64,000 nucleotides of DNA, from positions 180,800-244,799 of the forward strand of contig CAWKGS010000004.1 of assembly GCA_963849285.1 (NCBI GenBank), in the 5' to 3' direction. A program made the translations under genes and the position numbers. The notes under the pieces are model-generated. The model ran no database searches and was not told the DNA's origin. It was given only the letters and a program-made list of their open reading frames with translations. Source of the stretch: an uncultured Solirubrobacterales bacterium. GTDB taxonomy: Bacteria; Actinomycetota; Thermoleophilia; Solirubrobacterales; Solirubrobacteraceae. This document shows, in pieces, positions 1 to 64,000 of the stretch; within the stretch, counting starts at the first letter, position 1, and every line of letters begins with the position of its first letter.

Positions 1-735
1 GAGTCGCCCGCCGGCGACGGCGTGATCGACCTGGTCGCGCCGAGCTCGGTCCCCCGGTGGAGAACCCGGAGAAGATCATCTGCCTCGGGCTCAACTATCG
101 AGATCACGCCGAAGAGACCGGGATGGCCATCCCATCCTCGCCGATCGTGTTCGCCAAGTTTCCCAACTCACTGGTGGGACCATGCGACGAGATCGTCCTT
201 CCCGACGCGCTTGGTGACGAGGTCGACTACGAGGCGGAGCTTGCAGTCGTGTTTGGTCGCTCGTGCCGAGACATCGAGGCCTCGGAGGCGCTCGACTACC
301 TCGCCGGGGTGATGGCCTTCAACGACGTCAGCGCCCGCGAGCATCAGATGCGAAGCAGCCAGTGGATGCTCGGAAAGGCGATCGACACCTTCGCGCCGTG
401 CGGACCGGCGCTCGTCTCGCTCGACGAGATCGACGACGTCCAGGATCTCGACGTGATCGCGCGCGTCAATGGCGAGACGCTGCAGTCAGGCAACACGGGA
501 TCGATGATCTTCGGGGTCGCCGAGACGATCGCGTTCCTCTCGCAGCTGATGACGTTCGTCCCCGGAGACGTGATCGCGACCGGAACCCCCGCTGGTGTCG
601 GAATGGGCCGCACCCCGCCGCTCACGCTGCATCCGGGGGACACGGTCGAGGTCGAGATCGGAGGCGTCGGGACGTTGCAAAACCGCGTCACGGCGCAGGC
701 CGACGCGCGGCTCCGGTCAGTGGGGAAGGGCATGA
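1..735 (+). CDS. Fumarylacetoacetate hydrolase (FAH) family protein, 5'-partial, with apparent indels near positions 38 and 700-730
   Basis: Motifs KIICLGLNYRDHAEE, VDYEAELAVV, FNDVSARE, GKAIDTFAPCGP and GDVIATGTPAGVG in ORF 57..1751. A TGA at 733-735 overlaps the next ATG (ATGA) but lies in a different frame. Confidence 0.85.
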
Positions 736-1751
736 GCCTAAAAGCCCAGGCGGAGTCTGCCGGGATCCCGGCCCCCGCCGCAGAGACGCCCGAGCGCTCG
801 CGGCGCAACCTCGCCGCCCGCCTGCGCTCCCCCGAGTTCCTGGTCGTGATCTTCCTGATCCTGCTGTGCGTCGGGATGGGGATCGCGAACTCCAACTTCG
901 CCACCGAGATCAACTTCCAGAACATAGGCCGGCAGAGCAGCGTGCTGATCGTGCTCACCGTCGGGGTCCTGTTCGTGCTCCTGGTGGGAGGGATCGATCT
1001 CTCCCTCGCCGGGTCGATCGCACTGGTCACAGTCGTCTCGGCGCACCTCGCCAACTCGATTAGCCCCGGCGAGGCATTTCTCATTGCCGTTTTGATGGCC
1101 ACGGCAGTCGGGATCATCAACGGCGTACTGATCGCGGTCTTCGGTCTCACGCCGATCGTGGTCACGCTCGCGGGGGGTCAGGTCCTCTTGGGGATCGCCC
1201 TGTTGCTCACCCCCAACGGGCCGATCCAGCCCGCAAACCCGGATTACCTGAGCCTCGCCGCTTCCAGCGCCGGACCGGTGCCGACGATCTTCATCGCGGC
1301 GCTGGTCGCCCTCGGCGTGGGCTGGGTGATCCTCAAGCGCTTCAGCCTCGGGCGATATATCTACGCCGTCGGAGGAAACGAGACCGCCGCGTGGCTAGCC
1401 GGCGTGCCGACTAAGCGAGTCAAGCTGACCTCCTACGCGCTGGCCGGGATGTTCGCGGGGGTGGCGGGGATCCTGCTCTCCTCGCGCGTGGGCTCGGGGG
1501 ATCCCTCGCTCGGGCAGGCCGAGATGCTCGAGGCGTATGCCGCCGCATTCATCGGTGGCGTTGGCTTTGCGACCGGCCGCGGCACCGTCTTCGGCGTCGG
1601 AGTCGGGGCCCTGACGCTCGGCGTGATTGCGAACGGGATCGATCTGCTCAGCCTCAACACCGACTGGGAGTACATCGTCAGCGGCCTTTTGATCGTCGGC
1701 GCGATCGCCTTCCAGAAGGGCGCGGGCAACATGCGCTGGAGGCGCAGGTGA
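732..1751 (+). CDS. Sugar-type (CUT2, RbsC-like) ABC transporter permease
   Basis: Motifs GGIDLS, GRYIYAVGGNETAAWLAGV and AAFIGG, plus many TM segments. ATG at 732 follows a purine-rich GGGAAGGG. Confidence 0.9.
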   Translation: MSLKAQAESAGIPAPAAETPERSRRNLAARLRSPEFLVVIFLILLCVGMGIANSNFATEINFQNIGRQSSVLIVLTVGVLFVLLVGGIDLSLAGSIALVTVVSAHLANSISPGEAFLIAVLMATAVGIINGVLIAVFGLTPIVVTLAGGQVLLGIALLLTPNGPIQPANPDYLSLAASSAGPVPTIFIAALVALGVGWVILKRFSLGRYIYAVGGNETAAWLAGVPTKRVKLTSYALAGMFAGVAGILLSSRVGSGDPSLGQAEMLEAYAAAFIGGVGFATGRGTVFGVGVGALTLGVIANGIDLLSLNTDWEYIVSGLLIVGAIAFQKGAGNMRWRRR

Positions 1752-3419
1752 ACGGCCAAGAGCTCGACCGGACACCGACCTCCGTCGCTGAAGCCCCGGT
1801 TCGGCGGAGATCGAGGGCCTCGAGATCGAGAAGAGCTTTGACAGCGTGCGGGCGCTGCGCGGAGTCACGTTCGCGGTCGGCAGGGGCGAGGCGCTCGGCC
1901 TGGTCGGCGAGAACGGCGCGGGGAAGTCGACGCTGATCAACATCTTCACGGGCGCCCTGCAGCCGGACAGCGGCACTGTCCTCCTGAAGGTGAGCCGACC
2001 GTGCTGAAGAACCCGCGCGTCGCGCTCGGCCTCGGTATTGCCACGGTCCATCAGCAGAACCGCGTGGTGCCATCCATGTCGGTGATGGAGAACCTCGAGC
2101 TTGGTGACGAGCCAACTCGAACGCCGTTGCGATGGCTCTCGCGCACGGCACGCCCCGACGCTGTGGACGCGCTCGAGTTCGTGGGGATGGCAGATCGGGC
2201 CTCGGCGACGGTCGGTTCGCTCTCGCTCGCCGACCGGCAGCTCGTCTCGATCGCCCGCGCCGTCTCACGCGGCAGCCGCCTCCTGGTCTTCGACGAGCCC
2301 ACCGCGGCGCTCTCGCCGCTCGAGGCCAGATACCTGTTCGGAGTCGTCGAGCGGCTCCGCGCCGCGGGAACCGCGCTGCTGTACGTAACCCATCGCCTGC
2401 AGGAATTGCCGGAGGTCGTCGATCGAGTGATGGTCATGCGCGACGGCCGGGTCGTCGCCACTCGTGCCACCGACGTGAGCGAGCGTGAGCTCGTGGAGCT
2501 GATGGCTGGAGCGGAGACGATCGAGCACGACAAGGAGTTGGTCACCGAGCGACGGCAGGTGACAGCCCACCAGCGTCAGGATGAGTCCGCGCTGCTGAGC
2601 GTCTCCCGCCTCAGTGACCGTGAGGGGAGCTTCGAGGACATCACCTTTGACGTGCGGAGCGGTGAGATTCTCGGAATTCTCGGGCTCCCGGACTCGGGGG
2701 CGATCCAGGTCGCGCAGGCCATCGCCGGCGCCAGGCGCTATGCCCGGGGCGCGATCCGGATCAACGGATCGGATGTCCGCTATTCCTCACCGCGCGGCGC
2801 CATTCGCGTCGGCGTCGGGTATCTCGCGGGCGATCGAGCCCAGAAGGGAGTGCTCCCGAACTTCTCGGTGCGCGACACGATCACGCTGTCGGCGCTGCCG
2901 CGGACCAGCCGCGGGGGTCTGCTGCGGTTCGGGACAGAGAGCGAGTTGACCAGAGGACTGGTCGCCGACTGCCAGGTGCGCGCCGCTAGCACCGCCCTGC
3001 CGATGACTGCTCTGAGCGGTGGCAATCAGCAGAAGGCCCTGTTTGCTCGGCTGCTCGGCGCCGATCCGCGCCTGATCGTCTGCGAGGACGCGACCTCGGG
3101 CGTCGATGTGGCGGGCCGCGAGTCCATCTACGACCTGATCACGACGTGGTGCGAGCGCGGTAACGGCGCGCTTTGGCAAACGAGCGACCTGCGGGAGCTC
3201 GCCACGATCTGTGACCGGGTGCTCGTCCTGCGTGAAGGAACGCTGGTGAGGACCCTGACCAAGAACGAGCTGAGCGTTGATCGCCTGATGGCGGCCCAGT
3301 TCGCACAGCCGGGCTCTGGCAAAGGCGCGAATCCTGCGCCGTCGCCCGCCTCGCCGGCCCACGTCGAGGCATCGGGCACAGAAGCATCGCGAAAAGCGAA
3401 ATCGAGAGGAGAGAAGTAA
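1748..3419 (+). CDS. Sugar-type ABC ATP-binding protein (RbsA-like, two ATPase domains), interrupted by two frameshifts near 1800 and 1988
   Basis: Walker A GENGAGKST lies in the frame running ~1807-2006. The rest (VFDEPT, LSGGNQQK) is in ORF 2001..3419. Confidence 0.85.
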
Positions 3420-3422
3420 CTC

Positions 3423-4577
3423 ATGCCCACCCTTGCCGGTCGCGGACGTCACGCGATCATCATCACCTCGGCGCTTTTTGCGTCGCTGGCGGTCGGAGCC
3501 TGCGGAAGCAGCTCCTCATCCAGCAGCACCACGAGCAGCACCAGCACGCCGGCGGCCACGAGCTCAGCATCGACGTCGGCGCCCGCGACGGCGGCTGCAT
3601 TTCCGGACTACACCAAACTCGGGCCGCCCAACTTCACGCCTCCAAAGACGCAGAAGACAGTCGCCGTCCTATTCCCCGCCGAGGAGATCCCGGCCCAGAA
3701 GAGCGCCTTAATCGGCTTCGAGCAGGCAGCTGCGAAGGACAACGTCAAGCTCACGGTGTTCAACGCCGGCGGATTCGGCGATGTCACTCAGCAGGTCGCG
3801 CAGCTGGAGACCGCCATCGGGGAACACCCCGACGCGATCATCGTTGTCCCGACGTCGCCGACTGGTCTAAACGCAGGCATCGCCGGGGCGACCAGCAAGG
3901 GAATCCTCGTCACCGCTGCCCTGATCCCGCCCAGCTCTCCGGATATCAAGTTCTCGACCGTGGACCCGCTCCCGATCGACGGCGCGACAGCGGCGATCGG
4001 TCTGGCCAAGGCAATCGGTGGCAAGGGCGACATCTACGGCATTTTCGGCGGCGAGGGAGGCGCACCGAACACGCTGTTCGTCCAGGGCGCGCTGGCTGCG
4101 CTGAAGAGGTATCCGAACATCCACCTCGTCTACCGACAGGACTTCGTCAGCTACAGCCCCTCCGAATCTCTGAGCGCGGTCGAGAACGGCCTCACAGGGC
4201 ACCCGAACGTCGCGGGCATCCTGACCAACGACACCGGCCTGGCCGAAGGTGCATACCGGGCCCTGGCCGCCCACGGCAAGTCGACAGTCCCGGTGGTTGG
4301 CCTCGGGCCGAGCACAGCGACAGACATCAATTACCTCAAGGAGGGGAAGGTCGCGGTGGCCGACAGTCCTCCGTTCTACGCCGACTCGACGCTGAGCCTG
4401 GAGTGGACGCTCGCGATCCTCGCCGGTCAGAAGCCGCCCAAGTCGAAGCTGCTTGTGCTGCCGCCCACGGTCATCACAAAGGGCAACATCGATCAGGCCA
4501 TCTCCAGCGGGGCGCTCTTCCAGCTGCTTGCCCCGTCGACGATCGGTTGCGGCCCCGGCCAAGCGAAACAATGCTGA
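3423..4577 (+). CDS. ABC substrate-binding lipoprotein, periplasmic binding protein type 1 (RbsB-like)
   Basis: Lipobox AVGAC, a Ser/Thr-rich linker and PDAIIVVP; position within the ABC operon. Confidence 0.85.
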   Translation: MPTLAGRGRHAIIITSALFASLAVGACGSSSSSSSTTSSTSTPAATSSASTSAPATAAAFPDYTKLGPPNFTPPKTQKTVAVLFPAEEIPAQKSALIGFEQAAAKDNVKLTVFNAGGFGDVTQQVAQLETAIGEHPDAIIVVPTSPTGLNAGIAGATSKGILVTAALIPPSSPDIKFSTVDPLPIDGATAAIGLAKAIGGKGDIYGIFGGEGGAPNTLFVQGALAALKRYPNIHLVYRQDFVSYSPSESLSAVENGLTGHPNVAGILTNDTGLAEGAYRALAAHGKSTVPVVGLGPSTATDINYLKEGKVAVADSPPFYADSTLSLEWTLAILAGQKPPKSKLLVLPPTVITKGNIDQAISSGALFQLLAPSTIGCGPGQAKQC

Positions 4578-4687
4578 CCCGAACATCGCGTCGTAACAGT
4601 CGATAGCGCAGGGCGGGGTGCTTGACGGCCCGAGCGCCCCGCCAACGCATCCCGACCCTCGTAGACCCATCAGACAGGAATGAGATC

Positions 4688-5740
4688 GTGCCCCCAGTCA
4701 TCAACGTCCACACGCATTACCAGCCAGGGTCGGTGCTGCCGATCATCGAGCCCTACGGGATCGAGATGGTCACAGCGCCGGACGGCAGCTGGCACTTTCG
4801 CTCGGGCGACGTCGAATACAACATCCCGGGAACCCCCGACAAGTTCTGGGGCAGCGGCCTTGGCGGCCAGATCCCGGAGATGGACGCCGCCGGCATCGAC
4901 ATCAACGTCCTACAGCCGAGCCCGATGATCTTCAGCTATCACCTCGACCCGGAGGTGAATCAGGAGTTCTCGCGGGCCTTCAACAACGAGACGGCGAAGC
5001 ACATCGCCGAGCACCCCACCCGCTTCTGGGGCTCCGCGCAGCTACCGATGCAGGATCTGGAGATGGCGGCGGCCGAGCTCGAGCGCTCGATCAACGAACT
5101 CGGTCTGAAATCGTGCTCGGTCGGTTTCATCCTCGGCCCCGACAAGACGCTCGCCGACCCCGAGTGTGACGAGTTCCTCTCTACGGTCGAGCGGCTCGAC
5201 GTACCACTCCTGCTGCATCCGGTCGCGCTGGGCCAGGACATGGACGTCGTCGCGGGTCGCGCGAGCTGGCTGCTCAAGTACCAGATGGACTGGGCGTGGG
5301 GGTACCTGTTTACAGAGACCGTCGCGGTCGTCGGCTTCATCTTCAGCGGCGCGCTTGACCGCCACCCCGACCTGCGGGTCATGATTCCCCACGGCGGCGG
5401 GATGATCCCCTACCAGCTCGGGCGCATGGAATATCAGGCGAAGGTGTTCGGCGCCGGTCACCGCGGCGCGGGCGAGCAGCTGCAGCGGCCTCCGGTGGAG
5501 TACCTCGGGCGCTTCTACTTCGACACGGTCGTCCACGAGCCGCGCTCGCTGGAGCTCCTGATCGACGTGATGGGCGAGGACAACGTCGTGCTTGGCTCCA
5601 ATTACCCCGGATGGGACAACGCGCCGATCTGGGAGACGATCCGGGCACTGCCCAATCTCAGCGATCGAGCCAAAGAGAAGATCCTCGGAGAGAACGCGGC
5701 TGACCGCCTGTTCCGGGTCGACGTCCCCGTGCCCGCCTAG
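4688..5740 (+). CDS. Amidohydrolase-2 family protein (ACMSD-like decarboxylase/hydratase)
   Basis: Motifs NVHTH, LLLHP, IPHGGG, YFDT and LGSNYP. Confidence 0.85.
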   Translation: MPPVINVHTHYQPGSVLPIIEPYGIEMVTAPDGSWHFRSGDVEYNIPGTPDKFWGSGLGGQIPEMDAAGIDINVLQPSPMIFSYHLDPEVNQEFSRAFNNETAKHIAEHPTRFWGSAQLPMQDLEMAAAELERSINELGLKSCSVGFILGPDKTLADPECDEFLSTVERLDVPLLLHPVALGQDMDVVAGRASWLLKYQMDWAWGYLFTETVAVVGFIFSGALDRHPDLRVMIPHGGGMIPYQLGRMEYQAKVFGAGHRGAGEQLQRPPVEYLGRFYFDTVVHEPRSLELLIDVMGEDNVVLGSNYPGWDNAPIWETIRALPNLSDRAKEKILGENAADRLFRVDVPVPA

Positions 5741-5745
5741 AGCTG

Positions 5746-6051
5746 ATGCGCTATCTCGTATCCATCGCTCCAGAGACCCAGGCCAACAACGAGATCGATC
5801 GCTCCGGCGAGGTCATGCCCCTGCTGAATTGGCTCAAGGACACGTTCAAGCCGGAGGCCTTCTATCTGGAGGCCGCGCAGCGCAAGATCTGGATGGTCGC
5901 CGAGTTCGAGACGGCGGGAGATCTGAACAAGCTGACGTGCATCGGGATCTTCAAGTTCGGTGCCTATCCCGAGTTCCGGCCGCTGTTCACCGAGGATGAG
6001 AACACGACCGCGATCCCGGCCTCTCTGGCGCTGATGGAGTCGATCTCGTGA
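5746..6051 (+). CDS. Small alpha/beta protein, GYD/DUF3303-like (tentative)
   Basis: 101-aa ORF coupled to both neighbours; KPEAFY and PEFRP pattern. Confidence 0.5.
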   Translation: MRYLVSIAPETQANNEIDRSGEVMPLLNWLKDTFKPEAFYLEAAQRKIWMVAEFETAGDLNKLTCIGIFKFGAYPEFRPLFTEDENTTAIPASLALMESIS

Positions 6052-7058
6052 AGCTCGGTCGTGTCCTTGCGAGCAGTGCCGAGGATCAGGAACCGCGGAT
6101 TGTCGTCCTCGGCGAGGGCGGTGCCGCGAACGACGTCCGCACCGCCGAGCGGCTGCGCCTGCAGCGCACGGGGATGGGGCGAGCCGCCGCGGCCCGGCTC
6201 GCCGCCGCGGTCGTGCCGGGCAGCATGACGGCCGCGCTCGAGGCCGGATCCGTATTCGTCGAGGCCGCGTCGCAGGCCGCGGCCGATACGAGCGGGGACT
6301 CAGCGTTGGGCGGGGAGCTGGAGTTGATCGCTCCGCTTGACCCGCCCTCGTTCCGTGACTTCATGGCCTTCGCCGAGCACTTCGAGACGGCAAACCGGAA
6401 GGCCGGCCGCGAACCTCCGGCCGTGCTCTACGAGCTGCCCGTGTCCTACCTGGGCAACCACCACGCGATCATCGGGCCCGAGCAGGAGATGCCCTGGCCG
6501 GCCTATAGCCGCCAAATGGACTACGAGCTCGAGATCGGGATCGTGATCGGCAAGCCCGGCCAGAATCTCACGCCCGAGCAGGCGATGGGTCACGTCTTCG
6601 GCTTCACCATCCTCAACGACTTCAGCGCTCGCGATATCCAGCTGCGTGAGATGGCGGGCGGACTGGGGCCGTCCAAGGGCAAGCACTTCGCTTCGGCGGT
6701 GGGACCGTGGATAACGACCGCCGACAGCCTCGACGCCGGGCACCTCGAGATGAGCGCACGGGTCAACGGAGAGACGTGGTCGCACGCCTCGAGCGACTCG
6801 ATCACGTGGACGATCCCGGAACTGGTCGCGTGGGCATCGGCTGGAGAGCAGCTTGTAACCGGGGCGCTGCTCGGGACCGGAACCGTGGGCGGAGGTTGCG
6901 GCCACGAGCTCGGGCGGCAGCTCGAGCCCGGCGACATCGTCGAGCTGGAGATAGAGGGGATCGGCGTCCTTCGCAACAGGCTCGGTTCGCCGCCGCCGAT
7001 GGCATGGACGCCCACCGCCAAGCAACGACCCGAGATCCCGACATCAGCGAGGGCCTGA
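6048..7058 (+). CDS. Second FAH-family hydrolase
   Basis: Motifs MDYELEIG, LNDFSARD, KGKHF and GTGTVGGG. Confidence 0.9.
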   Translation: MKLGRVLASSAEDQEPRIVVLGEGGAANDVRTAERLRLQRTGMGRAAAARLAAAVVPGSMTAALEAGSVFVEAASQAAADTSGDSALGGELELIAPLDPPSFRDFMAFAEHFETANRKAGREPPAVLYELPVSYLGNHHAIIGPEQEMPWPAYSRQMDYELEIGIVIGKPGQNLTPEQAMGHVFGFTILNDFSARDIQLREMAGGLGPSKGKHFASAVGPWITTADSLDAGHLEMSARVNGETWSHASSDSITWTIPELVAWASAGEQLVTGALLGTGTVGGGCGHELGRQLEPGDIVELEIEGIGVLRNRLGSPPPMAWTPTAKQRPEIPTSARA

Positions 7059-7991
7059 ATGCGCAAGCACCTGATCTCGCAACTCGGCCACGTCGAGCTG
7101 ATGACACCGAGAGTCGAAGAGAGCGCCGCGTTCTTTCACGACGTCCTCGGTCTCGAGGTGTCGGCGCGTGCGGGGCAGTCGATCTACATGAGGTGCTGGG
7201 GCGAGTTTCACCATCACAGTCTGAAGCTCACCGAGGGCCCGCAGAGCGAGCGTCCCGAGCTCGGTCACTTCGCGTATCGGGCGGAGGGCCCTGAGGAGCT
7301 GCAGGCCCTGGTCGAGGTAATAGAGGGCACGGGACTCGGGATCGGGTGGAGCGACGGGGACGTCGGGCACGGTCCGGCGTATCGCTTCCGGAGCCCCGAC
7401 GATCACCCGGTCGAGGTCTTCTGGGAGGTCGAGCGATGGCAGGCGCCTAGCGGCCAGAGGGGCCCGGTTCACAGCCGCCCGCAGAAGTACCCAACACGGG
7501 GCGCCGCGGCTCGCCGCCTTGACCACATCAACATCACCTGCAAGACGGTCACTCCGGTGCGCGAGTTCTTCTGCAACGACCTCGGTCTGACCCACTCGGA
7601 GATGGCTCGCATCGACGGGACCCTCGAGGAGCTCATCTCCCTCGCCCCCTCGAACAACATCAACCACGACCTCTCGATCACCAAGCACTTCACCGGTTTG
7701 AGCGGCGGGGTCAGCCACACGGCGTTCTGGTACGACACCCCCGACGAGATCATGCGACTCGCCGACATCTGCCGTGACTACGACGTGCCGATGGAATGGG
7801 GACCCGCTCGACACCTCGGGAGCGAGCTCTTCTTCCTCTACATCCGCGAGCCCGGGGGACATCGGATCGAGCTCTGCACCGGGGGTTATCTCGTGTTGGC
7901 CCCGGACTGGAAGACGGTCGAATACCTGGCATCCGAGAACCAGGCGGTCTACTGGACCGGAGAGCTTCCGGAATCAATGTACGGCGACTGA
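7059..7991 (+). CDS. Extradiol ring-cleavage dioxygenase (catechol 2,3-dioxygenase-like, VOC superfamily)
   Basis: Residues equivalent to the XylE Fe ligands and active site: RLDH, NHD, SHTAF, RH, LY and RIEL. Confidence 0.9.
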   Translation: MRKHLISQLGHVELMTPRVEESAAFFHDVLGLEVSARAGQSIYMRCWGEFHHHSLKLTEGPQSERPELGHFAYRAEGPEELQALVEVIEGTGLGIGWSDGDVGHGPAYRFRSPDDHPVEVFWEVERWQAPSGQRGPVHSRPQKYPTRGAAARRLDHINITCKTVTPVREFFCNDLGLTHSEMARIDGTLEELISLAPSNNINHDLSITKHFTGLSGGVSHTAFWYDTPDEIMRLADICRDYDVPMEWGPARHLGSELFFLYIREPGGHRIELCTGGYLVLAPDWKTVEYLASENQAVYWTGELPESMYGD

Positions 7992-8003
7992 AGGAGAACG
8001 ACG

Positions 8004-8414
8004 ATGGCGGTAATCCGAGCTGGTGATCGGCAGGTCGTGTGGCGGGCGGGCGAGAGCGAGGCTCACGAGCTCAGGCCCGGTCGCTTCGGCGAGCTGATGC
8101 TCGGCGACCACATCTCGGTGGTCAAGTGGACCTTTCCTCCCGGCACCCCGCAGGGAAAGCTCCACTCGCACTCAGACCACGAGCAGTGGACGTACATCAT
8201 CTCCGGGCGCTTCGAGGTGCAGATCGGCGACGAGGTCACGGTGCTCGGACCGGGTGATGTCTCCTACTCGCCGAAGAACGTCCTGCACGGCAACACGCTC
8301 GTCGTTGGCGATGAGCCAGTGGTCGTGCTCGACATCTTCTCGCCGCCTCGGGATGAGTTCGTCAACGCCGCGGCGGGCGGTCCACCGGTCGAGGTGCGCG
8401 GTCCCAATGACTGA
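8004..8414 (+). CDS. Cupin domain protein
   Basis: HSHSDHEQ, G-x-F-x-V-x-IG and PKNVLHG cupin motifs. Confidence 0.9.
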   Translation: MAVIRAGDRQVVWRAGESEAHELRPGRFGELMLGDHISVVKWTFPPGTPQGKLHSHSDHEQWTYIISGRFEVQIGDEVTVLGPGDVSYSPKNVLHGNTLVVGDEPVVVLDIFSPPRDEFVNAAAGGPPVEVRGPND

Positions 8415-9393
8415 CCTGTCCTCGGCGCCACTGTTCACCGAGGCCGAGCTCGCCGACCTCTGCCGAAGCGGCACCGACCGCTTCACGGAGGCGATCCAGT
8501 CAGCGACTGCGGCCGAGGCTCTCGCCACCTACGAGCAGCTCGAGGGGGCGATGCGGGGCTTCTGCACCGTCTATCTGGACTGGCTCGCGCTCACCGACGA
8601 GTACGTGTTCGAGACCCACGGCCATCAGGGTCATGCGCTCGCCTTCCGGCCGGAGCGAACCGCCGAGCTCGCCGTCCGTACCGGCATGTCGCTCGAGGAC
8701 CTCGTCGCCGCGCAGCCGCTCGTGGCTGGCCCCGATAACCCGCTGACCGCAAAGATGACCGCGGCAATCGAGGCCGGCAACCAGCCCCTCGCAGTTGACA
8801 CCTGGCACGAGGTCGAGCGGCTCCTGCGCAACGTTCACGATCTCCGCCGCGATCTGATCTCAGACCTCCTCGGGTGGATCTATCGAGAGCACGGCGCGGA
8901 GGGGCTTCAGGCGGCGCAGGAGTACTGCGCCCCGCGCGGATGGTGGCGCGAATCGATGCCGCGGGATTTCGCAATCGACCCCAAGCAGCGCCTCTCCGAG
9001 GTCGTGTTCATGCTCACAGTCGGCGCCTTCTCCGAGCAGCGGGTCACCGAGGAGGACGACCGCTGGGTGGTCCACCAGATCGTCTGCGGCAACTGCGGTC
9101 GCCAGGTCCGTGACCGCTACCACGACTCCTCCTGGGGGCTCGAGACGGTCACAGAACAGGGGCCGCTGACGTTCGGGCAGCCCGCGTTGACGATCTACCA
9201 GACGCACCTCGCCGTGATCCACCACATGTACGCGATCGACATCGTCGGCGCGCCGTGGCCGTCGTTTGACTGCGCCGGGCTCGCCGCCGGCGAGCGCCCC
9301 TGTCGCCTGATCGTCTACAAGGACCCATCGCGCACGGCCGCCGAGTTCTACGAGATCGTCGGCAGGACGGCGCCCACTGGCGCCCGCGGGTAA
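8407..9393 (+). CDS. Uncharacterised Cys/His-rich protein, paralogue 1
   Basis: ATG overlaps the cupin 3' end. Motifs HDLRRDLISD, CGNCG, HLAVIHH and CRLIVYKDP are shared with the next gene. Confidence 0.8.
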   Translation: MTDLSSAPLFTEAELADLCRSGTDRFTEAIQSATAAEALATYEQLEGAMRGFCTVYLDWLALTDEYVFETHGHQGHALAFRPERTAELAVRTGMSLEDLVAAQPLVAGPDNPLTAKMTAAIEAGNQPLAVDTWHEVERLLRNVHDLRRDLISDLLGWIYREHGAEGLQAAQEYCAPRGWWRESMPRDFAIDPKQRLSEVVFMLTVGAFSEQRVTEEDDRWVVHQIVCGNCGRQVRDRYHDSSWGLETVTEQGPLTFGQPALTIYQTHLAVIHHMYAIDIVGAPWPSFDCAGLAAGERPCRLIVYKDPSRTAAEFYEIVGRTAPTGARG

Positions 9394-9399
9394 CGGAGG

Positions 9400-11380
<1,981 letters not shown>

Positions 11381-11394
<14 letters not shown>

Positions 11395-12762
11395 TCGCTC
11401 GCTATCGGTTCCCTCGCCAGGGCGTCTGCTCGTCGTCGGAGCCGGATACATGGGGGCGCAGATCACGCTGCAGGCGGCGTCGTGCGGTTGGGCGGTCTCG
11501 GCCGTTGACCCCGATTCTGCGGCGCTGGCGCGCGTTCAGGCAAATCACGATCAGCTCGTGCGCGCCGAACTACGCTCAGCCCCCGAGGAGCAGCCAGGGA
11601 GCGTGCGGTGCGCGACGGAGCTGGAGCCGGTCGCGGGTGGGGTCGACATCGCTATCGAGGCGGTCTCCGAGCGGCTGGAGGTAAAGCGCGAGGTCTTTGC
11701 CGCGCTCGACCGGCTCACGCCCCCGGACGCGCTGCTGGCGACCAACAGCTCCGTAATCAGGATCGGCGCGATCGAGGACGTGGCGTCCCACCCCCAGAGA
11801 CTGCTCAACATGCACTTTTCCCGCCCGTCGCAAAGCGGCCTCTGGTCGAGTTGATGCGTGGCACGCATACCTCGAGCGATGCGCTGGAGCGCGCCCGGAG
11901 CTTTGCAACGAGCATCGGCATGACGCCGGTGTTGGTGCGACGCCCCAGCACCGACTTTCTGTTCAACCGTGTCTGGCGGGCGATCAAGAAGGAGTGCCTA
12001 CGCGTCGTCGAGGAGCGCGTCGGCACGCCCGAGGACCTCGACCGCGCGTGGATGATCATCTACGGCACTGACGAGAGGCCATTTGGAGGCATGGACTCGA
12101 TTGGCCTCGACGTGGTGCTGGAGATCGAGCGGGTCTACCACGCCGAGTCGGGCCTCGACGCGGATCGCCCGCCGCAGTTCCTGATCGACATGGTCGCCCA
12201 GGGGCGGCTCGGCGTGAAGTCGGGAGCCGGCTTCTACAGCTACCCGGACCCCGCATTCCCCTCCGCTGGCTTTATCAACCGACCCATTGCGGTGAGCCCG
12301 GTTAGGAGTCAGACGCCCCGTGAGTCGCTGATCGGTACCTGGCGGCTGGCCTCCTTTGACCACTTCGGCGCCGACGGCGAGCTGCTGGCGCACCTCTATG
12401 GCGAGGAGCCGCGCGGCTACATGACCTACACGGATGCCGGTCGCTTCCATCTCAACGTGATGCGGACCGACCGCGAGCGCTTCCGCGGCCGGATCCCAAA
12501 GGACGGGAGCGTGCAGGAGCAGGCCGCGGCCTTCTCGAGCTCGCTGTCCTACGCCGGCACATGGGACATCACCGCGGCCGCCGGCGCTCCGGTGATGACA
12601 CACCGAGTCGAGATCAGCTCGTTTCCGAACTGGTCGGGAGCCGAGCTGCGGCGCACGCTGCGAGTCAGCGCGCGGGAGCTGGTCATCACTGCGACCGGCG
12701 GGCTGCCACCGGGTCAGAAGGTCGTGGTCACCTGGGAGCGTGAGGACGGCGGCCGTGGCTAG
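11381..12762 (+). CDS. 3-hydroxyacyl-CoA dehydrogenase fused to a C-terminal lipocalin-like domain, frameshifted near 11820
   Basis: VVGAGYMG, IEAVSE, ATNSS, HFF, FNR and GRLGVKSGAGFYSY, followed by LIGTWRL, SYAGTW and HRVEISSFPNW (Lipocalin_5-type). Confidence 0.8.
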
Positions 12763-13903
12763 AGGCCATGGCCGGCGCGTCCTCGTCATCGGGGGCGGCA
12801 TCGCCGGGTCGACCCTGACGGTGGCATTGCACCAGCGCGGCATCGATGTCGAGCTCGCCGAGGTTCAGGACGAGTGGAAACCTGTCGGGGCCGGTCTGAC
12901 GTTGATGGGCCCAGCGCTGAGGGCGCTGAAAACGATCGATCTCATCGACGCCGCGGTCGGAGCGGGAGCGAGTCTCTACCGCTTCGCGGTCGGAAACGAG
13001 CGCACCGAGGTGACTTCGATGAGCGAGCTGCCGCGGCTGAACGGGCCGGACTATCCCCCGATCGTCCAACTGAGCCGTCCGGCGTTTCACGGACTGCTCG
13101 CCGACGCGGTGCGAGCGGCCGGCGTGCCGGTGACGCTCGGCGTGACGGCAGAGTCGGTCGAGCACGCAGATGGCCGCGTCGATGTCACGCTCACCAATGG
13201 TGAAAGTCGGACATACGACCTCGTCGTCGGCGCGGACGGCGCGCACTCACTCGTTCGGGCCCTGACCTTCCCGGAGATCGGAAAACCTCGCCTGACCGGG
13301 CAGGCCGTGTGGCGCGCAATGATCGATCGACCATCCGGGCTCGGTTCGACCTTCGCGGACGGCAACCTGTACATGTTCTATGGCCCGCGCAACAAGACGC
13401 TCGCGATTCCCACCTCCGAGCACCAGATCTACATCGCCCTGGTGGAGAATTTCGATGACCCCGTCCGGCCAGAAGCGGATCGACTACCGGAGCTGCTCCG
13501 TGATCAGTTGGTCGACTACAGCGGCTTTCTCGCGGTGTTGCGGGAGCGGATCACCAGCCCCTCCCAGGTCCTCTGGCGGGCACTCGAGGTGCTGTTCGTT
13601 CCCTCGCCGTGGTATCGCGGAAATGTCGTCCTGATCGGAGACGCGGCCCACACCACGACCGCGCATCTAGCAAGCGGAGCTGGGATCGCGATCGAGGACG
13701 CGATCGTGCTCGCCGAGGAGCTGGCGGCGGAGGGGCCCGTGCAGGGCGCACTCGATCGATTCATGCGCCGTCGCTACGAACGCTGCCGGATGGTGGTCGA
13801 GAACTCCATCCAGCTTGGAGAGTGGGAGCAGAGGCCCACCGCTGACGCCGATCCGGTGGCACTGACCAACGAGAGCTGGAAGCAGCTCGCCGAGCCGATC
13901 TAA
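12755..13903 (+). CDS. Class A FAD-dependent aromatic monooxygenase (UbiH/salicylate hydroxylase superfamily)
   Basis: Motifs IGGGIAG, VGADGAHS and VLIGDAAH...GAGIAIED. Confidence 0.9.
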   Translation: MARGHGRRVLVIGGGIAGSTLTVALHQRGIDVELAEVQDEWKPVGAGLTLMGPALRALKTIDLIDAAVGAGASLYRFAVGNERTEVTSMSELPRLNGPDYPPIVQLSRPAFHGLLADAVRAAGVPVTLGVTAESVEHADGRVDVTLTNGESRTYDLVVGADGAHSLVRALTFPEIGKPRLTGQAVWRAMIDRPSGLGSTFADGNLYMFYGPRNKTLAIPTSEHQIYIALVENFDDPVRPEADRLPELLRDQLVDYSGFLAVLRERITSPSQVLWRALEVLFVPSPWYRGNVVLIGDAAHTTTAHLASGAGIAIEDAIVLAEELAAEGPVQGALDRFMRRRYERCRMVVENSIQLGEWEQRPTADADPVALTNESWKQLAEPI

Positions 13904-14182
13904 ACAGAGGTCGTGACCGCCAGTGGGGATGGGAGCGCCCGGCTCTGGGACCCGGCTACCGGCGAGCAGCTTGCGGCGCTCGGCGGGTTCACCGGCACTG
14001 TCTTCGCGGCATCGTTCTCGGCTAACGGGACGCGCGTGATGGCGGTCAGCGGAGACGGGTCGACCCGGGTGTTCGCCTGCGACGTGTGTGGGACCGTGGC
14101 GCGTGTGACCGGGGCCGCGAGGCGCCTGGTGCCCTGGAGCCTGACGGCGACCGAGCGGCAGAAGTACCTATCGGGCACCTGA
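13904..14182 (+). pseudogene. C-terminal remnant of a WD40-repeat protein
   Basis: TEVVTASGDGSARLWD...FSANGTRVMAVSGDGSTRVFACDVCG begins mid-repeat directly after the previous stop codon, with no RBS. Confidence 0.8.
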
Positions 14183-14216
14183 CGCGGACGCCCCAGCCCG
14201 GTCGAGGCCTAACTGG

Positions 14217-14687
14217 CTAGCCCACCGCCGCTGGCCGTTGCGCCTGCTGGACGACCGGATGCGCGCTCGACGACGACGGCGATCCGAGGTGAGCGTCGAG
14301 CGCCGTGACCTTCTCGGTGTCGAGGTAGACACGAAGCTCGTGGATCAGTCCCCAGCGGACGAGGATCCACTCGGCGCCGGCGTTCTCGTAGACGTGGCCG
14401 TCGGGCGCAACCATGCGATCGGTGAAGCGCATGAAGATGCGCGTGTTCCACGGGGGGCCGGCGACGGCCGCGTCGTGCACGTGGAACTCGGGTCGCAGCG
14501 AGGCGAAGCGGCGCATCCAAGCGGCGACCGCGGGCTTGCCCCGGTGCTCGCCGCCGAACGAGCTCTCGCCCGCGAACACGAGGCGTACGTCGGCGGCCAG
14601 CGCCAGCAGGGGCAGCCGTAGCTGGCCCTTCACGAGCTTCTGCTCGTAGATGAAGGCCAGCAGTCGCTTCACGATCCACGAATACAT
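14217..14687 (-). CDS. SnoaL/NTF2-like family protein
   Basis: ADVRLVFAG...GEHRGK and RWGLIHELRVYLDT pattern. Confidence 0.75.
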   Translation of the reverse strand: MYSWIVKRLLAFIYEQKLVKGQLRLPLLALAADVRLVFAGESSFGGEHRGKPAVAAWMRRFASLRPEFHVHDAAVAGPPWNTRIFMRFTDRMVAPDGHVYENAGAEWILVRWGLIHELRVYLDTEKVTALDAHLGSPSSSSAHPVVQQAQRPAAVG

Positions 14688-14749
14688 CTCGTCTCCCGTC
14701 TTCCCGAAGGCGCCTACGATTATCCCTCCGCCCAGCGCGAGGACCGCGG

Positions 14750-15256
14750 CTAGCGTCCGCCCAGCTCCAGGACCGCGTCGAGCACCGCGAGCGAGGCGCG
14801 GGCTGTGCCGTCGACGAGCGCCTCGATGTCGCGGCCCTCGACGGCGGTGACGAACACCACGCCGTCACGGCTGATGTTCCATCCGGGCGCCCTGACCAGC
14901 CGCTCGGCGAGCTCCCGCCAGCCTCGTGGTCGCCCGGCGATCTCGATCGCGCCGCCCATGTCGTCGATGTCGTAGCGGTGCTCGCGGCGGCGGACGCGAA
15001 CCCGTATCGGCCTGCCGGGCATGTAGGACAGCCCGGTCGTCCGGACGTCCTCCGAGCGGTCATCCGCGTCTCGAGCGGATCGGGCGAGCGCCGGCCACGA
15101 CCGGTAGCCCAGCTCCGCGGCAATCGCTCGCTGAGCGTCCGTCAGCCGTGGCGTGCGGTCCTCGCGCAGTCGAGCGACCGCGTCGGGGTCGCCGGCGCGT
15201 GCGTCACGAAGCAGCTCCTTCGCGCGCCGCCGCGCCTGCTGGATGTCGATCTCCAT
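14750..15256 (-). CDS. Hypothetical two-domain protein
   Basis: RBS GGAGGAG precedes ATG 15256. The N-terminal ARRRAKELL...DAQRAIAAELGYRSWPAL helical module resembles those seen ahead of ankyrin proteins. Confidence 0.6.
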   Translation of the reverse strand: MEIDIQQARRRAKELLRDARAGDPDAVARLREDRTPRLTDAQRAIAAELGYRSWPALARSARDADDRSEDVRTTGLSYMPGRPIRVRVRRREHRYDIDDMGGAIEIAGRPRGWRELAERLVRAPGWNISRDGVVFVTAVEGRDIEALVDGTARASLAVLDAVLELGGR

Positions 15257-15419
15257 CACGATCTCCTCCGACGGCGCCCGGTGCTCGCATCCCGCGCGCC
15301 GGAGTGGATCGCGAGGAACGCTCCTCAACACGAGGTGATGGGCCTCGGGCCCTGTCCGCGAGCCGGACGCGCTCACCTGGGCGCGCAGCCGGAATTCTAC
15401 CGCCTCACAAGCCGCGTCT

Positions 15420-15448
15420 TTGACATACGTACAGCCTGTATGTATGAT
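15420..15448 (+). promoter_or_regulatory. Housekeeping sigma promoter for atpE
   Basis: TTGACA (15420-15425), 17 bp, TATGAT (15443-15448); RBS GAGGAGG before ATG 15488. Confidence 0.85.
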
Positions 15449-15470
15449 GCGTACACCCTGTACGTGTCAT
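15424..15470. promoter_or_regulatory. Two tandem palindromic operator-like sites (CGTACA-N3-TGTAYG) overlapping the promoter
   Basis: CATACGTACAG-C-CTGTATGTATG centred at 15435 and CGTACA-CCC-TGTACG centred at 15457. Confidence 0.65.
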
Positions 15471-15487
15471 CCGCGAGGAGGTCAACA

Positions 15488-15748
15488 ATGTCGATCCATG
15501 TGCTGACACTTGCCGCCACCCTCAGCAACGACGGGCTCAAGTCCCTGGCGATCGGCGTCGCCGGTGGCCTCGGCGCGATCGGCGCCGGCGTCGGGATCGG
15601 ACCGATCTTCGCCAAGTCGATGGAGTGCATCACCCGTCAGCCGGAGATGCGTGAGGAGATCACGAGCATCCAGTGGCTCGGGTTCGCCCTCACCGAGGCG
15701 TGCTTCTTCTACGGGCTCGTGGCCGGTCTGATCGCATACGTGCTCTGA
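15488..15748 (+). CDS. atpE: F0F1 ATP synthase subunit c, stand-alone copy
   Basis: GxGxxGxGxGxG helix, RQPE loop and LTEA carboxylate helix; 86 aa. Confidence 0.9.
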   Translation: MSIHVLTLAATLSNDGLKSLAIGVAGGLGAIGAGVGIGPIFAKSMECITRQPEMREEITSIQWLGFALTEACFFYGLVAGLIAYVL

Positions 15749-15768
15749 GGGCAGCGATACTGACGCGG

Positions 15769-16734
15769 ATGGTCCGGATCGCGGTCCTCGACGACTACCA
15801 GCGGCGGGCTCACGAGTTCGCCGATTGGAGCTGGCTCGGGCCCGAGGCGCAGGTCAGCTACTTCCACGAGCCGATCGAGCGCTCGGAACTGCCGGCGACG
15901 CTGGCGCAGTTCGAGGTGCTGGTTCTGATGCGAGAGCGCACCGCGTTCCCGCGCGAGGTGCTCGAGCAGCTCCCGGACCTCCGGCTGCTGGTCACCACCG
16001 GGATGCGCAATGCGTCGGTGGACGTCCCCTACCTGTCCGAGCGCGGCGTGGTGGTCTCCGGGACGAGCGTCGGCGGAGCCCAGGGCGCCGGCGTGCCGAG
16101 CACGGCCGAGGTTGCGTGGGCCCTGATCCTCGCGATGTTCAAGCGCGTGACCACCGAGGATCGCGCGCTCAGGCAGGGACGCTGGCAGGTCGGCCTGCCG
16201 CGCAACCTCGCCGGCGCCACGCTGGGGCTTGCCGGGCTCGGGCGCCTCGGCGGCGCGATGGTGGCGCCCGCCCACGCGTTCGGCATGGACGTGATCGCCT
16301 GGAGCCAGAACCTCACGGACGAGCAAGCCGCAGAGCACGGGGTCGAGAAGGTGTCCAAGGACGAGCTGCTCGAGCGATCGGACGTGCTCTCGATCCATCT
16401 CGTGCTGAGCGACCGCACGAAGGGTCTGATCGGCCAGCGGGAGCTGGCGCTGATGAAGCGCACCTCGGTCCTGATCAACACCTCCCGCGGACCGATCGTC
16501 GATGAAGGGGCGCTGATCGACGCGCTGCGCGACGGCCGGCTCGCCGCCGCCGGACTCGACGTCTACGACCGCGAGCCGCTACCGGCCGACCACGAGCTGC
16601 TGCGCCTCGAGAACACGGTCCTGCTTCCCCATCTGGGATACGTGAGCGAGTCAGGGCTGCGCGCGATGTACGGCGAGGTGGTCGAGGACATCGCGGCATT
16701 CCTGGTGGGTGCGCCGATCCGGACGCTCCCGTGA
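15769..16734 (+). CDS. D-isomer specific 2-hydroxyacid dehydrogenase
   Basis: Motifs LDDYQ, MRERT, GLGRLG, INTSRG, LDVY and PHLGY. Confidence 0.9.
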   Translation: MVRIAVLDDYQRRAHEFADWSWLGPEAQVSYFHEPIERSELPATLAQFEVLVLMRERTAFPREVLEQLPDLRLLVTTGMRNASVDVPYLSERGVVVSGTSVGGAQGAGVPSTAEVAWALILAMFKRVTTEDRALRQGRWQVGLPRNLAGATLGLAGLGRLGGAMVAPAHAFGMDVIAWSQNLTDEQAAEHGVEKVSKDELLERSDVLSIHLVLSDRTKGLIGQRELALMKRTSVLINTSRGPIVDEGALIDALRDGRLAAAGLDVYDREPLPADHELLRLENTVLLPHLGYVSESGLRAMYGEVVEDIAAFLVGAPIRTLP

Positions 16735-16747
16735 GAGGCGGGCGGCC

Positions 16748-17275
16748 TCACCAGAGATCCCCTTCCCGCCAGTCGCAGGTCAGCTCGCCGTCGAGATCCA
16801 GCGCCGCGCTGACCGGGAGCACGTAGATCGAGCCGTCGTCCTCCTCGGTGCGGACGATCCCCTCCGGTGTCAGGCCGAAGATCGGGCCGCGCCAGAGCCT
16901 CCAGCCGCATGCCTCGTAGAGCGCCGCGCCGTCGTCGGTCGCTCCGAGGGCGCCAAGCTCGTATGCGCCGCGAATGACCGGCTCGAGCGCGCGCAGCAAC
17001 GTCGCCCCATGGCCGCGCCTGCGATGCGCGGCATCCACAGCGACCCCCTCGACGTAGCCCGTGCGGAGCGCTCGACCGGCGTGCATGATCCGGCGCTGCA
17101 CGAGCGAGGCGTGGCCGATCAGCTCGCCTCCCTCCCAAACGAGGGCGTGCATGCCGCCGAGGGTGTGCTCGTAGGCGAGCTCTGTCATCTCCTCGCCGAA
17201 GACCCGATCGAGCAGGGCGCGGATCGCCCGCGGCACCTCGGATCCGAGCGCAGCGGTGTGAACCAGCTGAAGCAC
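16748..17275 (-). CDS. aac(2')-I: Aminoglycoside 2'-N-acetyltransferase-like GNAT
   Basis: EHTLGGMHAL, GYVEGVAV, RGAYELGAL and C-terminal CDWREGDLW recall mycobacterial AAC(2')-Ic. Confidence 0.85.
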   Translation of the reverse strand: MLQLVHTAALGSEVPRAIRALLDRVFGEEMTELAYEHTLGGMHALVWEGGELIGHASLVQRRIMHAGRALRTGYVEGVAVDAAHRRRGHGATLLRALEPVIRGAYELGALGATDDGAALYEACGWRLWRGPIFGLTPEGIVRTEEDDGSIYVLPVSAALDLDGELTCDWREGDLW

Positions 17276-17330
17276 GCCGAAATCCTCCCATCGGGTCGCC
17301 GCGAGCGTATTCTCTGACAGAGGTCAGAGG

Positions 17331-18257
17331 ATGCCGGAAAGCGACGCGATGATCACGCAGGTCCGCCGGTTCAACCGGACCGTGACACAGCGCGCCGGCG
17401 CGCTGGGCGACCGGTTCCTCGATCTGCCACGGCCGCTGGTCGCGTCCCGGGTCCTGTGGGAGATCGGGACCGAGGGCTGCGAGGTGCGCACGCTGCGTTC
17501 GCGATTGGCGCTGGACTCCGCACAGCTCAGCCGCCTGTTGCGAGGGCTCGAAGCACAGCGGCTGATCAACCTTGAACCGAGCCCGCTGGACCGCCGGATC
17601 CGCGTGGCTCGTCTGACCGCGGCGGGCTTCCAGGAGCGCGAGGAGCTCGACCGGCGAAGCGACGAGCTGGCGGGGTCGATCCTGGAGCCGCTGGGCGAAG
17701 CCGAGCGCGGGCAGCTGGTCGCGGCGATGCGCACCGTTGAGCGGCTGATCACCGCCTCTCTGATCCAGATCCGCGTCGTGGACCCCGCGGGCGCCGACGC
17801 ACGCCGGTGCCTGCGCGCCTACTTCGCCGAGCTGAACCGCCGCTCGAGCAGGGGCTACGACCCTTCCCGGGGCATCTCAGCGGAGCCGCACGAGATGCGC
17901 GAGCCGGCCGGGGCTTTCCTCGTGGCCTACCTGCGCGACGAGCCGATCGGCTGTGGCGGCGTCAAGCACCATCCCGGCGAGCCCACCGAGATCAAACGGA
18001 TGTGGGTCGCGGAGTCCGCGCGCGGGCTCGGCCTGGGGCGGAGGCTACTCACCGAGCTCGAGGAGCTGGCTCGAGCAGCGGGAGCCCCGGCCGCTCACAT
18101 CGAGACGAGCGACGTGCTGCACGAGGCGATCTCGTTGTACCTGTCATCCGGCTATCGAGAGGTCCCGCCGTTCAACGACGAGCCGTTCGCCAATCACTGG
18201 TTCGAGAAGCCGCTGCGCTCCTCCGATGACAGGTCCTCGGGCAGCGGAACGTCCTGA
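17331..18257 (+). CDS. MarR-family HTH fused to a GNAT acetyltransferase
   Basis: VRRFNR...wHTH N-terminus; EIKRMWV...RGLGLGRRLL C-terminus. Confidence 0.85.
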   Translation: MPESDAMITQVRRFNRTVTQRAGALGDRFLDLPRPLVASRVLWEIGTEGCEVRTLRSRLALDSAQLSRLLRGLEAQRLINLEPSPLDRRIRVARLTAAGFQEREELDRRSDELAGSILEPLGEAERGQLVAAMRTVERLITASLIQIRVVDPAGADARRCLRAYFAELNRRSSRGYDPSRGISAEPHEMREPAGAFLVAYLRDEPIGCGGVKHHPGEPTEIKRMWVAESARGLGLGRRLLTELEELARAAGAPAAHIETSDVLHEAISLYLSSGYREVPPFNDEPFANHWFEKPLRSSDDRSSGSGTS

Positions 18258-18637
18258 GGTGACGCGCCCGCCTCCTGATCCCACGATGTGAACGCCTCGC
18301 CGTCGCGCCCCTGGTGCTCCCCGCTGGCGCCGAGCGCGATCAGCACCAGGCGCTCCTCACCCGCGTTGACCAGCTGGCGTCGAGCGCGCGGCGCGACCCG
18401 GATCAGCTCGCCCTCGTCAAGCTGGACGGCCTCGCCCTCGACCAGCAGCGTCAGCCGTCCACGGATCACGAGGTAGACCTCCTCCTGATGGCGATGGCGG
18501 TGGATCCGGCCGCGCTGCCCGGGCTCCAGCACGATCTGGTTGACCCCGAACGAGGACACGCCGAGCTGCCGGCGCAGCGGCAGGAAGCGCTCGCCGCAAT
18601 CGGGATCCAGCCTGGTGCGGGCGGTGCCCTCCTCCAT
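18194..18637 (-). CDS. Cupin domain protein
   Basis: HRHRHQEEVYLVIRG motif. Confidence 0.8.
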   Translation of the reverse strand: MEEGTARTRLDPDCGERFLPLRRQLGVSSFGVNQIVLEPGQRGRIHRHRHQEEVYLVIRGRLTLLVEGEAVQLDEGELIRVAPRARRQLVNAGEERLVLIALGASGEHQGRDGEAFTSWDQEAGASPQDVPLPEDLSSEERSGFSNQ

Positions 18638-18679
18638 CGCGCAATAGTCTCCCAGGTCCCCGGGGGCGCGTCGCCTCCT

Positions 18680-20858
18680 CTATGCCCGAGCGGGCTCGTG
18701 CGTCAGGCGCGGAAGCCGATGCAGCGGCCGCGGCAGATACCAGTTCGCCTCGCCGAGCAGCTTCATCGTCGCCGGCAGCAGCACCGCCCGCACGATCGTG
18801 GCGTCGAGCAGGATCGCGACGGCGAGGCCGACGCCCATCTGCTTGAACTCGAGCGCGCCGAGGGAGCCGAAGATCGCGAAGACCGCGACCATCACGATCG
18901 CCGCGCTGGTCACCGGCCCGGCGGTCGACTTGATCCCGTAGGCGACCGCGTCCGCCGTGCTCATGCCGCGGTCGTGACCCTCGCGGATCCGGCTGATGAT
19001 GAACACGTGGTAGTCCATCGATAGCCCGAACAGGATCACGAACAGGAACAGGGGGAGCCAGGCGGCGATCGCGCCGGTCGAGGTGAAGCCGAGCAGCGGT
19101 TGCGCCCAGGTGTGCTGGAACACCAGCACCAGCACTCCGTAGGCCGCGCCCACCGACAGCAGGTTCAGGACGATCGCGGTGATTGCCATCACCATCGAGC
19201 GGAACGTGACCAGCAGCAGCAGGAACGCCATACTGAGCACGAACGCGAGCACGATCGGGGCATGGGCCCTCATCGAGTTGTTGAAGTCCAGCGCGCCCGG
19301 CGGTCGGCCCCGTGACGAACACGGTCACCCCCGGGAGGTGTCCGAGCGTGGCCGGGATCAGCTGCCCCCGAAGCACCGTCAGCGCGGCGTTGGAGGCCGG
19401 GTCCGTGCCGGTACCGGAGAGCGGCATCGAGACCGCCGCGACGTTTCGCTGGGAGTTGACCATCAGCTCGAACGGCTGGTGAATCCGGCCGCTCGCGAGC
19501 GCTCGGCGCTCGAGCGCGGCGATCGCGTTGCGGACCGGCGGCGCGGTCACGTTCGGCGCCTGGATCACTACCGTCGCGGGCTGCGCCCCGCCCGGGAAGG
19601 CGGCCTCGATCCGCTTGATCGTCTTGACGATCGGCAATCCCTGCGGGAGGCCCTGGAGCCCCGGCTGCGCGGTGTGCAGCCCGGCGGCGGGGACGAGCAA
19701 CGCGACGAGCAGGCCGCCGGCGACCAGGACCGACGCGACCGGCCGCGCCAGCACCCGGTCCACGACCGCGCCCCAGATCCGTGGCTCGCCGCCGCGCTCG
19801 CGCCGGCGGGCGAGGAACGGAACCCGGCCGCGCATGACCCGGTCGCCCAGCTTCGAGAGCAGTGCGGGCAGCACCGTCAGCGATCCGAGCACGGCGACCG
19901 CGACGACCAGAATCGTGCCGGTCGCCATCGAGGCGAACGTCTTGTTGCCGGCGAGATACATCCCCGCCATCGCGGTGATCACCGTCAGGCCCGAGACGAG
20001 CACGGAGCGGCCCGAGGTCGCCGCGGCCGCGGCCAGCGCGGCCTGCTCGTCACGACCGGCGGCTCGCTCCTCGCGCTCGCGCCGCATGTAGAACAGCGAG
20101 TAGTCGACGCCGACGGCCATGCCGATCAGCAGCACGGTCTCCGAGACGACCGGGTCCACGGGGAACAGCTGGCTGATCAGCGCGACGATCCCGAGCGTCG
20201 CCCCGACGCCGGTGATCGCCAGCAGCACGGGGATCCCGGCGGCGACGAGCGCACCGAACGCCAGTACGAGAATCGTGAGCGTGATCGGCAGCGACAGCGT
20301 CCGGGACTTGGCGAAGTCGTCGTTGAAGCTCTGGCTCAGCGCCTGATCGGCGCTTGCGTCGCCGGCCTGCGCGATCTCCAGCTGGGGATGGTCGCGCTGG
20401 GTTGCCGCGCTCGCCGTCAGGGACGCACCGACGCGATCACTCGCGGTGTTCGCGTTCCCCGTGATCTCGAAGCCCACTAGGACGGCGTGCCCGCCACGCG
20501 CGATCTCGCCCGCGTTCCCGCCCTGGAGCGGGGAGCGCACGTTGCGCACCGAGCGCAATCCGCTCAATCGCCCCACGAGGTCGTCGACCGCCGACCGGAA
20601 GGCTGGGTCGCGGACCGTCAGCGTCGCGCTCTGGATCAGCACCTGCTCGTTCGCGTGAGGCGGGAGCCGCGCGTGGAGGATCCGATCGGCGCGCCCCGAG
20701 TCGCCGACGCCGGTGTCCTGCGAGGGGATGTGCCTGGTCCCCACGGCGCCGCCGATGAGCACGGCGAGCAGCACGAAGACCAACCAGCCGATGATCGCTG
20801 TCCGGCGGTGTGCCGCGCTCCATCGACCTGCGCGCGCCGCCACGTTGCCTCTGTGCAC
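18680..20858 (-). CDS. MMPL/RND family transporter, frameshifted near 19295
   Basis: AVGVDYSLF...REE, SGRSVLVSG, GLSMDYHVF and LLDATIVR; RBS GGAGG before GTG 20858. Confidence 0.9.
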
Positions 20859-21011
20859 CTCGTCCTCCAATCGGTCGTTTTCCGAGCGAAGGCAGCGTCT
20901 CAGCGCACCACCGCGCCGACCATGCGGCGGCCTGGCGTTCATGCAGCGGCGTGCACCCGAGCGCTGTCGGGTTATCCCCAGGTCGCGCAGCGAGTATCTT
21001 CCAGCGCGCGA

Positions 21012-21536
21012 ATGGCTGAGGGCACGTTCTACACGGCCGCAGCGTCTACTTCGTTCGCGCTGCTCGGCTTCTGGTGGGTGGTGGTGTCGCAGCGGTTCCG
21101 GGACTGGATCCGGTATCCCTCCCGGCGCCGCCAGGCCTATTCCATCTCTATGTACTTCATGCTGCCGGCGCTGATGAGCCTCGCGGCGCTGGTTGGGCCC
21201 AAGAGCGTTTGGCGGATCGCATTCGCGGCCTCGGCAGCGCTCGGTCTGTTCGAGGTCCTGGCCGCGCTCTCGCGGGCCGACCGCGATCGCCTCGGCATGC
21301 GCGTGCGGGCCTTCCTCGGCATCGCGGTCCCCCTGTTCCTGGTGGTCATCGCGGTCGCCATCCACCCGACCTTGCCGACGGACCTCGGCATCTCACTGAC
21401 CGCGCTGGAGACCGAGGCGGTGATGGTGGTGATCCTGCTGCTGCTCGGCGTCAACTTCGCGTGGTGGCTGCTGTTCGAGGAGTTCCTGACCGAGGAGTCG
21501 GCAGACCTGGAAATCCCGAGCGAGACATCGCCCTGA
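21012..21536 (+). CDS. Hypothetical membrane protein (about 5 TM)
   Basis: Hydrophobic segments and normal codon usage in the 3' part of ORF 20487..21536. Confidence 0.7.
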   Translation: MAEGTFYTAAASTSFALLGFWWVVVSQRFRDWIRYPSRRRQAYSISMYFMLPALMSLAALVGPKSVWRIAFAASAALGLFEVLAALSRADRDRLGMRVRAFLGIAVPLFLVVIAVAIHPTLPTDLGISLTALETEAVMVVILLLLGVNFAWWLLFEEFLTEESADLEIPSETSP

Positions 21537-21539
21537 GGG

Positions 21540-22283
21540 ATGGCTCGAGCACCGGTTCGCATCGGCGTCCTCACCGGTCTCCTCGCCGCGGCCGCGATCG
21601 TGGTTTACGGCGGCTACGGTCATCACTGGTCGTGGACCGGGATCAACGGCCATACCGCGACGCTCTGGGACTGGCTGCACCTGCTGATGCTGCCGGTCGC
21701 CGTCGCGGTCCTGCCGGTGTGGCTCAGCCGCCACACGCGACTGGGGCGGCCGCACAAGCTCACGGCGCTGGTGATCGCCGGCGCGTTCGGGGCGCTCGTG
21801 CTCGCGGGCTACATGATCCCGTGGGCGTGGACCGGATTTCGCGGCAACAGGTTGTGGGACTGGCTCGAGCTGCTCGCGCTCCCGCTCGCCGTCGCGCTCG
21901 CCCCGGTGTACTCGGAGCTGCGCGAGACGTGGACGCGCCGTCACACGCTGCTGGTGTTGGCCGGCCTGGCGCTGTTCGCGGTGGTCGTGCTGGCGGGCTA
22001 TCTGGTCCCGTGGCTGTGGACCGGGTTTCGCGGCAACACGCTCTGGGATTGGCTGCACCTGCTGCTGCTGCCCCTGTTGATCCCGCTGATCGCCGTGCCC
22101 CTGGTCAAGCCGATGGCGACCACCGGCATCTACGTCGACGACGGTCTCGAGGACCAAGCCACCACGGCGGCCCCCGAAGCGGCGGCCCCCGAAGCGGCGG
22201 CCGCCCCCGAAGCGGCCGCCTCCTCGGATGCTCCTAACGGGCCGCGGGCGCGGGCTCCTGGGTCGCCGGCGCGGGCTGAGTAG
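21540..22283 (+). CDS. Membrane protein with three tandem GY-x-W-x-WTG...LWDWL repeats
   Basis: Three ~65-aa repeats, each with two hydrophobic helices. Confidence 0.75.
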   Translation: MARAPVRIGVLTGLLAAAAIVVYGGYGHHWSWTGINGHTATLWDWLHLLMLPVAVAVLPVWLSRHTRLGRPHKLTALVIAGAFGALVLAGYMIPWAWTGFRGNRLWDWLELLALPLAVALAPVYSELRETWTRRHTLLVLAGLALFAVVVLAGYLVPWLWTGFRGNTLWDWLHLLLLPLLIPLIAVPLVKPMATTGIYVDDGLEDQATTAAPEAAAPEAAAAPEAAASSDAPNGPRARAPGSPARAE

Positions 22284-22806
22284 CTTCGCCAGCGGGCTCG
22301 GCAGCGGGGGCCGGCGGCGCGGGCTGGGACTCGGCCGCGACGTGCGCGCCGACCGCGCCGAGCACGCCGGCGAGGAACGCCGCGACGGCCCAGCCCGGGC
22401 CCGACCGCTCCTGCCCGAGCGCGGCGTCGAGCGACAGCTTCCCGGGACCCAGCTCGGCCACCGTCAGCGCCGCCGCGATCAGCACGACGTTGTACTCAAA
22501 GCCGCCCTTGGCTACCCACACGCCGTTCTTGAAGTGCACGCGCTTGATCGCCGTGAGCATCACGGAGGTCAACGCGGCCGCGCTCAGCGGCGTTGCGAAC
22601 CCGAGCGCCAGCGCGGCGCCGCCGCCCGCTTCGCCGACCCCGGCGGCGATCGCGTTCACCCGCCCGGGGCGTATGCCCATCTTCTCGAAGCCCTGTGCCG
22701 TCGCGTCGAGGCCGCTGCCACCGAACCATCCGAACAGCTTCTGCGTGCCGTGTCCGATGAAAAGGCCGCCGACGACCAGCCTGAGCAGAAGACGACTGAT
22801 CTTCAT
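22234..22806 (-). CDS. DoxX family membrane protein
   Basis: Motifs LFIGHGTQKLFGWFGG and GGFEY; RBS GAGGAGG 6 nt before ATG 22806. Confidence 0.9.
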   Translation of the reverse strand: MKISRLLLRLVVGGLFIGHGTQKLFGWFGGSGLDATAQGFEKMGIRPGRVNAIAAGVGEAGGGAALALGFATPLSAAALTSVMLTAIKRVHFKNGVWVAKGGFEYNVVLIAAALTVAELGPGKLSLDAALGQERSGPGWAVAAFLAGVLGAVGAHVAAESQPAPPAPAAEPAGEATQPAPATQEPAPAAR

Positions 22807-22889
22807 TCCCATACCTCCTCTATCGAGCTTGAGACTTGCAACGGTTACCCTAGCAGATGCTTGCTTACACAACTATTGCTGGCGCAACG

Positions 22890-23498
22890 TTATCTGACCG
22901 GCGGATCCAGGACCAGCAGGCCGCGGTCGTAATCGATCGCGATCTTGCCGTAGCGGCTGAGCACGTCCGAGCCCAGCAGGCCGACTGGACCGACGACATG
23001 CCCGCCGGGCGCGGGCGGGCTCTGTGGCACGGCGCTCGAGGCGAGCATCGCCGCGATCGTCGATGGGGGCAGTGCCACGCCCCCGGCGCGCCAGTCGCGG
23101 ACCTGAACATCCTCCGCGCGCGCCGGTCCGCCGACCCCTTGGAGCATGCTGAGCGACCCGGTCACCTTGAGGTGAAGACTCCGCGCGAGCTGGGCTGAGA
23201 TGAGCGAGCGGCTGGCGCCCGTGTCGACCGCGAACGGGAGCGGCCCACGGCCATTGATATAGACGGGCACGAGTGCGAGCGCCTGCCGGTTCGCGTGCGC
23301 GGATGTCGCCACCACCTGGATGCGAACGGTCTGCTCGCCCTTCGGCGTCCCGGGCGTGCTGAGCCGTCCAATCGGGGCCCCGGTCGGGCTTACGATGGCG
23401 GCGCGGTCGGTCGCGGTCGTGTGGTTGGAGGCGCCGCAGCCGACGGCCGCCAGTGCAGCCACCGCGGCCAATCCCGATCTGACCGAGGAGCCGCGCAT
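22890..23498 (-). CDS. Retropepsin-like aspartyl protease lipoprotein
   Basis: Lipobox AVGC, then VDTGASRS and GLLGSD. Confidence 0.8.
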   Translation of the reverse strand: MRGSSVRSGLAAVAALAAVGCGASNHTTATDRAAIVSPTGAPIGRLSTPGTPKGEQTVRIQVVATSAHANRQALALVPVYINGRGPLPFAVDTGASRSLISAQLARSLHLKVTGSLSMLQGVGGPARAEDVQVRDWRAGGVALPPSTIAAMLASSAVPQSPPAPGGHVVGPVGLLGSDVLSRYGKIAIDYDRGLLVLDPPVR

Positions 23499-23529
23499 CC
23501 TTGCGCGACTCTTCCCGATTCTGCTGAGG

Positions 23530-24540
23530 CTAAGCGGCGTCGCGCAGCTGCTCGAGCTCGGCCACGCCCGCCAGGCGGCGCAGTCCACGCTGCTCGAGCT
23601 CGCGAGCCCGCTCGACGGGAATCCCCAGCTCCGAGCCGGCCTCCTTGAGCGAACGCGGCTCCTCGCCCCCGAGACCGAAGCGCAGGCGAATCACGCTGCG
23701 CTCGTCGTCGGGAAGCTGGGCGACGACGTCGTTGACGCGCCGGTCGCGATCGGCTCCGGCCACCAGCTCGGTGGGCCCGGGCCGGTCGCTCGCCAGCAGC
23801 TCGCCCATCGTGGTCTCGCCGTCCTCGCCGACCGTTTGGTCGAGGCTCGCCAGTCCGCGACCGAGCTCCCGAAGCTCGGCGACCTCCTCGACCGGGAGCT
23901 CGGCGACGGCCGCGATCTCCTCGTCGGTGGGCTCGCGCGAGAGGCGCGTGCTCAGGTCGCTCTCGATCTTGCGGACCTTGACCTGCCGTTGCGCGACGTG
24001 CACCGGGACGCGAATCGTGCGGCCGTGGTTCTGAAGCCCGCGCTGGATCGACTGGCGGATCCACAGCGTGCCGTAGGTCGAGAACTTGAATCCGCGGCGC
24101 CAGTCGAACTTCTCGACGGCCCGGATCAGGCCGAGCATTCCCTCCTGAACGAGGTCCTCCATCGGCAGGCCGTGGCCCTGATAGCGACGCGCCTGCGAGA
24201 CGACCAGCCGCAGGTTCGAATTGATCATGCGCTCCTTGGCTTCGAGATCGCCACGCTCGATCCGCTTGGCCAGCTCGATCTCCTCCTCCGCGCTCAGCAG
24301 CGGATGGAGCCGAGCCCGGCGCAGGAACAGCTCGAGCGAGTCCAGACCCGCCGAAGTGAGCGCGGCGACGCCGGCGTCGTTGCGGGCATGGCTCCCGCGC
24401 CGCCGGCTCTGCCGGCGGTTGGCGGTCGCCGATCCACCGCCGCGAGCGCGCTTCTTGGTGTCAAAGTGGTCGCCGTGCGCGTGGCCCGCGCTCTCGCGAC
24501 CCTGTGCTTCAAAGGGATTCAGTGTGTGCTCCAAAGTCAT
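23530..24540 (-). CDS. RNA polymerase sigma-70 factor, RpoD/RpoS-like (group 2, no region 1.1)
   Basis: LLSAEEE, NLRLVV, DLVQEG, AVEKFDWRRGFKFSTY, WIRQ, RTIRVP and a region 4 HTH. Confidence 0.92.
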   Translation of the reverse strand: MTLEHTLNPFEAQGRESAGHAHGDHFDTKKRARGGGSATANRRQSRRRGSHARNDAGVAALTSAGLDSLELFLRRARLHPLLSAEEEIELAKRIERGDLEAKERMINSNLRLVVSQARRYQGHGLPMEDLVQEGMLGLIRAVEKFDWRRGFKFSTYGTLWIRQSIQRGLQNHGRTIRVPVHVAQRQVKVRKIESDLSTRLSREPTDEEIAAVAELPVEEVAELRELGRGLASLDQTVGEDGETTMGELLASDRPGPTELVAGADRDRRVNDVVAQLPDDERSVIRLRFGLGGEEPRSLKEAGSELGIPVERARELEQRGLRRLAGVAELEQLRDAA

Positions 24541-24561
24541 GGGATGTTCGATGAGTGTCGA

Positions 24562-24570
24562 ATTATAACA
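24562..24570 (-). promoter_or_regulatory. Extended -10 promoter element for the sigma factor gene
   Basis: TGTTATAAT on the minus strand, ~22 nt upstream of ATG 24540. Confidence 0.6.
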
Positions 24571-24656
24571 TTGTTCGACGTGCATCGAAGTATGCTCGGA
24601 GGCAGCCGCAACTGCCCCGGACGCACCTTCTTCGTGCCCTCTAGCGGCTTTCCTGC

Positions 24657-26057
24657 ATGCGCCCCGGCGAAACAGGGTGCCCCGCGCGTAGGCTATGCCG
24701 CCTGCCTGCAGCGGATCCATCGCAGGGCCTGTTCTCGGGCCTCTTCGCCCGCGGCGATGCCGCCGCCGCGACCACCGATGCAGCGCTGCTACAGGCGATG
24801 CTCGATTTCGAGCTCGCGCTGATGCGCGCGCTGGCGAACGCCGGACTCGCGCCGCAGGAGGCCGTCGAGGAGCTGGTGAAGGCATGCCGTGAGCCTCCCC
24901 TCGACATCGCCGCGATCGGGCGCTCGGCGGCCGAGAAGGGCACCCCGGTCCCGGGCGTGTTGAGCGCTCTGCGCGAACGGCTCGGAGCGGCGGGCGCCGC
25001 GCACCTGCACCAGGGGGCCACGAGCCAGGACGTCCTCGACACGGCCGTGATGCTCGTGGCTCAGCGATCGCTCGCCCCGATCCTCGACGATCTGGCGGCG
25101 ACCGCCGGCGCTTGCGCGACGCTGACACGCGCCAATCGAGCCACGCTGGAACCCGGGCGCACGCTGCTCCAGCAGGCCCTGCCGTCGACCTTCGGGCTGA
25201 AGGCCGCCGGGTGGCTGAACGCGCTCGACGGCGCCCGCGCGCAGCTGATGCTCGCCCGCGAGCATGTGCCCGCGCTGCAGCTCGGCGGCGCGGTCGGCAC
25301 GCTTGCGGCGCTCGGCGGGCGCGGACTCGAGATCGCCGCGGACCTCGGCGCGCAGCTCGGCCTGATCGTGCCGGAGCTGCCGTGGCATACCAACCGTCAG
25401 CGCCCCGCGCAGCTGGCGAGTGCGCTCGCGATCGCACTCGGGTCGCTGGGGAAGATCGCGCGCGACGTGGTCCTGCTCGCGCAGACCGAGGTGGCGGAGG
25501 TGACCGAGGGCGGCGGCGACGGTCGCGGCGGCTCCTCGACGATGCCGCACAAGCGCAATCCAGTCTCCGCGATCGCGGTGCTGGCGTGCGCGCATCGCGC
25601 CCCCGGACTCGCCGCGAGCGTGCTCGCGGGTATGGCTCAGGAGCACGAACGCGCCGCCGGCGCCTGGCAGGCCGAGTGGGAGCCGCTGCGCGAGCTGCTG
25701 CGACTCACCGGCTCGGCCGCCGTGTCGGCGCGCGAGATGCTCGAGGGGCTGAGCGTCGACGCCGAGCGGATGCGCGCCAACCTGGAGATCGCGGGGTCGC
25801 TGCTGATGAGTGAGAGCGTCGTCGTCGCGCTCGGCGAGTCGATCGGCCGCGCCCGGGCGGGGGAGCTGGTCGAACAGGCGGTGCGCGAGTCCGCTCAGCG
25901 TGGCCGCGACCTGCGCGAGGTGCTGATCGAGAGCCCGGAGGTGTCCGCGCACCTGGGACCGGAGCGGCTCGAGCAGGCGCTCGACCCCGAGCTCTACCTC
26001 GGCGTGAGCACCGAGCTGATCGATCGAGCGCTCGCCGCCCACGAAAGCGGTGCGTGA
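24657..26057 (+). CDS. pcaB: 3-carboxy-cis,cis-muconate cycloisomerase (start uncertain)
   Basis: HQGATSQD, GRTLLQQA and GSSTMPHKRNP; adjacent to pcaD and pcaC. Confidence 0.85.
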   Translation: MRPGETGCPARRLCRLPAADPSQGLFSGLFARGDAAAATTDAALLQAMLDFELALMRALANAGLAPQEAVEELVKACREPPLDIAAIGRSAAEKGTPVPGVLSALRERLGAAGAAHLHQGATSQDVLDTAVMLVAQRSLAPILDDLAATAGACATLTRANRATLEPGRTLLQQALPSTFGLKAAGWLNALDGARAQLMLAREHVPALQLGGAVGTLAALGGRGLEIAADLGAQLGLIVPELPWHTNRQRPAQLASALAIALGSLGKIARDVVLLAQTEVAEVTEGGGDGRGGSSTMPHKRNPVSAIAVLACAHRAPGLAASVLAGMAQEHERAAGAWQAEWEPLRELLRLTGSAAVSAREMLEGLSVDAERMRANLEIAGSLLMSESVVVALGESIGRARAGELVEQAVRESAQRGRDLREVLIESPEVSAHLGPERLEQALDPELYLGVSTELIDRALAAHESGA

Positions 26058-26824
26058 CCCCCGTCGAGCTTCATCACGAGGTCAGCGGGCCGCCCGGCGC
26101 TCCCGTCGTGGTGCTCTCGGGCTCGCTTGGCACGGACCTCTCGATGTGGGAGCCGCAGCTGCCGGTCCTGAGCGAGCACATGCGCGTCGTCCGCTGCGAC
26201 CTTCGCGGCCACGGGGCCTCCCCCACGCCGACCGGCCCCTATTCGATCGCCGATCTCGGCGGCGACCTGCTCGCCCTGCTCGACCGGCTCTCGATCGAGC
26301 GAGCATCGCTGTGTGGGTTGTCGATCGGCGGGATGCTCAGCATCTGGACGGCGGCCCACGCGCCGGCCCGCGTCGAGCGCCTCGCGCTGCTCTGCACCAC
26401 CGCCCGCTTCGAGCCGGAGATCGCTCAGGTGTATCTCGAGCGGGCGCGAGCCGTGCGCGAGCATGGCCTGGAGCCGCTCGCCGACACCATCGCCGCTCGC
26501 TGGCTGACCCCGGACTATGCCGCCGCCCACCCGGCTACGGCGCAGCGTCTGCGCGAGCGCCTGATCGCCACCCCTGCCGAGGGCTATGCGGCGTGCTGTG
26601 AGGCGCTTGCCGCGATGGACCTGCTCGAGGACCTCGCCGCGATCCGCGCGCCGACGCTGATGATCTCCGCGTCCGAGGACGCCGCGACTCCGCCCGAGCA
26701 CGGGCGGCGTATCGCCGAGGGCATCGAGGGCGCGCGGTTCGAGCTCGTCGCTGACGCCGCTCACCTCGCCTCGGTCCAGCAGCCCGCTTCCGTCAACGAC
26801 CTGATCATGGAGTTCTTCGCATGA
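26054..26824 (+). CDS. pcaD: 3-oxoadipate enol-lactonase
   Basis: SLGTDLSMWEPQ, DLRGHGAS, GLSIGG and HLASVQQP. Confidence 0.88.
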   Translation: MTPVELHHEVSGPPGAPVVVLSGSLGTDLSMWEPQLPVLSEHMRVVRCDLRGHGASPTPTGPYSIADLGGDLLALLDRLSIERASLCGLSIGGMLSIWTAAHAPARVERLALLCTTARFEPEIAQVYLERARAVREHGLEPLADTIAARWLTPDYAAAHPATAQRLRERLIATPAEGYAACCEALAAMDLLEDLAAIRAPTLMISASEDAATPPEHGRRIAEGIEGARFELVADAAHLASVQQPASVNDLIMEFFA

Positions 26825-27195
26825 GCGACTACGACGCCGGAATGAACACGCGCCGGGAGGTCCTCGGCGAAGCTCACATCGACCGCGCGGCCGCCGCGGC
26901 GGGGGAGTTCGGCGCGCCGTTCCAGGACTTCATCACCAGCTACGCCTGGGGGGCGATCTGGTCGCGCCCGGGACTGGATCGCCGGACGCGCAGCGCGATC
27001 ACGCTGGCGGCGCTGGTCTCGCTCAAAGCCGAGAACGAGCTGGGGATGCACGTTCGCGCCGCCCTCCGGAACGGCCTGACGCCGGAGGAGATCCGCGAGG
27101 TCCTGCTGCACACGGCGATCTACGCCGGCGTGCCGGCCGCGAACGCCGCTTTCGCGATCGCCAAGCGAGTGCTCGAGGAGGAGGGCGCGATCTAG
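26821..27195 (+). CDS. pcaC: 4-carboxymuconolactone decarboxylase
   Basis: FQDFITSYAWGAIWSRPGLDRRTRS and YAGVPAAN. Confidence 0.9.
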   Translation: MSDYDAGMNTRREVLGEAHIDRAAAAAGEFGAPFQDFITSYAWGAIWSRPGLDRRTRSAITLAALVSLKAENELGMHVRAALRNGLTPEEIREVLLHTAIYAGVPAANAAFAIAKRVLEEEGAI

Positions 27196-27208
27196 CGCGG
27201 CGGCGGCG

Positions 27209-28750
27209 CTACGTCAGCTCGACGACCTGGCCAGAGCGCTCGATCACCTCGGGGTCGTGCGTCGCGCAGATGACCGTCTGCCCATCCTCGGCGGCCGCCG
27301 CGACGAGCAGCTCGGCGACCGCCCCGGCGCCCGCCTGGTCGACCCGCGAGGTCGGCTCGTCGACGATCAGCAGCCCGCGCGCGCTCGCGAGCGCCCGCGC
27401 CAGGGCGACACGCTGTACCTCTCCGGCTGACAGGCGCGCGACGCGCTGGCGCGCGCGATCCGCGAGGCCGACGTTCGCGAGGACGATCGATGCGCGCTCG
27501 CCGGCATCGGCCTCGCTCCACCCGCGCATGCGCAGCGCGAGCACCACGTTCTCCGCGGCGCTGAGGAACGGCACCGGCGCCGGCTCCTGCGGCAGGTAGC
27601 CGATCCGGGCGCGCCGCACGCTCGCCAGCCGTTCGGCGCTCGCGCCGCTGAGTGGCTCGTCGTCGAGGAGCACCTCGCCGGCGTCGGGCCGGTCGAGGCC
27701 GCTCAGCAATCGCAGCAGCGTGGTCTTGCCGACCCCCGAGCGGCCGGTGATCGCGGTCACGGCGCCCGGCTCGAAGGGAACCGTAAGCCCGTCGAGCACG
27801 CGTCGCAGCGCTGCTCCCCGGCCGCGGTTGCGCCGGAGGCCGCGAACCGCCACTCGCGCGGGCTGCCACTGGCCCCGCGCGAGCGAGGTGCGGTGCTCTG
27901 AGGCGGCCTTCAGCGGGTCGCCGCCGTTCACCGCTGTCACGATCACGCCGCCCGACACGAGTCGCACGCGCGCGCGCTCCGCGATCCCCGCGCGCGCCAG
28001 CATCGCAGGCGGCAGATGCAGCAGCCCGCCGCGGCCGACCACGAATGAGTCCTCGCCCTCGCGCCGGTCCTCGACAATCCGTCCGTCGCGGATGCGCACC
28101 GTGCGGTCCGCGATCTCGGCGGTCGCAGGATCGTGTGAGACGAGAATCACGGTCGCCTCGTCGGCGCGCGCGAGCGCGCTGATCAGACCGCGGACGGCGC
28201 CGGCGCTGGCCGCGTCGAGCTCGCCCGTCGGCTCGTCGGCGAGCAGCAGGGCGGGCCGGTGTGCCAGCGCGCAGCAGAGCGCGACCCGCTGGCGCTCGCC
28301 TCCTGACAGCTCGCCCGGGAGGGCTCGCGCGCGCTCGGCCAGTCCGGCGGCCCGCAGCAACTCCGCGACCCGCGCGCGCCGCACCGCCCGCTCGGCGCCC
28401 CGCACCCGCAGCGGCAGGGAGACCGCATCCTCGACGGGCAGATCGGGCGGCAGCGCGGTCTCCGCGTGCTGGCCGAGAAACCCGATCTGCTCGTGACGGA
28501 GCCGCGCGCGCACGCTCGGCCGCAGGCGTCCGACGTCATGCCCCAGGAACCGCACCACGCCGGCCGCCGGCGTCTCGAGCCCGGCGACCACGCGCAGCAT
28601 GGTGCTCTTTCCCGCCCCGCTGGGGCCGAGGACGCACACCACCTCCTGCGCGGCGAACCGGCAGGTCAGGCCCCGTAGCGCGGCGGCATCCCCCTGCGCG
28701 CTTCGATGCACGCAGAACACGTCGTGCAGCTCGACCAGGGAGCCACTCAT
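27209..28750 (-). CDS. ABC exporter ATP-binding protein with two LolD-like ATPase domains
   Basis: GPSGAGKST/LSGGERQR/DEPT, and GRSGVGKTT/LSAGEVQR/DEPT. Confidence 0.9.
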   Translation of the reverse strand: MSGSLVELHDVFCVHRSAQGDAAALRGLTCRFAAQEVVCVLGPSGAGKSTMLRVVAGLETPAAGVVRFLGHDVGRLRPSVRARLRHEQIGFLGQHAETALPPDLPVEDAVSLPLRVRGAERAVRRARVAELLRAAGLAERARALPGELSGGERQRVALCCALAHRPALLLADEPTGELDAASAGAVRGLISALARADEATVILVSHDPATAEIADRTVRIRDGRIVEDRREGEDSFVVGRGGLLHLPPAMLARAGIAERARVRLVSGGVIVTAVNGGDPLKAASEHRTSLARGQWQPARVAVRGLRRNRGRGAALRRVLDGLTVPFEPGAVTAITGRSGVGKTTLLRLLSGLDRPDAGEVLLDDEPLSGASAERLASVRRARIGYLPQEPAPVPFLSAAENVVLALRMRGWSEADAGERASIVLANVGLADRARQRVARLSAGEVQRVALARALASARGLLIVDEPTSRVDQAGAGAVAELLVAAAAEDGQTVICATHDPEVIERSGQVVELT

Positions 28751-31719
28751 CGCGCGAGCCTCCCACGTACCAGCGAGCGCGTCGCGCCCAGGCTAATCGC
28801 GGCCAACGCCGCGATCGCGACCACCGCCCAGAGAGCCAAGGCCGCCCACGGCGTGACCGTGACGACGGGCGGCTGCGGCGCTGCGACCGCGCCCGCCGCT
28901 TGCACCACCGCGATGGCCAGCCTCGTCAGCAGGATCCCGATCGCGACCCCGACCAGAACGCCGGTCGTGCCGACGACCGCCAGCCGCATGCGGAGCTCGC
29001 GGCGCACCGCCCGCGGGCCAAGGCCCTGCGCGAGCAGGTCTGCCTCCACGCGCTCGTCGCGTGCCGCCCCGAGCAGCGCGACCAGCACGCCGATCACCGA
29101 CAGCAGGCCGCCGAGCGCGGTGGCGGCGATCAGCGTTCCGAGCACCCCGCGCGCGATCGGGGCGGACCCCAGCGACCGCTCGATGTCGACCCGGAACGCG
29201 GAGTCGAGCTGCGCCAGCGGCCGGCGCGTCAGCGCCCCGCGAAGGCGGGCCTGATCGGGGGTGGAGATCCACAGCTCGTTGGCCTCACCCTGACCTGGGA
29301 TCGCCGCGTCGAGCGCCGAGGCCAGAGCCGGCTCGTCGGCGACGACGAAGCCCGCGGAGCCGGACTGCACGGTCGGGAAGCGGCGGAGCACGGCGGTGAC
29401 CCGAGCCACCAGCGGGACCTCGTCGACGGTCATCGCGAGCAGGCCGCCGCGGCCCGCCGCGGCCGCGGTGCCCGGGTCGACCAGGACCGGGAGCGGCCGG
29501 TAGTCGATCGGCTGCGCCGGCCGCAGCAGTCCCGAGTCCTCGCCGGTGTCGAACAGGACCAGCCGGCCGCCGCGCCCGGCTGCGCGAAGCGGCCGCACGG
29601 CGCCGACGCCGTGCCAGTCCGCGATGCTCGCGCGGAGCAGCCGCCGCCCTTTGCCGTCCAGCGCGCTCACCGCCGAGAGCGTCAGGGCCTGGCTGCCCTG
29701 GGTGGTCGGCGCGGGGTTCTCGGCGTTCTGATGGCCGTTGGTCGCGGCGAGCCCGGGTGGCGCGTCGAGCTCGAGCGCCTCGAGCTCCCAGCTGCCCGCC
29801 GGGATCCGCCCGCGCAGCACGGTCGGGCCACGCTCGGCGCTGCCGAGCTGCACCTGGTCGACGCCGCCGTCGGGATCGCGCAGGTCCGCGGTCAAGCCGA
29901 CGGCCAGTGACGCGGACTCCACCGTCACCTGCAGCCGGCGCGCGGCCCTCGGAAGTGCCGGCCCGGGTACGCGCGCAGGCCCATCGGCCTCGAGTCGTCG
30001 GGCGAGCGCTCCGATCCGCGTGGCGGCGTCGCCGGCGCGCCAACCGTGGAGCTGAGCCAGGCCGCCGGCTGGCACGCCGAGCGCAGAAACCGTCACCGAT
30101 GCGCCGCCACTGACGAAGCTGGCCTGCGTACGCCGGACCGGGAGCAGCTCCCCACCGGAGAGCGCGCGCCATCGGGCCAGCGGCGCGACCTGAAGCGGAG
30201 TCGCGAAGTCACCACCCGCGGTTACCGTCGCGTCGAGCGGCACCTGGGCGGCAGCCTGGTCGGCGGCGCTGCGGTCGAGCGTCGCACGGTAGGCAAGCGC
30301 GAATGCGCCCAGTCCGGTGCTGACCGCGACGAACGCGATCGCCAGCGACGCCGCCGCCGGTGCCCGCGCCAGATCGACCACCGCAAGGCGCAACAGCAGC
30401 GGACCGCGGCGCGCGAACCGCTCGCTCGCGCGGAGCGCGGCCGCGCTCGCGCGAAACACGAGCACGCCCAGGGCGACGCAGGCCAGCGGCGCGAGCAACA
30501 CCGCCAGTGGATCAGTCCGCCCGGCTCGTGTCAGCGCGAGCGCCAGCGTCGCGACCGCGGCGACCGCGGCCACGTCCGCGACCCGTGCGCTCCTCACGGA
30601 CACCGTCAGCACCAGCAGGATGCACGTGCACATCAGCGCGCCGACGAGCGCCAGCGCCGCCGGAACCGTCAGCAGGCTGTGTGCGAGCACGCCGCCGACC
30701 GGCTCGCCGGCGAGGCCGCTCATCAACGCCGCGACCCCGAGCGCCAGCAGCGCGCCCGTGCCGAGCGCGGCCGCAGCCAGCCACGCGCTCTCCAGCACCG
30801 CGAACAGCGCGCACTGCGCCTCGGTGGCGCCGGCGATCCGCAGCCGGCCTTGCTCCTCGCGCACGTCCCGCCGCAGGCTCGCCGCGGTGAGGATCACGAA
30901 CAGCGCCAGGGCCGTGAGCGCGCCGCCGCCGGCGAGCAGCAGGCGGTTGGGCGCCGCGCTCGCCTGGGCCCTCGCCGCGTCCAGCGCATCGAACGGAGCG
31001 GCGATCGTGAACTGGCCGCCGGTGGCGAGCAGCGACGCCTGCGCGCTCTGCAGCCGCTGCTCGGTCTGCGCGAGCTGCCAGCTGTGCAGGTGGGACGTGT
31101 CGAGCTCGGCGACCCAGTCGTGGGTCCGGTAGACGCCGCTCAGCCCAGGCAGCGTCTCGAGTCCGCTCAGATCGCCGGTCAGGAGCAGGACGCCCTCGTC
31201 GGGCGAACCCGACGGCGAGAACCCGAGGGGCACGGGCGAGGCGAGCGTGGTGCGCGCGAGCAGCGGGATCCGGACGCCGAACGCGCCCAGGACGCGGCGG
31301 TTGACCGACCCGGCCACGAGCATCGGACAGGAGCTCGGCCGGCAGGGTCCGGGCGCCGGCCCGGACGCCCATCGCGGCAGCGGCGAGATCGCGGCCGGGC
31401 GGACCAGGATGCCGTCGAGCCGGACCGGGTTCAGGAGCACGACCTGGGTCTGGGGTCCGAGCCCGAGCTCGCTCAGCAGCGCGGGCGCCTGGCGCCGGAC
31501 GGCGGGCGTGAGCGCGCCCTGCCAGGTGAGGCGCACCGATCGATCAAGCGCTCGCAGGGAGCTGAGGACGCCGCGCGCGGCTTGGTCGCCGGCGATCGTG
31601 CCCTCGGTGGCGACCGCGCCCGCGAAGGCCGCGGCGAGCGCGATCCCGAGCAGCGGCGCCAGCCACCTCCCCGGCCGCCGGCGCGCCCTGGCCGCCACGA
31701 GCATCGCCACGCCGCGCAT
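28747..31719 (-). CDS. Large FtsX-like ABC permease
   Basis: 990 aa with two TM bundles and large extracytoplasmic loops; coupled to the ATPase. Confidence 0.8.
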   Translation of the reverse strand: MRGVAMLVAARARRRPGRWLAPLLGIALAAAFAGAVATEGTIAGDQAARGVLSSLRALDRSVRLTWQGALTPAVRRQAPALLSELGLGPQTQVVLLNPVRLDGILVRPAAISPLPRWASGPAPGPCRPSSCPMLVAGSVNRRVLGAFGVRIPLLARTTLASPVPLGFSPSGSPDEGVLLLTGDLSGLETLPGLSGVYRTHDWVAELDTSHLHSWQLAQTEQRLQSAQASLLATGGQFTIAAPFDALDAARAQASAAPNRLLLAGGGALTALALFVILTAASLRRDVREEQGRLRIAGATEAQCALFAVLESAWLAAAALGTGALLALGVAALMSGLAGEPVGGVLAHSLLTVPAALALVGALMCTCILLVLTVSVRSARVADVAAVAAVATLALALTRAGRTDPLAVLLAPLACVALGVLVFRASAAALRASERFARRGPLLLRLAVVDLARAPAAASLAIAFVAVSTGLGAFALAYRATLDRSAADQAAAQVPLDATVTAGGDFATPLQVAPLARWRALSGGELLPVRRTQASFVSGGASVTVSALGVPAGGLAQLHGWRAGDAATRIGALARRLEADGPARVPGPALPRAARRLQVTVESASLAVGLTADLRDPDGGVDQVQLGSAERGPTVLRGRIPAGSWELEALELDAPPGLAATNGHQNAENPAPTTQGSQALTLSAVSALDGKGRRLLRASIADWHGVGAVRPLRAAGRGGRLVLFDTGEDSGLLRPAQPIDYRPLPVLVDPGTAAAAGRGGLLAMTVDEVPLVARVTAVLRRFPTVQSGSAGFVVADEPALASALDAAIPGQGEANELWISTPDQARLRGALTRRPLAQLDSAFRVDIERSLGSAPIARGVLGTLIAATALGGLLSVIGVLVALLGAARDERVEADLLAQGLGPRAVRRELRMRLAVVGTTGVLVGVAIGILLTRLAIAVVQAAGAVAAPQPPVVTVTPWAALALWAVVAIAALAAISLGATRSLVRGRLAR

Positions 31720-31758
31720 CTCAGACCGCCCTGCGGATGCCGCTCGGACCCCGCATCC

Positions 31759-32346
31759 TCAGACCGCCCCGCGCCGCCGGCGGTAGTGCGCCCTGGCCTT
31801 CGCCCGTCCGCCGCACACGCGCATCGAGCACCACCGCCCCGTCTGGTTGCGCGAATGGTCGAAGAACGCCCAGCCGCAGTCCTCGCCGGGGCAGACCTTC
31901 AACCGCGACCAGCTCCCGTCGATCGTCGCGGCAGCCACGGTCGCGAGGAGCGCGCCGAGCGCCTCGTCGAGGCCCGCGCGCTCTCCCGGGATGAACGACG
32001 CGCCGCCGGTGAACCGGACCTCGGCCCGCGCCCCGGCAGCGGCCGTGTCGAGCCGCTCGAGCACCGCGCGCGGCGGCTGGTCGCCCGGGTTCGCGGCAGC
32101 GAGGGCCCGCAGCGACTCGCGGATCGTCAGGGCTCGCTCGAGCCCCTTTGCATCGACGCGGGCCCCCGGATCGATCAGCTCCCGTTCGGCGAGCCAGCGG
32201 ACGAGCGCCGCCGGGCTGTCGAAGAGCTCCGCGCCATGGTCGTGCTCGAGATCGTAGTGCGAGTTGATGAATGCCTGGACGAGTGCCAGCCGCCCGGGCG
32301 CCGGCGGACGACCGCCCGGTTGGACTGGATCCCTCTCACCACCCAT
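31759..32346 (-). CDS. CGNR zinc finger / ABATE domain protein
   Basis: RLKVCPGEDCGWAFFDHSRNQTGRWCSMRVCGGRAK. Confidence 0.9.
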   Translation of the reverse strand: MGGERDPVQPGGRPPAPGRLALVQAFINSHYDLEHDHGAELFDSPAALVRWLAERELIDPGARVDAKGLERALTIRESLRALAAANPGDQPPRAVLERLDTAAAGARAEVRFTGGASFIPGERAGLDEALGALLATVAAATIDGSWSRLKVCPGEDCGWAFFDHSRNQTGRWCSMRVCGGRAKARAHYRRRRGAV

Positions 32347-32546
32347 GCGCGCTTCACCGGTTAGCCTACACCTTCCCAGGGGTGGCGACGTTCCTATGAA
32401 TGATTCGTACTTTCATCCCAGGGGAGGCGCGGGCGTGGGCCGGTGCCAGACGCGGACGTCGCCCTTCGGTCGGGCCCAGCGCCGGCCGCCGGTGAGGCCG
32501 ATCCCCGCGCTTATACTTGGCGTTCCCATCAGGTCAGGAGTGGCAC

Positions 32547-33038
32547 GTGCAGGAAATGGTGATCTATGGCGTGAGCTTCGACATGGTCGGAAAGCAGCCG
32601 ATCGTCCTGCTGAAGACCGTGGAGAGCAACAAGTTCCTGCCGATCTGGATCGGCCACCCCGAGGCCGCGGCGATCTTGATGAAGCTGCAGGGCGCGTCGA
32701 CGCCGCGCCCGATGACCCATGACCTGCTGTCGGACATGCTCGGCGAGCTCGACGTCGAGTGCACCCGTGTGGCCGTGACCGAGCTGCGCGAGAACACCTT
32801 CTACGCGTCGATCAACCTCCGCGTCAACGGCCGGGAGCTCGAGATCGACTCGCGTCCCAGCGATGCGCTGGCCCTCGCGGTCCGCTCGGGGGCGCCGATC
32901 TACGCCGCCGACGACGTCATCGCGGAATCCGCGATCGAGTTCGAGCACGAGGTCGAGGACACCGAGGAAGTCGTCGAGAAGTTCAAGGACTTCCTCGACC
33001 AGGTGACGCCCGAGGACTTCGCTGCGGGCGACTCGTAA
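32547..33038 (+). CDS. Bifunctional nuclease family protein (DUF151)
   Basis: LPIWIG..EA, RPMTHDL and IDSRPSDALALA. Confidence 0.92.
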   Translation: MQEMVIYGVSFDMVGKQPIVLLKTVESNKFLPIWIGHPEAAAILMKLQGASTPRPMTHDLLSDMLGELDVECTRVAVTELRENTFYASINLRVNGRELEIDSRPSDALALAVRSGAPIYAADDVIAESAIEFEHEVEDTEEVVEKFKDFLDQVTPEDFAAGDS

Positions 33039-33041
33039 CCG

Positions 33042-33740
33042 CTACTTGCAGCGGTTCACCTTCGGTGCCGACAGCTTCGACGGGTAGGTGAATTTGGTGG
33101 TGAAGGTGAAGGCGCTGACGTTGCCACCGCTGTGAACGTGCACGCGCGCGACGCTGACCAGGTCGGTCGACTTCGACACGGTGTCGGTTTCGCTCGCCGT
33201 CGACTTCTTCGTCCACGGATAGACGTATGTCAGCAGCAAGCTGTTCCCCGAAGGCTGGGGAGCACTCACCTTTCCGCTGATCACGTAGCCGGGACCGCCA
33301 AAGGTGCTCGGGAGCGGGCCATGAAGCTTGCCGAAGCAGGTGTGGTGATTGCCGCTGACGAACGCGTAGAACTCGCCGGAGTGGTTCATCACGACTTCCA
33401 CCGGGAACTGGGAGTTGCCGACGGGAGTCAGCTGATCGCGCCACCAGACGACCTTTCCGTTCTTGAGACCCACGGTAGCGGTCTCCTTGGCTCGGCTGAA
33501 GCCGGCAGGACCCTTGGCGGTCGCGTATTCGTAGCTGAAATAGGAGAACCTTCCGAGCCCGGAGCTGATCCAGAAGTAGCCAGACTCGGTGTAGGCGAAG
33601 CCGTGCAGCTTGTTGTAGGCCCCCAGGACGCTGCGCGCGAGTGAATCGCCCGACGGATTGCCGCTGAGCGCGCCGACCGCGCTTGCCGCGCCGGCCAGCA
33701 CCACGGCGATCGTGACGAGTACAGCTGCGAGCTTCCGCAT
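33042..33740 (-). CDS. Hypothetical secreted beta-rich protein
   Basis: Signal peptide MRKLAAVLVTIAVVLAGAASA followed by a beta-strand-rich body. Confidence 0.7.
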   Translation of the reverse strand: MRKLAAVLVTIAVVLAGAASAVGALSGNPSGDSLARSVLGAYNKLHGFAYTESGYFWISSGLGRFSYFSYEYATAKGPAGFSRAKETATVGLKNGKVVWWRDQLTPVGNSQFPVEVVMNHSGEFYAFVSGNHHTCFGKLHGPLPSTFGGPGYVISGKVSAPQPSGNSLLLTYVYPWTKKSTASETDTVSKSTDLVSVARVHVHSGGNVSAFTFTTKFTYPSKLSAPKVNRCK

Positions 33741-33805
33741 TACCGCCCCCCTTCGATTGATCGCCGGCCAGCCTCCGGCGACGAACTTGAACCTCCGACC
33801 GGACG

Positions 33806-34972
33806 TTAATCGGCGAGCGCGACCGCGTCAAGCGCGCGCTCCACCTGCTGGTGGTGATGGATCAGCGCCGGCTCGTTGCGGCCGTAGATGATCTCGGGCA
33901 TCAGCCCCGTGCGCAGCGAGCGATGGATGTCCTGCTGCTGGCCGAAGTCCTCCTCGAACACGACCTTGTGCGTGAAGCGCACGTTTGCGTCCCAGAACGC
34001 CCGGTCCTCCTCCGACTGGACGGGCTTCGGCGTGTAGAAGCGCACGCTCACCCGACTGCGGTGCGGGTCGCCGGGCTCGGGATAGATCTCCCACAGCTCG
34101 GCGTGGCCACTCATCGGCAGGTTGATCACCGCGCTCGGGAACAGCAGGTAGACGATCGAGGCGAACTGCCGCAGCTCCCACTCCTCGACCGGGCGCTCGA
34201 GCAGCGAGACGACCTCCCTGCGCATCACCGCGCCGCGCGTGTGGGGGCCGAAGCTCTCGCCGACGAACGGCGTCGAGAGCATGTCCGGCGCGAGCGTGTC
34301 GTGATGCAGCGAGAACACGTGGTAGCTCTCGGTGAAGGTGTCGTGAACGAGCTTCCAATTGGCGTCGAACACGCCCTCGCGCTGGGCGTAGAAGGACCAG
34401 CGCTCGAGCCCGTAGTCGGCCAGCTCCGGCCCCAGCCCGGCGAGCTCGGCCGCCACGTCGATCGGCTCCTCCCCGGCGATTCGCGCGAAGATCAGGCCGA
34501 AGCGCTCGGCGACGGCCACCGGGACCAGGCCGAGCTGCGCGCGATCGAGCCCGTCGAAGGCATCGCGCGCGAGCGGCTGCCCCAGCAGCGCGCCATCCAG
34601 GTCGTAGGCCCACGAGTGGTACGGACACTTGATCGCTCTGCCCGGCCGGCCGCGCCCCGCGAACACGCGCCCGCCGCGATGGCGGCAGATGTTGAGGAAC
34701 GCGCGCACGGTCGCGTCCTCGCCACGAGCGAGCAGCAGCGGCACGCCGGCCGCCTCGGTGGCCATGCAGTCGCCCGTCGCGGGCAGGTCCGCGCTGAACG
34801 CGACCAGGAGCGGCCGGCCCCTGAACAGCACCCGCTCCTCCATCGCCAGTCGTTCGGGATCGGTGTAGACCGAGGCCCGCTGGCGGTACGGCTGCGCCGC
34901 CATGGTCGTGGTGTGTGCGTCGCGCAGCGCGAAGAACGTCCTGAGGATGTCCCTCTGCGTCTCGATTCTCAT
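33806..34972 (-). CDS. Rieske non-heme iron oxygenase, alpha subunit
   Basis: CRHRG...CPYH Rieske motif; ESYH..LH and EED mononuclear Fe site. Confidence 0.9.
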   Translation of the reverse strand: MRIETQRDILRTFFALRDAHTTTMAAQPYRQRASVYTDPERLAMEERVLFRGRPLLVAFSADLPATGDCMATEAAGVPLLLARGEDATVRAFLNICRHRGGRVFAGRGRPGRAIKCPYHSWAYDLDGALLGQPLARDAFDGLDRAQLGLVPVAVAERFGLIFARIAGEEPIDVAAELAGLGPELADYGLERWSFYAQREGVFDANWKLVHDTFTESYHVFSLHHDTLAPDMLSTPFVGESFGPHTRGAVMRREVVSLLERPVEEWELRQFASIVYLLFPSAVINLPMSGHAELWEIYPEPGDPHRSRVSVRFYTPKPVQSEEDRAFWDANVRFTHKVVFEEDFGQQQDIHRSLRTGLMPEIIYGRNEPALIHHHQQVERALDAVALAD

Positions 34973-35913
34973 CGCTTGACCGCCGCCGCCAGGATACGCC
35001 CGATCAGCTCGTCGAACTCGATTCCGGCCGCATCCGCCGCCTGCGGCAGGAGGCTCGTCTCGGTCAGGCCGGGGATCGGGTCGACCTCGAGCACGTACAG
35101 CTCGCCCGTCTCCGCCTCGAGCATCAGGTCGACCCGCGCGAACCCCGCGCATCCGAGCAGCGCGAAGGCCTCGAGCGCGATCTCGCTCGCCCGCGCCGCG
35201 AGCGCGCCGTCGAGCGCGGCCGGGCAGACGAAGCGGGTCCGCCCGATCTCATAGCGCGCCTCGAAGTCGTAGAAGTCCTCCTGCTCGGGCACGGCCTCGA
35301 CGATCGGAAGCGCCTGCGGCATCCCGCCGTCCTCGAGGATCGAGACCGCGAGGTCGCGACCGGGCACGTGTCGCTCGAGCAGCACCTTGCGGTCGTAGGA
35401 GAAGGCCGCGACCAGGGCGGCCGGCACGTCGGCCGCGGTCCGGGCGAACTTGATCCCGAGCGCCGACCCCTGTCCCGCCGGCTTCACAACGATCGGGAAC
35501 TGCAGCCGCTCCTCGATCGCGGGCAGCGCCTGCGCGGCGCCGAGCTCGCGAAACGCCGTCTCGTTGAACGCGAAGAAGTCCGGAGTGGGAATCCCGCGAT
35601 CGAGCATCGCGTGCTTGGCGAGGACCTTGTCGGCGGCGCGGATGCATGCCGAGACGCCGGATCCCGTGTACGCGATCCCCATCACCTCGAGCAGCTCCTG
35701 GATCGTCCCGTCCTCGCCGTCACGGCCGTGGAGCGCGACGAAGGCGACCTCCGGCGCCGCGGACCCGAGCCGGTCGACGAGATCGCCGCCGACATCGATC
35801 GCGATCACCTCGTGGCCGAGGCGCTCGAGCGCGTCCTGTACCCGCGCGCCAGACTTCAGCGACACCTGACGCTCGAGCGAACGGCCGCCCTTGAGCACCG
35901 CGACGCGACTCAA
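34969..35913 (-). CDS. ddl: D-alanine--D-alanine ligase family ATP-grasp enzyme
   Basis: GGRSLERQVS, ALHGRDGEDG, VKP and FARVD; variant motifs YDFEARY and EVDPIPG. Confidence 0.8.
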   Translation of the reverse strand: MSRVAVLKGGRSLERQVSLKSGARVQDALERLGHEVIAIDVGGDLVDRLGSAAPEVAFVALHGRDGEDGTIQELLEVMGIAYTGSGVSACIRAADKVLAKHAMLDRGIPTPDFFAFNETAFRELGAAQALPAIEERLQFPIVVKPAGQGSALGIKFARTAADVPAALVAAFSYDRKVLLERHVPGRDLAVSILEDGGMPQALPIVEAVPEQEDFYDFEARYEIGRTRFVCPAALDGALAARASEIALEAFALLGCAGFARVDLMLEAETGELYVLEVDPIPGLTETSLLPQAADAAGIEFDELIGRILAAAVKR

Positions 35914-35932
35914 CCCCGGCCCCCGATGCGAT

Positions 35933-37327
35933 TCATCCAGCTTGCGAGCGCTGCGCGGGAAGCCGCAGCACCTTGGCCAGCTCCGTGGACTCGGGCTCGT
36001 GCGCGGGTGCGCCGCGCGTCGCGGTCCCGCCGCGCGATCGCGGCACGGTCCCCGTCAGGGTGCCGTACAGCTCGACCTGCTCGCGCACGATCTCGCCGAT
36101 GCGGCGAATTCCCTCGCGGATGTCGTCCTCGCCGACGCCGGAGAAGTTCAGGCGCATCGCCGAACCGCCGCGTCCGTCGATGTAGGCGGCCCTGCCGGGG
36201 ACGAAGGCGACGTGCTCCTCGAGCGCCCGCGCCAGCAGGTCGGTGGTGTCGATGTAGTCGGGCAGCGTCGCCCAGATGAACAGTCCCCCGCGAGGGTGGG
36301 TCCACTCGGCCTCGCGCGGGAAGTGCTCCGCCAGCGCGTCGAGCATCACATCGCGCCTGCGGCGGTAGATCTCGATCAGCGACCGCACGTAGTTCTGCCA
36401 CGGTCCCGAGTCGAAGTACGCGGCCACGAAGTACTGCGAGATCGAGGAAGAGCACAGGTCGGCGGCCTGCTTGCCGATGTTCATCTTCTGCAGCACGGGC
36501 GCCGGCGCCGTGGTCCAGCCGAGCCGCACGCCGGGGGAGAGGATCTTCGAGAACGTGCTCGCGTAGATGACGAACTCGCCGCCGTCGAGCGCGCGCAGCG
36601 TCGGCAACGGCGCGCCCTCGTAGCGCAGCAGGCCATAGGGGTTGTCCTCGAGCACGAGCAGCTCGCGCTCGTTCGCGATCCGCACCAGCTCGTGCCGGCG
36701 CTCGAGTGACATGGTCACCCCGGCGGGGTTGTGGAAGTTGGGCACGGTGTAGATGAACTTCGGTCGCCGCCCGCTGCGCTCGAGCTGCTCGAGCGTCTGC
36801 TCGAGCTCGCCGGTGCGCATTCCGTCGCGATCCATCGTGATCTGCACGACGTCAGCCTGGTAGCAGGAGAACGTGGGCACCGCACCCGGATAGGTCGGGC
36901 CCTCCGTCACGACCACATCGCCCGGATCGAGCAGCGTCTTGCAGACCAGGTCGATCACCTGCTGGCCGCCCGTGGTGACGAGGATCTCGTCGGCGTCGGC
37001 CTCGATCCCCTCGCTCGCCATCACCTCGACGATGCAGCCCTTGACGAGCGCGAGGCCCTCGGTCGGGGCGTACTGAAGCGCTCGAGCGCACGAGTCGGCG
37101 GCCACGCTGTTCATCAGCGCGGCGTACGAGTCCGGCGGGAAGGTGGAGGTGTCCGGCAGCCCGCCGGCCAGCGAGATCACGTCCTCGCGTTCGGTCAGCG
37201 CCATCAGATCGCGCATCGCCGAGGACTTCATGACCTTCGTGCGATCGGCGAACAGTGAGGCGTAGCGTTCGATGTCCCGGGCGGTCGAGCGCGGGCGGCG
37301 CGCGCCGGGGTCACCGCCCGGGCTCAT
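35933..37327 (-). CDS. PLP-dependent class I/II aminotransferase (LysN/AvtA-like)
   Basis: ISLAGGLPD, YTVPNFHNPAG, EDNPY and TFSKILSPGVRLG. Confidence 0.9.
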   Translation of the reverse strand: MSPGGDPGARRPRSTARDIERYASLFADRTKVMKSSAMRDLMALTEREDVISLAGGLPDTSTFPPDSYAALMNSVAADSCARALQYAPTEGLALVKGCIVEVMASEGIEADADEILVTTGGQQVIDLVCKTLLDPGDVVVTEGPTYPGAVPTFSCYQADVVQITMDRDGMRTGELEQTLEQLERSGRRPKFIYTVPNFHNPAGVTMSLERRHELVRIANERELLVLEDNPYGLLRYEGAPLPTLRALDGGEFVIYASTFSKILSPGVRLGWTTAPAPVLQKMNIGKQAADLCSSSISQYFVAAYFDSGPWQNYVRSLIEIYRRRRDVMLDALAEHFPREAEWTHPRGGLFIWATLPDYIDTTDLLARALEEHVAFVPGRAAYIDGRGGSAMRLNFSGVGEDDIREGIRRIGEIVREQVELYGTLTGTVPRSRGGTATRGAPAHEPESTELAKVLRLPAQRSQAG

Positions 37328-37371
37328 CGCGCCATCTCGTCTATCGTCACGCTCCATCACGGTACAGCACG

Positions 37372-37953
37372 GTGCATCTCGCCTTCGACATATTCCAGGG
37401 CCTCGGAATCGCGGCGGCGGTCGGAGTCCGGCCATTTGCGCCGGCGCTCGCGGTGTGCGCGCTGGCGGCTGGAAACGTCGAGATCCACTTCAACCACACG
37501 GACTACTCTTTTCTTCAGAGCGGCCCTTTCCTGCTCGCGCTCGCGGTCCTGGCGATCCTGCTGTTGCTCGCCGAGCGGCAGACCACCCTTGACCGGGGGC
37601 CGAGCGCGGTGGTGCTCGGGCTCGCGGGGCTGGCGCTGGGGGCGCTGCTGTTCGCGGGCTCGCTCGCGCGCGGCCACTATGCCGTCTGGCCGGGCTTCGT
37701 CGCCGGCGTGCTCTGCGCTGCGGTGGGGTTCGCGGCGAGCGGACCGCTCCTGCGCAGGGTCCGCGCGCGCCTCGACGAGTCCGGGGCGGCGACGCTCCCG
37801 CTCTACGTGGAGGCGGCCGCGCTCCTGTTCGCGGCGCTATCGGTGGTGGCCCCGCCCGTCGGCATCATCGTGATCGCCTCGCTGGCTTGGTTGCTGTGGG
37901 CCGGCCGCCGGCGCGATCAGCAGAAGTACGCCGGGCTGCGAATCCTGCGGTGA
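37372..37953 (+). CDS. Membrane protein, DUF4126-like
   Basis: GLGIAAAVGVRPFAP N-terminal motif and multiple TM segments. Confidence 0.6.
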   Translation: MHLAFDIFQGLGIAAAVGVRPFAPALAVCALAAGNVEIHFNHTDYSFLQSGPFLLALAVLAILLLLAERQTTLDRGPSAVVLGLAGLALGALLFAGSLARGHYAVWPGFVAGVLCAAVGFAASGPLLRRVRARLDESGAATLPLYVEAAALLFAALSVVAPPVGIIVIASLAWLLWAGRRRDQQKYAGLRILR

Positions 37954-37975
37954 GTTCGATCCTTCGAACCGCCCG

Positions 37976-39463
37976 GTGAGCAGTCCGCCCAAGAAGCTGG
38001 TGCTCGTCGTGATCGACGCGCTCAAGCCGTCGATGCTCGACCGCGCGATCGCGACCGGGCGGGCGCCGGCGCTGGAGCGATTGCGCGACGACGGCGTCTA
38101 CGTCGACGAGTGTGTCGCCGCGTTCCCGTCGGTGACCCCTGTCTGCGCGGCCACGATCACTACCGGCGTCGGTCCCGACCGGCATCTGATTCCGAGCATG
38201 AACTGGTACCACCGCGAGGAGGAGCGCTACGTCGAGTACGGCTCGAGCTTCTCGGCCTCGCGGCAGTTCGGCGTGCTGCGCTCGCTGACGGACACCGTGT
38301 ACCGGATGAACGCCGAGCATCTTTCGCGCGACGTGGAGACGGTCTTCGAGAGCCTCGACGACGCGGACATCCGCACCGCCGGTACGACCTATCTGATCTA
38401 CCGCGGCCGCCATCACCACGAGGTCGCCAACGAGACCGCGCTCGCGACGATCGTCACCTCGACCCTGTTCCGCCGCACGATCGACGGTCCGCTCGAGCTG
38501 TTCTACGCCGATCTGTACGCGAGCCGCAAGACCGGCTGTCGCGGGCAGCTCGGGATGCCCGGCATCCGCGACCAGCACACCGGCTGCGTCGGCGCCTACC
38601 TGGTCGAGAACGACCTGTTCGACTTCATGCTGTTCTCGCTGCCCGACAACGACGCGTGGTCGCACAAGAATGGACCGCACTCGCAGGTGACCTCGATCGC
38701 CGCCGCCGATCGCCAGCTCGAGCGGCTGATGCACTCCGCCGGCGGCCCCGAGACGTTCCTCGAGGAATATGCGGTGATCGTCGCCTCCGACCACTCCCAG
38801 GCCGCGGTCGAGGAGCGGATCAGGCTCGATCGCGCGTTCGCCGACGTGGAGGTGGCGACGCCGCGCTCGCCGCGCTCGCAGGCCCAGGCGGAGGTGGCGC
38901 TGAGCCCAGCGCAGCGGGCGGCGATGGTCTACGTCCTCGATGAGGACCGGCGCGAGGAGCTGCGCTCGAAGTCGATCGAGGCGGTGCGCGAGCTCGACGG
39001 CGTCGATCTCATCCTGTGGAAGTCCGGGGAGGAGGGCGTCGTGCTCAGTCGCCGCGGCGAGCTGCGGTTCGCCCCAGGCCGCGATCTCGTCGACGCGCGC
39101 GGCGGGCGCTGGAGCGTCGAGGGCGAGCTGGGGGCGCTGCGCGCCGAGGTGCAGGACGGCCAGTTCCTCTGTACCGAGTATCCGGACGCGCTGGCACGGA
39201 TGTGGTCGGCGCTCAACTGCCCGACCGCGGGAGACCTGCTGCTCTCGGCCTCGCCCGGCTACGAGTTCGTCGACTGGGGCGGCGCGGACCACCTCGGCGG
39301 CGGCAGCCACGGCTCCCTGCACCGCTCCGACTCGCTCGGGGCGCTACTGTGGTGCGGGACAGGACCGGACTCGGCCGGCGCGCAGCGGCAGTGGTCGTTG
39401 CGCGACATCGCTCCGATGGTCCGGGCACACTTCGGCCTGCGTTCGGTCGAGACTGGCAACTAG
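37976..39463 (+). CDS. Alkaline phosphatase superfamily (nucleotide pyrophosphatase/phosphodiesterase-like) protein
   Basis: VIDAL, FPSVT, DAWSH, ASDH and GSHG. Confidence 0.85.
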   Translation: MSSPPKKLVLVVIDALKPSMLDRAIATGRAPALERLRDDGVYVDECVAAFPSVTPVCAATITTGVGPDRHLIPSMNWYHREEERYVEYGSSFSASRQFGVLRSLTDTVYRMNAEHLSRDVETVFESLDDADIRTAGTTYLIYRGRHHHEVANETALATIVTSTLFRRTIDGPLELFYADLYASRKTGCRGQLGMPGIRDQHTGCVGAYLVENDLFDFMLFSLPDNDAWSHKNGPHSQVTSIAAADRQLERLMHSAGGPETFLEEYAVIVASDHSQAAVEERIRLDRAFADVEVATPRSPRSQAQAEVALSPAQRAAMVYVLDEDRREELRSKSIEAVRELDGVDLILWKSGEEGVVLSRRGELRFAPGRDLVDARGGRWSVEGELGALRAEVQDGQFLCTEYPDALARMWSALNCPTAGDLLLSASPGYEFVDWGGADHLGGGSHGSLHRSDSLGALLWCGTGPDSAGAQRQWSLRDIAPMVRAHFGLRSVETGN

Positions 39464-39512
39464 CAACCGCACGTCTTACGGTGCTCGAATCTTGCGCCGA
39501 TACATTTCCCGG

Positions 39513-39962
39513 ATGCCCGAAGAGCTGACCACCACCGTCGAGCTGCCATTTCACGTTCGTGTGCGCCTCGGCGTGCGTCGCGGGCACAACTGGAAGCAGC
39601 TGGTGCGCTTCATCACCGTGGGCGCGAGCGGCTACGTCGTCAACCTCGGCGTGTTCGCGTTCTGCGTGCATCTGCTCGGGATCGACTACCGGATCGCCTC
39701 GGTGATCGCCTGGATCGTGTCGGTGGTCAACAACTTCTGGCTGAACCGCCACTGGACCTTCGACGCGCGCCACGCGCACCCGATGTTCCAGGGGGTGCGC
39801 TTCTGCGCCGTCTCGCTGGTCGCGTTCGGTTTCACCGAGGCGGTGCTGATCGGGCTCGTCGAAGGCGCGGGCGTCGCAAAGGTGGTTGCCCAGGCGATCG
39901 CGGTCGCCGCCGCGACGCCGCTGTCGTTCCTCGGGCAGAAGCTTTGGAGCTTCAGGGCCTGA
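39513..39962 (+). CDS. GtrA family flippase-like protein
   Basis: RFITVGASGYVVN, NFWLNRHWTF and FLGQKLWSF. Confidence 0.9.
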   Translation: MPEELTTTVELPFHVRVRLGVRRGHNWKQLVRFITVGASGYVVNLGVFAFCVHLLGIDYRIASVIAWIVSVVNNFWLNRHWTFDARHAHPMFQGVRFCAVSLVAFGFTEAVLIGLVEGAGVAKVVAQAIAVAAATPLSFLGQKLWSFRA

Positions 39963-41698
39963 GCAGCCGGGTCGCCGTCCGCCTCGCGCTCATATCCGCG
40001 TTGGCGCTGGTGCTCACCGGCGGGCTCGCCGCAGCCGCTCGCGCGAGCTCGGGCCTGAGCGCCGGGATCCCTCGCGGGACGAGGGCCGCGGCGCGCGTCC
40101 AGACCAACCCGAGCGCGCCGGTCCTCGTGACCGATCTGACGGTCCCGCCCGTGGGCTACCGGCTGACGGCGCTTCAGGTGCGCCGGATCGCCCGACGCGA
40201 CGCGCGCGTGATCGCGGAGCTGCGCCGGCACCCGTCGCTGCGGCCCTACGAGTACACGAAGGGGTACTCCACCTGGCAGGTGAGCTGGTTCACGCGCGGC
40301 AATCCCGAGCGTGAGCTGCTGCAGGTGTACGTGTCGGACGCGACCGGGCGGGTCACGCAGGTGTGGACCGGGTTCCAGGTCGCCTGGACGATGGCGCGGG
40401 GGTACGCGGGCGCGTTCGGCCGGCGCGTGAACGCCTGGTACGTGTGGATCCCGCTCTGCATCCTGTTCGTCGCGCCGTTCCTCCGGCGCCGGCCGACGCT
40501 GCTTCACCTCGACCTGTTGATGCTGCTCGGCTTCTCGATCTCGCTGGCGTTCTTCAACCACGCCGCGATCGGGCTGTCGGTACCGCTCGCTTACCCGTTC
40601 CTGCTGTACCTGCTGGTGCGGATGCTGTTGCTGGCGTTCGGACGCGGCCTGCCGCGCGAGCCGCTGCGGCTGGTGGTCCCCGTGTCGTGGCTGGCGATCG
40701 GCGCGGTCTTCCTGGTGGGCTTCAGGATCGGGCTCAACGTCGTCAACTCGAACGTGATCGACGTCGGCTACGCGGGCGTGATCGGCGCCGAGAAGGTGAT
40801 CCACGGCGAGAAGCTGTACGGCGGCTGGCCCCCCGACAACGCCTTTGGCGACACCTACGGGCCGGTCAACTACTACGCGTACGTCCCGTCCACCGCGGCG
40901 TTCGGCTGGAGCGGCACCTGGGACAATCTGCCCGCCGCACACGCCGCCGCGATCGCGTTCGACCTGCTGACGCTGATCGGGCTGTTCTTCCTCGGGCGGA
41001 TGATCCGGGGCCCCACGCTGGGCACGGTGCTCGCCTACATGTGGGCTGCGTATCCGTTCACGCTGTACACGCTCAGCTCCAACAGCAACGACTCCCTGGT
41101 GGCCCTGTTGATCGTCGTGGCGCTACTGGTCGCGCGGTCCGCGCCCGCGCGGGGCGTGGCCGGGGCGTTGGCGGGGCTGACGAAGTTCGCGCCGTTCGCG
41201 CTCGGGCCGCTGCTGTTGCGCGGAACCGGCGTGTATTGGCCACGTCGCCGATCGCTCGGCTCGTTCGTGGGCGCGTACGTCCTGGCCGCGGTCGTCGTGA
41301 TGCTGCCGGTCTTGCTCGCGAACAACCTCCACGCCTTCTGGCACGACACGGTCGCCTACCAGTCCGGCCGGGGCTCGCCGTTCTCGGTCTGGGGCCTGTG
41401 GGGCGGGCTGGGCTTCGAGCAGCACGTGGTCCAGGGCGCGGCGGCCGCGCTCGCCGTGCTGGTCGCCTTCTATCCGGGCGGGTCCCGGACCCTCACCCAG
41501 GTCGCGGCGTTGGGCGCCGCCGTCCTGATCGCGCTCCAATTGGGGATCACCCACTGGTTCTACCTGTACATCCCGTGGTTCTTCCCGTTGGTGATCGTGG
41601 CGCTGCTCGCCTCGCATCCGGCGCGGCGGGGGATGGCCCTGCCGGAAGCGGAAGAGCGCGGAGGGCGGGCGGGTGACGTGCTCGCCCACACGGCCTGA
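39944..41698 (+). CDS. GT-C fold membrane glycosyltransferase (GT87-like) with an N-terminal extracellular domain
   Basis: YGP, SNSND and LTKFAP motifs; more than 10 TM segments; adjacent to GtrA. Confidence 0.7.
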   Translation: MELQGLSSRVAVRLALISALALVLTGGLAAAARASSGLSAGIPRGTRAAARVQTNPSAPVLVTDLTVPPVGYRLTALQVRRIARRDARVIAELRRHPSLRPYEYTKGYSTWQVSWFTRGNPERELLQVYVSDATGRVTQVWTGFQVAWTMARGYAGAFGRRVNAWYVWIPLCILFVAPFLRRRPTLLHLDLLMLLGFSISLAFFNHAAIGLSVPLAYPFLLYLLVRMLLLAFGRGLPREPLRLVVPVSWLAIGAVFLVGFRIGLNVVNSNVIDVGYAGVIGAEKVIHGEKLYGGWPPDNAFGDTYGPVNYYAYVPSTAAFGWSGTWDNLPAAHAAAIAFDLLTLIGLFFLGRMIRGPTLGTVLAYMWAAYPFTLYTLSSNSNDSLVALLIVVALLVARSAPARGVAGALAGLTKFAPFALGPLLLRGTGVYWPRRRSLGSFVGAYVLAAVVVMLPVLLANNLHAFWHDTVAYQSGRGSPFSVWGLWGGLGFEQHVVQGAAAALAVLVAFYPGGSRTLTQVAALGAAVLIALQLGITHWFYLYIPWFFPLVIVALLASHPARRGMALPEAEERGGRAGDVLAHTA

Positions 41699-41761
41699 GG
41701 CGGGCGGCCGCAGCGAATCGCAACGGCCCCCGGATCGCATCGCCGCTGCGACGGGGGGCGC

Positions 41762-41877
41762 GATACAAACGTGCCACTCGAACCCGCCGCCGCGGCCGAG
41801 AGTGACGTTGATCTCGGTGGGCGACATCAACGTGACTTTCGAGGGGCCGGGCAGATCGAATGTGACGTTGATCTCGG
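41762..41877. repeat. Cluster of alternating inverted ~17-21-bp units (REP/BIME-like) between convergent genes
   Basis: GTGACGTTGATCTCGG at 41802 and 41862, an inverted copy at 41821-41837 and a degenerate copy at 41762. Confidence 0.7.
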
Positions 41878-41922
41878 GCGGTTCGCCTGGGGCGGTCGGC
41901 CGCCGCCGGCCGGCCTCGCGCG

Positions 41923-42732
41923 CTACCGCGCCGACGCCGACGCCGGCACGAGCACCTGCTCGATCCCGGTCGCCCGCATCGGCCCGGCCTCCGCCCGGAT
42001 CAGAACCCCGTTGAGCCACGGATCCTCGTCGGCGGTCTCGAACCGGACCGGCATCTTGGTGATCATCGCCTCCAGCGCCTGCTCGCGCTTGACGCCGATC
42101 ACCCCGCCGCGCGCCCCCGTCATCCCGACGTCGGTGATGTACGCCGTCCCCCCCGGGAGGATCCGGGCGTCCGCCGTCGGGACGTGCGTGTGGGTCCCGA
42201 CCACCGCCGTCACCCGCCCGTCCAGGTGCCAGCCCATCCCCACCTTCTCGCTCGTCGCCTCCGCGTGCATGTCCACGAGCACGTGATCGGCGGTGCCCTC
42301 GAGGGCGTGCAGCGCCGCATCTGCCTCCGGGAACGCGGGCCGGCCGGCGTTCATGTACAGGTTGCCCGACAACGAGACGACGCCCAGCCGCGCCCCGTCC
42401 CCGCCGGACACCACGCACCAGCCATGCCCGGGCTGGCTGCGCAGGAAGTTCGCGGGTCGCAGGATCCGCTCCTCCGTATCCAGGTATGGGTAGATCTCGC
42501 GGTGTCGGTAGGTGTGGTTGCCGAGCGTGATCACGTCGACTCCGGCGCCGAACATCGCGTTCGCGATCTTTGGCGTGATCCCCAGGCCCCCCGCTGCGTT
42601 CTCGCCGTTGACGACGACGAACGTCGGCTCGTAGCGCTCTCGCAGCCAAGGCAATAGCGCCAGCAAGATGCGACGGCCGGCGCCGCCCACGACGTCGCCG
42701 ATGAAGAGGATGCTGACAGCGGGCTCGTTCAC
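41923..42732 (-). CDS. ymdB: YmdB/TIGR00282 metallophosphoesterase
   Basis: IGDVVG, NGEN, TLGNH, DMHAEATSEK, GTHTHVPTAD and TDVGMTG. Confidence 0.92.
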   Translation of the reverse strand: MNEPAVSILFIGDVVGGAGRRILLALLPWLRERYEPTFVVVNGENAAGGLGITPKIANAMFGAGVDVITLGNHTYRHREIYPYLDTEERILRPANFLRSQPGHGWCVVSGGDGARLGVVSLSGNLYMNAGRPAFPEADAALHALEGTADHVLVDMHAEATSEKVGMGWHLDGRVTAVVGTHTHVPTADARILPGGTAYITDVGMTGARGGVIGVKREQALEAMITKMPVRFETADEDPWLNGVLIRAEAGPMRATGIEQVLVPASASAR

Positions 42733-42912
42733 GTCTACTCGGCGCTCATACTTCCAGTTGCATGCGTTTCAGGCGTCCATGGGGCACACCGGCGACGGCC
42801 GAGTCTGGCGTGGCGCCGGATCGTCCCGGCGATCCCGCGCCGCCAACGGAACCCATCCGCGCCGACGTCCCCACCCCCCGGCGCCGAGGATCTCGGCGCT
42901 CCGGGAACGCCG

Positions 42913-44127
42913 GTGGCCCCGGTGGTGTTCCCGCGCTGGATGCAGCTCGTGCTGCTCCCCCTCGCTCTTTTGGCGCTGTGGGCGCTCGCCCGCGCTGCGC
43001 ACACGGTCCTGCTGATCCTCGTCGCGGCGAGCATGGCCGCGCTGATCCTCAACCCGCTGGTCAAGCGGGTCGAGCGCTACCTCCCGCGTGGGCTTGCGAT
43101 CGCGCTCGTGTACCTGATGTTCCTCGCGCTCATCGCCGGCGTGGGCGTTCTGCTCTCGGACCCGATCAGCACGCAGGTCAGTCGCCTCGCCAACGATGTC
43201 CCGCACCTCGTCAACAAGGCCAACAAGGAGCTCGCGAGCTTCCAGACCTTCCTGAACACCCACGGGATCAAGATCCAGATCCAGCAGCAGGGGCAGACCG
43301 CGCTGCAGACCCTCGAGCGCAACGTGCTCAAGGGCTCGGGCAACGTCGTCTCCTTCTCGCGCGACCTCCTCTCGCAGGTCGTGACCACCTCGTTCGACCT
43401 CGTGCTGGTGCTCGTGCTGTCGATTTACCTGCTCGTCTACGGCCGGGAGATCGGCGCGCTGGTGCGGCGACTGATGCCGCCGGGCGACGGGACGCCCGAG
43501 GACGACTACCCGGTGCTGGTGCAGCGGGCCGTGTTCGGCTACGTGCGCGGGCAGATCCTGTTCAGCCTGGTGATGGGCTCGAGCGCCGCGGTCGCGCTCT
43601 GGGTCTTCGGGATCCTCGGGATCTTCCCGGCGGGCGAGCACTACGCCGTCTTCTTCGGAGGCTTCTACGGCCTGATGGAGTTCGTCCCCTACGTCGGCCC
43701 GATCATCGGTCCCGCCCCCGCGGTGCTGGTCGCGCTCTTCAACGACCCGATCAGCGCATTGTGGGTGGTCCTGCTGTTCGTCGCGCTGCAGCAGCTCGAG
43801 GGGCACCTGGTCGCCCCGCAGGTGTTCCGGATCTCGCTGCGGATCAACCCGATCCTGGTCATCCTCTCGCTGCTGCTCGGCTTCGAGCTCTACGGCGTCG
43901 CGGGCGCGCTGCTCGCGCTGCCGCTTGCCGCCGTGATCCGCACGACCGTGGTCTACCTGCGCCGGCACATGGTGTTCGAGCCGTGGACCGTGGCCGGTGC
44001 TCGGACCGCCATGCTGCCGCTCGGGCCCGACCGATGTCCGGAGTGCGGCGCCGTCGCGGCGGCCAATGCCGTCTTCTGCAGCGCCTGTGGGTCATCGCTC
44101 GAACCACGGATCCGCACCCCGAGTTAG
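42913..44127 (+). CDS. AI-2E (PerM) family transporter with a C-terminal zinc ribbon
   Basis: FVPYVGP and QQLEGHLVAP; CPECG...CSACG tail. Confidence 0.88.
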   Translation: MAPVVFPRWMQLVLLPLALLALWALARAAHTVLLILVAASMAALILNPLVKRVERYLPRGLAIALVYLMFLALIAGVGVLLSDPISTQVSRLANDVPHLVNKANKELASFQTFLNTHGIKIQIQQQGQTALQTLERNVLKGSGNVVSFSRDLLSQVVTTSFDLVLVLVLSIYLLVYGREIGALVRRLMPPGDGTPEDDYPVLVQRAVFGYVRGQILFSLVMGSSAAVALWVFGILGIFPAGEHYAVFFGGFYGLMEFVPYVGPIIGPAPAVLVALFNDPISALWVVLLFVALQQLEGHLVAPQVFRISLRINPILVILSLLLGFELYGVAGALLALPLAAVIRTTVVYLRRHMVFEPWTVAGARTAMLPLGPDRCPECGAVAAANAVFCSACGSSLEPRIRTPS

Positions 44128-44154
44128 AACCGCGCTTCATGGGTAAGCACGAAG

Positions 44155-44433
44155 GTGATGAGTTACGGCAGAGGGGTGCTCGAGAAGTCGCCGATCGAGG
44201 ATCGGACGTTGGAGCGCCAGGGGCGGCGAATGGCTCACCTCGCCGTCCGGCTCGTGCTGATCGGCCTCGTGATCGCGATCCCCGGAATCGTGCTGATCGC
44301 AATCGACGCGGGTACGCTCGGAATCGGCGTCGGCGTCGTTCTGCTGGCCAGCATTCCGGCCGCGTTCGGCGTCGCCCTGCTGTTCTCCTCGGCCGTCGCC
44401 CGCTGGGCCGCTCGTCACAAGCTCTTCGCGTAG
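44155..44433 (+). CDS. Small hypothetical membrane protein (start uncertain)
   Basis: Two hydrophobic helices. Confidence 0.6.
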   Translation: MMSYGRGVLEKSPIEDRTLERQGRRMAHLAVRLVLIGLVIAIPGIVLIAIDAGTLGIGVGVVLLASIPAAFGVALLFSSAVARWAARHKLFA

Positions 44434-44475
44434 CGACCATCTGCGCGCAACAGCCCAGGCGCTAGCCTGCGGCCG

Positions 44476-45204
44476 GTGTCCGCCAGCATCGCATCGGGCG
44501 ACCGCGCCGCCACGCTGGTGGCGCGCGGGCTGAGCAAGCGGTTCGGCACGCGCGTCGCGCTGCAATCGATCAGCTTCGAGCTCAACCCGGGCGAGCTGGT
44601 ATCGATCATCGGACCGAATGGCGCCGGCAAGACCACGCTCCTGTCGATCCTCGCCGGCGTGCTCGCGCCGACCGAGGGCGAGGTCACCCGCACCCCGCAG
44701 GAGATCGGCTGGGTCCCGCAGCAACCCGCGCTCTACTCCAAGCTCTCCGTCGCCGAGAACCTGCGCCTGTTTGCGCGGCTGGAGAAGGTCGCCGACCCCG
44801 AGGGCGCAGTGCGCGAGATGCTCGAGCAGACCGGGCTCGAGGACCGGGCCGACGAGGAGGTGGGGCGTCTCTCGGGCGGCAACCAGCAGCGCGTGAACAT
44901 CGCGATCGGACTGCTGTCGGAACCGTCGGTGCTGCTGCTCGACGAGCCCTCGGCATCGCTCGACCCCCGCCAGCGCGAGCGGCTGTGGGAGTTCATCGGC
45001 GGTCTCGCCGGGCGCGGCACCACCGTCGTCTACTCGAGCCACAACGTCGCTGAGGCCGAGCGGTACGCGGACCGGGTGCTCGTTCTGGTCGACGGCGAGC
45101 TGCTGTTCACGGGCACGCCGGGCGAGCTCGAGCGGACCGTGGGTGGGGACCCGCGCGACTTCGAGTCCGCGTTCGTCAGCTTCCTGCGCGCGCGCGGGCA
45201 CTGA
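44476..45204 (+). CDS. ABC-2 type transporter ATP-binding protein
   Basis: GPNGAGKTT, LSGGNQQR and LLDEP. Confidence 0.92.
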   Translation: MSASIASGDRAATLVARGLSKRFGTRVALQSISFELNPGELVSIIGPNGAGKTTLLSILAGVLAPTEGEVTRTPQEIGWVPQQPALYSKLSVAENLRLFARLEKVADPEGAVREMLEQTGLEDRADEEVGRLSGGNQQRVNIAIGLLSEPSVLLLDEPSASLDPRQRERLWEFIGGLAGRGTTVVYSSHNVAEAERYADRVLVLVDGELLFTGTPGELERTVGGDPRDFESAFVSFLRARGH

Positions 45205-45212
45205 GCCGCGCG

Positions 45213-46565
45213 ATGCGTTGGCTGCTGATCAAGGACCTCCAGATCCTCCGGCGCTCGCCGCTGCTCGTCGGGCTGCTGATCGTCTATCCGGTGGTGATCG
45301 CGCTGATGATCGGGTTCGCGCTCTCGAGCCCGCCCGGCAAGCCGAAGGTCGCCTTCCTCAACGAGGTCCCGCGCGGTCAGGGCCGCCTCAACTTCGGCAG
45401 CCAGCGGATCAACATCTCCAGCTATGCGCGCGAGCTGTTCCAGTCGATTGATCCGGTCAAGGTCGGCTCGGAGGCCGAGGCAATCGCGAAGGTCCGCAAC
45501 GGCCAGGCGCTCGCCGCGCTGATCATCCCCCCGGACATCGCCACCCAGATCCAGAACCTGGTCGAGAACGGGACCGGCACCCCGACGGTCGATGTGATCC
45601 TGAACTCGAGTGATCCGGTCGAGCGGCAGTTCGTGGATCAGGCGATCACCTCGCGCGTGAACCAGGTCGAGCAGCTCGTCTCAAAGCAGGTCCTCAAGGT
45701 CGCGGTCGGTGATCTGCAGGTGGTGCTCGACGGCGGCGCGATCAACTTCGCCGGCCAGAACGTCCAGCTGCTCGGTCTGCGCAGCTCGCACGCGATCGTG
45801 CAGGGCGCCGCGGCCGGCCTTCCCGCGCACTCTCCCTACAAGGCCGCGCTCGGGCAGGTCGCCAACTTCGCCAGCCTCGCGATCCTGGGGCTCGGCTTCG
45901 CCAATCCGGTGCTCGGCTCGATCGGGAATCCGCTCTCGGTCAACGTCACCGAGCTCGCCGGCAGGACCACACCCACGAACTCCTACGCGGTCGCGATCGC
46001 GGTGATCGTCTCGCTGATGTTCGTGACGCTGCTGCTGGCCGCGGGGATGCTCGCGATCGAGCGCTCCGAGAACGCCTACTCGCGACTCGTCCGCGGGCTC
46101 GTGTCGCCCGAGCGGCTGCTGTCGGAGAAGATCGTGCTCGCGGCCGGCTGCGCGGCGGCCGTGACGCTCGTGATGTCGGCGTGCGTGTCGGCGTTCGTCC
46201 ACCTCGACTGGGCCCGCCTCGAGCTGTGGGTGGTCGCGCTCGCGCTCGGCGGACTCGCCTTCGGCGCGCTCGGCGTCGCCATCGGCGGGCTCGCGCGCGA
46301 GGTCAGCGCGGCCTCGCTGATGGCTTTCCTGCTGTCGCTGCCGATCGCGTTCGTCGCGCTCGTTCCCTCCACCGCGGTCTCCGGCGGCCTGCACACGGTC
46401 CTCGACGTGATCGCGTTCCTGTTCCCGTTCAAGCCGGCTCTTCAGGCGATCAACAACGCGTTCAGCGCGACCTCGCCCGGCATCGGCCTGCCGCTTCTGC
46501 ACCTCGCGGTGCTGACCGTGGTCTTCGCGGTGCTGGCGCGCCTGTCCCTCAGGCGCTTCGCCTGA
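45213..46565 (+). CDS. ABC-2 type transporter permease
   Basis: KDLQILRR start, one N-terminal and five C-terminal TM segments around a large loop. Confidence 0.85.
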   Translation: MRWLLIKDLQILRRSPLLVGLLIVYPVVIALMIGFALSSPPGKPKVAFLNEVPRGQGRLNFGSQRINISSYARELFQSIDPVKVGSEAEAIAKVRNGQALAALIIPPDIATQIQNLVENGTGTPTVDVILNSSDPVERQFVDQAITSRVNQVEQLVSKQVLKVAVGDLQVVLDGGAINFAGQNVQLLGLRSSHAIVQGAAAGLPAHSPYKAALGQVANFASLAILGLGFANPVLGSIGNPLSVNVTELAGRTTPTNSYAVAIAVIVSLMFVTLLLAAGMLAIERSENAYSRLVRGLVSPERLLSEKIVLAAGCAAAVTLVMSACVSAFVHLDWARLELWVVALALGGLAFGALGVAIGGLAREVSAASLMAFLLSLPIAFVALVPSTAVSGGLHTVLDVIAFLFPFKPALQAINNAFSATSPGIGLPLLHLAVLTVVFAVLARLSLRRFA

Positions 46566-46574
46566 GCGCTCGCC

Positions 46575-46793
46575 TCAGCGGTTGCCGACCGTGCGCAGGA
46601 AGCCGAAGACGCACAGGGCGCAGATGATCAGCGCGATGACCGGCAGGCCGGCGCCGACGATGCCGACGATCGAGAGCGCAAGCCCGACGACGCCGATGGT
46701 GCCCGAGACGGCGCTTGCGACGACCAGCTGGTAGGCGCGCCGTTCGCGAACCCGTCGAGGCGTGTAGCTGCCACGCTTCTGGATATCGGCCAC
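46575..46793 (-). CDS. Small hypothetical membrane protein
   Basis: Basic N-terminus plus two TM helices; GTG 46793 chosen to avoid overlap with the divergent gene. Confidence 0.6.
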   Translation of the reverse strand: MADIQKRGSYTPRRVRERRAYQLVVASAVSGTIGVVGLALSIVGIVGAGLPVIALIICALCVFGFLRTVGNR

Positions 46794-46812
46794 GTCTGGA
46801 GGGTACCGCGTC

Positions 46813-47085
46813 ATGCCAGAGCATCATCTTTTGATCTACGAGTACGTCGAGGATGTCGTCGAGCGGCGCCGCCCGCACCGCGAGGCTCACCTCGCGCACA
46901 TCCGCGCGGGTAAGGAGGCCGGGCGGATCTTGATGGCGGGCGCGCTTGGCGACCCTGCACATGGCGCGGCGCTCGTGTTCGAGGGCGTCGACCCCGAGCT
47001 GATCGAGGCGTTCGTCGAGGCCGACCCCTACGTGACCGCGGGCCTGGTGGTGGCGCATCGCGTCGAGCCCTGGACTCTCGTCTGA
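46813..47085 (+). CDS. YciI family protein
   Basis: RRPHREAHLA, MAGALGDP and ADPYV. Confidence 0.9.
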   Translation: MPEHHLLIYEYVEDVVERRRPHREAHLAHIRAGKEAGRILMAGALGDPAHGAALVFEGVDPELIEAFVEADPYVTAGLVVAHRVEPWTLV

Positions 47086-47118
47086 GCGCGCGACCGAGCC
47101 TGGAAACTGGTCGCGCGC
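47086..47118. terminator. GC-rich hairpin after the yciI-like gene
   Basis: GCGCGCGACC / GGTCGCGCGC 10-bp stem; no clear U tract. Confidence 0.4.
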
Positions 47119-47135
47119 CGGTATCCTCAACCGCG

Positions 47136-48097
<962 letters not shown>

Positions 48098-48110
<13 letters not shown>

Positions 48111-49186
48111 GCACCAGACACGGACTCAAGCTGCGCTCCCGCAAGGACGGGGCCGCGATCCCGCTGACCGAGCAGGACAAGCAGCTGCTGAACCTGATGC
48201 AGGGCCGCTTCCCGATCGCGCCCCGCCCTTACCAGCACGTCGCCGCCGAAGCCGGGATCACCGAGGAGGAGGCGCTCGCGCGGGTCCAGCACCTGCTCGA
48301 CGAGCGGATCATCCGCCAGGTCACGCCGATCTTCGACACGCGCGCCCTCGGCTACTCGTCGATGCTGGTCGCCGCCAAGGTCGATCCCGGGAACCCCTGG
48401 CGCGCCGCGAACATCATCAACGCGCATCCCGGCGTCTCGCACAACTACCTGCGCAACCACGAGTTCAACATCTGGTTCACGATCGCGACGGAGCCGGACT
48501 CGCCGCTCGGGCTCGACCGGACCCTCGAGGTGCTCGCGGCGGAGGCCGGGGCCGACTCGATCCGCCAGCTCCCCACCCTGAAGCTGTTCAAGATCCGGAT
48601 GGACCTCGAGATGCAGGGCGACACCGACGCGCTCTCCAAGGCGGTCGAGGTGGCGCCGCCCGCCGAGACCGAGCGCCAGCCCTACGACGAGTTCGACAAG
48701 GCGGTGATCCGCGCGACCCAGGGTGACCTGCCCGTGGTCCCCGAGCCCTACGCGCCCGCCGCGGCGAGGCTGGGTATCGCTCAGGAGCAGTTGCTGACGC
48801 ACCTCGCCGGCATGCAGGAGCGGCGGCTACTACGCCGCGTAGCAGCAATCCTGTACCATCGGCGCGCTGGATTCAGCGCGAACGGAATGGGCGTGTGGAA
48901 GGTCCCCGAGGAGCAGGTCATGCAGTTGGGGCCGCGAATGGCCGCGTTCCGCGGGATCTCGCATTGCTATCAGCGACCGACGTACGCGGACTGGCCCTAT
49001 TCGATCTTCACGATGGCGCACGGCCGCTCCAAGGAGGAGTGCGACGCGATCCTCGAGTCGATCGCGCAGCAGACCGGCGTCACCGGCCGTGCCACGCTCT
49101 ACTCCTCGACCGAGTTCAAGAAGATCCGGCTGCTGTATTTCACGGAGGACTACCGAGCCTGGGAACGCGAGCACGCCGGAGTGTGA
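48098..49186 (+). CDS. ahbAB: Fused siroheme decarboxylase AhbA-AhbB (NirDL/GH-like)
   Basis: Two Lrp-like halves containing GVSHNYLRNHEFNIWFT and GISHCYQR...YSIFTMAH; located among hem genes. Confidence 0.85.
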
Positions 49187-50436
49187 GCCGCTCCGAGGAG
49201 CTCTATCACCGGGCGCTCGGTCTCCTTCCCGGAGGGGTCAACTCGCCCGTCCGCGCGATGCGCGCGATCGGCCGTGACCCGCTGTTCATCGCCCGCGGCG
49301 AGGGCGCGACGATCGTGGACGTGGACGGCAACGAGTACATCGACTGGGTGTGCTCGTGGGGCCCGCTGATCGCCGGCCACGCCCACCCTGCCGTGATCGA
49401 CGCGGTCTGCTCGACCGCCACCGACGGCACCACCTTCGGCGCGCCCACCAAGGGCGAGGTGGTCCTCGCCGCCGAGATCACGGCGCGGATCCCCTCGGTC
49501 GAGATGGTCAGGTTGACCTCGTCGGGCACCGAGGCGACGATGAGCGCGATTCGGCTGGCGCGCGCGGTCACCGAGCGGGAGCTCGTGCTGAAGTTCGCGG
49601 GCGCCTACCACGGGCACGTGGACGGACTGCTCGCGCAGGCAGGCTCGGGGCTCGCCACGCAGGGCATCCCCTCCAGCCCCGGCGTCCTGGCGGCGGCGGC
49701 GGCCGCCACCGTGATCGTGCCGTGGAACGACCGCCGCGCGCTGATCGAGGCGACGGAGCGCTACGAGCTCGCGGCGATCCTGGCCGAGCCGGTTCCGGCG
49801 AACATGGGCGTGGTGCCGCCGGCCGACGGCTTCCTCGAGCTGCTCCGCGAGCGCGCCGATGCCAACGGCGCGCTGCTCGTCTTCGACGAGGTGATCTCGG
49901 GCTTCCGGGTCGCGCGTGGCGGAGCGCAGGAGCGCTACGGCGTGATGCCGGACCTGACGATCCTCGGCAAGGTCGTCGGCGGCGGGCTGCCGGCGGCCGC
50001 GTACGGCGGCACCGCGAGCCTGATGGAGCGAATCGCTCCGGCCGGCGACGTCTACCAAGCGGGAACCCTCTCCGGCAATCCGCTGGCCGTCGCGGCGGCG
50101 CTGGCGACGCTCGAGCTGCTCGACGGGCGCGCGTACCGCCGCCTGGAGCGCATCACCGAGAAGCTTGCGAACGGGTTGCGCGACGCCGGGCTACACGTCG
50201 AGAGCGTGCCTGGGCTGCTGACGCCGTTCTTCTGCGACGGGCCGGTCCGCGACTACGACGACGTCGCCGGGTCCGGCCTCGAGTCATACGGGGCGTTCTG
50301 CCGCGCCCTGCTCGATCGCGGCATCTACCCGCCGGCGTCGCAGTTCGAGGCGTGGTTTCCGTCGCTCGCGCACACCGAGGAGCACGTCCAGGCGACCGTC
50401 CGGGCCGCACGTGATGCGCTCGGAGAGATGCGATGA
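49183..50436 (+). CDS. hemL: Glutamate-1-semialdehyde 2,1-aminomutase
   Basis: PGGVNSPVRA, SSGTEA, YHGH, FDEVISGFR, GKVVGGGLP and AGTLSGNP. Confidence 0.96.
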   Translation: MSRSEELYHRALGLLPGGVNSPVRAMRAIGRDPLFIARGEGATIVDVDGNEYIDWVCSWGPLIAGHAHPAVIDAVCSTATDGTTFGAPTKGEVVLAAEITARIPSVEMVRLTSSGTEATMSAIRLARAVTERELVLKFAGAYHGHVDGLLAQAGSGLATQGIPSSPGVLAAAAAATVIVPWNDRRALIEATERYELAAILAEPVPANMGVVPPADGFLELLRERADANGALLVFDEVISGFRVARGGAQERYGVMPDLTILGKVVGGGLPAAAYGGTASLMERIAPAGDVYQAGTLSGNPLAVAAALATLELLDGRAYRRLERITEKLANGLRDAGLHVESVPGLLTPFFCDGPVRDYDDVAGSGLESYGAFCRALLDRGIYPPASQFEAWFPSLAHTEEHVQATVRAARDALGEMR

Positions 50437-50936
50437 GCGATTCGTTGACGCGGGCCTTGCGCGACCAGGGCGGGCTTCTCGCCGAGCTCGCGGAGGAGAT
50501 CGTAGCCGTCCGCCCCTCGGCGTCCGGCCCCGCGCAGCTCGCGGCATCCGGCCCGCGCGCGTCTGGGCATGAGCACGAGTACGAGCTCCTGCTCGAGCTG
50601 ATCCTGGCCGGCTCCCGGTTGCACTACGCCGCGACCAAGGTGGAGCCGGACGTCGCACTGCTCCTGGGCGACCAGCTCTACGCGCTCGGGCTGCGGCGCC
50701 TGGCCGTGCTGGGGGACCTCGAGGCGGTCGCCGAGCTGGGCGATGTGATCTCCCTCGTCGCCCGGGCGCAGGCCGGCGGCGACGCGGATCTCGCGGACGC
50801 CGTCTGGCGGGCGGGGGCGGCGGCGATCGGGTGGGGAGCCCGGGCCTGCCACGAGCACGCCAAAGCGCTTGCGCGCCGGGGCGATCCGTCCGCGCGCGAG
50901 GCGTTGCTGCGGGCCGCCGCGGGGCCGAGATCGTGA
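50433..50936 (+). CDS. Catalytically degenerate trans-prenyltransferase homologue (candidate small subunit)
   Basis: LELILAGSRLHY...ALLLGDQLYALGL...L aligns by eye to VELVHAATLVHDD...ATGDLLFSRAF of 54032..54994 but lacks DDxxD. Confidence 0.55.
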   Translation: MSDSLTRALRDQGGLLAELAEEIVAVRPSASGPAQLAASGPRASGHEHEYELLLELILAGSRLHYAATKVEPDVALLLGDQLYALGLRRLAVLGDLEAVAELGDVISLVARAQAGGDADLADAVWRAGAAAIGWGARACHEHAKALARRGDPSAREALLRAAAGPRS

Positions 50937-51008
50937 CGGACGTCTCGTTCTTGACGATAAGGTTCTCGGCCCGTTCAATTCAGGTCGCCGCCGTAGGCAG
51001 AGGCCCCC

Positions 51009-51692
51009 TTGCCAGACCGACGTAGAGCCGCAAAATCCAAGTACACGCTCGACCGGGACATGCCGGGAGCGTTCGAAGGCGAGACCATCACTCGTCGCGC
51101 ACTGATGAACGTCGGCGCGCAGACGGCCGGTGCGGTTGCGGTCGCCGCCTTCACGCTGCCCGCGCTCGGGTTCGCGCTCGCGCCGGTGTTCCACGAGGAC
51201 TCCTTCCCCTGGCAGCCGGTCGGGCGTCCCGGAGACTTCCCACTCGACACCTACGTCGTGAAGGTGATCACGCTCGTCGGCGGGATCGGCGAGGCCGGTA
51301 AGTCGATCGCGTACATGCGCAAGCGCAATCCGGCGATCGATACCGAGCCCGCGGACAAGTACAACCAGTACGTCGCGCTGTCCTCGCGCTGCATGCACCT
51401 GGGTTGTCCCGTCCGCTTCGTGGCCGCCGCGGAGCGCTTCATCTGCCCGTGTCACGGCGGTGTCTACGACTTCCGGGGCGAGGTCGTTGGCGGCCCGCCC
51501 GTCCGCCCGCTCGACCGCTTCTACACGCGGCTGAACTCGACGACCGGCCTGGTCGAGGTCGGCCCTCGGTATTCGGTCAACGACCAGCTTCGGCGCTTCT
51601 CGCCGCGGGATCCCGGAGAGCCGCTCGACGGCATCGGCCAATATCTCTACCCGGCGCGGTTCTCCACGCCGGCGCCCCCGCCAGGCGGATAG
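51009..51692 (+). CDS. qcrA: Rieske iron-sulfur subunit of a quinol:cytochrome c reductase
   Basis: Tat motif TRRALM, a TM anchor, and CMHLGC plus CPCHGG. Confidence 0.93.
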   Translation: MPDRRRAAKSKYTLDRDMPGAFEGETITRRALMNVGAQTAGAVAVAAFTLPALGFALAPVFHEDSFPWQPVGRPGDFPLDTYVVKVITLVGGIGEAGKSIAYMRKRNPAIDTEPADKYNQYVALSSRCMHLGCPVRFVAAAERFICPCHGGVYDFRGEVVGGPPVRPLDRFYTRLNSTTGLVEVGPRYSVNDQLRRFSPRDPGEPLDGIGQYLYPARFSTPAPPPGG

Positions 51693-51694
51693 CG

Positions 51695-52513
51695 ATGCCC
51701 AAGCTCCCAGCCCCGCCCCTCCCGAAGTTCCTGCTTCCGCGGCCCAAGCGCCCTGGCGAGAACAACGGAACCGCCGGGGCGCTCGACCCGATCGAAGCCG
51801 GGGTCACCGTCGTTGACTGGATTGACGAGCGCACCTCGCTCTCGCCCGGCATTCGCTGGCTGATGTTCCGCAAGGTGCCTCGCGGGATCAACTGGGCCTA
51901 CACGCTCGGCTCGGCCACGCTGTTCGCGTTCCTGAACCAGGCCGTCACAGGCGTGTTCCTGGCGATGTACTACCGCCCGGACGCGTCCGGGGGGGCCTAC
52001 GAGTCCGTCCGCTACATCAACGACGACGTGTTCCTCGGGCAGCTCGTGCACGCCATGCACAAGTGGGGAGCGTCGGTGATGATCATCTTGATCTTCCTGC
52101 ACATGGCGCGGGTGTTCTTCTACGGCGGCTACAAGTACCCCAGGGAGCTGACCTGGGTGATCGGCGTCGTGCTGCTGATCCTGACCCTCGCGATGGGCTT
52201 CACCGGCTACCTGCTGCCGTTCGACCAGCGCTCCTACTGGGCGACGATCGTCGGCGTCAACATCAACGCGACCGGGCCGTTCATCGGGCCGTTCCTGTCG
52301 GACTTCCTGCGCGCCGGGCCGGAGTTCGGCGCGACGACCCTGTCGCGGTTCTACTCCATCCACATGCTGCTGATCCCGGGGGCGATGGCCGCGCTGATCG
52401 GCGCGCACCTGTACCTCGTCACGAAGCTCGGGATCAGTGCGCCGCCGTGGATCAGGGCGGAGTCCGAGACGGACGCGGCGGTCGAGGCCGAACTGACGCG
52501 CGCGGAGGTCTGA
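51695..52513 (+). CDS. qcrB: Cytochrome b6-like N-terminal subunit
   Basis: Four TM segments with heme ligands in MHKWGAS, LHMARV, IHML and AHL; FTGYLLP. Confidence 0.92.
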   Translation: MPKLPAPPLPKFLLPRPKRPGENNGTAGALDPIEAGVTVVDWIDERTSLSPGIRWLMFRKVPRGINWAYTLGSATLFAFLNQAVTGVFLAMYYRPDASGGAYESVRYINDDVFLGQLVHAMHKWGASVMIILIFLHMARVFFYGGYKYPRELTWVIGVVLLILTLAMGFTGYLLPFDQRSYWATIVGVNINATGPFIGPFLSDFLRAGPEFGATTLSRFYSIHMLLIPGAMAALIGAHLYLVTKLGISAPPWIRAESETDAAVEAELTRAEV

Positions 52514-52552
52514 GGCCGTGATCGAGCCCGGACGCCGCGGAGGACCCAGGCC

Positions 52553-53290
52553 ATGAATCAGGCCGAGAAGGAGGCCTACCTCCGCGAGTACTCGATCCTG
52601 AAGAACCAGGGCAAGCCGTTCTTCCCCTACGCGGTCGCGAAGGACTCGATCATGGCCGTGATCGTGATGATCGTGATCATCTTCCTCGCCGCGATGTTCG
52701 GCGCCGAGCTCGGGCCCAAGGCGGACCCGACGACGACCACCTACGTGCCTCGTCCGGACTGGTACTTCTTCTTCCTGTTCGAGGTCCTGAGGGTGATGAA
52801 GAACGTCCCCAAGTTCACCCCGATGGCGACGATCGGGGTGCCGACGATCTGCATGATCCTGTTGTTCCTGCTGCCGTTCTACGACCGCAGTCCGGAGCGC
52901 CGGATCGAGCGCCGGCCGGTCGCGCTGGCGGCCGCGATCGCGACGATCGTCGCGATCGCGTACCTCACCTACTCGGGCGCGAATACCGGCTCGCCCAACA
53001 CGGTGTCGCTCGCGCCGCCCGCCACGCTCAGCGCCTCCGAGGCGGCGACGTTCCGCGCGGGGGAGGCCGTCGTCGGCCAGTCCGGCTGCCTCGCATGCCA
53101 CGTCATCGGCTCGAATGGCAACAACGGCCCCGGACCGCCGCTGACGCACATCGGCTCGAAGCTGCCGATGGACGCGATCGCCTCGACCCTGCGCAACCCG
53201 ACGGCGCCGATGCCGTCCTTCAGAAGCCTCGCGAGTCAGTCCCCGCAGAAGTTCCAGGCGCTGATCGGCTTCCTCTCGCTTCTCCAGTAG
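52553..53290 (+). CDS. qcrC: Subunit IV-like cytochrome b C-terminal part fused to a monoheme cytochrome c
   Basis: PFFP, PRPDWYF and LPFYD, then CLACH and the PMP axial Met. Confidence 0.88.
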   Translation: MNQAEKEAYLREYSILKNQGKPFFPYAVAKDSIMAVIVMIVIIFLAAMFGAELGPKADPTTTTYVPRPDWYFFFLFEVLRVMKNVPKFTPMATIGVPTICMILLFLLPFYDRSPERRIERRPVALAAAIATIVAIAYLTYSGANTGSPNTVSLAPPATLSASEAATFRAGEAVVGQSGCLACHVIGSNGNNGPGPPLTHIGSKLPMDAIASTLRNPTAPMPSFRSLASQSPQKFQALIGFLSLLQ

Positions 53291-53306
53291 CCTCGCGCTC
53301 GGCACC

Positions 53307-54035
53307 ATGGCCACCAGCGCACCATTGGCGCCGGACGCTGGTCGGGGCACGCTCGAAGAGGTGCAGGTCCGAGCGATGTTCGACCGGATCGCCGGCTTCT
53401 ATGACCGGATGAACACGGTGATGACCGCAGGGCTCCATCACCAGTGGCGGCGCCGGGCGGCCGACCTGGCGGCGCTGCGCCCGGGGGGCCACGCCCTCGA
53501 CGTGGCGACCGGCACCGGCGATCTGGCGGTCGAGCTCGCCCGCCGGGTGGGACCATCGGGCGCGGTCGTCGGACTGGACTTCTCCGAGCGGATGCTCGCG
53601 CTCGCCCGGGCCAAGTCCTCCGCGGTTTCCTTCCTCGCGGGCAACGCGCTTGCGCTGCCGTTCGAGGACGGCGCGTTCGATGCCTCGACGGTCGGATTCG
53701 GCGCCCGCAACTTCTCGGACCTGGCGGGCGGTCTGCGCGAGATGGCGCGCGTCGTCCGCCCCGGCGGCCGGGTGGTCGTGCTCGAGATCACGACGCCGAA
53801 GCGACCGCCGCTGTCTACCTTCTTCTCGTTGTGGTTCGACCGCATCGTTCCCGCGCTTGGCCGGATCGCCGGCGACCCCCAGGCTTACTCGTATCTGCCC
53901 AGCTCGGTCAAGCGCTTCCCGGGGCCGGATGAGCTGGCGGCGCTGATGTGGGATCTCGGCTTGCGGCGCGTCCGGTACGTCCTCACGGCCGGCGGGATCA
54001 TCGCCCTCCACGTCGGCGAGGTCGCGCCGCCATGA
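53307..54035 (+). CDS. menG: Demethylmenaquinone methyltransferase (UbiE/MenG)
   Basis: MFDRIA..YDRMN, LDVATGTGD, GARN and YSYLPSSV..FP. Confidence 0.92.
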   Translation: MATSAPLAPDAGRGTLEEVQVRAMFDRIAGFYDRMNTVMTAGLHHQWRRRAADLAALRPGGHALDVATGTGDLAVELARRVGPSGAVVGLDFSERMLALARAKSSAVSFLAGNALALPFEDGAFDASTVGFGARNFSDLAGGLREMARVVRPGGRVVVLEITTPKRPPLSTFFSLWFDRIVPALGRIAGDPQAYSYLPSSVKRFPGPDELAALMWDLGLRRVRYVLTAGGIIALHVGEVAPP

Positions 54036-54994
54036 CTGCGGCCCGGGCAGTCGTCGATGCAGGCGGTGAGACGACCGCGCGCGTGATGGAGCGCGTCGAG
54101 CGACGGATGGAGGAGCTCGCCGCCGGGCACGGTCCCCAGCTCGGGCGTTACGCGAGCGACACGATCTCGGCGGGCGGGAAGCGCCTGCGACCGCTGCTCG
54201 TGTGCCTCGCGGCAGGCGTGCCGGCGCCCGAGAGCGACGGGCTCGTGCGCGCCGCCGTCGCCGTCGAGCTGGTGCACGCCGCGACGCTCGTGCACGACGA
54301 CGTCCTCGACGCGTCCGACCTGCGTCGCGGCCGTCCCACCGTCGTTGCGACCGGCGGCCGGCTCGCCGCGACCGCGACCGGCGACCTGCTCTTCTCGCGC
54401 GCGTTCAACGAGCTCGCCGGCTCTGGGTGCGCCGATGCCGTTCGGGCGCTGGCGCGCGCCAGCGCCGAACTGGCGGCCGGTGAGCTGATGCAGCGCGCCG
54501 ACGCGTTCGACGTCGATGTTCCGCTCGAGCGATATCTCGAGCGCTGTCGGCTGAAGACCGCCGTCCTGTTCCGGGCGGCGTGCGAGCTCGGGGCCCTCTT
54601 CGGAGGCGGCGCTTCCGCGGTGCTCGCCCCGTTCGGGGAGCGGATCGGCGTCGCCTTCCAGATCCTCGACGACGTGCTCGACGTCGCCGGGCCACCCGCG
54701 CGCACGGGCAAGCCGCGCGGCACCGACCTGCTCGACGGCACCGTGACGCTGCCGCTGATCGTCGCGCGCTCGCGCGACCCGGCGCTGGCGTCCCTGTCAG
54801 TGCGCGAGATCAAGTCCCCGGCGCAGGCCGCCGAGGTTTGCGACCGGATCGCCGCCACAGGCGCCCTCGAGGTGGCCCGGGCCCGCGCGCTGGAGCTCGT
54901 CGCGGACGCGAAGGCGGGGCTGCCCGCGCTCCCGGCGAGGCAGCGCCGAGCGCTCGACCTTGTCGCCGAAGGCGTCGTCGAGCGCTACGCCTGA
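54032..54994 (+). CDS. Polyprenyl diphosphate synthase, catalytic subunit
   Basis: GGKRLRP, HDDVLD..RRG, LKTA, FQILDDVLD and GTDL. Confidence 0.92.
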   Translation: MTAARAVVDAGGETTARVMERVERRMEELAAGHGPQLGRYASDTISAGGKRLRPLLVCLAAGVPAPESDGLVRAAVAVELVHAATLVHDDVLDASDLRRGRPTVVATGGRLAATATGDLLFSRAFNELAGSGCADAVRALARASAELAAGELMQRADAFDVDVPLERYLERCRLKTAVLFRAACELGALFGGGASAVLAPFGERIGVAFQILDDVLDVAGPPARTGKPRGTDLLDGTVTLPLIVARSRDPALASLSVREIKSPAQAAEVCDRIAATGALEVARARALELVADAKAGLPALPARQRRALDLVAEGVVERYA

Positions 54995-55001
54995 GCCGGG
55001 C

Positions 55002-55400
55002 TCAGAAGTCCTCGGGCAGGATCTGGTCGGCGCGCAGCGCCGTCACGAACCGGTCGACCTGCTCGGCCATGTTGGCCTGAGTGAGGCGCTGGAGGTCGCG
55101 AAGCATGTCGGTAAGCCCCTCGTCGAGCTTGTCCTCCAGCCGGTCGACCTCTTCCCGGTCGTAGAGCCCGTCGATGATCCAGCCGCAGTTGGGGCATTCG
55201 AGCGTCAGCTCCCAGCGATCCGCCGGGGCCTCGGCCCAAGCGACCGGCTGGACGAGGTCGGAGTTGCAGTGCGCGCACATGTGCAGGCCCTGCTCGCTCG
55301 CTCGCTCCTCGGTCTCCTCGAAGCGGACGACCTCGATTGCTCTGCCGCTGGGCAGGATGATGCGCCGGGTCGTATGGTGCTGATTCTGATTGGGATTCAT
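55002..55400 (-). CDS. Small hypothetical zinc-finger protein
   Basis: CAHC...CPNC; RBS GGAGG. Confidence 0.75.
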   Translation of the reverse strand: MNPNQNQHHTTRRIILPSGRAIEVVRFEETEERASEQGLHMCAHCNSDLVQPVAWAEAPADRWELTLECPNCGWIIDGLYDREEVDRLEDKLDEGLTDMLRDLQRLTQANMAEQVDRFVTALRADQILPEDF

Positions 55401-55654
55401 CGGTGCCTCCGCGGTACAAGCCCTTATCGGTCCTGTGTGATGAGAGCTTGAGGAGGTTCTAGACGCAAAACGCGTCTCTTTCCCGGGTGTTGCGCCGTTC
55501 GACGGATGGTCTAGCCCACGGCCTTCGCAACGAGCGCCGTGCCAGCCTCAGCACGGACGTTTCCGGCAGGCATCCGCCGATCTAGACGTCCGTGCGTTGC
55601 GACATCCCGTTGTGCTCCCGCTACCCTTGGTGATCCCCATCTGGAGGACTGCGC

Positions 55655-55912
55655 ATGTTCCGTAACCCCTACGCCGACGGACTGATCATTCTGATCGTCA
55701 TCCTCCTGTTCTTCGGGCCGAAGCGCCTCCCGATGCTCGGCCGGTCGCTGGGACAGGGGATGCGCGAGTTCAAGGACTCGATCACCGGCAACTCAAAGGA
55801 CGAAGCCGAGGAGCCGCCGGAGATCAGTCAGGCCAGCGCCGTGCCCGTCGCGCCGTCTGCGGCGCGGGAGCCGGCGGAGCGCTCGTCGGTCACCACCGAG
55901 CCGCGCTCTTAG
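55655..55912 (+). CDS. tatA: Twin-arginine translocase subunit TatA
   Basis: LLFFGPKRLPMLGRSLGQGMREFK. Confidence 0.93.
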   Translation: MFRNPYADGLIILIVILLFFGPKRLPMLGRSLGQGMREFKDSITGNSKDEAEEPPEISQASAVPVAPSAAREPAERSSVTTEPRS

Positions 55913-55951
55913 TCAGTGCCCCGCCGCGGACGATCCGTCTGGTAACGATCC

Positions 55952-56932
55952 GTGCCGAAGATCCTGCGGCCGATCGGGCATGAGGATCGGCTGAGCATCG
56001 TCGACCATCTCGATGAGCTGCGTACGCGGCTGATCGTCTGCGGGATAGCGCTCGTCGTGGCGTTCGGGTTGTGCTTCTGGCAGAACCATCCGCTGCTCAT
56101 CTGCTCAACCGTGCGCTGCCGGCGACGACGCAGACGGCGTCCAATCACCTCTCCGGGCTCACAGGTGACAACGTCCGCGCGGCGCACGATGACGCCGCGA
56201 TCGGCCCGCACCTTCGGGCAGCTCGCGGTCTCCCCGACGCAGTCCGCGCACGATCGCCAGCTCTTCGCGCCGCTGGCAGCCGATGCGACTGCGCGCGCCC
56301 GAGCGCTGCCGCAGAAGGAGCCGCCGACCCTCCCGATCACGATCGGCGTCGGCGAGCCGTTCACGACCACGATCACGATCTGCGCGTACTTCGCGCTGCT
56401 GTTCGCGCTGCCGGTGCTGCTGTACGAGGGCTACGCGTTCGTGCTGCCCGCGCTCAATCCCAACGAGCGCCGGCTGGTGACGCCGCTGATGGTCGTCGCG
56501 CCGGTGCTGTTCCTCGCCGGCGTCGTGTTCACGTACGTGCTCGTGCTGCCGGCCGCGGTTCACTTCCTGCAGGGCTACAACAGCACGAGCTTCAACAACC
56601 TCGTGCAGGCGAAGAGTTATTACACGTTCGAGATCTTCACGATGCTCGGGATCGGGCTGGCCTTCCAGCTGCCCCTCGGTCTGCTGGCGCTCCAGCAGAT
56701 GGGCGCGATCAACTCCAGGACCCTGACCAGGCACTGGCGCTACGCTGTTGTCATCATTGCCGTGATCGCAGCGGCGATGCCGGGGGCGGATCCGGTTACG
56801 ACCGCGCTCGAGATGCTCCCGTTGGTTGTCCTATATCTGGCCAGTATCGTGATGTTGAAGATCGCCGACCGTCGTGCCGCCGCCCGCGCGGTTGCCGAGA
56901 TCCATCTCGACAACGGGCTCGATCCCACCTAG
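55952..56932 (+). CDS. tatC: Twin-arginine translocase subunit TatC, with two compensating indels near 56100 and 56198
   Basis: HLDELRTRL, GEPF, PALNPNE, FQLP and PGADP. Codons ~56100-56198 read sensibly only in the adjacent frame. Confidence 0.92.
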   Translation: MPKILRPIGHEDRLSIVDHLDELRTRLIVCGIALVVAFGLCFWQNHPLLICSTVRCRRRRRRRPITSPGSQVTTSARRTMTPRSARTFGQLAVSPTQSAHDRQLFAPLAADATARARALPQKEPPTLPITIGVGEPFTTTITICAYFALLFALPVLLYEGYAFVLPALNPNERRLVTPLMVVAPVLFLAGVVFTYVLVLPAAVHFLQGYNSTSFNNLVQAKSYYTFEIFTMLGIGLAFQLPLGLLALQQMGAINSRTLTRHWRYAVVIIAVIAAAMPGADPVTTALEMLPLVVLYLASIVMLKIADRRAAARAVAEIHLDNGLDPT

Positions 56933-56941
56933 AGAAGAAGC

Positions 56942-57619
56942 ATGCTTTTCGACCTTCGCGGCCGCGGCCGCCGCCGGACCGTGCAGGGCGTCTACCTCGG
57001 CCTCGCCCTCCTGATGGGCGGTGGCCTCGTGCTGTTCGGCGTCGGCGCCGGCAACGGCCTCGGCGGCCTGCTGAACGCTTTCACCAACTCCGGCTCGGGC
57101 GGCGCGCAGCAGCAGGTGGTCTCCCAGCAGGAGAAGAACGCGATCCGCGAGACCCAGCAGCAGCCGAACAATCCTTCCGCGTGGCGCGACCTGGTCGAGG
57201 CGCGCTGGACCACCGCCAGCCAGGCGCCCGATTACAACGACACGACGGGCACCTTCACGGCTGCCGGCAAGAAGGAGCTGGGGCTGGCCGTCCAGGCCTG
57301 GCAGCGCTATCTGGCGCTGACCAAGACGCCCGACCCGAACGTCGCGGTCCTCGCGGCTCGCGCCTACGCCGGCCTCGGCCAGTACGCGAACGCGGCCAAC
57401 GCCTGGGAGATCGAGACGCTCGCGCAGCCGAGCGACGCCCACGGTTTCGAATGCCTCGCGGTCTCCTCGTACGCCGCCAGCGAGACCCGCAAGGGCGACC
57501 TGGCAACCGCCAAAGCGCTCAGCCTCCTGGCCAAGACCGCCCAGGCAAGCATCAAGCAGACCCTCCAAGCGGCCAAGAGTTCCGTGACCACCGCGGAGCA
57601 GCTCGCCGCGTCCTGCTGA
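56942..57619 (+). CDS. Membrane-anchored TPR-like hypothetical protein
   Basis: N-terminal TM segment followed by Ala-rich helical repeats (NPSAW, AVQAWQRY). Confidence 0.65.
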   Translation: MLFDLRGRGRRRTVQGVYLGLALLMGGGLVLFGVGAGNGLGGLLNAFTNSGSGGAQQQVVSQQEKNAIRETQQQPNNPSAWRDLVEARWTTASQAPDYNDTTGTFTAAGKKELGLAVQAWQRYLALTKTPDPNVAVLAARAYAGLGQYANAANAWEIETLAQPSDAHGFECLAVSSYAASETRKGDLATAKALSLLAKTAQASIKQTLQAAKSSVTTAEQLAASC

Positions 57620-57649
57620 GCCCCACGCGGCGGGTAACATCGCCCGAAA

Positions 57650-57722
57650 GGGCCGTTAGCTCAACTGGTAGAGCAGGGGACTCTTAATCCCAAGGTTGGA
57701 GGTTCGAGTCCTCCACGGCCCA
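57650..57722 (+). tRNA. tRNA-Lys (CTT)
   Basis: Acceptor stem GGGCCGT/ACGGCCC, D arm, anticodon loop CTCTTAA and GTTCGAGT T loop; CCA not encoded. Confidence 0.96.
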
Positions 57723-57727
57723 CTCTC

Positions 57728-57747
57728 AAAGCCCCGCAAGGGGTTTT
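57728..57747 (+). terminator. Rho-independent terminator of tRNA-Lys
   Basis: AAAGCCCC-GCAA-GGGGTTTT. Confidence 0.8.
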
Positions 57748-57751
57748 CGTT

Positions 57752-57945
57752 GGGGTGTTGCTTACTGTGGAGCTTAGGCACGGTCCCGCCGGTTTCGCAT
57801 TGAGGGGCGTATCCGTGAAGCGACGCCGCGTCCTTTCGGCGGAGCCTGGCCGAGAAACCGGCCATATGTTCCGGTTTCTCGGCCAGCCTCCCTTCGGGGC
57901 CCCGCCGGCGGCGCGAAGCCAAAGCTCCACAGTAAGCGACACCCC
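57752..57945. mobile_element. MITE: 194 bp, 28-bp terminal inverted repeats, 10-bp target-site duplication
   Basis: The left end GGGGTGTTGCTTACTGTGGAGCTTAGGC matches the reverse complement of the right end at 26/28. GGTTTTCGTT is directly repeated at 57742-57751 and 57946-57955. Confidence 0.85.
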
Positions 57946-58009
57946 GGTTTTCGTTTAGGCCGATTGTTCGACGCTTACCGCAGTCGTCCTCGATATCGCC
58001 CGAGCTCTT

Positions 58010-58516
58010 CTAGCTGGCGTGCAGTTCGGCGCGGATGAGCTCGCGGTGGGCGCCCCACGACTCCCAGACGGATCTCGCCCACTCGAGCGCTCGTCGCTCA
58101 TAGTCGTCGAGATCGTCTGCCCCGATCAGGTGAAGCACGGTGAGCGACCCCGGGCCCTCGGTGCGCGCGAGGATTGGAAAGTCGCCCTGGCGCCGGCGAA
58201 TCACTTGCCCGAGCAGCTTCGTCGCGTAGGGGTCCCGTATGTCGTGCTCGAGCATGGCGCAGAGACCGACCAGGTGGACGAACACCGATTGACGGTCGCG
58301 GCGGTCACTGCCGTCACCCGGGTGCTGCGCCATGTAGGCGTCGACCACCAGTCGGTGCGCTTGCGGATATCGGAAGCGGCGCGCCTCCTCGGCCTGCACC
58401 TCGCCAAAGATCCGCCAGCAGCCCGGCGCGCTCGGCACGTACTTGTGCACCGGTCCGTCGACGTCCGGTACCAAGGCTCCGCAACGCGGACAGGCGATGA
58501 TGTCCTCGATCACCAC
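58010..58516 (-). CDS. DUF5946-like protein
   Basis: CPRCG, SAPGCW, HRLVVDAYMAQHP and QSVFVHLVGLC. Confidence 0.7.
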   Translation of the reverse strand: MVIEDIIACPRCGALVPDVDGPVHKYVPSAPGCWRIFGEVQAEEARRFRYPQAHRLVVDAYMAQHPGDGSDRRDRQSVFVHLVGLCAMLEHDIRDPYATKLLGQVIRRRQGDFPILARTEGPGSLTVLHLIGADDLDDYERRALEWARSVWESWGAHRELIRAELHAS

Positions 58517-58584
58517 GAGCGAATCACCAATACGCGGAGGCTGATCTGAGCCATCCTGTACATGAGATCACTGCGCTGTATGAG

Positions 58585-60756
58585 CTAGGCGCGTGCTGGC
58601 TCGGGCTCGGGGCCGCTCGCGGTGGCCGCCAGCGGCCGCCGGTTGGGGTGCAGCGGTGACGGTTTGACGCGGAGCAGGCGTGCGGCCCAGCCGGGGAGCC
58701 ACCAGTTGTACGCGCCGAACAGGCTGACGAAGGCGGGCACGAGCAGGCAGCGGATCAGGGTGGCGTCGACGAGGATGCCGGCGCCCAGACCGGTGGCCAG
58801 GATCTTGATGTCGGTCTCGGGTGTGGCGGACATGGCGAGGAAGGAGAGGACGAGGATCAGCGCCGCGCTGGTGACGAGCCGGCCTGTGCGGCCGATGCCC
58901 TCGATCACGGCTTGGCGAGTGTCGCCGGTGCGGTCGTAGCTCTCGCGCATCCGGGCGAGGATGAACACCTCGTAGTCCATTGACAGTCCGAACAGGAATG
59001 CGAAGACCATGACGGGCACCCACATCGTGATCGCGCCTGTGGCGGGGATTCCCCAGATGGCGTGGCTCCCGTGACCGTGCTGCCAGATCCAGGTCATCAC
59101 GCCGTACGCGGCGGCGAGCGAGGCGAGGTTCATCACCACTGCCTTGAGCGGCAGGAGCAGCGAACGAAACGCCCGAGCGAGCAGCACGAACGTCGCCAGC
59201 GCGATCAGCGCGAGCATCAGCGGGAAGCTGCCATAGACATCGTGGCTGAAGTCGATCATCGAGGCGCCCGAGCCGGCCACCCCGAGAACGCCCGGGGCGT
59301 GCGCGAGCGCGTGGCGGACGGTGTTGACGGTGCTCTGCCCCGCCGGGACATCGGTCTCGGCGGTTGGCAGCACCGTGATCAGCGCGGTGTCGTGCCGGCG
59401 GAACTGCGGGGTGTTGGGTGAGACCACCGCGTGCACGCCGGGCAGCTCAGCGAGCTGGTGGGTGATTGCCGGGGCGGCGCTCTGGCGGGCGAGCACGTCG
59501 ATCGGCGTGAGCGTGCCGGCCGGCACTCCCCCGGCCTCCAGGGTGCGAAGCGCGGCGTGCGCGGGGCCCCTCTGGGCGAGGGCCGCCGTGCTGGGCTCGC
59601 CCACGTGCATCGAGAGCGAGGGCAGCATCAGCGCGACCAGCGTCGTGGTCCCAGCGATTGCGGCGAGGCCGCGGTGGCGGACCGTGAAGCGAGCCCAGGC
59701 GCTCCACCCGCGACTGGCGGTGTTGTCGGTGCGGATCCGCGGCCAGTCGAGCCGCGGCCCGATGCTGGCGAGGATGACCGGGAGGAGGGTCACGGCCACC
59801 GCGACCGAGATCACCGGGATCAGCACGCCGCCGAAGCCTGCGCTCCGCAGGAACGGCACGGGGAGGACGACCAGCGCGAGCAGGCCGATTCCGACGGTCA
59901 AGCCGGAGAACAGCACGGCGCGCCCGGCTGAGGTCATTGCCGCAAGGACGGCCTGCTCGTTGTCGCGCCCGTGGGCGCGCTCCTCGCGCCAGCGGGTGAC
60001 CACGAGCAGCGAGTAGTCGATCGCGACCCCCAATCCGATCAGCGCGATCAGGAACTCGACGATCTGGCTGACCGTGGTGATTCGGGCGAGTCCGTCCAGG
60101 GCGAGGAAGGTGGTAAGGATCGAGATGGCGGCCGTGACCAGCGGCACGAACGCCAGGAAGCTCGCGAACACGAAGGCCAGTACGACCAGTGCGCCGAGGG
60201 CGCCGAGCATCGACTCCAGCAGTACGCCGACGCCTTTGGAAGCCTGCGTGCTGGTCGTCAGTGCCTGAATGCCGCTGATCCGGACCTGCCACGACGAGGG
60301 CACCGCAGAGGCGATCGCCTGCTGGATCCGGGCGGTGGTTGTGTCCGGAGAGACGGGGTCCTGCTGGGGCCCGAAGACGAGGGCGTAAGTAGCGCGCCCG
60401 TCGCTGGTGGCGAAGGCGGCGTCATGGGTGGTCGCGTAATCGGTCACCCGCGCGGTTGGTATGACCTGATGAGCGGTGGCGAAGGCGCGATCGAGCTGGG
60501 CGGAGACTCCGGGCGTGTGCACGGTGGTTCCCGCCGGCAGCGTTATCACGGGCACGATGGGGTCATCCGCTCCGTTGTGGCGGTAAAGCGACTGGATCCG
60601 TGCATCGGTGCGGAAGGCAGCGCCCGGCATCGCAAAGCTGTTGGTGAGGCGCTTGATGGTTCCGGCCGCGGTCAGCCCGCCTGCCGCCGCCAAGAGAATC
60701 CAGACGGCGACGACCAGAAGCTTGTGCTTGAGAACGAATCGTGTGAGAGCCGACAT
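58585..60756 (-). CDS. MMPL/RND family transporter
   Basis: GVAIDYSLL..RWREE, AGRAVLFSG, GLSMDYEVF and VDATLIR. Confidence 0.92.
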   Translation of the reverse strand: MSALTRFVLKHKLLVVAVWILLAAAGGLTAAGTIKRLTNSFAMPGAAFRTDARIQSLYRHNGADDPIVPVITLPAGTTVHTPGVSAQLDRAFATAHQVIPTARVTDYATTHDAAFATSDGRATYALVFGPQQDPVSPDTTTARIQQAIASAVPSSWQVRISGIQALTTSTQASKGVGVLLESMLGALGALVVLAFVFASFLAFVPLVTAAISILTTFLALDGLARITTVSQIVEFLIALIGLGVAIDYSLLVVTRWREERAHGRDNEQAVLAAMTSAGRAVLFSGLTVGIGLLALVVLPVPFLRSAGFGGVLIPVISVAVAVTLLPVILASIGPRLDWPRIRTDNTASRGWSAWARFTVRHRGLAAIAGTTTLVALMLPSLSMHVGEPSTAALAQRGPAHAALRTLEAGGVPAGTLTPIDVLARQSAAPAITHQLAELPGVHAVVSPNTPQFRRHDTALITVLPTAETDVPAGQSTVNTVRHALAHAPGVLGVAGSGASMIDFSHDVYGSFPLMLALIALATFVLLARAFRSLLLPLKAVVMNLASLAAAYGVMTWIWQHGHGSHAIWGIPATGAITMWVPVMVFAFLFGLSMDYEVFILARMRESYDRTGDTRQAVIEGIGRTGRLVTSAALILVLSFLAMSATPETDIKILATGLGAGILVDATLIRCLLVPAFVSLFGAYNWWLPGWAARLLRVKPSPLHPNRRPLAATASGPEPEPARA

Positions 60757-60873
60757 TGCAGAGCCTCCTGGGAGCGGAATTGACTCCCGGAAGCATCGGC
60801 CGCAAACGCCGCTGTGTCGTCGGCCAGACGGAGTGATCGACCTACGAGATCTGCGGCATTCGCAGGCCGGGTG

Positions 60874-60889
60874 TACTCAAGTTGGAGTA
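60874..60889. promoter_or_regulatory. Possible NarL-type response regulator site (TACTC-N6-GAGTA)
   Basis: Inverted repeat in the divergent MMPL / histidine kinase intergenic region. Confidence 0.35.
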
Positions 60890-60944
60890 GCTACTGGGAC
60901 TCCGTTGGGATGACGACAGCGAGCGCCGCGGCGACTACCCTCGC

Positions 60945-62162
60945 TTGGCGATGAGCATCCCGCCCGCCGCCGTGCATCCCGGTGCCCGCCGCCGCTGGTC
61001 GGGGCTCGCGGACGCGTGGGGGCGAGTCCGCGACCCGTCGCGTGTCTTCGACGTCGCCCTGGCGCTGGCGCTGGCGCTGGTCACGGTGGGGGGGTCGGTG
61101 GGTGAGAGTCACCCCGCGCAGCCCGCCGACAAGCCGCCGGCGGGCGTTCACATCGCCGCGCCGGCGGCCGCTTACCTTCTGGTTGCCCTGAGCGCACTGG
61201 CCCTGATCTGGCGGCGTCGCCACCCGGTCCTGGTGCTCGCGGTTTCGCTGAGTGCGGCGCTCATCTACACATGCCTGGGCTATTTCGGCGGCGCGGTCAT
61301 GCTCAGCCCGATGTTCGCTCTGTACGCCGTCGCCGTGGCCCTCCCGGCCGCTCGCGCGATCGGCCTGTCGATGGTGACGATGCTCTTGCTGATGGCGGCC
61401 ACCGCGGCTTTCGGTCCCTTTGGCACCGGCGGCGGGTTTGTCCTGATCCCGGGCGAGGTTGCGGCGGCCCTGTTTCTCGGACTGTGGGCGGCCAGTCGCC
61501 GCGCCGCACTCAGGGAGAGCGCCGAGCAGGCTCGGCGCGCGGTCGATGCGGAGCGGCTGCGGATCGCCCGCGAACTCCATGACGTCGTGGCGCATACGAT
61601 GGCGACGATCAATGTCCAGGCTGGTGTCGCGGCGCATGTCATCGACCAGCAGCCTGACCAGGCGGCCCAGGCGCTCGAGGCGATCAAGCGGGCGAGCAAG
61701 GAAGGCCTCAGGGAGTTGCGCGGCATCCTCAACGTCCTACGCCAAGCCGATGAGCAGGACGAGCGCTCACCCGCTCCCCGCCTGGCGCAGCTCGATGCGC
61801 TCGTCGAGAACGTGACTCGAGCCGGGCTGCCGACGTCGGTGACCGTCCATGGCGAGGAACGGATGCTGGCCCCCACCGTGGACCTCACTGCCTACCGGAT
61901 CGTGCAGGAGTCCCTCACCAACGCCCTGCGCCATGCCGGTCCAACCAGCGCCAGCGTGACGCTCTCGTACACCGACGACCAGCTTCACGTCGAGGTTCTG
62001 GATCGTGGACGCGGCCGTGTCGATGGGACGCCGCCCGGCGCCGGGCACGGCATTGCAGGAATGCGCGAGCGCGCCGAGGCCGTGGGCGGCACGCTGATCG
62101 CCGGCCCAGGCCCCGAGCGCGGCTTCCGCGTGCAGGCCCGGCTACCGCTGAGCGCGCCGTGA
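60945..62162 (+). CDS. Sensor histidine kinase (HisKA_3 family)
   Basis: ERLRIARELHDVVAH, VQESLTNALRHA and GHGIAGMRER. Confidence 0.93.
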   Translation: MAMSIPPAAVHPGARRRWSGLADAWGRVRDPSRVFDVALALALALVTVGGSVGESHPAQPADKPPAGVHIAAPAAAYLLVALSALALIWRRRHPVLVLAVSLSAALIYTCLGYFGGAVMLSPMFALYAVAVALPAARAIGLSMVTMLLLMAATAAFGPFGTGGGFVLIPGEVAAALFLGLWAASRRAALRESAEQARRAVDAERLRIARELHDVVAHTMATINVQAGVAAHVIDQQPDQAAQALEAIKRASKEGLRELRGILNVLRQADEQDERSPAPRLAQLDALVENVTRAGLPTSVTVHGEERMLAPTVDLTAYRIVQESLTNALRHAGPTSASVTLSYTDDQLHVEVLDRGRGRVDGTPPGAGHGIAGMRERAEAVGGTLIAGPGPERGFRVQARLPLSAP

Positions 62163-62833
62163 TCCGCGTTCTGCTGGCCGACGACCAGGCGCTGATCCGC
62201 GCCGGCTTTCGCGTCCTCCTGGATTCCGCGGAGGACATCGAGGTGGTGGGTGAGGCCGACAATGGCGCCCAAGCGGTCGCGATCGCCCGCGACCGCCTCG
62301 CGGACGTCGTGCTGATGGACATCCGCATGCCGACGGTGGATGGACTCGAGGCTACGCGCCGGATGGCAGCCGACGAGAACCTGGCCGGGGTCAAGGTCCT
62401 GATCCTCACAACCTTCGAGAGCGACGAGTATGTCTATGAAGCCCTCCAAGCCGGCGCCAGCGGCTTTCTGGTCAAGGACACCGAACCGGCGGAGCTGCTG
62501 CACGCGATCCGAGTGGTCGCTCGTGGGGATGCGCTGCTCTCTCCGGGGATCACCCGCCGCCTGATCGCCGACATCGCCGCGCGCGGTCCATCCCGCCCGA
62601 GCGCCCATCCGGCGCTGTCGGAGCTGACCGACCGCGAGCGGGAGATGATGACGCTGGTCGCGCACGGCCTATCGAACGACCAGATCGCCGGTCAGCTGTT
62701 TCTCAGCCCGCTGACCGTGAAAACTCACGTCAGCCGCGCGATGCTCAAGCTCGGCGCGCGCGACCGGGCCCAGCTCGTCGTGATCGCCTACCAAAGCGGG
62801 TTGGTGGCGCCGGGCGAGACCCCGAAGGTTTGA
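62159..62833 (+). CDS. NarL/LuxR family response regulator
   Basis: ADD, LMDIRMP and LTTF receiver; LTDRERE...TVKTHV HTH. Confidence 0.94.
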   Translation: MIRVLLADDQALIRAGFRVLLDSAEDIEVVGEADNGAQAVAIARDRLADVVLMDIRMPTVDGLEATRRMAADENLAGVKVLILTTFESDEYVYEALQAGASGFLVKDTEPAELLHAIRVVARGDALLSPGITRRLIADIAARGPSRPSAHPALSELTDREREMMTLVAHGLSNDQIAGQLFLSPLTVKTHVSRAMLKLGARDRAQLVVIAYQSGLVAPGETPKV

Positions 62834-62888
62834 CACCCCAACTACTCGCCTCTCGCCGAAGCGATGGTCTCCGGATTCCCGCCGCGGC

Positions 62889-63194
62889 CTAGACGCGTTT
62901 GAGCGTGAGCGCCAGGCTTGGCACGGCGAACGAGATCAGATAGATCGGCCAGATCCTCGCTCCGCTGCAGCGGAAGTTCACAGCGTCACCGGATGCGACG
63001 TCGAATGATTCGGCTCGACTCTGATAGCGGCCGGCGCGAACCTGGAGCGTGTGGCGCCCAGGCTCGATCGACGCTTCGAAGGTATCCCGGTGGTTGATCG
63101 AGCCGACGCTCGTGCCGTCCAGTGCAACCTCGAACGGCATACGCCGGAGCTCCATGAGGACGCTTTCCCGCTTCAGGTTGAGCGTTGCTGACAT
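62889..63194 (-). CDS. Small hypothetical beta-sandwich protein with a C-terminal hydrophobic tail
   Basis: VALDG..VG, PGRHTLQV; RBS GGAAGGAGG. Confidence 0.65.
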   Translation of the reverse strand: MSATLNLKRESVLMELRRMPFEVALDGTSVGSINHRDTFEASIEPGRHTLQVRAGRYQSRAESFDVASGDAVNFRCSGARIWPIYLISFAVPSLALTLKRV

Positions 63195-63270
63195 CGATGC
63201 CCTCCTTCCATCGGGCTGTTCTGCCGGTCCGCCGAGTGGCTGGTGCGCGCGTCGGCGCCTGCGAGGCGCC

Positions 63271-64000
63271 TCAACGTCGTGCTCCGGTGATCAGGCGCTC
63301 GCGGTCGAACATCGCTGCCACCGCCCGCCATCCGAGCGCGTCGACGGCCAGTAGCACTGCCGCGAGGCCGAGCACGAGGCCGGTCGACGGCGTGATCACG
63401 TTGAACCCCAGCAACGCGACGATCGCGATCGGGGGCACGTTCGCGAGCACGCTGAGCTGTTGGGCGGCGCGGACATCGGAAGATCGCGCGGAGATTGCGA
63501 TCCCGACCCAGATCGACCAGCCGGCGAGCAGCGGCGTGAAAGCCACCTGAATCGGGATATGCGAGCCCGCGAAGATCGCGGACCTGATCCCCGAATGGGC
63601 GAACAGGGCCGCCACGGCGAGGAAGATCCCGAACATCGTGTAGGCGATCACGAGCGTCGGGAGGACTACCGCGAGTGCTTTGCCGATCAGGAACTCCTCG
63701 CGGCTGACCGGGGTGATCAGAATCGGCTCGAGCGTGCCCTGGTCGCGCTCGCCGATGACCGAGTACGCCGAGACCGTGGACGGCACGATCGCCGGGATGA
63801 ACAGCAGGTACAGCAGCGAGATCCCGATCCGTGAATCGAGCGTCGAGCTGGACGCCACGGCCGGCGCGTTCAGCAGCTGGACCGTCGGAATGACGATGAA
63901 GATCAGCGGCAGCAGGGTCATCGTGAACACCATCACGAAGCGGTTGCGTCGGTAATCGCTGAGCTCCTTGACGAGGATCGCTCTGACTCGAGTCCAACTG
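63271..64000 (-). CDS. ABC-2 type permease, 5' end beyond the window
   Basis: The frame is open to the edge (RAILVKELSDYRRN); VIGERDQGTLEPIL.TP and FLIGK. Confidence 0.85.
   Translation of the reverse strand, partial: SWTRVRAILVKELSDYRRNRFVMVFTMTLLPLIFIVIPTVQLLNAPAVASSSTLDSRIGISLLYLLFIPAIVPSTVSAYSVIGERDQGTLEPILITPVSREEFLIGKALAVVLPTLVIAYTMFGIFLAVAALFAHSGIRSAIFAGSHIPIQVAFTPLLAGWSIWVGIAISARSSDVRAAQQLSVLANVPPIAIVALLGFNVITPSTGLVLGLAAVLLAVDALGWRAVAAMFDRERLITGARR

Follow-up and report, generated by a model that had tools for sequence, protein, structure and literature searches.

The window, a stretch of 64,000 nucleotides, carries 14 genes in its positions 1..13903, all on the + strand, and by Pfam these hold every family that the sequence-only reading had listed. 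The families and their shared orientation stand, whereas the count of 13 genes does not, a 101-aa gene having been overlooked. The features are given below in gene order; positions with a minus sign lie before the window.

upstream of the operon: second catabolic module with a large flavin monooxygenase, BKACE, cyclase, FAH, extradiol dioxygenase, amidohydrolase-2 and GntR regulator
-283..-254: operon promoter, TTGACA-18-TACAGT
1..733, + strand: FAH1, FAH-family, C-terminal two thirds (start at -194), Pfam FAA_hydrolase 4e-71
732..1751, + strand: CUT2-type ABC permease, Pfam BPD_transp_2 1e-34
1748..3419, + strand: CUT2-type double ABC ATPase, broken by one-base deletions at ~1798 and ~1988
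3423..4577, + strand: lipoprotein solute-binding protein of the CUT2 system, Pfam Peripla_BP_4 2e-37
4612..4643, + strand: GC-rich hairpin, 13-bp stem
4688..5740, + strand: ACMSD-like amidohydrolase-2 enzyme of a distinct subfamily, Pfam Amidohydro_2
5746..6051, + strand: 101-aa protein, ferredoxin-like in its AF2 model
6048..7058, + strand: FAH2, candidate FAH-family isomerase, decarboxylase or hydrolase, Pfam FAA_hydrolase 3e-55
7059..7991, + strand: Fe(II) type I extradiol dioxygenase, two-domain VOC, relative of AphC and catechol 2,3-dioxygenase
8004..8414, + strand: metal-binding monocupin, 136 aa, Pfam Cupin_2 3e-17
8407..9393, + strand: ParA, Cys/His-rich, first of two paralogues, family without annotation
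9400..10362, + strand: ParB, second paralogue, family without annotation
10359..11394, + strand: AKR13-type aldo-keto reductase (AKR), two half-ORFs each matching Aldo_ket_red
11381..12762, + strand: 3-hydroxyacyl-CoA-dehydrogenase-family (HACD) dehydrogenase fused to a lipocalin domain, Pfam 3HCDH_N, 3HCDH and Lipocalin_5
12755..13903, + strand: group A flavin monooxygenase, NF005313 and FAD_binding_3

The first gene of the operon is FAH1, and not the importer as had been proposed. Its start lies 194 bases before the window, so the operon is cut by the window edge, and positions 1..13903 are most of the operon, not all of it. Neighbouring genes overlap by 4 to 14 bases or are no more than 12 bases apart, a single 110-base gap excepted, and the earlier claim of translational coupling thus holds. 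If an extra G at 730 is left out of account, the permease start codon ATG and the FAH1 stop codon overlap as ATGA; in the related contig L014 this junction has GTGA instead. The locus had also been described as self-contained, which it is not, as the operon start, the promoter, the GntR regulator and the second catabolic module all lie upstream. Promoter and GntR gene are kept in three lineages, and likewise in three the operon is linked to the module, which lies directly upstream. A tRNA-Ile gene adjoins the two-module locus.

Four further metagenome contigs or MAGs (L003/L030, L014, L024/L029 and L027) have the operon in the same order, and three more have variants of it. The genes co-occur elsewhere, and with this recurrence the arrangement is no chance product. 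No copy was found in any of the same-genus genomes examined (0 of 40), and this patchy distribution supports an accessory locus. Composition speaks weakly for the island, in the sense of horizontal transfer, that had been suggested: GC, at 0.670, is at the 4.5th percentile, and GC3 is normal. The nucleotide identity to L003, 97%, stops exactly at 13903, the end of the monooxygenase gene. Downstream of the operon L003 has PNPOx-like, HAD and alpha/beta-hydrolase genes, none of which occurs in the window.

Six one-base indels break or fuse four operon genes in the window assembly, and further indels affect the upstream module. FAH1 has indels at ~39 and 730 relative to L003 and L014, the extra G at 730 fusing it to the permease; the AKR gene is shifted at ~10857, and the HACD gene at ~11816, where TTTTT is read as TTTT. 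In the ATPase gene, the Walker A segment is found in a different frame, and the shift at ~1988 (GGG read as GG) is common to the window and L003. We judge these frameshifts to be most likely long-read assembly errors, because in the short-read relative L014 all genes on its contig, FAH1 to ParB, are intact, its AKR gene being cut by the contig end. The number of indels and the shared ~1988 shift could instead mean that the frameshifts are real and that the operon copy of this genome is decaying and non-functional. We give this only a slim chance. The two error-prone assemblies, that of the window and L003, differ in where their indels lie: both have private ones, at which the other is intact. 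The clearest ones fall in short homopolymers (the G run at 730, GGG at ~1988, TTTTT at ~11816), and genes outside the locus also look shifted, for example an MMPL gene at 18417..21365. The assembly is 91.5% complete and comprises just 9 contigs, which agrees with a long-read MAG that was not polished; neither premature stops nor large deletions were seen, and GC3 is normal.

The enzymes were compared with PDB and NCBIfam, where no protein of the locus reaches an equivalog cut-off; every substrate assignment therefore rests on analogy. In the dioxygenase none of the six catalytic residues is lost (H156, H203, H220, H252, Y261, E271), and their spacings are 47, 17, 32, 9 and 10, compared to 45, 17, 32, 9 and 10 in AphC (PMC9062432). 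Its best structural matches are 9wgj (5e-70) and AphC (3e-54), and it scores 243 bits against TIGR03211, under the cut-off of 320. FAH1 is likely an acylpyruvate or 2,4-diketo-acid hydrolase: its intact orthologues match L-2,4-diketo-3-deoxyrhamnonate hydrolase at 3e-52, and NF053535 with 231 bits, under the 500-bit cut-off. FAH2 matches YisK (1e-28) and OPET decarboxylase (2e-26), and HpaG-C with 91 bits, also under the cut-off. The amidohydrolase, which has no NCBIfam match, resembles ACMSD (1.5e-39), LigW (6e-26) and LigY (4e-14), and none of its 44 PDB matches is a sugar lactonase. Asn replaces two canonical Asp in it, with INVHTH in place of IDxHxH and GSNYPGWD in place of GSDYPF. Of the 75 homologues that are at least 51% identical, 61 carry GSN[YF]P; all 13 homologues below ~40% lack it, and 5 of them have the canonical Asp motif. 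The active-site changes suggest an altered chemistry, and with the canonical beta-8 Asp missing, decarboxylase activity is uncertain.

The monooxygenase matches NF005313, a subfamily without assigned function, with 390 bits, over the cut-off of 372, and its PDB matches are HpxO and MHPC oxygenase (~1e-24). In L024 its gene is placed between those of the dioxygenase and the cupin. The AKR has an intact orthologue of 344 aa in L003, with perakine reductase as a match (3e-89), and pyridoxine 4-dehydrogenase is also among the AKR matches. The HACD-Lipocalin_5 fusion is intact in L027 (464 aa), and all NCBIfam matches of the HACD protein are under their cut-offs; the gene is missing from L024, and is thus an optional member of the operon.

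The 101-aa protein has no Pfam or NCBIfam match, and is kept in L003, L014, L015, L024 and L027. Its AF2 model (pLDDT 75) has a beta-alpha-beta-beta-alpha-beta fold, for which Foldseek ranks the ClcF/muconolactone-isomerase family (E 3e-3, prob 1.0, TM 0.54-0.58) and TftG highest, and the protein may be a small isomerase or tautomerase; the rhamnose mutarotase YiiL is also hit, at E 0.02. The cupin has the His/His/Glu and His motifs of its family, and its best PDB match, weak at 6e-11, is the uronate-processing KdgF. ParA and ParB are 53% identical and match nothing in Pfam, NCBIfam or PDB. Judged from sequence searches they are a pair from a rare family, ParB having 12 relatives among 5.8e9 proteins and 330 clusters among 1.84e9 representatives, with C218, C221, H258, H263, H264, C280 and C290 invariant. 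Foldseek found nothing in PDB at E < 0.4 for the ParB AF2 model (pLDDT 81). Par relatives are always encoded in an aromatic-catabolic setting, next to a VOC protein and not far from a cupin.

The sugar-type CUT2 importer noted earlier was confirmed, and several lineages have it as a fixed member of the operon. Its ATPase is one intact 565-aa ORF in L014, with AraG as best NCBIfam match (379 bits, below the cut-off). The binding protein, with a signal peptide, a Cys lipobox and a Ser/Thr-rich linker at its N-terminus, has M. smegmatis CUT2 binding proteins as best PDB matches (weak, 5e-20), and scores 25-40 bits against NCBIfam sugar equivalogs, far under their cut-offs. A cultured Streptomyces has the core enzymes (FAH1 69%, amidohydrolase 69%, BKACE 64% identity), together with a monooxygenase of 43% identity and an HACD that is not orthologous to that of the operon. 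Its cluster differs in using an MFS transporter, with Pfam Sugar_tr/MFS_1 matches, which we take to resemble those of aromatic-acid:H+ symporters. The type of carrier is thus interchangeable. FAH1 and the amidohydrolase are adjacent in Streptomyces, whereas in the operon the transporter cassette lies between them, an arrangement that suggests a carrier swap. The CUT2 importer thus appears to be a replacement carrier, and is no evidence for a sugar-like substrate.

We think it probable that the 14 genes form a GntR/FCD-controlled operon by which a polar phenolic compound is imported and its ring opened through meta-cleavage, and that this operon is one of the two modules of a conserved catabolic locus. 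The gene content fits the order of monooxygenase, extradiol cleavage and decarboxylase/FAH steps that had been recognised from the sequence. The CUT2-type system would import the compound, and the cupin, ParA/ParB, the 101-aa protein and the AKR may, given their linkage, carry out preparatory steps. The flavin monooxygenase would then hydroxylate it to a catechol or hydroxyquinol-type ring, to be opened by the AphC-like dioxygenase; the amidohydrolase may decarboxylate or hydrolyse the ring-fission product or an aromatic acid. FAH2 and FAH1 would isomerise and hydrolyse 2,4-diketo acids to pyruvate and a short acid, a route that may replace the classical hydratase/aldolase one. No DmpG-type aldolase was detected in this 91.5%-complete assembly. 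Against the overall reading, the operon has neither an aldehyde dehydrogenase nor a meta-cleavage-product hydrolase. In the 2,4-DNT pathway, a monooxygenase and a trihydroxy-aromatic extradiol oxygenase are likewise followed by an isomerase/hydrolase step yielding pyruvate (PMC10602510). A cyclase, an HACD-family enzyme and BKACE make up a characterised phloroglucinol route (PMC10470551), and the HACD-family dehydrogenase, with the cyclase and BKACE of the upstream module, may form the same triad, the one by which dihydrophloroglucinol is degraded. This makes a resorcinol- or phloroglucinol-type substrate the most specific guess, that is, possibly a polyphenol-derived phenolic. The locus differs from the phloroglucinol route in having no SDR-type phloroglucinol reductase; BKACE reaches 170 bits of the 430 required by the 3,5-dioxohexanoate equivalog, and the cyclase, whose sole NCBIfam match is arylformamidase (47 bits), matches no phloroglucinol-pathway equivalog. 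That no named pathway fits, as had been stated, is borne out by the NCBIfam equivalogs, by literature searches, which found no characterised pathway for this gene set, and by the lack of close plasmid relatives.

The importer had been taken to point to an aromatic substrate that is glycosylated or resembles a polyol; a phenolic glycoside would be an example, or a hydroaromatic like quinate. The fixation of the importer across lineages would agree with this, as would the KdgF match of the cupin, and a side chain or an alicyclic ring could be the target of the AKR and the HACD-family dehydrogenase. From a M. smegmatis threitol/erythritol study, the nearest solved binding proteins reportedly bind polyols. 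We nevertheless hold such a substrate to be unlikely: neither module has a glycoside hydrolase or sugar kinase, the binding-protein and cupin matches are weak, MFS carriers serve the Streptomyces and L033 clusters, in which FAH and amidohydrolase are 69-85% identical, and the cassette position suggests a carrier swap. An oxidative, non-phosphorylative deoxy-sugar or sugar-acid pathway, with the VOC and flavin enzymes as mere passengers, would use the small protein as mutarotase, the AKR as dehydrogenase, the amidohydrolase as lactonase and an FAH enzyme as diketo-acid hydrolase. The deoxyrhamnonate-hydrolase match of FAH1, the YiiL resemblance and the CUT2 type of the importer go in this direction, and AKR and amidohydrolase-2 families are reportedly known from the L-fucose and L-rhamnose routes in work by Yew et al. 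in 2006 and Watanabe et al. in 2008. However, the amidohydrolase is ACMSD-like with no sugar lactonase among its PDB matches, FAH1 is far from its 500-bit cut-off, no enolase-superfamily dehydratase is present, and the supposed passenger dioxygenase retains every catalytic residue. Moreover, in the divergent cluster L026 the importer goes with the aromatic enzymes (amidohydrolase, monooxygenase and dioxygenase, with Par and cupin genes), and the AKR, FAH and 101-aa genes are lacking. Such a pathway is very improbable.

Alternatively, the substrate may be an N-heterocycle, for example a hydroxypyridine or a vitamin-B6-like compound, the flavin enzyme hydroxylating or opening the ring and the AKR and HACD oxidising hydroxymethyl or formyl side chains. 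Among solved proteins, the monooxygenase is closest to MHPC oxygenase and the urate hydroxylase HpxO, FHMPC dehydrogenase is among the HACD-family matches (146 bits in the operon, 195 bits in Streptomyces), and the pyridoxine 4-dehydrogenase match of the AKR, a score of 342 bits for the CUT2-type "putative B6 ABC transporter" ATPase model of NCBIfam and the PNPOx-like gene and its neighbours in L003 all agree. These scores are, however, far under equivalog cut-offs and no better than generic family matches, the binding protein matches no B6 model in NCBIfam, the L003 downstream genes are missing here, and the known B6 routes have no place for a catechol-type extradiol dioxygenase or for two FAH enzymes. 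An N-heterocycle is quite unlikely.

Finally, the hairpin lies in the 110-base gap between the binding-protein and amidohydrolase genes, the sole long intergenic gap of the operon. Its fold is of -44.4 kcal/mol (z = -2.9), and L014 and L024 have a hairpin at the same position with different stem letters. It may act as an intra-operon mRNA stabiliser or attenuator.

Pfam analysis recovered, on the + strand of positions 1..13903, every gene family that had been named from the sequence alone. The count of 13 genes had to be raised to 14, a gene for a 101-aa protein without Pfam match having been overlooked. The order is FAH1 (the first of two fumarylacetoacetate hydrolase-family genes), a BPD_transp_2 permease, a double ABC ATPase, a Peripla_BP_4 binding protein, an Amidohydro_2 protein, the 101-aa protein, FAH2, a two-domain VOC extradiol dioxygenase, a Cupin_2 protein, the two Cys/His-rich paralogues ParA and ParB, an aldo-keto reductase (AKR), a 3HCDH_N/3HCDH/Lipocalin_5 fusion (HACD) and a FAD_binding_3 monooxygenase. 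FAH1 starts at -194 (negative positions lie upstream of the window), and 5′ of it, at -283..-254, stands a promoter-like TTGACA-18-TACAGT, conserved in two relative loci (L003 and L014) and preceded by a GntR/FCD gene. Junctions consist of 4- to 14-base overlaps (ATGA or GTGA) or of gaps of at most 12 bases, with the sole exception of a 110-base gap after the binding-protein gene. This gap contains a GC-rich 13-bp hairpin (4612..4643), the position of which is kept, with different stem letters, in two orthologous operons (L014 and L024); it may stabilise the mRNA within the operon or act as an attenuator. The sequence-only reading was confirmed in its observation as a whole, after correction of the gene number and of the start, and allowing for one-base indels; its interpretation found support in part. 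Four genes are broken or fused by such indels in the window copy.

One-base indels in the window copy of the operon
~39 (+), FAH1: frameshift
730 (+), FAH1/permease: extra G that abolishes the ATGA stop/start overlap, giving a gene fusion
~1798 and ~1988 (+), ATPase: two frameshifts
~10857 (+), AKR: frameshift
~11816 (+), HACD: TTTTT read as TTTT

These were assessed by comparison with L003, a metagenome contig 97% identical to the window, and L014, a short-read MAG contig. L003 has its own, different indels, and is intact at the window breaks except ~1988. On L014, the genes FAH1 to ParB are all single intact ORFs (the ATPase has 565 aa and two ABC domains), and AKR is truncated by the contig end. 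The indels could be real and the window copy decaying, as might be argued from the ~1988 position; we find this quite improbable. Because the L003 indels sit elsewhere and the L014 genes are intact, long-read assembly errors are the most likely origin. Around the locus there is apparently roughly one indel per 2-3 kb. Several genes of a catabolic cluster upstream of the operon (two flavin monooxygenases, cyclase, dioxygenase, amidohydrolase) also appear frameshifted, and an MMPL-type gene at 18417..21365 (- strand) appears split in the same way. With one-base indels so frequent in this assembly (4.32 Mb in 9 contigs, ~70% GC, 91.5% complete), gene-level calls elsewhere in the genome need equal caution.

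The operon had been regarded as self-contained, a description that can no longer be kept. The cluster upstream of it comprises a second GntR gene, a small flavin monooxygenase, an amidohydrolase-2, an extradiol dioxygenase, a FAH, a cyclase, a BKACE, a 562-aa flavin monooxygenase and an alpha/beta hydrolase; farther upstream are a cupin, another monooxygenase and another dioxygenase. This module is linked to the operon in two other loci, with 69-86% aa identity in L029 and 93-99% in L030, which makes the operon half of a conserved locus with two modules. Directly before the upstream cluster, and bounding the stretch, is a tRNA-Ile(GAT) gene (window -14027..-13954, which is 973..1046 of locus L002, on which the module was read). 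The origin region, with dnaA, yidC and parAB, is found ~15-24 kb before the start of the window. At the right border, identity with L003 ends precisely with the monooxygenase stop codon, at 13903. From there L003 continues with unrelated genes and a DDE transposase, without match in the genome of the window; the transposase adjoins only the L003 copy, and no integrase was noticed when the ORF translations of the 29-kb locus were read. An attempt to place the borders by synteny gave orthologues of the flanking 2-hydroxyacid dehydrogenase, and no conserved neighbourhood in the three same-genus genomes compared (G028, G008, G036). The composition profile proposed by the sequence-only reading gave a low GC for the operon (0.670 against a genome mean of 0.700 +/- 0.016, the 4.5th percentile) and a normal GC3. 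Judged by its flanking tRNA, composition, mobility genes and patchy distribution, the locus may be a horizontally acquired genomic island.

That reading had also been made to depend on the genes keeping company elsewhere, and they do: the complete order is repeated in L003/L030, L014, L024/L029 and L027. L014 is labelled Solirubrobacteraceae; among the named relatives of the operon, a Solirubrobacteraceae MAG is the nearest. In L024 the monooxygenase stands between dioxygenase and cupin and there is no HACD; L027 has an intact 464-aa HACD-lipocalin fusion. Two further loci carry other gene sets: ATPase, 101-aa protein, cupin, ParA, ParB and AKR for L015; alpha/beta hydrolase, amidohydrolase, permease, ATPase, binding protein, a 516-aa monooxygenase, dioxygenase, Par, cupin, ALDH and cyclase for L026. 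The core that stays constant across the relatives consists of CUT2 importer, amidohydrolase, dioxygenase, Par and cupin, to which a flavin monooxygenase is usually added. Searches of 40 same-genus genomes gave no close orthologue of ParB or of the dioxygenase, and 400 genomes of the class had no amidohydrolase homologue at E <=1e-60. A plasmid collection held no Par relative, amidohydrolase relatives of at most 33% identity, and dioxygenase matches of at most 43% identity in generic meta-cleavage contexts in Thermus and Rhizobium.

The importer has the three components of a CUT2 system, namely a fused double ATPase, a BPD_transp_2 permease and a Peripla_BP_4 binding protein, and a sugar-like substrate had been suggested from it. 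When compared to the NCBIfam sugar equivalogs (ribose, xylose, arabinose, allose, AI-2), the binding protein passed no cut-off, the best match being the D-allose binding protein (40 bits for a cut-off of 335). Two related clusters, L032 of a Streptomyces and L033 of a MAG (amidohydrolase 85% identical), use an MFS carrier and not CUT2. Since the three transporter genes stand between FAH1 and the amidohydrolase, a pair that is adjacent in L032, the CUT2 system looks, from gene order, like a non-orthologous replacement of the MFS carrier. Such a swap weakens the suggestion of a sugar-like substrate. A literature search found no link between CUT2 and aromatics; if our reading holds, an ABC importer of the sugar family devoted to an aromatic pathway is one of the testable unusual parts of the route. 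In L033, two MetE-like (Meth_synt_2) genes (16742..19092) follow BKACE, cyclase and amidohydrolase, and may be methyl-transfer or O-demethylation components.

The amidohydrolase (Pfam, 5e-37) is closest to ACMSD (1.5e-39), then to LigW (6e-26), gamma-resorcylate decarboxylase, LigJ and LigY (4e-14). Its residues aligned with ACMSD include HTH, LLLHP, PHGGG and QLGR, and the HxH, third His, catalytic His and substrate-binding Arg of the ACMSD-type fold are all present. Absent are the beta-8 Asp (GSDYP), a metal ligand and proton donor, and the Asp before HxH: ACMSD-type enzymes show IDxHxH and GSDYPF at these places, and the protein INVHTH and GSNYPGWD. GSN[YF]P was found in 61 of the 75 homologues with at least 51% identity, most of the other 14 being shortened or fused products; below ~40% identity, 5 of 13 relatives have the canonical Asp motif. 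The Asn-type protein represents a distinct, uncharacterised subfamily of uncertain decarboxylase chemistry. A well-delimited amidohydrolase-2 subfamily without the canonical catalytic Asp is another part of the route that is both unusual and testable, provided the reading holds.

The dioxygenase contains two Glyoxalase (VOC) stretches, with the triad H156, H220 and E271 and the second-sphere residues H203, H252 and Y261 in an AphC-like spacing (residue definitions from PMC9062432), and thus all the features of a type I (VOC) Fe(II) extradiol dioxygenase. It would act like a catechol 2,3-dioxygenase, yet is not assignable to the corresponding equivalog TIGR03211 (243.4 bits, cut-off 320.2). The monooxygenase is a member of NF005313, a subfamily without assigned function, and nothing was found in the literature on PRK06847. 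FAH2 resembles YisK and OPET decarboxylase. AKR is AKR13-like, with a perakine reductase match at 3e-89, and the modelled 101-aa protein has a ferredoxin-like fold closest to the muconolactone-isomerase family, a weak match (E 3e-3, pLDDT 75). A lead towards the Rhizobium pyd system (3-hydroxy-4-pyridone dioxygenase and ABC transporter) was dropped: the Rhizobium match is without transporter, and its cluster has CHA-aldolase and OMA-tautomerase genes, as in a gallate/protocatechuate 4,5-cleavage-type lower pathway; the literature was of no help either.

ParA (8407..9393, +) and ParB (9400..10362, +) are 53% identical and have no match in Pfam, NCBIfam or PDB. The ParB model (pLDDT 81) combines a helical bundle with a small Cys/His-rich alpha/beta domain, and a Foldseek search of PDB returned nothing below E 0.4. 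The superfamily is small: among 1.84 billion representatives it forms no more than 330 clusters. The longer proteins in it are internal duplications, in which a Pfam scan found no fused domain, and this fits a joint action of ParA and ParB. Par genes always occur in aromatic-catabolic clusters, with a VOC protein adjoining and a cupin near. The most distant relative, on L004, has TonB-receptor, GST, NmrA and Rieske genes as cluster neighbours, a mix that recalls sphingomonad lignin-dimer clusters. A rare two-paralogue family without structural relatives would likewise be an unusual part of the route open to test, should the reading be right. Distant kin of Par (~27% identity) form a 233-aa family, found at L007 1495..2196 (-), L010 1498..2199 (-) and other same-genus loci. 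It has the motifs NPCGSGQR, YCTHC and DPCxWYWYKDP and no Pfam match, SDR genes adjoin it, and it occurs in 13 of 60 other genomes searched, 10 of these being among 36 same-genus genomes.

The sequence-only reading had found no named pathway for this gene set, and this stands, as does the ring-cleavage logic: no protein passed an NCBIfam equivalog cut-off, and no paper combining these gene families was found. Three characterised logics each resemble parts of the locus: protocatechuate 2,3-cleavage, the lower 2,4-dinitrotoluene (2,4-DNT) route and phloroglucinol degradation. The protocatechuate 2,3-cleavage (pra) pathway uses a hydroxylase, a type I dioxygenase, an ACMSD-like decarboxylase and FAH-family steps, and was reportedly described in Paenibacillus sp. 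JJ-1b by Kasai et al. in 2009. Common to both are a flavin hydroxylase, a type I extradiol dioxygenase and FAH-superfamily enzymes in one cluster, and an ACMSD-like amidohydrolase-2 decarboxylase working on the ring-fission product, a role that is putative in the operon. Compared to the pra outline (PMC10765951), the operon lacks semialdehyde dehydrogenase, tautomerase, aldolase and acetaldehyde dehydrogenase, and adds cupin, Par, AKR and small-protein genes and an ABC importer. Its FAHs are like HpcE and diketo-acid hydrolases, not XylI/XylJ, and in its amidohydrolase Asn replaces the Asp that binds metal and acts in catalysis. Of the classical meta-cleavage lower pathway, neither semialdehyde dehydrogenase or hydrolase, nor hydratase, nor DmpG-type aldolase is encoded in the operon, and no DmpG-type aldolase (PF07836) was detected in the whole 91.5%-complete genome.

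Among the enzymes of the lower 2,4-DNT route, DntG belongs to the FAH family. Along DntB, DntD and DntG, a trihydroxy-aromatic is cleaved and an isomerase/hydrolase frees pyruvate (PMC10602510). The likeness, drawn from pathway descriptions, lies in the flavin monooxygenase, the extradiol cleavage and the release of pyruvate without hydratase or aldolase; the operon differs by having no CoA-dependent semialdehyde dehydrogenase, and by its amidohydrolase-2, second FAH and several unassigned proteins. The phloroglucinol cluster PGR-DPGC-TfD-TAL of Clostridium scatologenes contains a triad of cyclase, HACD-family and BKACE enzymes (PMC10470551). At the level of families, the locus has a 'cyclase'-family hydrolase, a dehydrogenase annotated 3-hydroxyacyl-CoA dehydrogenase and a BKACE, that is 3 of the 4 families across the two modules, with BKACE below its equivalog cut-off (170 bits against 430 for the 3,5-dioxohexanoate enzyme). 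The SDR phloroglucinol reductase is absent, the triad is split (HACD in the window, cyclase and BKACE upstream), and the locus also has oxygen-dependent ring-cleavage enzymes.

The 5,5′-dehydrodivanillate pathway of Sphingobium sp. SYK-6 relies on LigZ, LigY and LigW, and offers a further likeness in that amidohydrolase-superfamily enzymes work beside an extradiol dioxygenase, there on a two-ring lignin-derived phenolic. LigZ, however, is a LigB-type dioxygenase where the operon has the VOC type, the amidohydrolase matches LigW and LigY less well than ACMSD, and there is no O-demethylase. Most useful for comparison is L032, an uncharacterised cluster of Streptomyces GCA_025568765.1 (contig JANURZ010000006). 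It has an FAH1 orthologue (69% identical), an Asn-type amidohydrolase (69%), a BKACE (64%) and an NF005313-type flavin monooxygenase (43%), as well as a GntR/FCD regulator, a second amidohydrolase, an extradiol dioxygenase, and cyclase, HACD and BKACE contiguous. Unlike the operon, it is devoid of cupin, Par pair, AKR, 101-aa protein and FAH2, and its dioxygenase is of the BphC/HsaC type. Being unstudied, it therefore gives a cultured test organism but no assigned function; a cultured Streptomyces with the core enzymes is nevertheless an experimental entry point.

On balance, we consider it fairly probable that the genes form a GntR-controlled operon for phenolic uptake and meta-cleavage, which is half of a two-module accessory locus. 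Our most specific guess for the substrate, by analogy and as a candidate only, is a resorcinol- or phloroglucinol-type, polyphenol-derived compound. Degradation of a deoxy-sugar could be proposed from FAH1, which resembles L-2,4-diketo-3-deoxyrhamnonate hydrolase as well as HpcE. Against the non-phosphorylative L-rhamnose/L-fucose pathway, FAH1 reached 231 bits for a NF053535 cut-off of 500, no enolase-type dehydratase is present, and the amidohydrolase is ACMSD-like, with no sugar lactonase among its 44 PDB matches. Vitamin B6 degradation (pathway I) could similarly be proposed from the matches of HACD to FHMPC dehydrogenase and of the monooxygenase to MHPC oxygenase; HACD scored 146 bits for an equivalog cut-off of 500, and the MHPC oxygenase match was no better than that to HpxO (both ~1e-24). 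Both readings are rated of low probability, because all the supporting scores are far below the family cut-offs.

Within the preferred reading of phenolic uptake and meta-cleavage, the logic of ring cleavage is an ordinary one, and it is the type of importer, the Asn-type amidohydrolase subfamily and the Par pair that stand out. If that reading holds, it defines an orphan route of aromatic degradation for soil Actinobacteria, which are poorly studied. A bolder version, which we regard as doubtful, would be an undescribed aerobic two-module route, its substrate a polar and perhaps two-ringed compound derived from polyphenols. It would involve a CUT2 system retuned to an aromatic ligand, ParA/ParB as a heteromeric Cys/His metalloenzyme with a fold unlike solved structures, and an Asn-type ACMSD relative with non-canonical chemistry.

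Two further observations concern the window downstream of the operon. A stand-alone ATP-synthase subunit c-like ORF (15491..15748, + strand; Pfam ATP-synt_C, 7.8e-12) has no adjoining atp genes, and between 28001 and 32000 the GC content rises up to 0.76 (genome mean 0.70), with a strong positive AT skew.

Follow-up and report, generated by a model that had tools for sequence, protein, structure and literature searches.

The ion-to-ATP ratio of ATP synthase is determined by how many c subunits it has and of which kind, and several classes of antibiotics act on the c-ring. As far as we know, bacteria are generally taken to fix the ring by means of one gene within the atp operon. In mammals, ATP5MC1-3 (P1-P3) are several differently regulated genes whose mature c subunit is identical. 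Acetobacterium woodii also has more than one c gene for a single F1Fo, with a heteromeric c1/c2/c3 Na+ c-ring (PDB 4bem). All of these A. woodii genes are located within the atp operon, and c1, a duplicated subunit with four helices, lacks one ion site. Second rotary ATPase operons (N-type; two sets in Photobacterium profundum, PMC10054830) also bring a second PF00137 gene into a genome, together with their own partner subunits. As for regulation, the closest described system is Rv0078/Rv0077c (LoaA) of M. tuberculosis (PMC6016246; PDB 5wm9, 6c31). According to EMSA and the co-crystal, two dimers of the repressor Rv0078 (LoaR/EthR2) bind an operator of 21 bp with two 10-bp inverted repeats, and the wild-type probe contains TTACAAGCAG-A-CTGCCGGTAA (PMC6016246). 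The system has one operator, which overlaps the transcription start, the regulator is adjacent, divergent and autoregulated, and the first regulated gene encodes an alpha/beta hydrolase. The described mycobacterial regulon is without an ATP synthase c gene, whereas a c gene is the predicted target at the locus described here. The new element is a stand-alone bacterial c gene with an Rv0078-type TetR repressor, conserved as a unit; each of the two families is known singly. A full-text literature search for stand-alone, duplicated or orphan atpE genes found no description of such a module.

The gene, designated atpE2 (putative accessory F-type ATP synthase c subunit), is located at 15488-15748 on the plus strand of the window, which is the whole stretch of 64 kb analysed. 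The ATG is at 15488 and the TGA at 15746-15748, and the 86 residues preceding the stop codon are MSIHVLTLAATLSNDGLKSLAIGVAGGLGAIGAGVGIGPIFAKSMECITRQPEMREEITSIQWLGFALTEACFFYGLVAGLIAYVL. The product matches the Pfam family ATP-synt_C (PF00137) with 45.7 bits over profile positions 1-59 of 60, where a cut-off of 24 bits was applied. The Gly-rich helix 1 is GGLGAIGAGVGIG, the loop is formed by R50-Q51-P52-E53, and the helix-2 carboxylate is E70 within LTEA. The sequence can be aligned across the entire hairpin with c10 subunits of known structure (1wu0 and 9itj, among others), and the chains of 4bem are also among the solved relatives. By the profile and the hairpin hallmarks, the predicted product belongs to the F-type c subunits. 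The sequence-only reading, which had reported an intact atpE with the RQPE loop and the Glu in LTEA, is thus borne out by the reading frame, the profile match and the residues at positions 50-53 and 70. It had also pointed to a Pro in helix 1 and two cysteines. These residues are present (Pro39 within GIGPIF, Cys47 and Cys72), but they distinguish the orphan only in part. Cys72 is also found in the housekeeping copy, and therefore only Cys47 is specific to atpE2. Pro39 is restricted to the closest relatives of the window, and this position is otherwise Q, M, L or I in the orphan clade. In contrast to the c genes of A. woodii, atpE2 encodes a normal 86-aa single hairpin with the carboxylate present, lies outside the operon and appears to be separately regulated. 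Because it is a single hairpin with the carboxylate outside the operon, an Acetobacterium-type heteromeric c-ring gene was rejected.

The assembly consists of 9 contigs (4.32 Mb, 91.5% complete), and PF00137 matches it twice, at atpE2 on the 574-kb contig C4 and at the operon atpE on contig C5. The C5 operon is complete (atpBEFHAGDC). Pfam matches account for subunits c, b, delta, alpha, gamma, beta and epsilon, and the candidate ORF for the a subunit has homologs adjoining atpE in about 110 related loci. According to tblastn searches with all atp subunits, the assembly contains no second a, b, alpha, beta, gamma or epsilon gene besides those of the C5 operon. No atp match is located within 22 kb of atpE2 or elsewhere on its 574-kb contig. 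The absence of a further atp gene in the 64 kb, as claimed before, is confirmed, and all the remaining atp matches fall on C5. Relocation of a sole atpE would have explained the isolated position. This is ruled out, since the C5 operon holds its own atpE; with the main operon located and the two copies compared, atpE2 is a true second copy. Only one F1Fo set is present in the assembly, and the single alpha/beta set (tblastn) rules out the operon of a second rotary ATPase of the N-type or V/A-type. Unlike the c genes of such operons, which have their own partner subunits, atpE2 stands alone in its genome.

The housekeeping AtpE and AtpE2 share the PF00137 fold of two helices with the Gly-rich helix 1, the RQPE loop and the helix-2 Glu. 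They differ in that atpE2 lies alone on another contig behind its own promoter, which is predicted to be repressible. Over the stretch that begins with the loop and ends at the C-terminus, AtpE2 is 85% identical to the operon copy, and it lacks the C-terminal Lys of that copy. The flanking DNA of the two genes is unrelated. Ten of the 12 substitutions are located in helix 1, namely A21/G20, V24/I23, A25/G24, I31/V30, P39/I38, A42/G41, S44/V43, M45/I44, C47/A46 and I48/V47 (AtpE2/operon). The dS value between the two genes is about 0.5 in both halves, and dN is 0.27 in helix 1 versus 0.023 in the loop plus helix 2. As dS is equal in both halves, the identity of helix 2 results from selection and not from recent gene conversion, which is ruled out for this genome, and the duplication is old.

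Changes between Gly and Ala in the GxGxGxG motif of c-ring helix 1 are known to change the ring stoichiometry. The two Gly-to-Ala replacements in AtpE2 helix 1 (A21/G20 and A25/G24) could affect ring packing. One explanation is that AtpE2 builds a ring of different subunit number, with another H+/ATP ratio, for conditions of low proton-motive force or altered pH. The concentration of substitutions in helix 1, including these two and the change of G41 to A42, is in line with this explanation, and so is the conservation of the isoform-specific helix-1 sequence between the window and its closest orphan (L052). However, the core GAIGAGVGIG motif is unchanged, and helix 1 of the orphan is closer to ordinary operon copies of neighbouring genera than to an extreme variant. 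In addition, a TetR-type ligand sensor is no obvious sensor of proton-motive force or pH. We consider a ring built for this purpose to be unlikely, and the orphans of sister genera described below also speak against it.

Between atpE2 of the window and L052, 22.5 synonymous and 3.5 nonsynonymous differences were counted (dN/dS 0.04). The dN/dS values are 0.04-0.44 among the orphans and 0.08-0.14 among the operon copies. These results indicate that atpE2 and the orphan clade are under purifying selection. A protein search gave many full-length relatives of AtpE2 at 70-90% identity. In the maximum-likelihood tree, nine diverged orphans, including that of the window, form one clade (support 93/81), which nests among operon copies carrying the helix-2 signature TEACFFYGL; the alignment has only 70 columns, and the forks deeper than the orphan clade are not settled by it. 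The N-terminal sequence 'LTDAG(QSG)LRSLAIG' was dropped as an orphan marker, as it is also present in the operon copies P0042 and P0084. These two proteins are similar to AtpE2 but are ordinary operon copies. Stand-alone copies are found in many independent assemblies (L047-L049, L052, L139, L142, L143, L145 and L146).

A neutral or decaying duplicate, or an artefact of assembly or binning, was also considered, because in some related MAGs (G014 and G024) the second PF00137 match seems to come from a duplicated contig end or a mixed bin; these matches were set aside. For atpE2, the reading frame is intact, dN/dS goes down to 0.04, the gene is embedded in a 574-kb contig, and many independent assemblies contain orthologs behind the same promoter. 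Decay or artefact is already contradicted by the dN/dS values and the conserved promoter, and we give it hardly any credence.

The promoter of atpE2 consists of the -35 hexamer TTGACA (15420-15425, plus strand) and the -10 hexamer TATGAT (15443-15448, plus strand) with a spacing of 17. The match (15420-15448) agrees with the consensus at 11 of 12 positions and is the sole sigma-70-type match in 2.8 kb, where shuffled sequence gives 0.1. The same -35 hexamer is found in L047, L048, L139 and L142. The Shine-Dalgarno sequence GAGGAGG (15476-15482, plus strand) is located 6 nt 5' of the ATG, and AGGAGG-type sites are also present at the remaining orphan loci. The promoter and ribosome-binding site attributed to the gene before are thus both recovered. 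Two 21-bp palindromes overlap the promoter. The predicted operator O1, ATACGTACAG-C-CTGTATGTAT (15425-15445), occupies the spacer between -35 and -10, and O2, ATGCGTACAC-C-CTGTACGTGT (15447-15467), spans the expected transcription start. The distance between their centres is 22 bp. The order of TTGACA, box, TAnnAT and box is found upstream of the orphan atpE in 10 loci from different assemblies, with a TTGACA-TAnnAT spacing of 17.

The core CRTAC-N5-GTAYG has 2 matches in the window against 0.03 expected, and 11 matches genome-wide against about 8 expected. The loose core is therefore not rare genome-wide, only the extended boxes are specific, and the core was dropped as a regulon finder. Two further sites were rejected as regulon members: C6:52553 is intragenic, and C9:17080 is a different, GCATAC-type palindrome. 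Around the latter, tandem palindromes (GCATAC-TGAAA-GTATGC and GCATGC-TGTGA-GTATGC; G000 C9, about 17065-17125) are located just 5' of an ATPase-like gene (..GPRRYGKTTLL..). Their layout is like that of the atpE2 operators, and the half-site is different. A stricter box pattern gave 4 matches in the 4.3-Mb genome, comprising the two at atpE2, one at the start of the TetR gene P0122 and one intragenic site. The box at the exact start of P0122 (CGTACACGCTGTACG) matches the O2 core CGTACACCCTGTACG at 14 of 15 positions.

P0122 (G000:C2:654932-655570, minus strand) contains the domains TetR_N (70.2 bits) and TetR_C_41 (122.9 bits). It matches the Rv0078 chains 5icj and 5wm9 with an E value of 2e-41 over residues 15-209, and the recognition helix is GVTRGALYHHF in P0122 versus GVTRGAMYHQF in Rv0078. 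By these features, P0122 is assigned as a homolog of Rv0078 of the TetR_N plus TetR_C_41 type. The operators show a corresponding likeness. O1 and O2 have the same 10-1-10 layout and the TAC-N3-CAG-N-CTG-N3-GTA positions of the Rv0078 operator, and box 1 of L052 shares 14 of the 21 positions with that operator. By layout, the predicted atpE2 operators belong to the Rv0078-type 21-bp operators. The promoter of atpE2 differs from the mycobacterial one in having two operators, which flank the -10 hexamer, instead of one. Also unlike the adjacent, divergent arrangement there, the regulator gene of this genome (contig C2) is unlinked to atpE2 (contig C4). The connection to atpE2 is therefore drawn from the identity of the motifs and from the neighbourhood of the two genes in other genomes.

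In G061, the genome of L052, the ortholog of P0122 is 70% identical, and the reverse complement of the box 5' of this TetR gene is identical to the O2 core; a second box is also present. The same box is thus found at the start of the TetR gene both in this genome (G000) and in G061. In L139, L142 and L143, orthologs of P0122 (P0123 and P0124; TetR_N plus TetR_C_41) are divergent beside the orphan atpE, and the operators are the same. In genus g48 (L151 and L161), a relative of P0122 with 51% identity is convergent downstream of the orphan, and one box of the same operator type as in the window is present at each promoter. Separate regulation of atpE2, proposed from the sequence before, is thus supported by its own sigma-70-type promoter and two predicted operators tied to a LoaR-like TetR. 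Operators of the BlaI/MecI/CopY type were also considered for the TACA..TGTA boxes and dropped, as a box lies at the TetR gene and TetR orthologs adjoin the orphan atpE. Two orphans are exceptions: that of G033 is without boxes, and that of G034 has a variant box CTAC-N5-GTAG. The regulation is therefore not uniform across the orphans. In G034 (L044, 6260-6310, minus strand), the two boxes have an altered half-site (ACTAC-N5-GTAGT and GCTAC-N5-GTAGC), and the LoaR-like TetR of this genome retains a CATAC-AAACA-GTATG box. The change of half-site may reflect rewiring to another repressor.

The sequence-only reading had called for a survey of orphan atpE genes. Of 151 genomes surveyed in the family, about ten have two c genes, including all five sampled genomes of g48. 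In g48, G068 and G134, the mature products of the orphan and of the operon copy are identical or nearly so. The paralogs within a genome were compared for L150/L151, L152/L153 and L160/L161 (g48), L154/L155 (G068) and L156/L157 (G134). Orphan and operon copies are 0-6 nt apart in four of the five pairs and 21 nt apart in G134, and the copies of different g48 genomes are 14-27 nt apart. The N-terminal tails and the flanks differ between orphan and operon copies in these pairs. As the differences within a genome are small compared with those between genomes, the sister genera show concerted evolution. This pattern suggests that gene conversion has recurred between the two loci, which lie on different contigs or, in G068, about 165 kb from each other on a single contig. 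For g48 and G068 the indication of conversion is clear, and for G134 with its 21 nt it is weaker.

The same regulated module thus encodes an operon-identical protein in g48, G068 and G134, and a changed ring cannot be its general purpose. Since the regulated orphan equals the operon protein there, the family-wide feature is a repressible extra supply of c subunit, not a different protein. An inducible c-subunit supply, i.e. an effect of dosage, looks like the role common to the family; this role had not been considered in the sequence-only reading. As with mammalian ATP5MC1-3, the regulated extra gene of g48 and G068 encodes the same mature protein, and the shared idea is separate control of c supply. 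In contrast to the mammalian genes, the module is bacterial, has a ligand-type repressor and no targeting peptides, and its mature sequence has diverged in the lineage of the window.

The second PF00137 matches in G001 (L033) and G018 (L035), genomes of the same genus, are located beside alpha/beta-like genes. They are part of a further rotary ATPase of a different type rather than of the orphan module. L037 (G020:C4:930601-930789) is a highly divergent stand-alone c-like gene with 38% identity, the RQPE loop and the TEA carboxylate; it has no atp neighbours and a very long branch in the tree.

According to the results above, we presume with moderate confidence that atpE2 is a functional accessory c gene of the sole F1Fo, silenced by a LoaR/EthR2-like TetR and induced by a small molecule. 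Repressor binding, induction, ring assembly and a physiological benefit are features that we infer from the sequences. In the proposed mechanism, dimers of the repressor encoded on contig C2 would occupy both 21-bp palindromes, O1 in the -35/-10 spacer and O2 at the transcription start. The repressor would also be autoregulated, since the same box is located at the start of its own gene. Binding of a ligand would free the promoter of the repressor, and a short mono- or bicistronic mRNA would give a burst of c subunit. AtpE2 would then join, or replace, the c-rings working with the same stator and F1. As the loop and outer helix 2, with the carboxylate site and the a-facing side, are near-identical to those of the operon copy, AtpE2 should assemble with the same stator and F1. 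In the lineage of the window, the extra copy has escaped homogenization and become a distinct isoform with a changed inner helix 1. Its loop and outer helix have stayed compatible with the same stator, in line with assembly into the one F1Fo present. A further step would be a ligand-gated remodelling of the rotor, in which the LoaR-like TetR of Thermoleophilia injects an alternative c subunit on a chemical cue and alters H+/ATP or the sensitivity to poisons. We put this forward only tentatively.

The ligand bears on another explanation, a response to c-ring inhibitors. The TetR would sense a hydrophobic xenobiotic attacking the c-ring, such as an oligomycin/venturicidin-type macrolide made by soil actinomycetes nearby, and induce extra or altered c subunit; this is a possibility we hold with considerable doubt. 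Overproduction of the target, decoy rings or a less sensitive ring would then restore ATP synthesis, and this second part is equally doubtful to us. TetR-family repressors are commonly xenobiotic sensors that de-repress resistance functions, and the host organisms are soil bacteria. The existence of a dosage-only version of the module fits target overproduction. According to the PDB entries and the title of PMC8634040, Rv0078/EthR2, the closest solved relative of the regulator, binds synthetic hydrophobic ligands. However, de-repression of the Rv0078 regulon left antibiotic susceptibility unchanged in M. tuberculosis (PMC6016246), and neither an efflux pump nor a biosynthetic cluster is linked to atpE2 or the other orphans at the examined loci. 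Helix 2 of AtpE2 is essentially unchanged, and no direct resistance substitution is visible. In solved c-rings, helix 2 forms the outer surface facing the inhibitors and the a subunit. Its near-identity to the operon copy argues against a directly drug-insensitive target. On the consequences suggested in the sequence-only reading (ring stoichiometry, inhibitor sensitivity, pH or PMF stress), the sequence points in both directions.

With atpE2 read as an accessory c gene of the one F1Fo, the results suggest that these bacteria may add to or alter the rotor of ATP synthase on a chemical signal. The module recurs in a soil actinobacterial family, and its c gene is either homogenized with that of the operon or altered in the inner helix alone. 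It would allow regulated supply or remodelling of the rotor to be tested in a compact system. The LoaR/EthR2 family, which in M. tuberculosis is without a known natural ligand or a clear function, would gain a new kind of target. If remodelling of the rotor is true, a signal would control the gearing or the drug target of a bacterial ATP synthase through a single stand-alone gene, and the composition of the ring would be altered without touching the remaining enzyme. Transferred into laboratory hosts, the module could serve to probe the formation and the effects of mixed or alternative c-rings.

The gene downstream of atpE2 encodes a D-isomer-specific 2-hydroxyacid dehydrogenase (15769-16734, plus strand). 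It begins after 20 nt with no terminator between, and is probably co-transcribed with atpE2 in this genome. The genes downstream of the orphans vary, including 2-hydroxyacid dehydrogenase (window), Zn-ADH, alpha/beta hydrolase with PPK2, a SnoaL-like gene or none. A conserved downstream partner (2-hydroxyacid dehydrogenase, Zn-ADH, PPK2 or SnoaL) is ruled out, as none is kept across the genomes. The neighbours bear on a role outside ATP synthase, in which the orphan c would form a ring or oligomer, by itself or together with a different partner, and serve for instance as a pore or scaffold in the membrane. Such a role would agree with the lack of a conserved atp neighbour. However, no non-atp neighbour is conserved either, and almost every genome has other genes downstream. 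AtpE2 is near-identical to the operon copy in the RQPE loop, the contact site for gamma/epsilon, and across the entire face towards the a subunit, and sister genera tolerate gene conversion between the orphan and the operon gene. A role outside ATP synthase is thus very improbable in our judgement.

Several features of the neighbouring genes were also observed. On the metagenome contig L142 (4141-6051), genes for an alpha/beta hydrolase, AtpE and polyphosphate kinase 2 form an operon opposite the LoaR-like TetR gene, and the position of the hydrolase, the first regulated gene, parallels that of Rv0077c (LoaA) beside Rv0078 in M. tuberculosis. A SnoaL_2/NTF2-like gene is located in the window at 14217-14687 (minus strand), about 800 bp upstream of atpE2. 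Such a gene lies directly 3' of atpE2 in L145 (4375-4788), and in L151 (about 5500-5950) it is divergent from the TetR gene with a ATACATACTGTCTGTATGT box between them. The SnoaL_2/NTF2-like genes may be a further member of the regulon. The ORF at 14750-15376 (minus strand) of the window, divergent from atpE2, has 208 aa and no Pfam match, and its likelier start is MEIDIQQ.. at about 15256. The 89-aa ORF at 13913-14182 (plus strand) shows only weak matches to WD40 beta-propellers and may be a fragment of a larger repeat protein. Downstream, a GNAT acetyltransferase gene (16748-17275, minus strand) is back to back with a MarR-GNAT fusion gene (17331-18257, plus strand).
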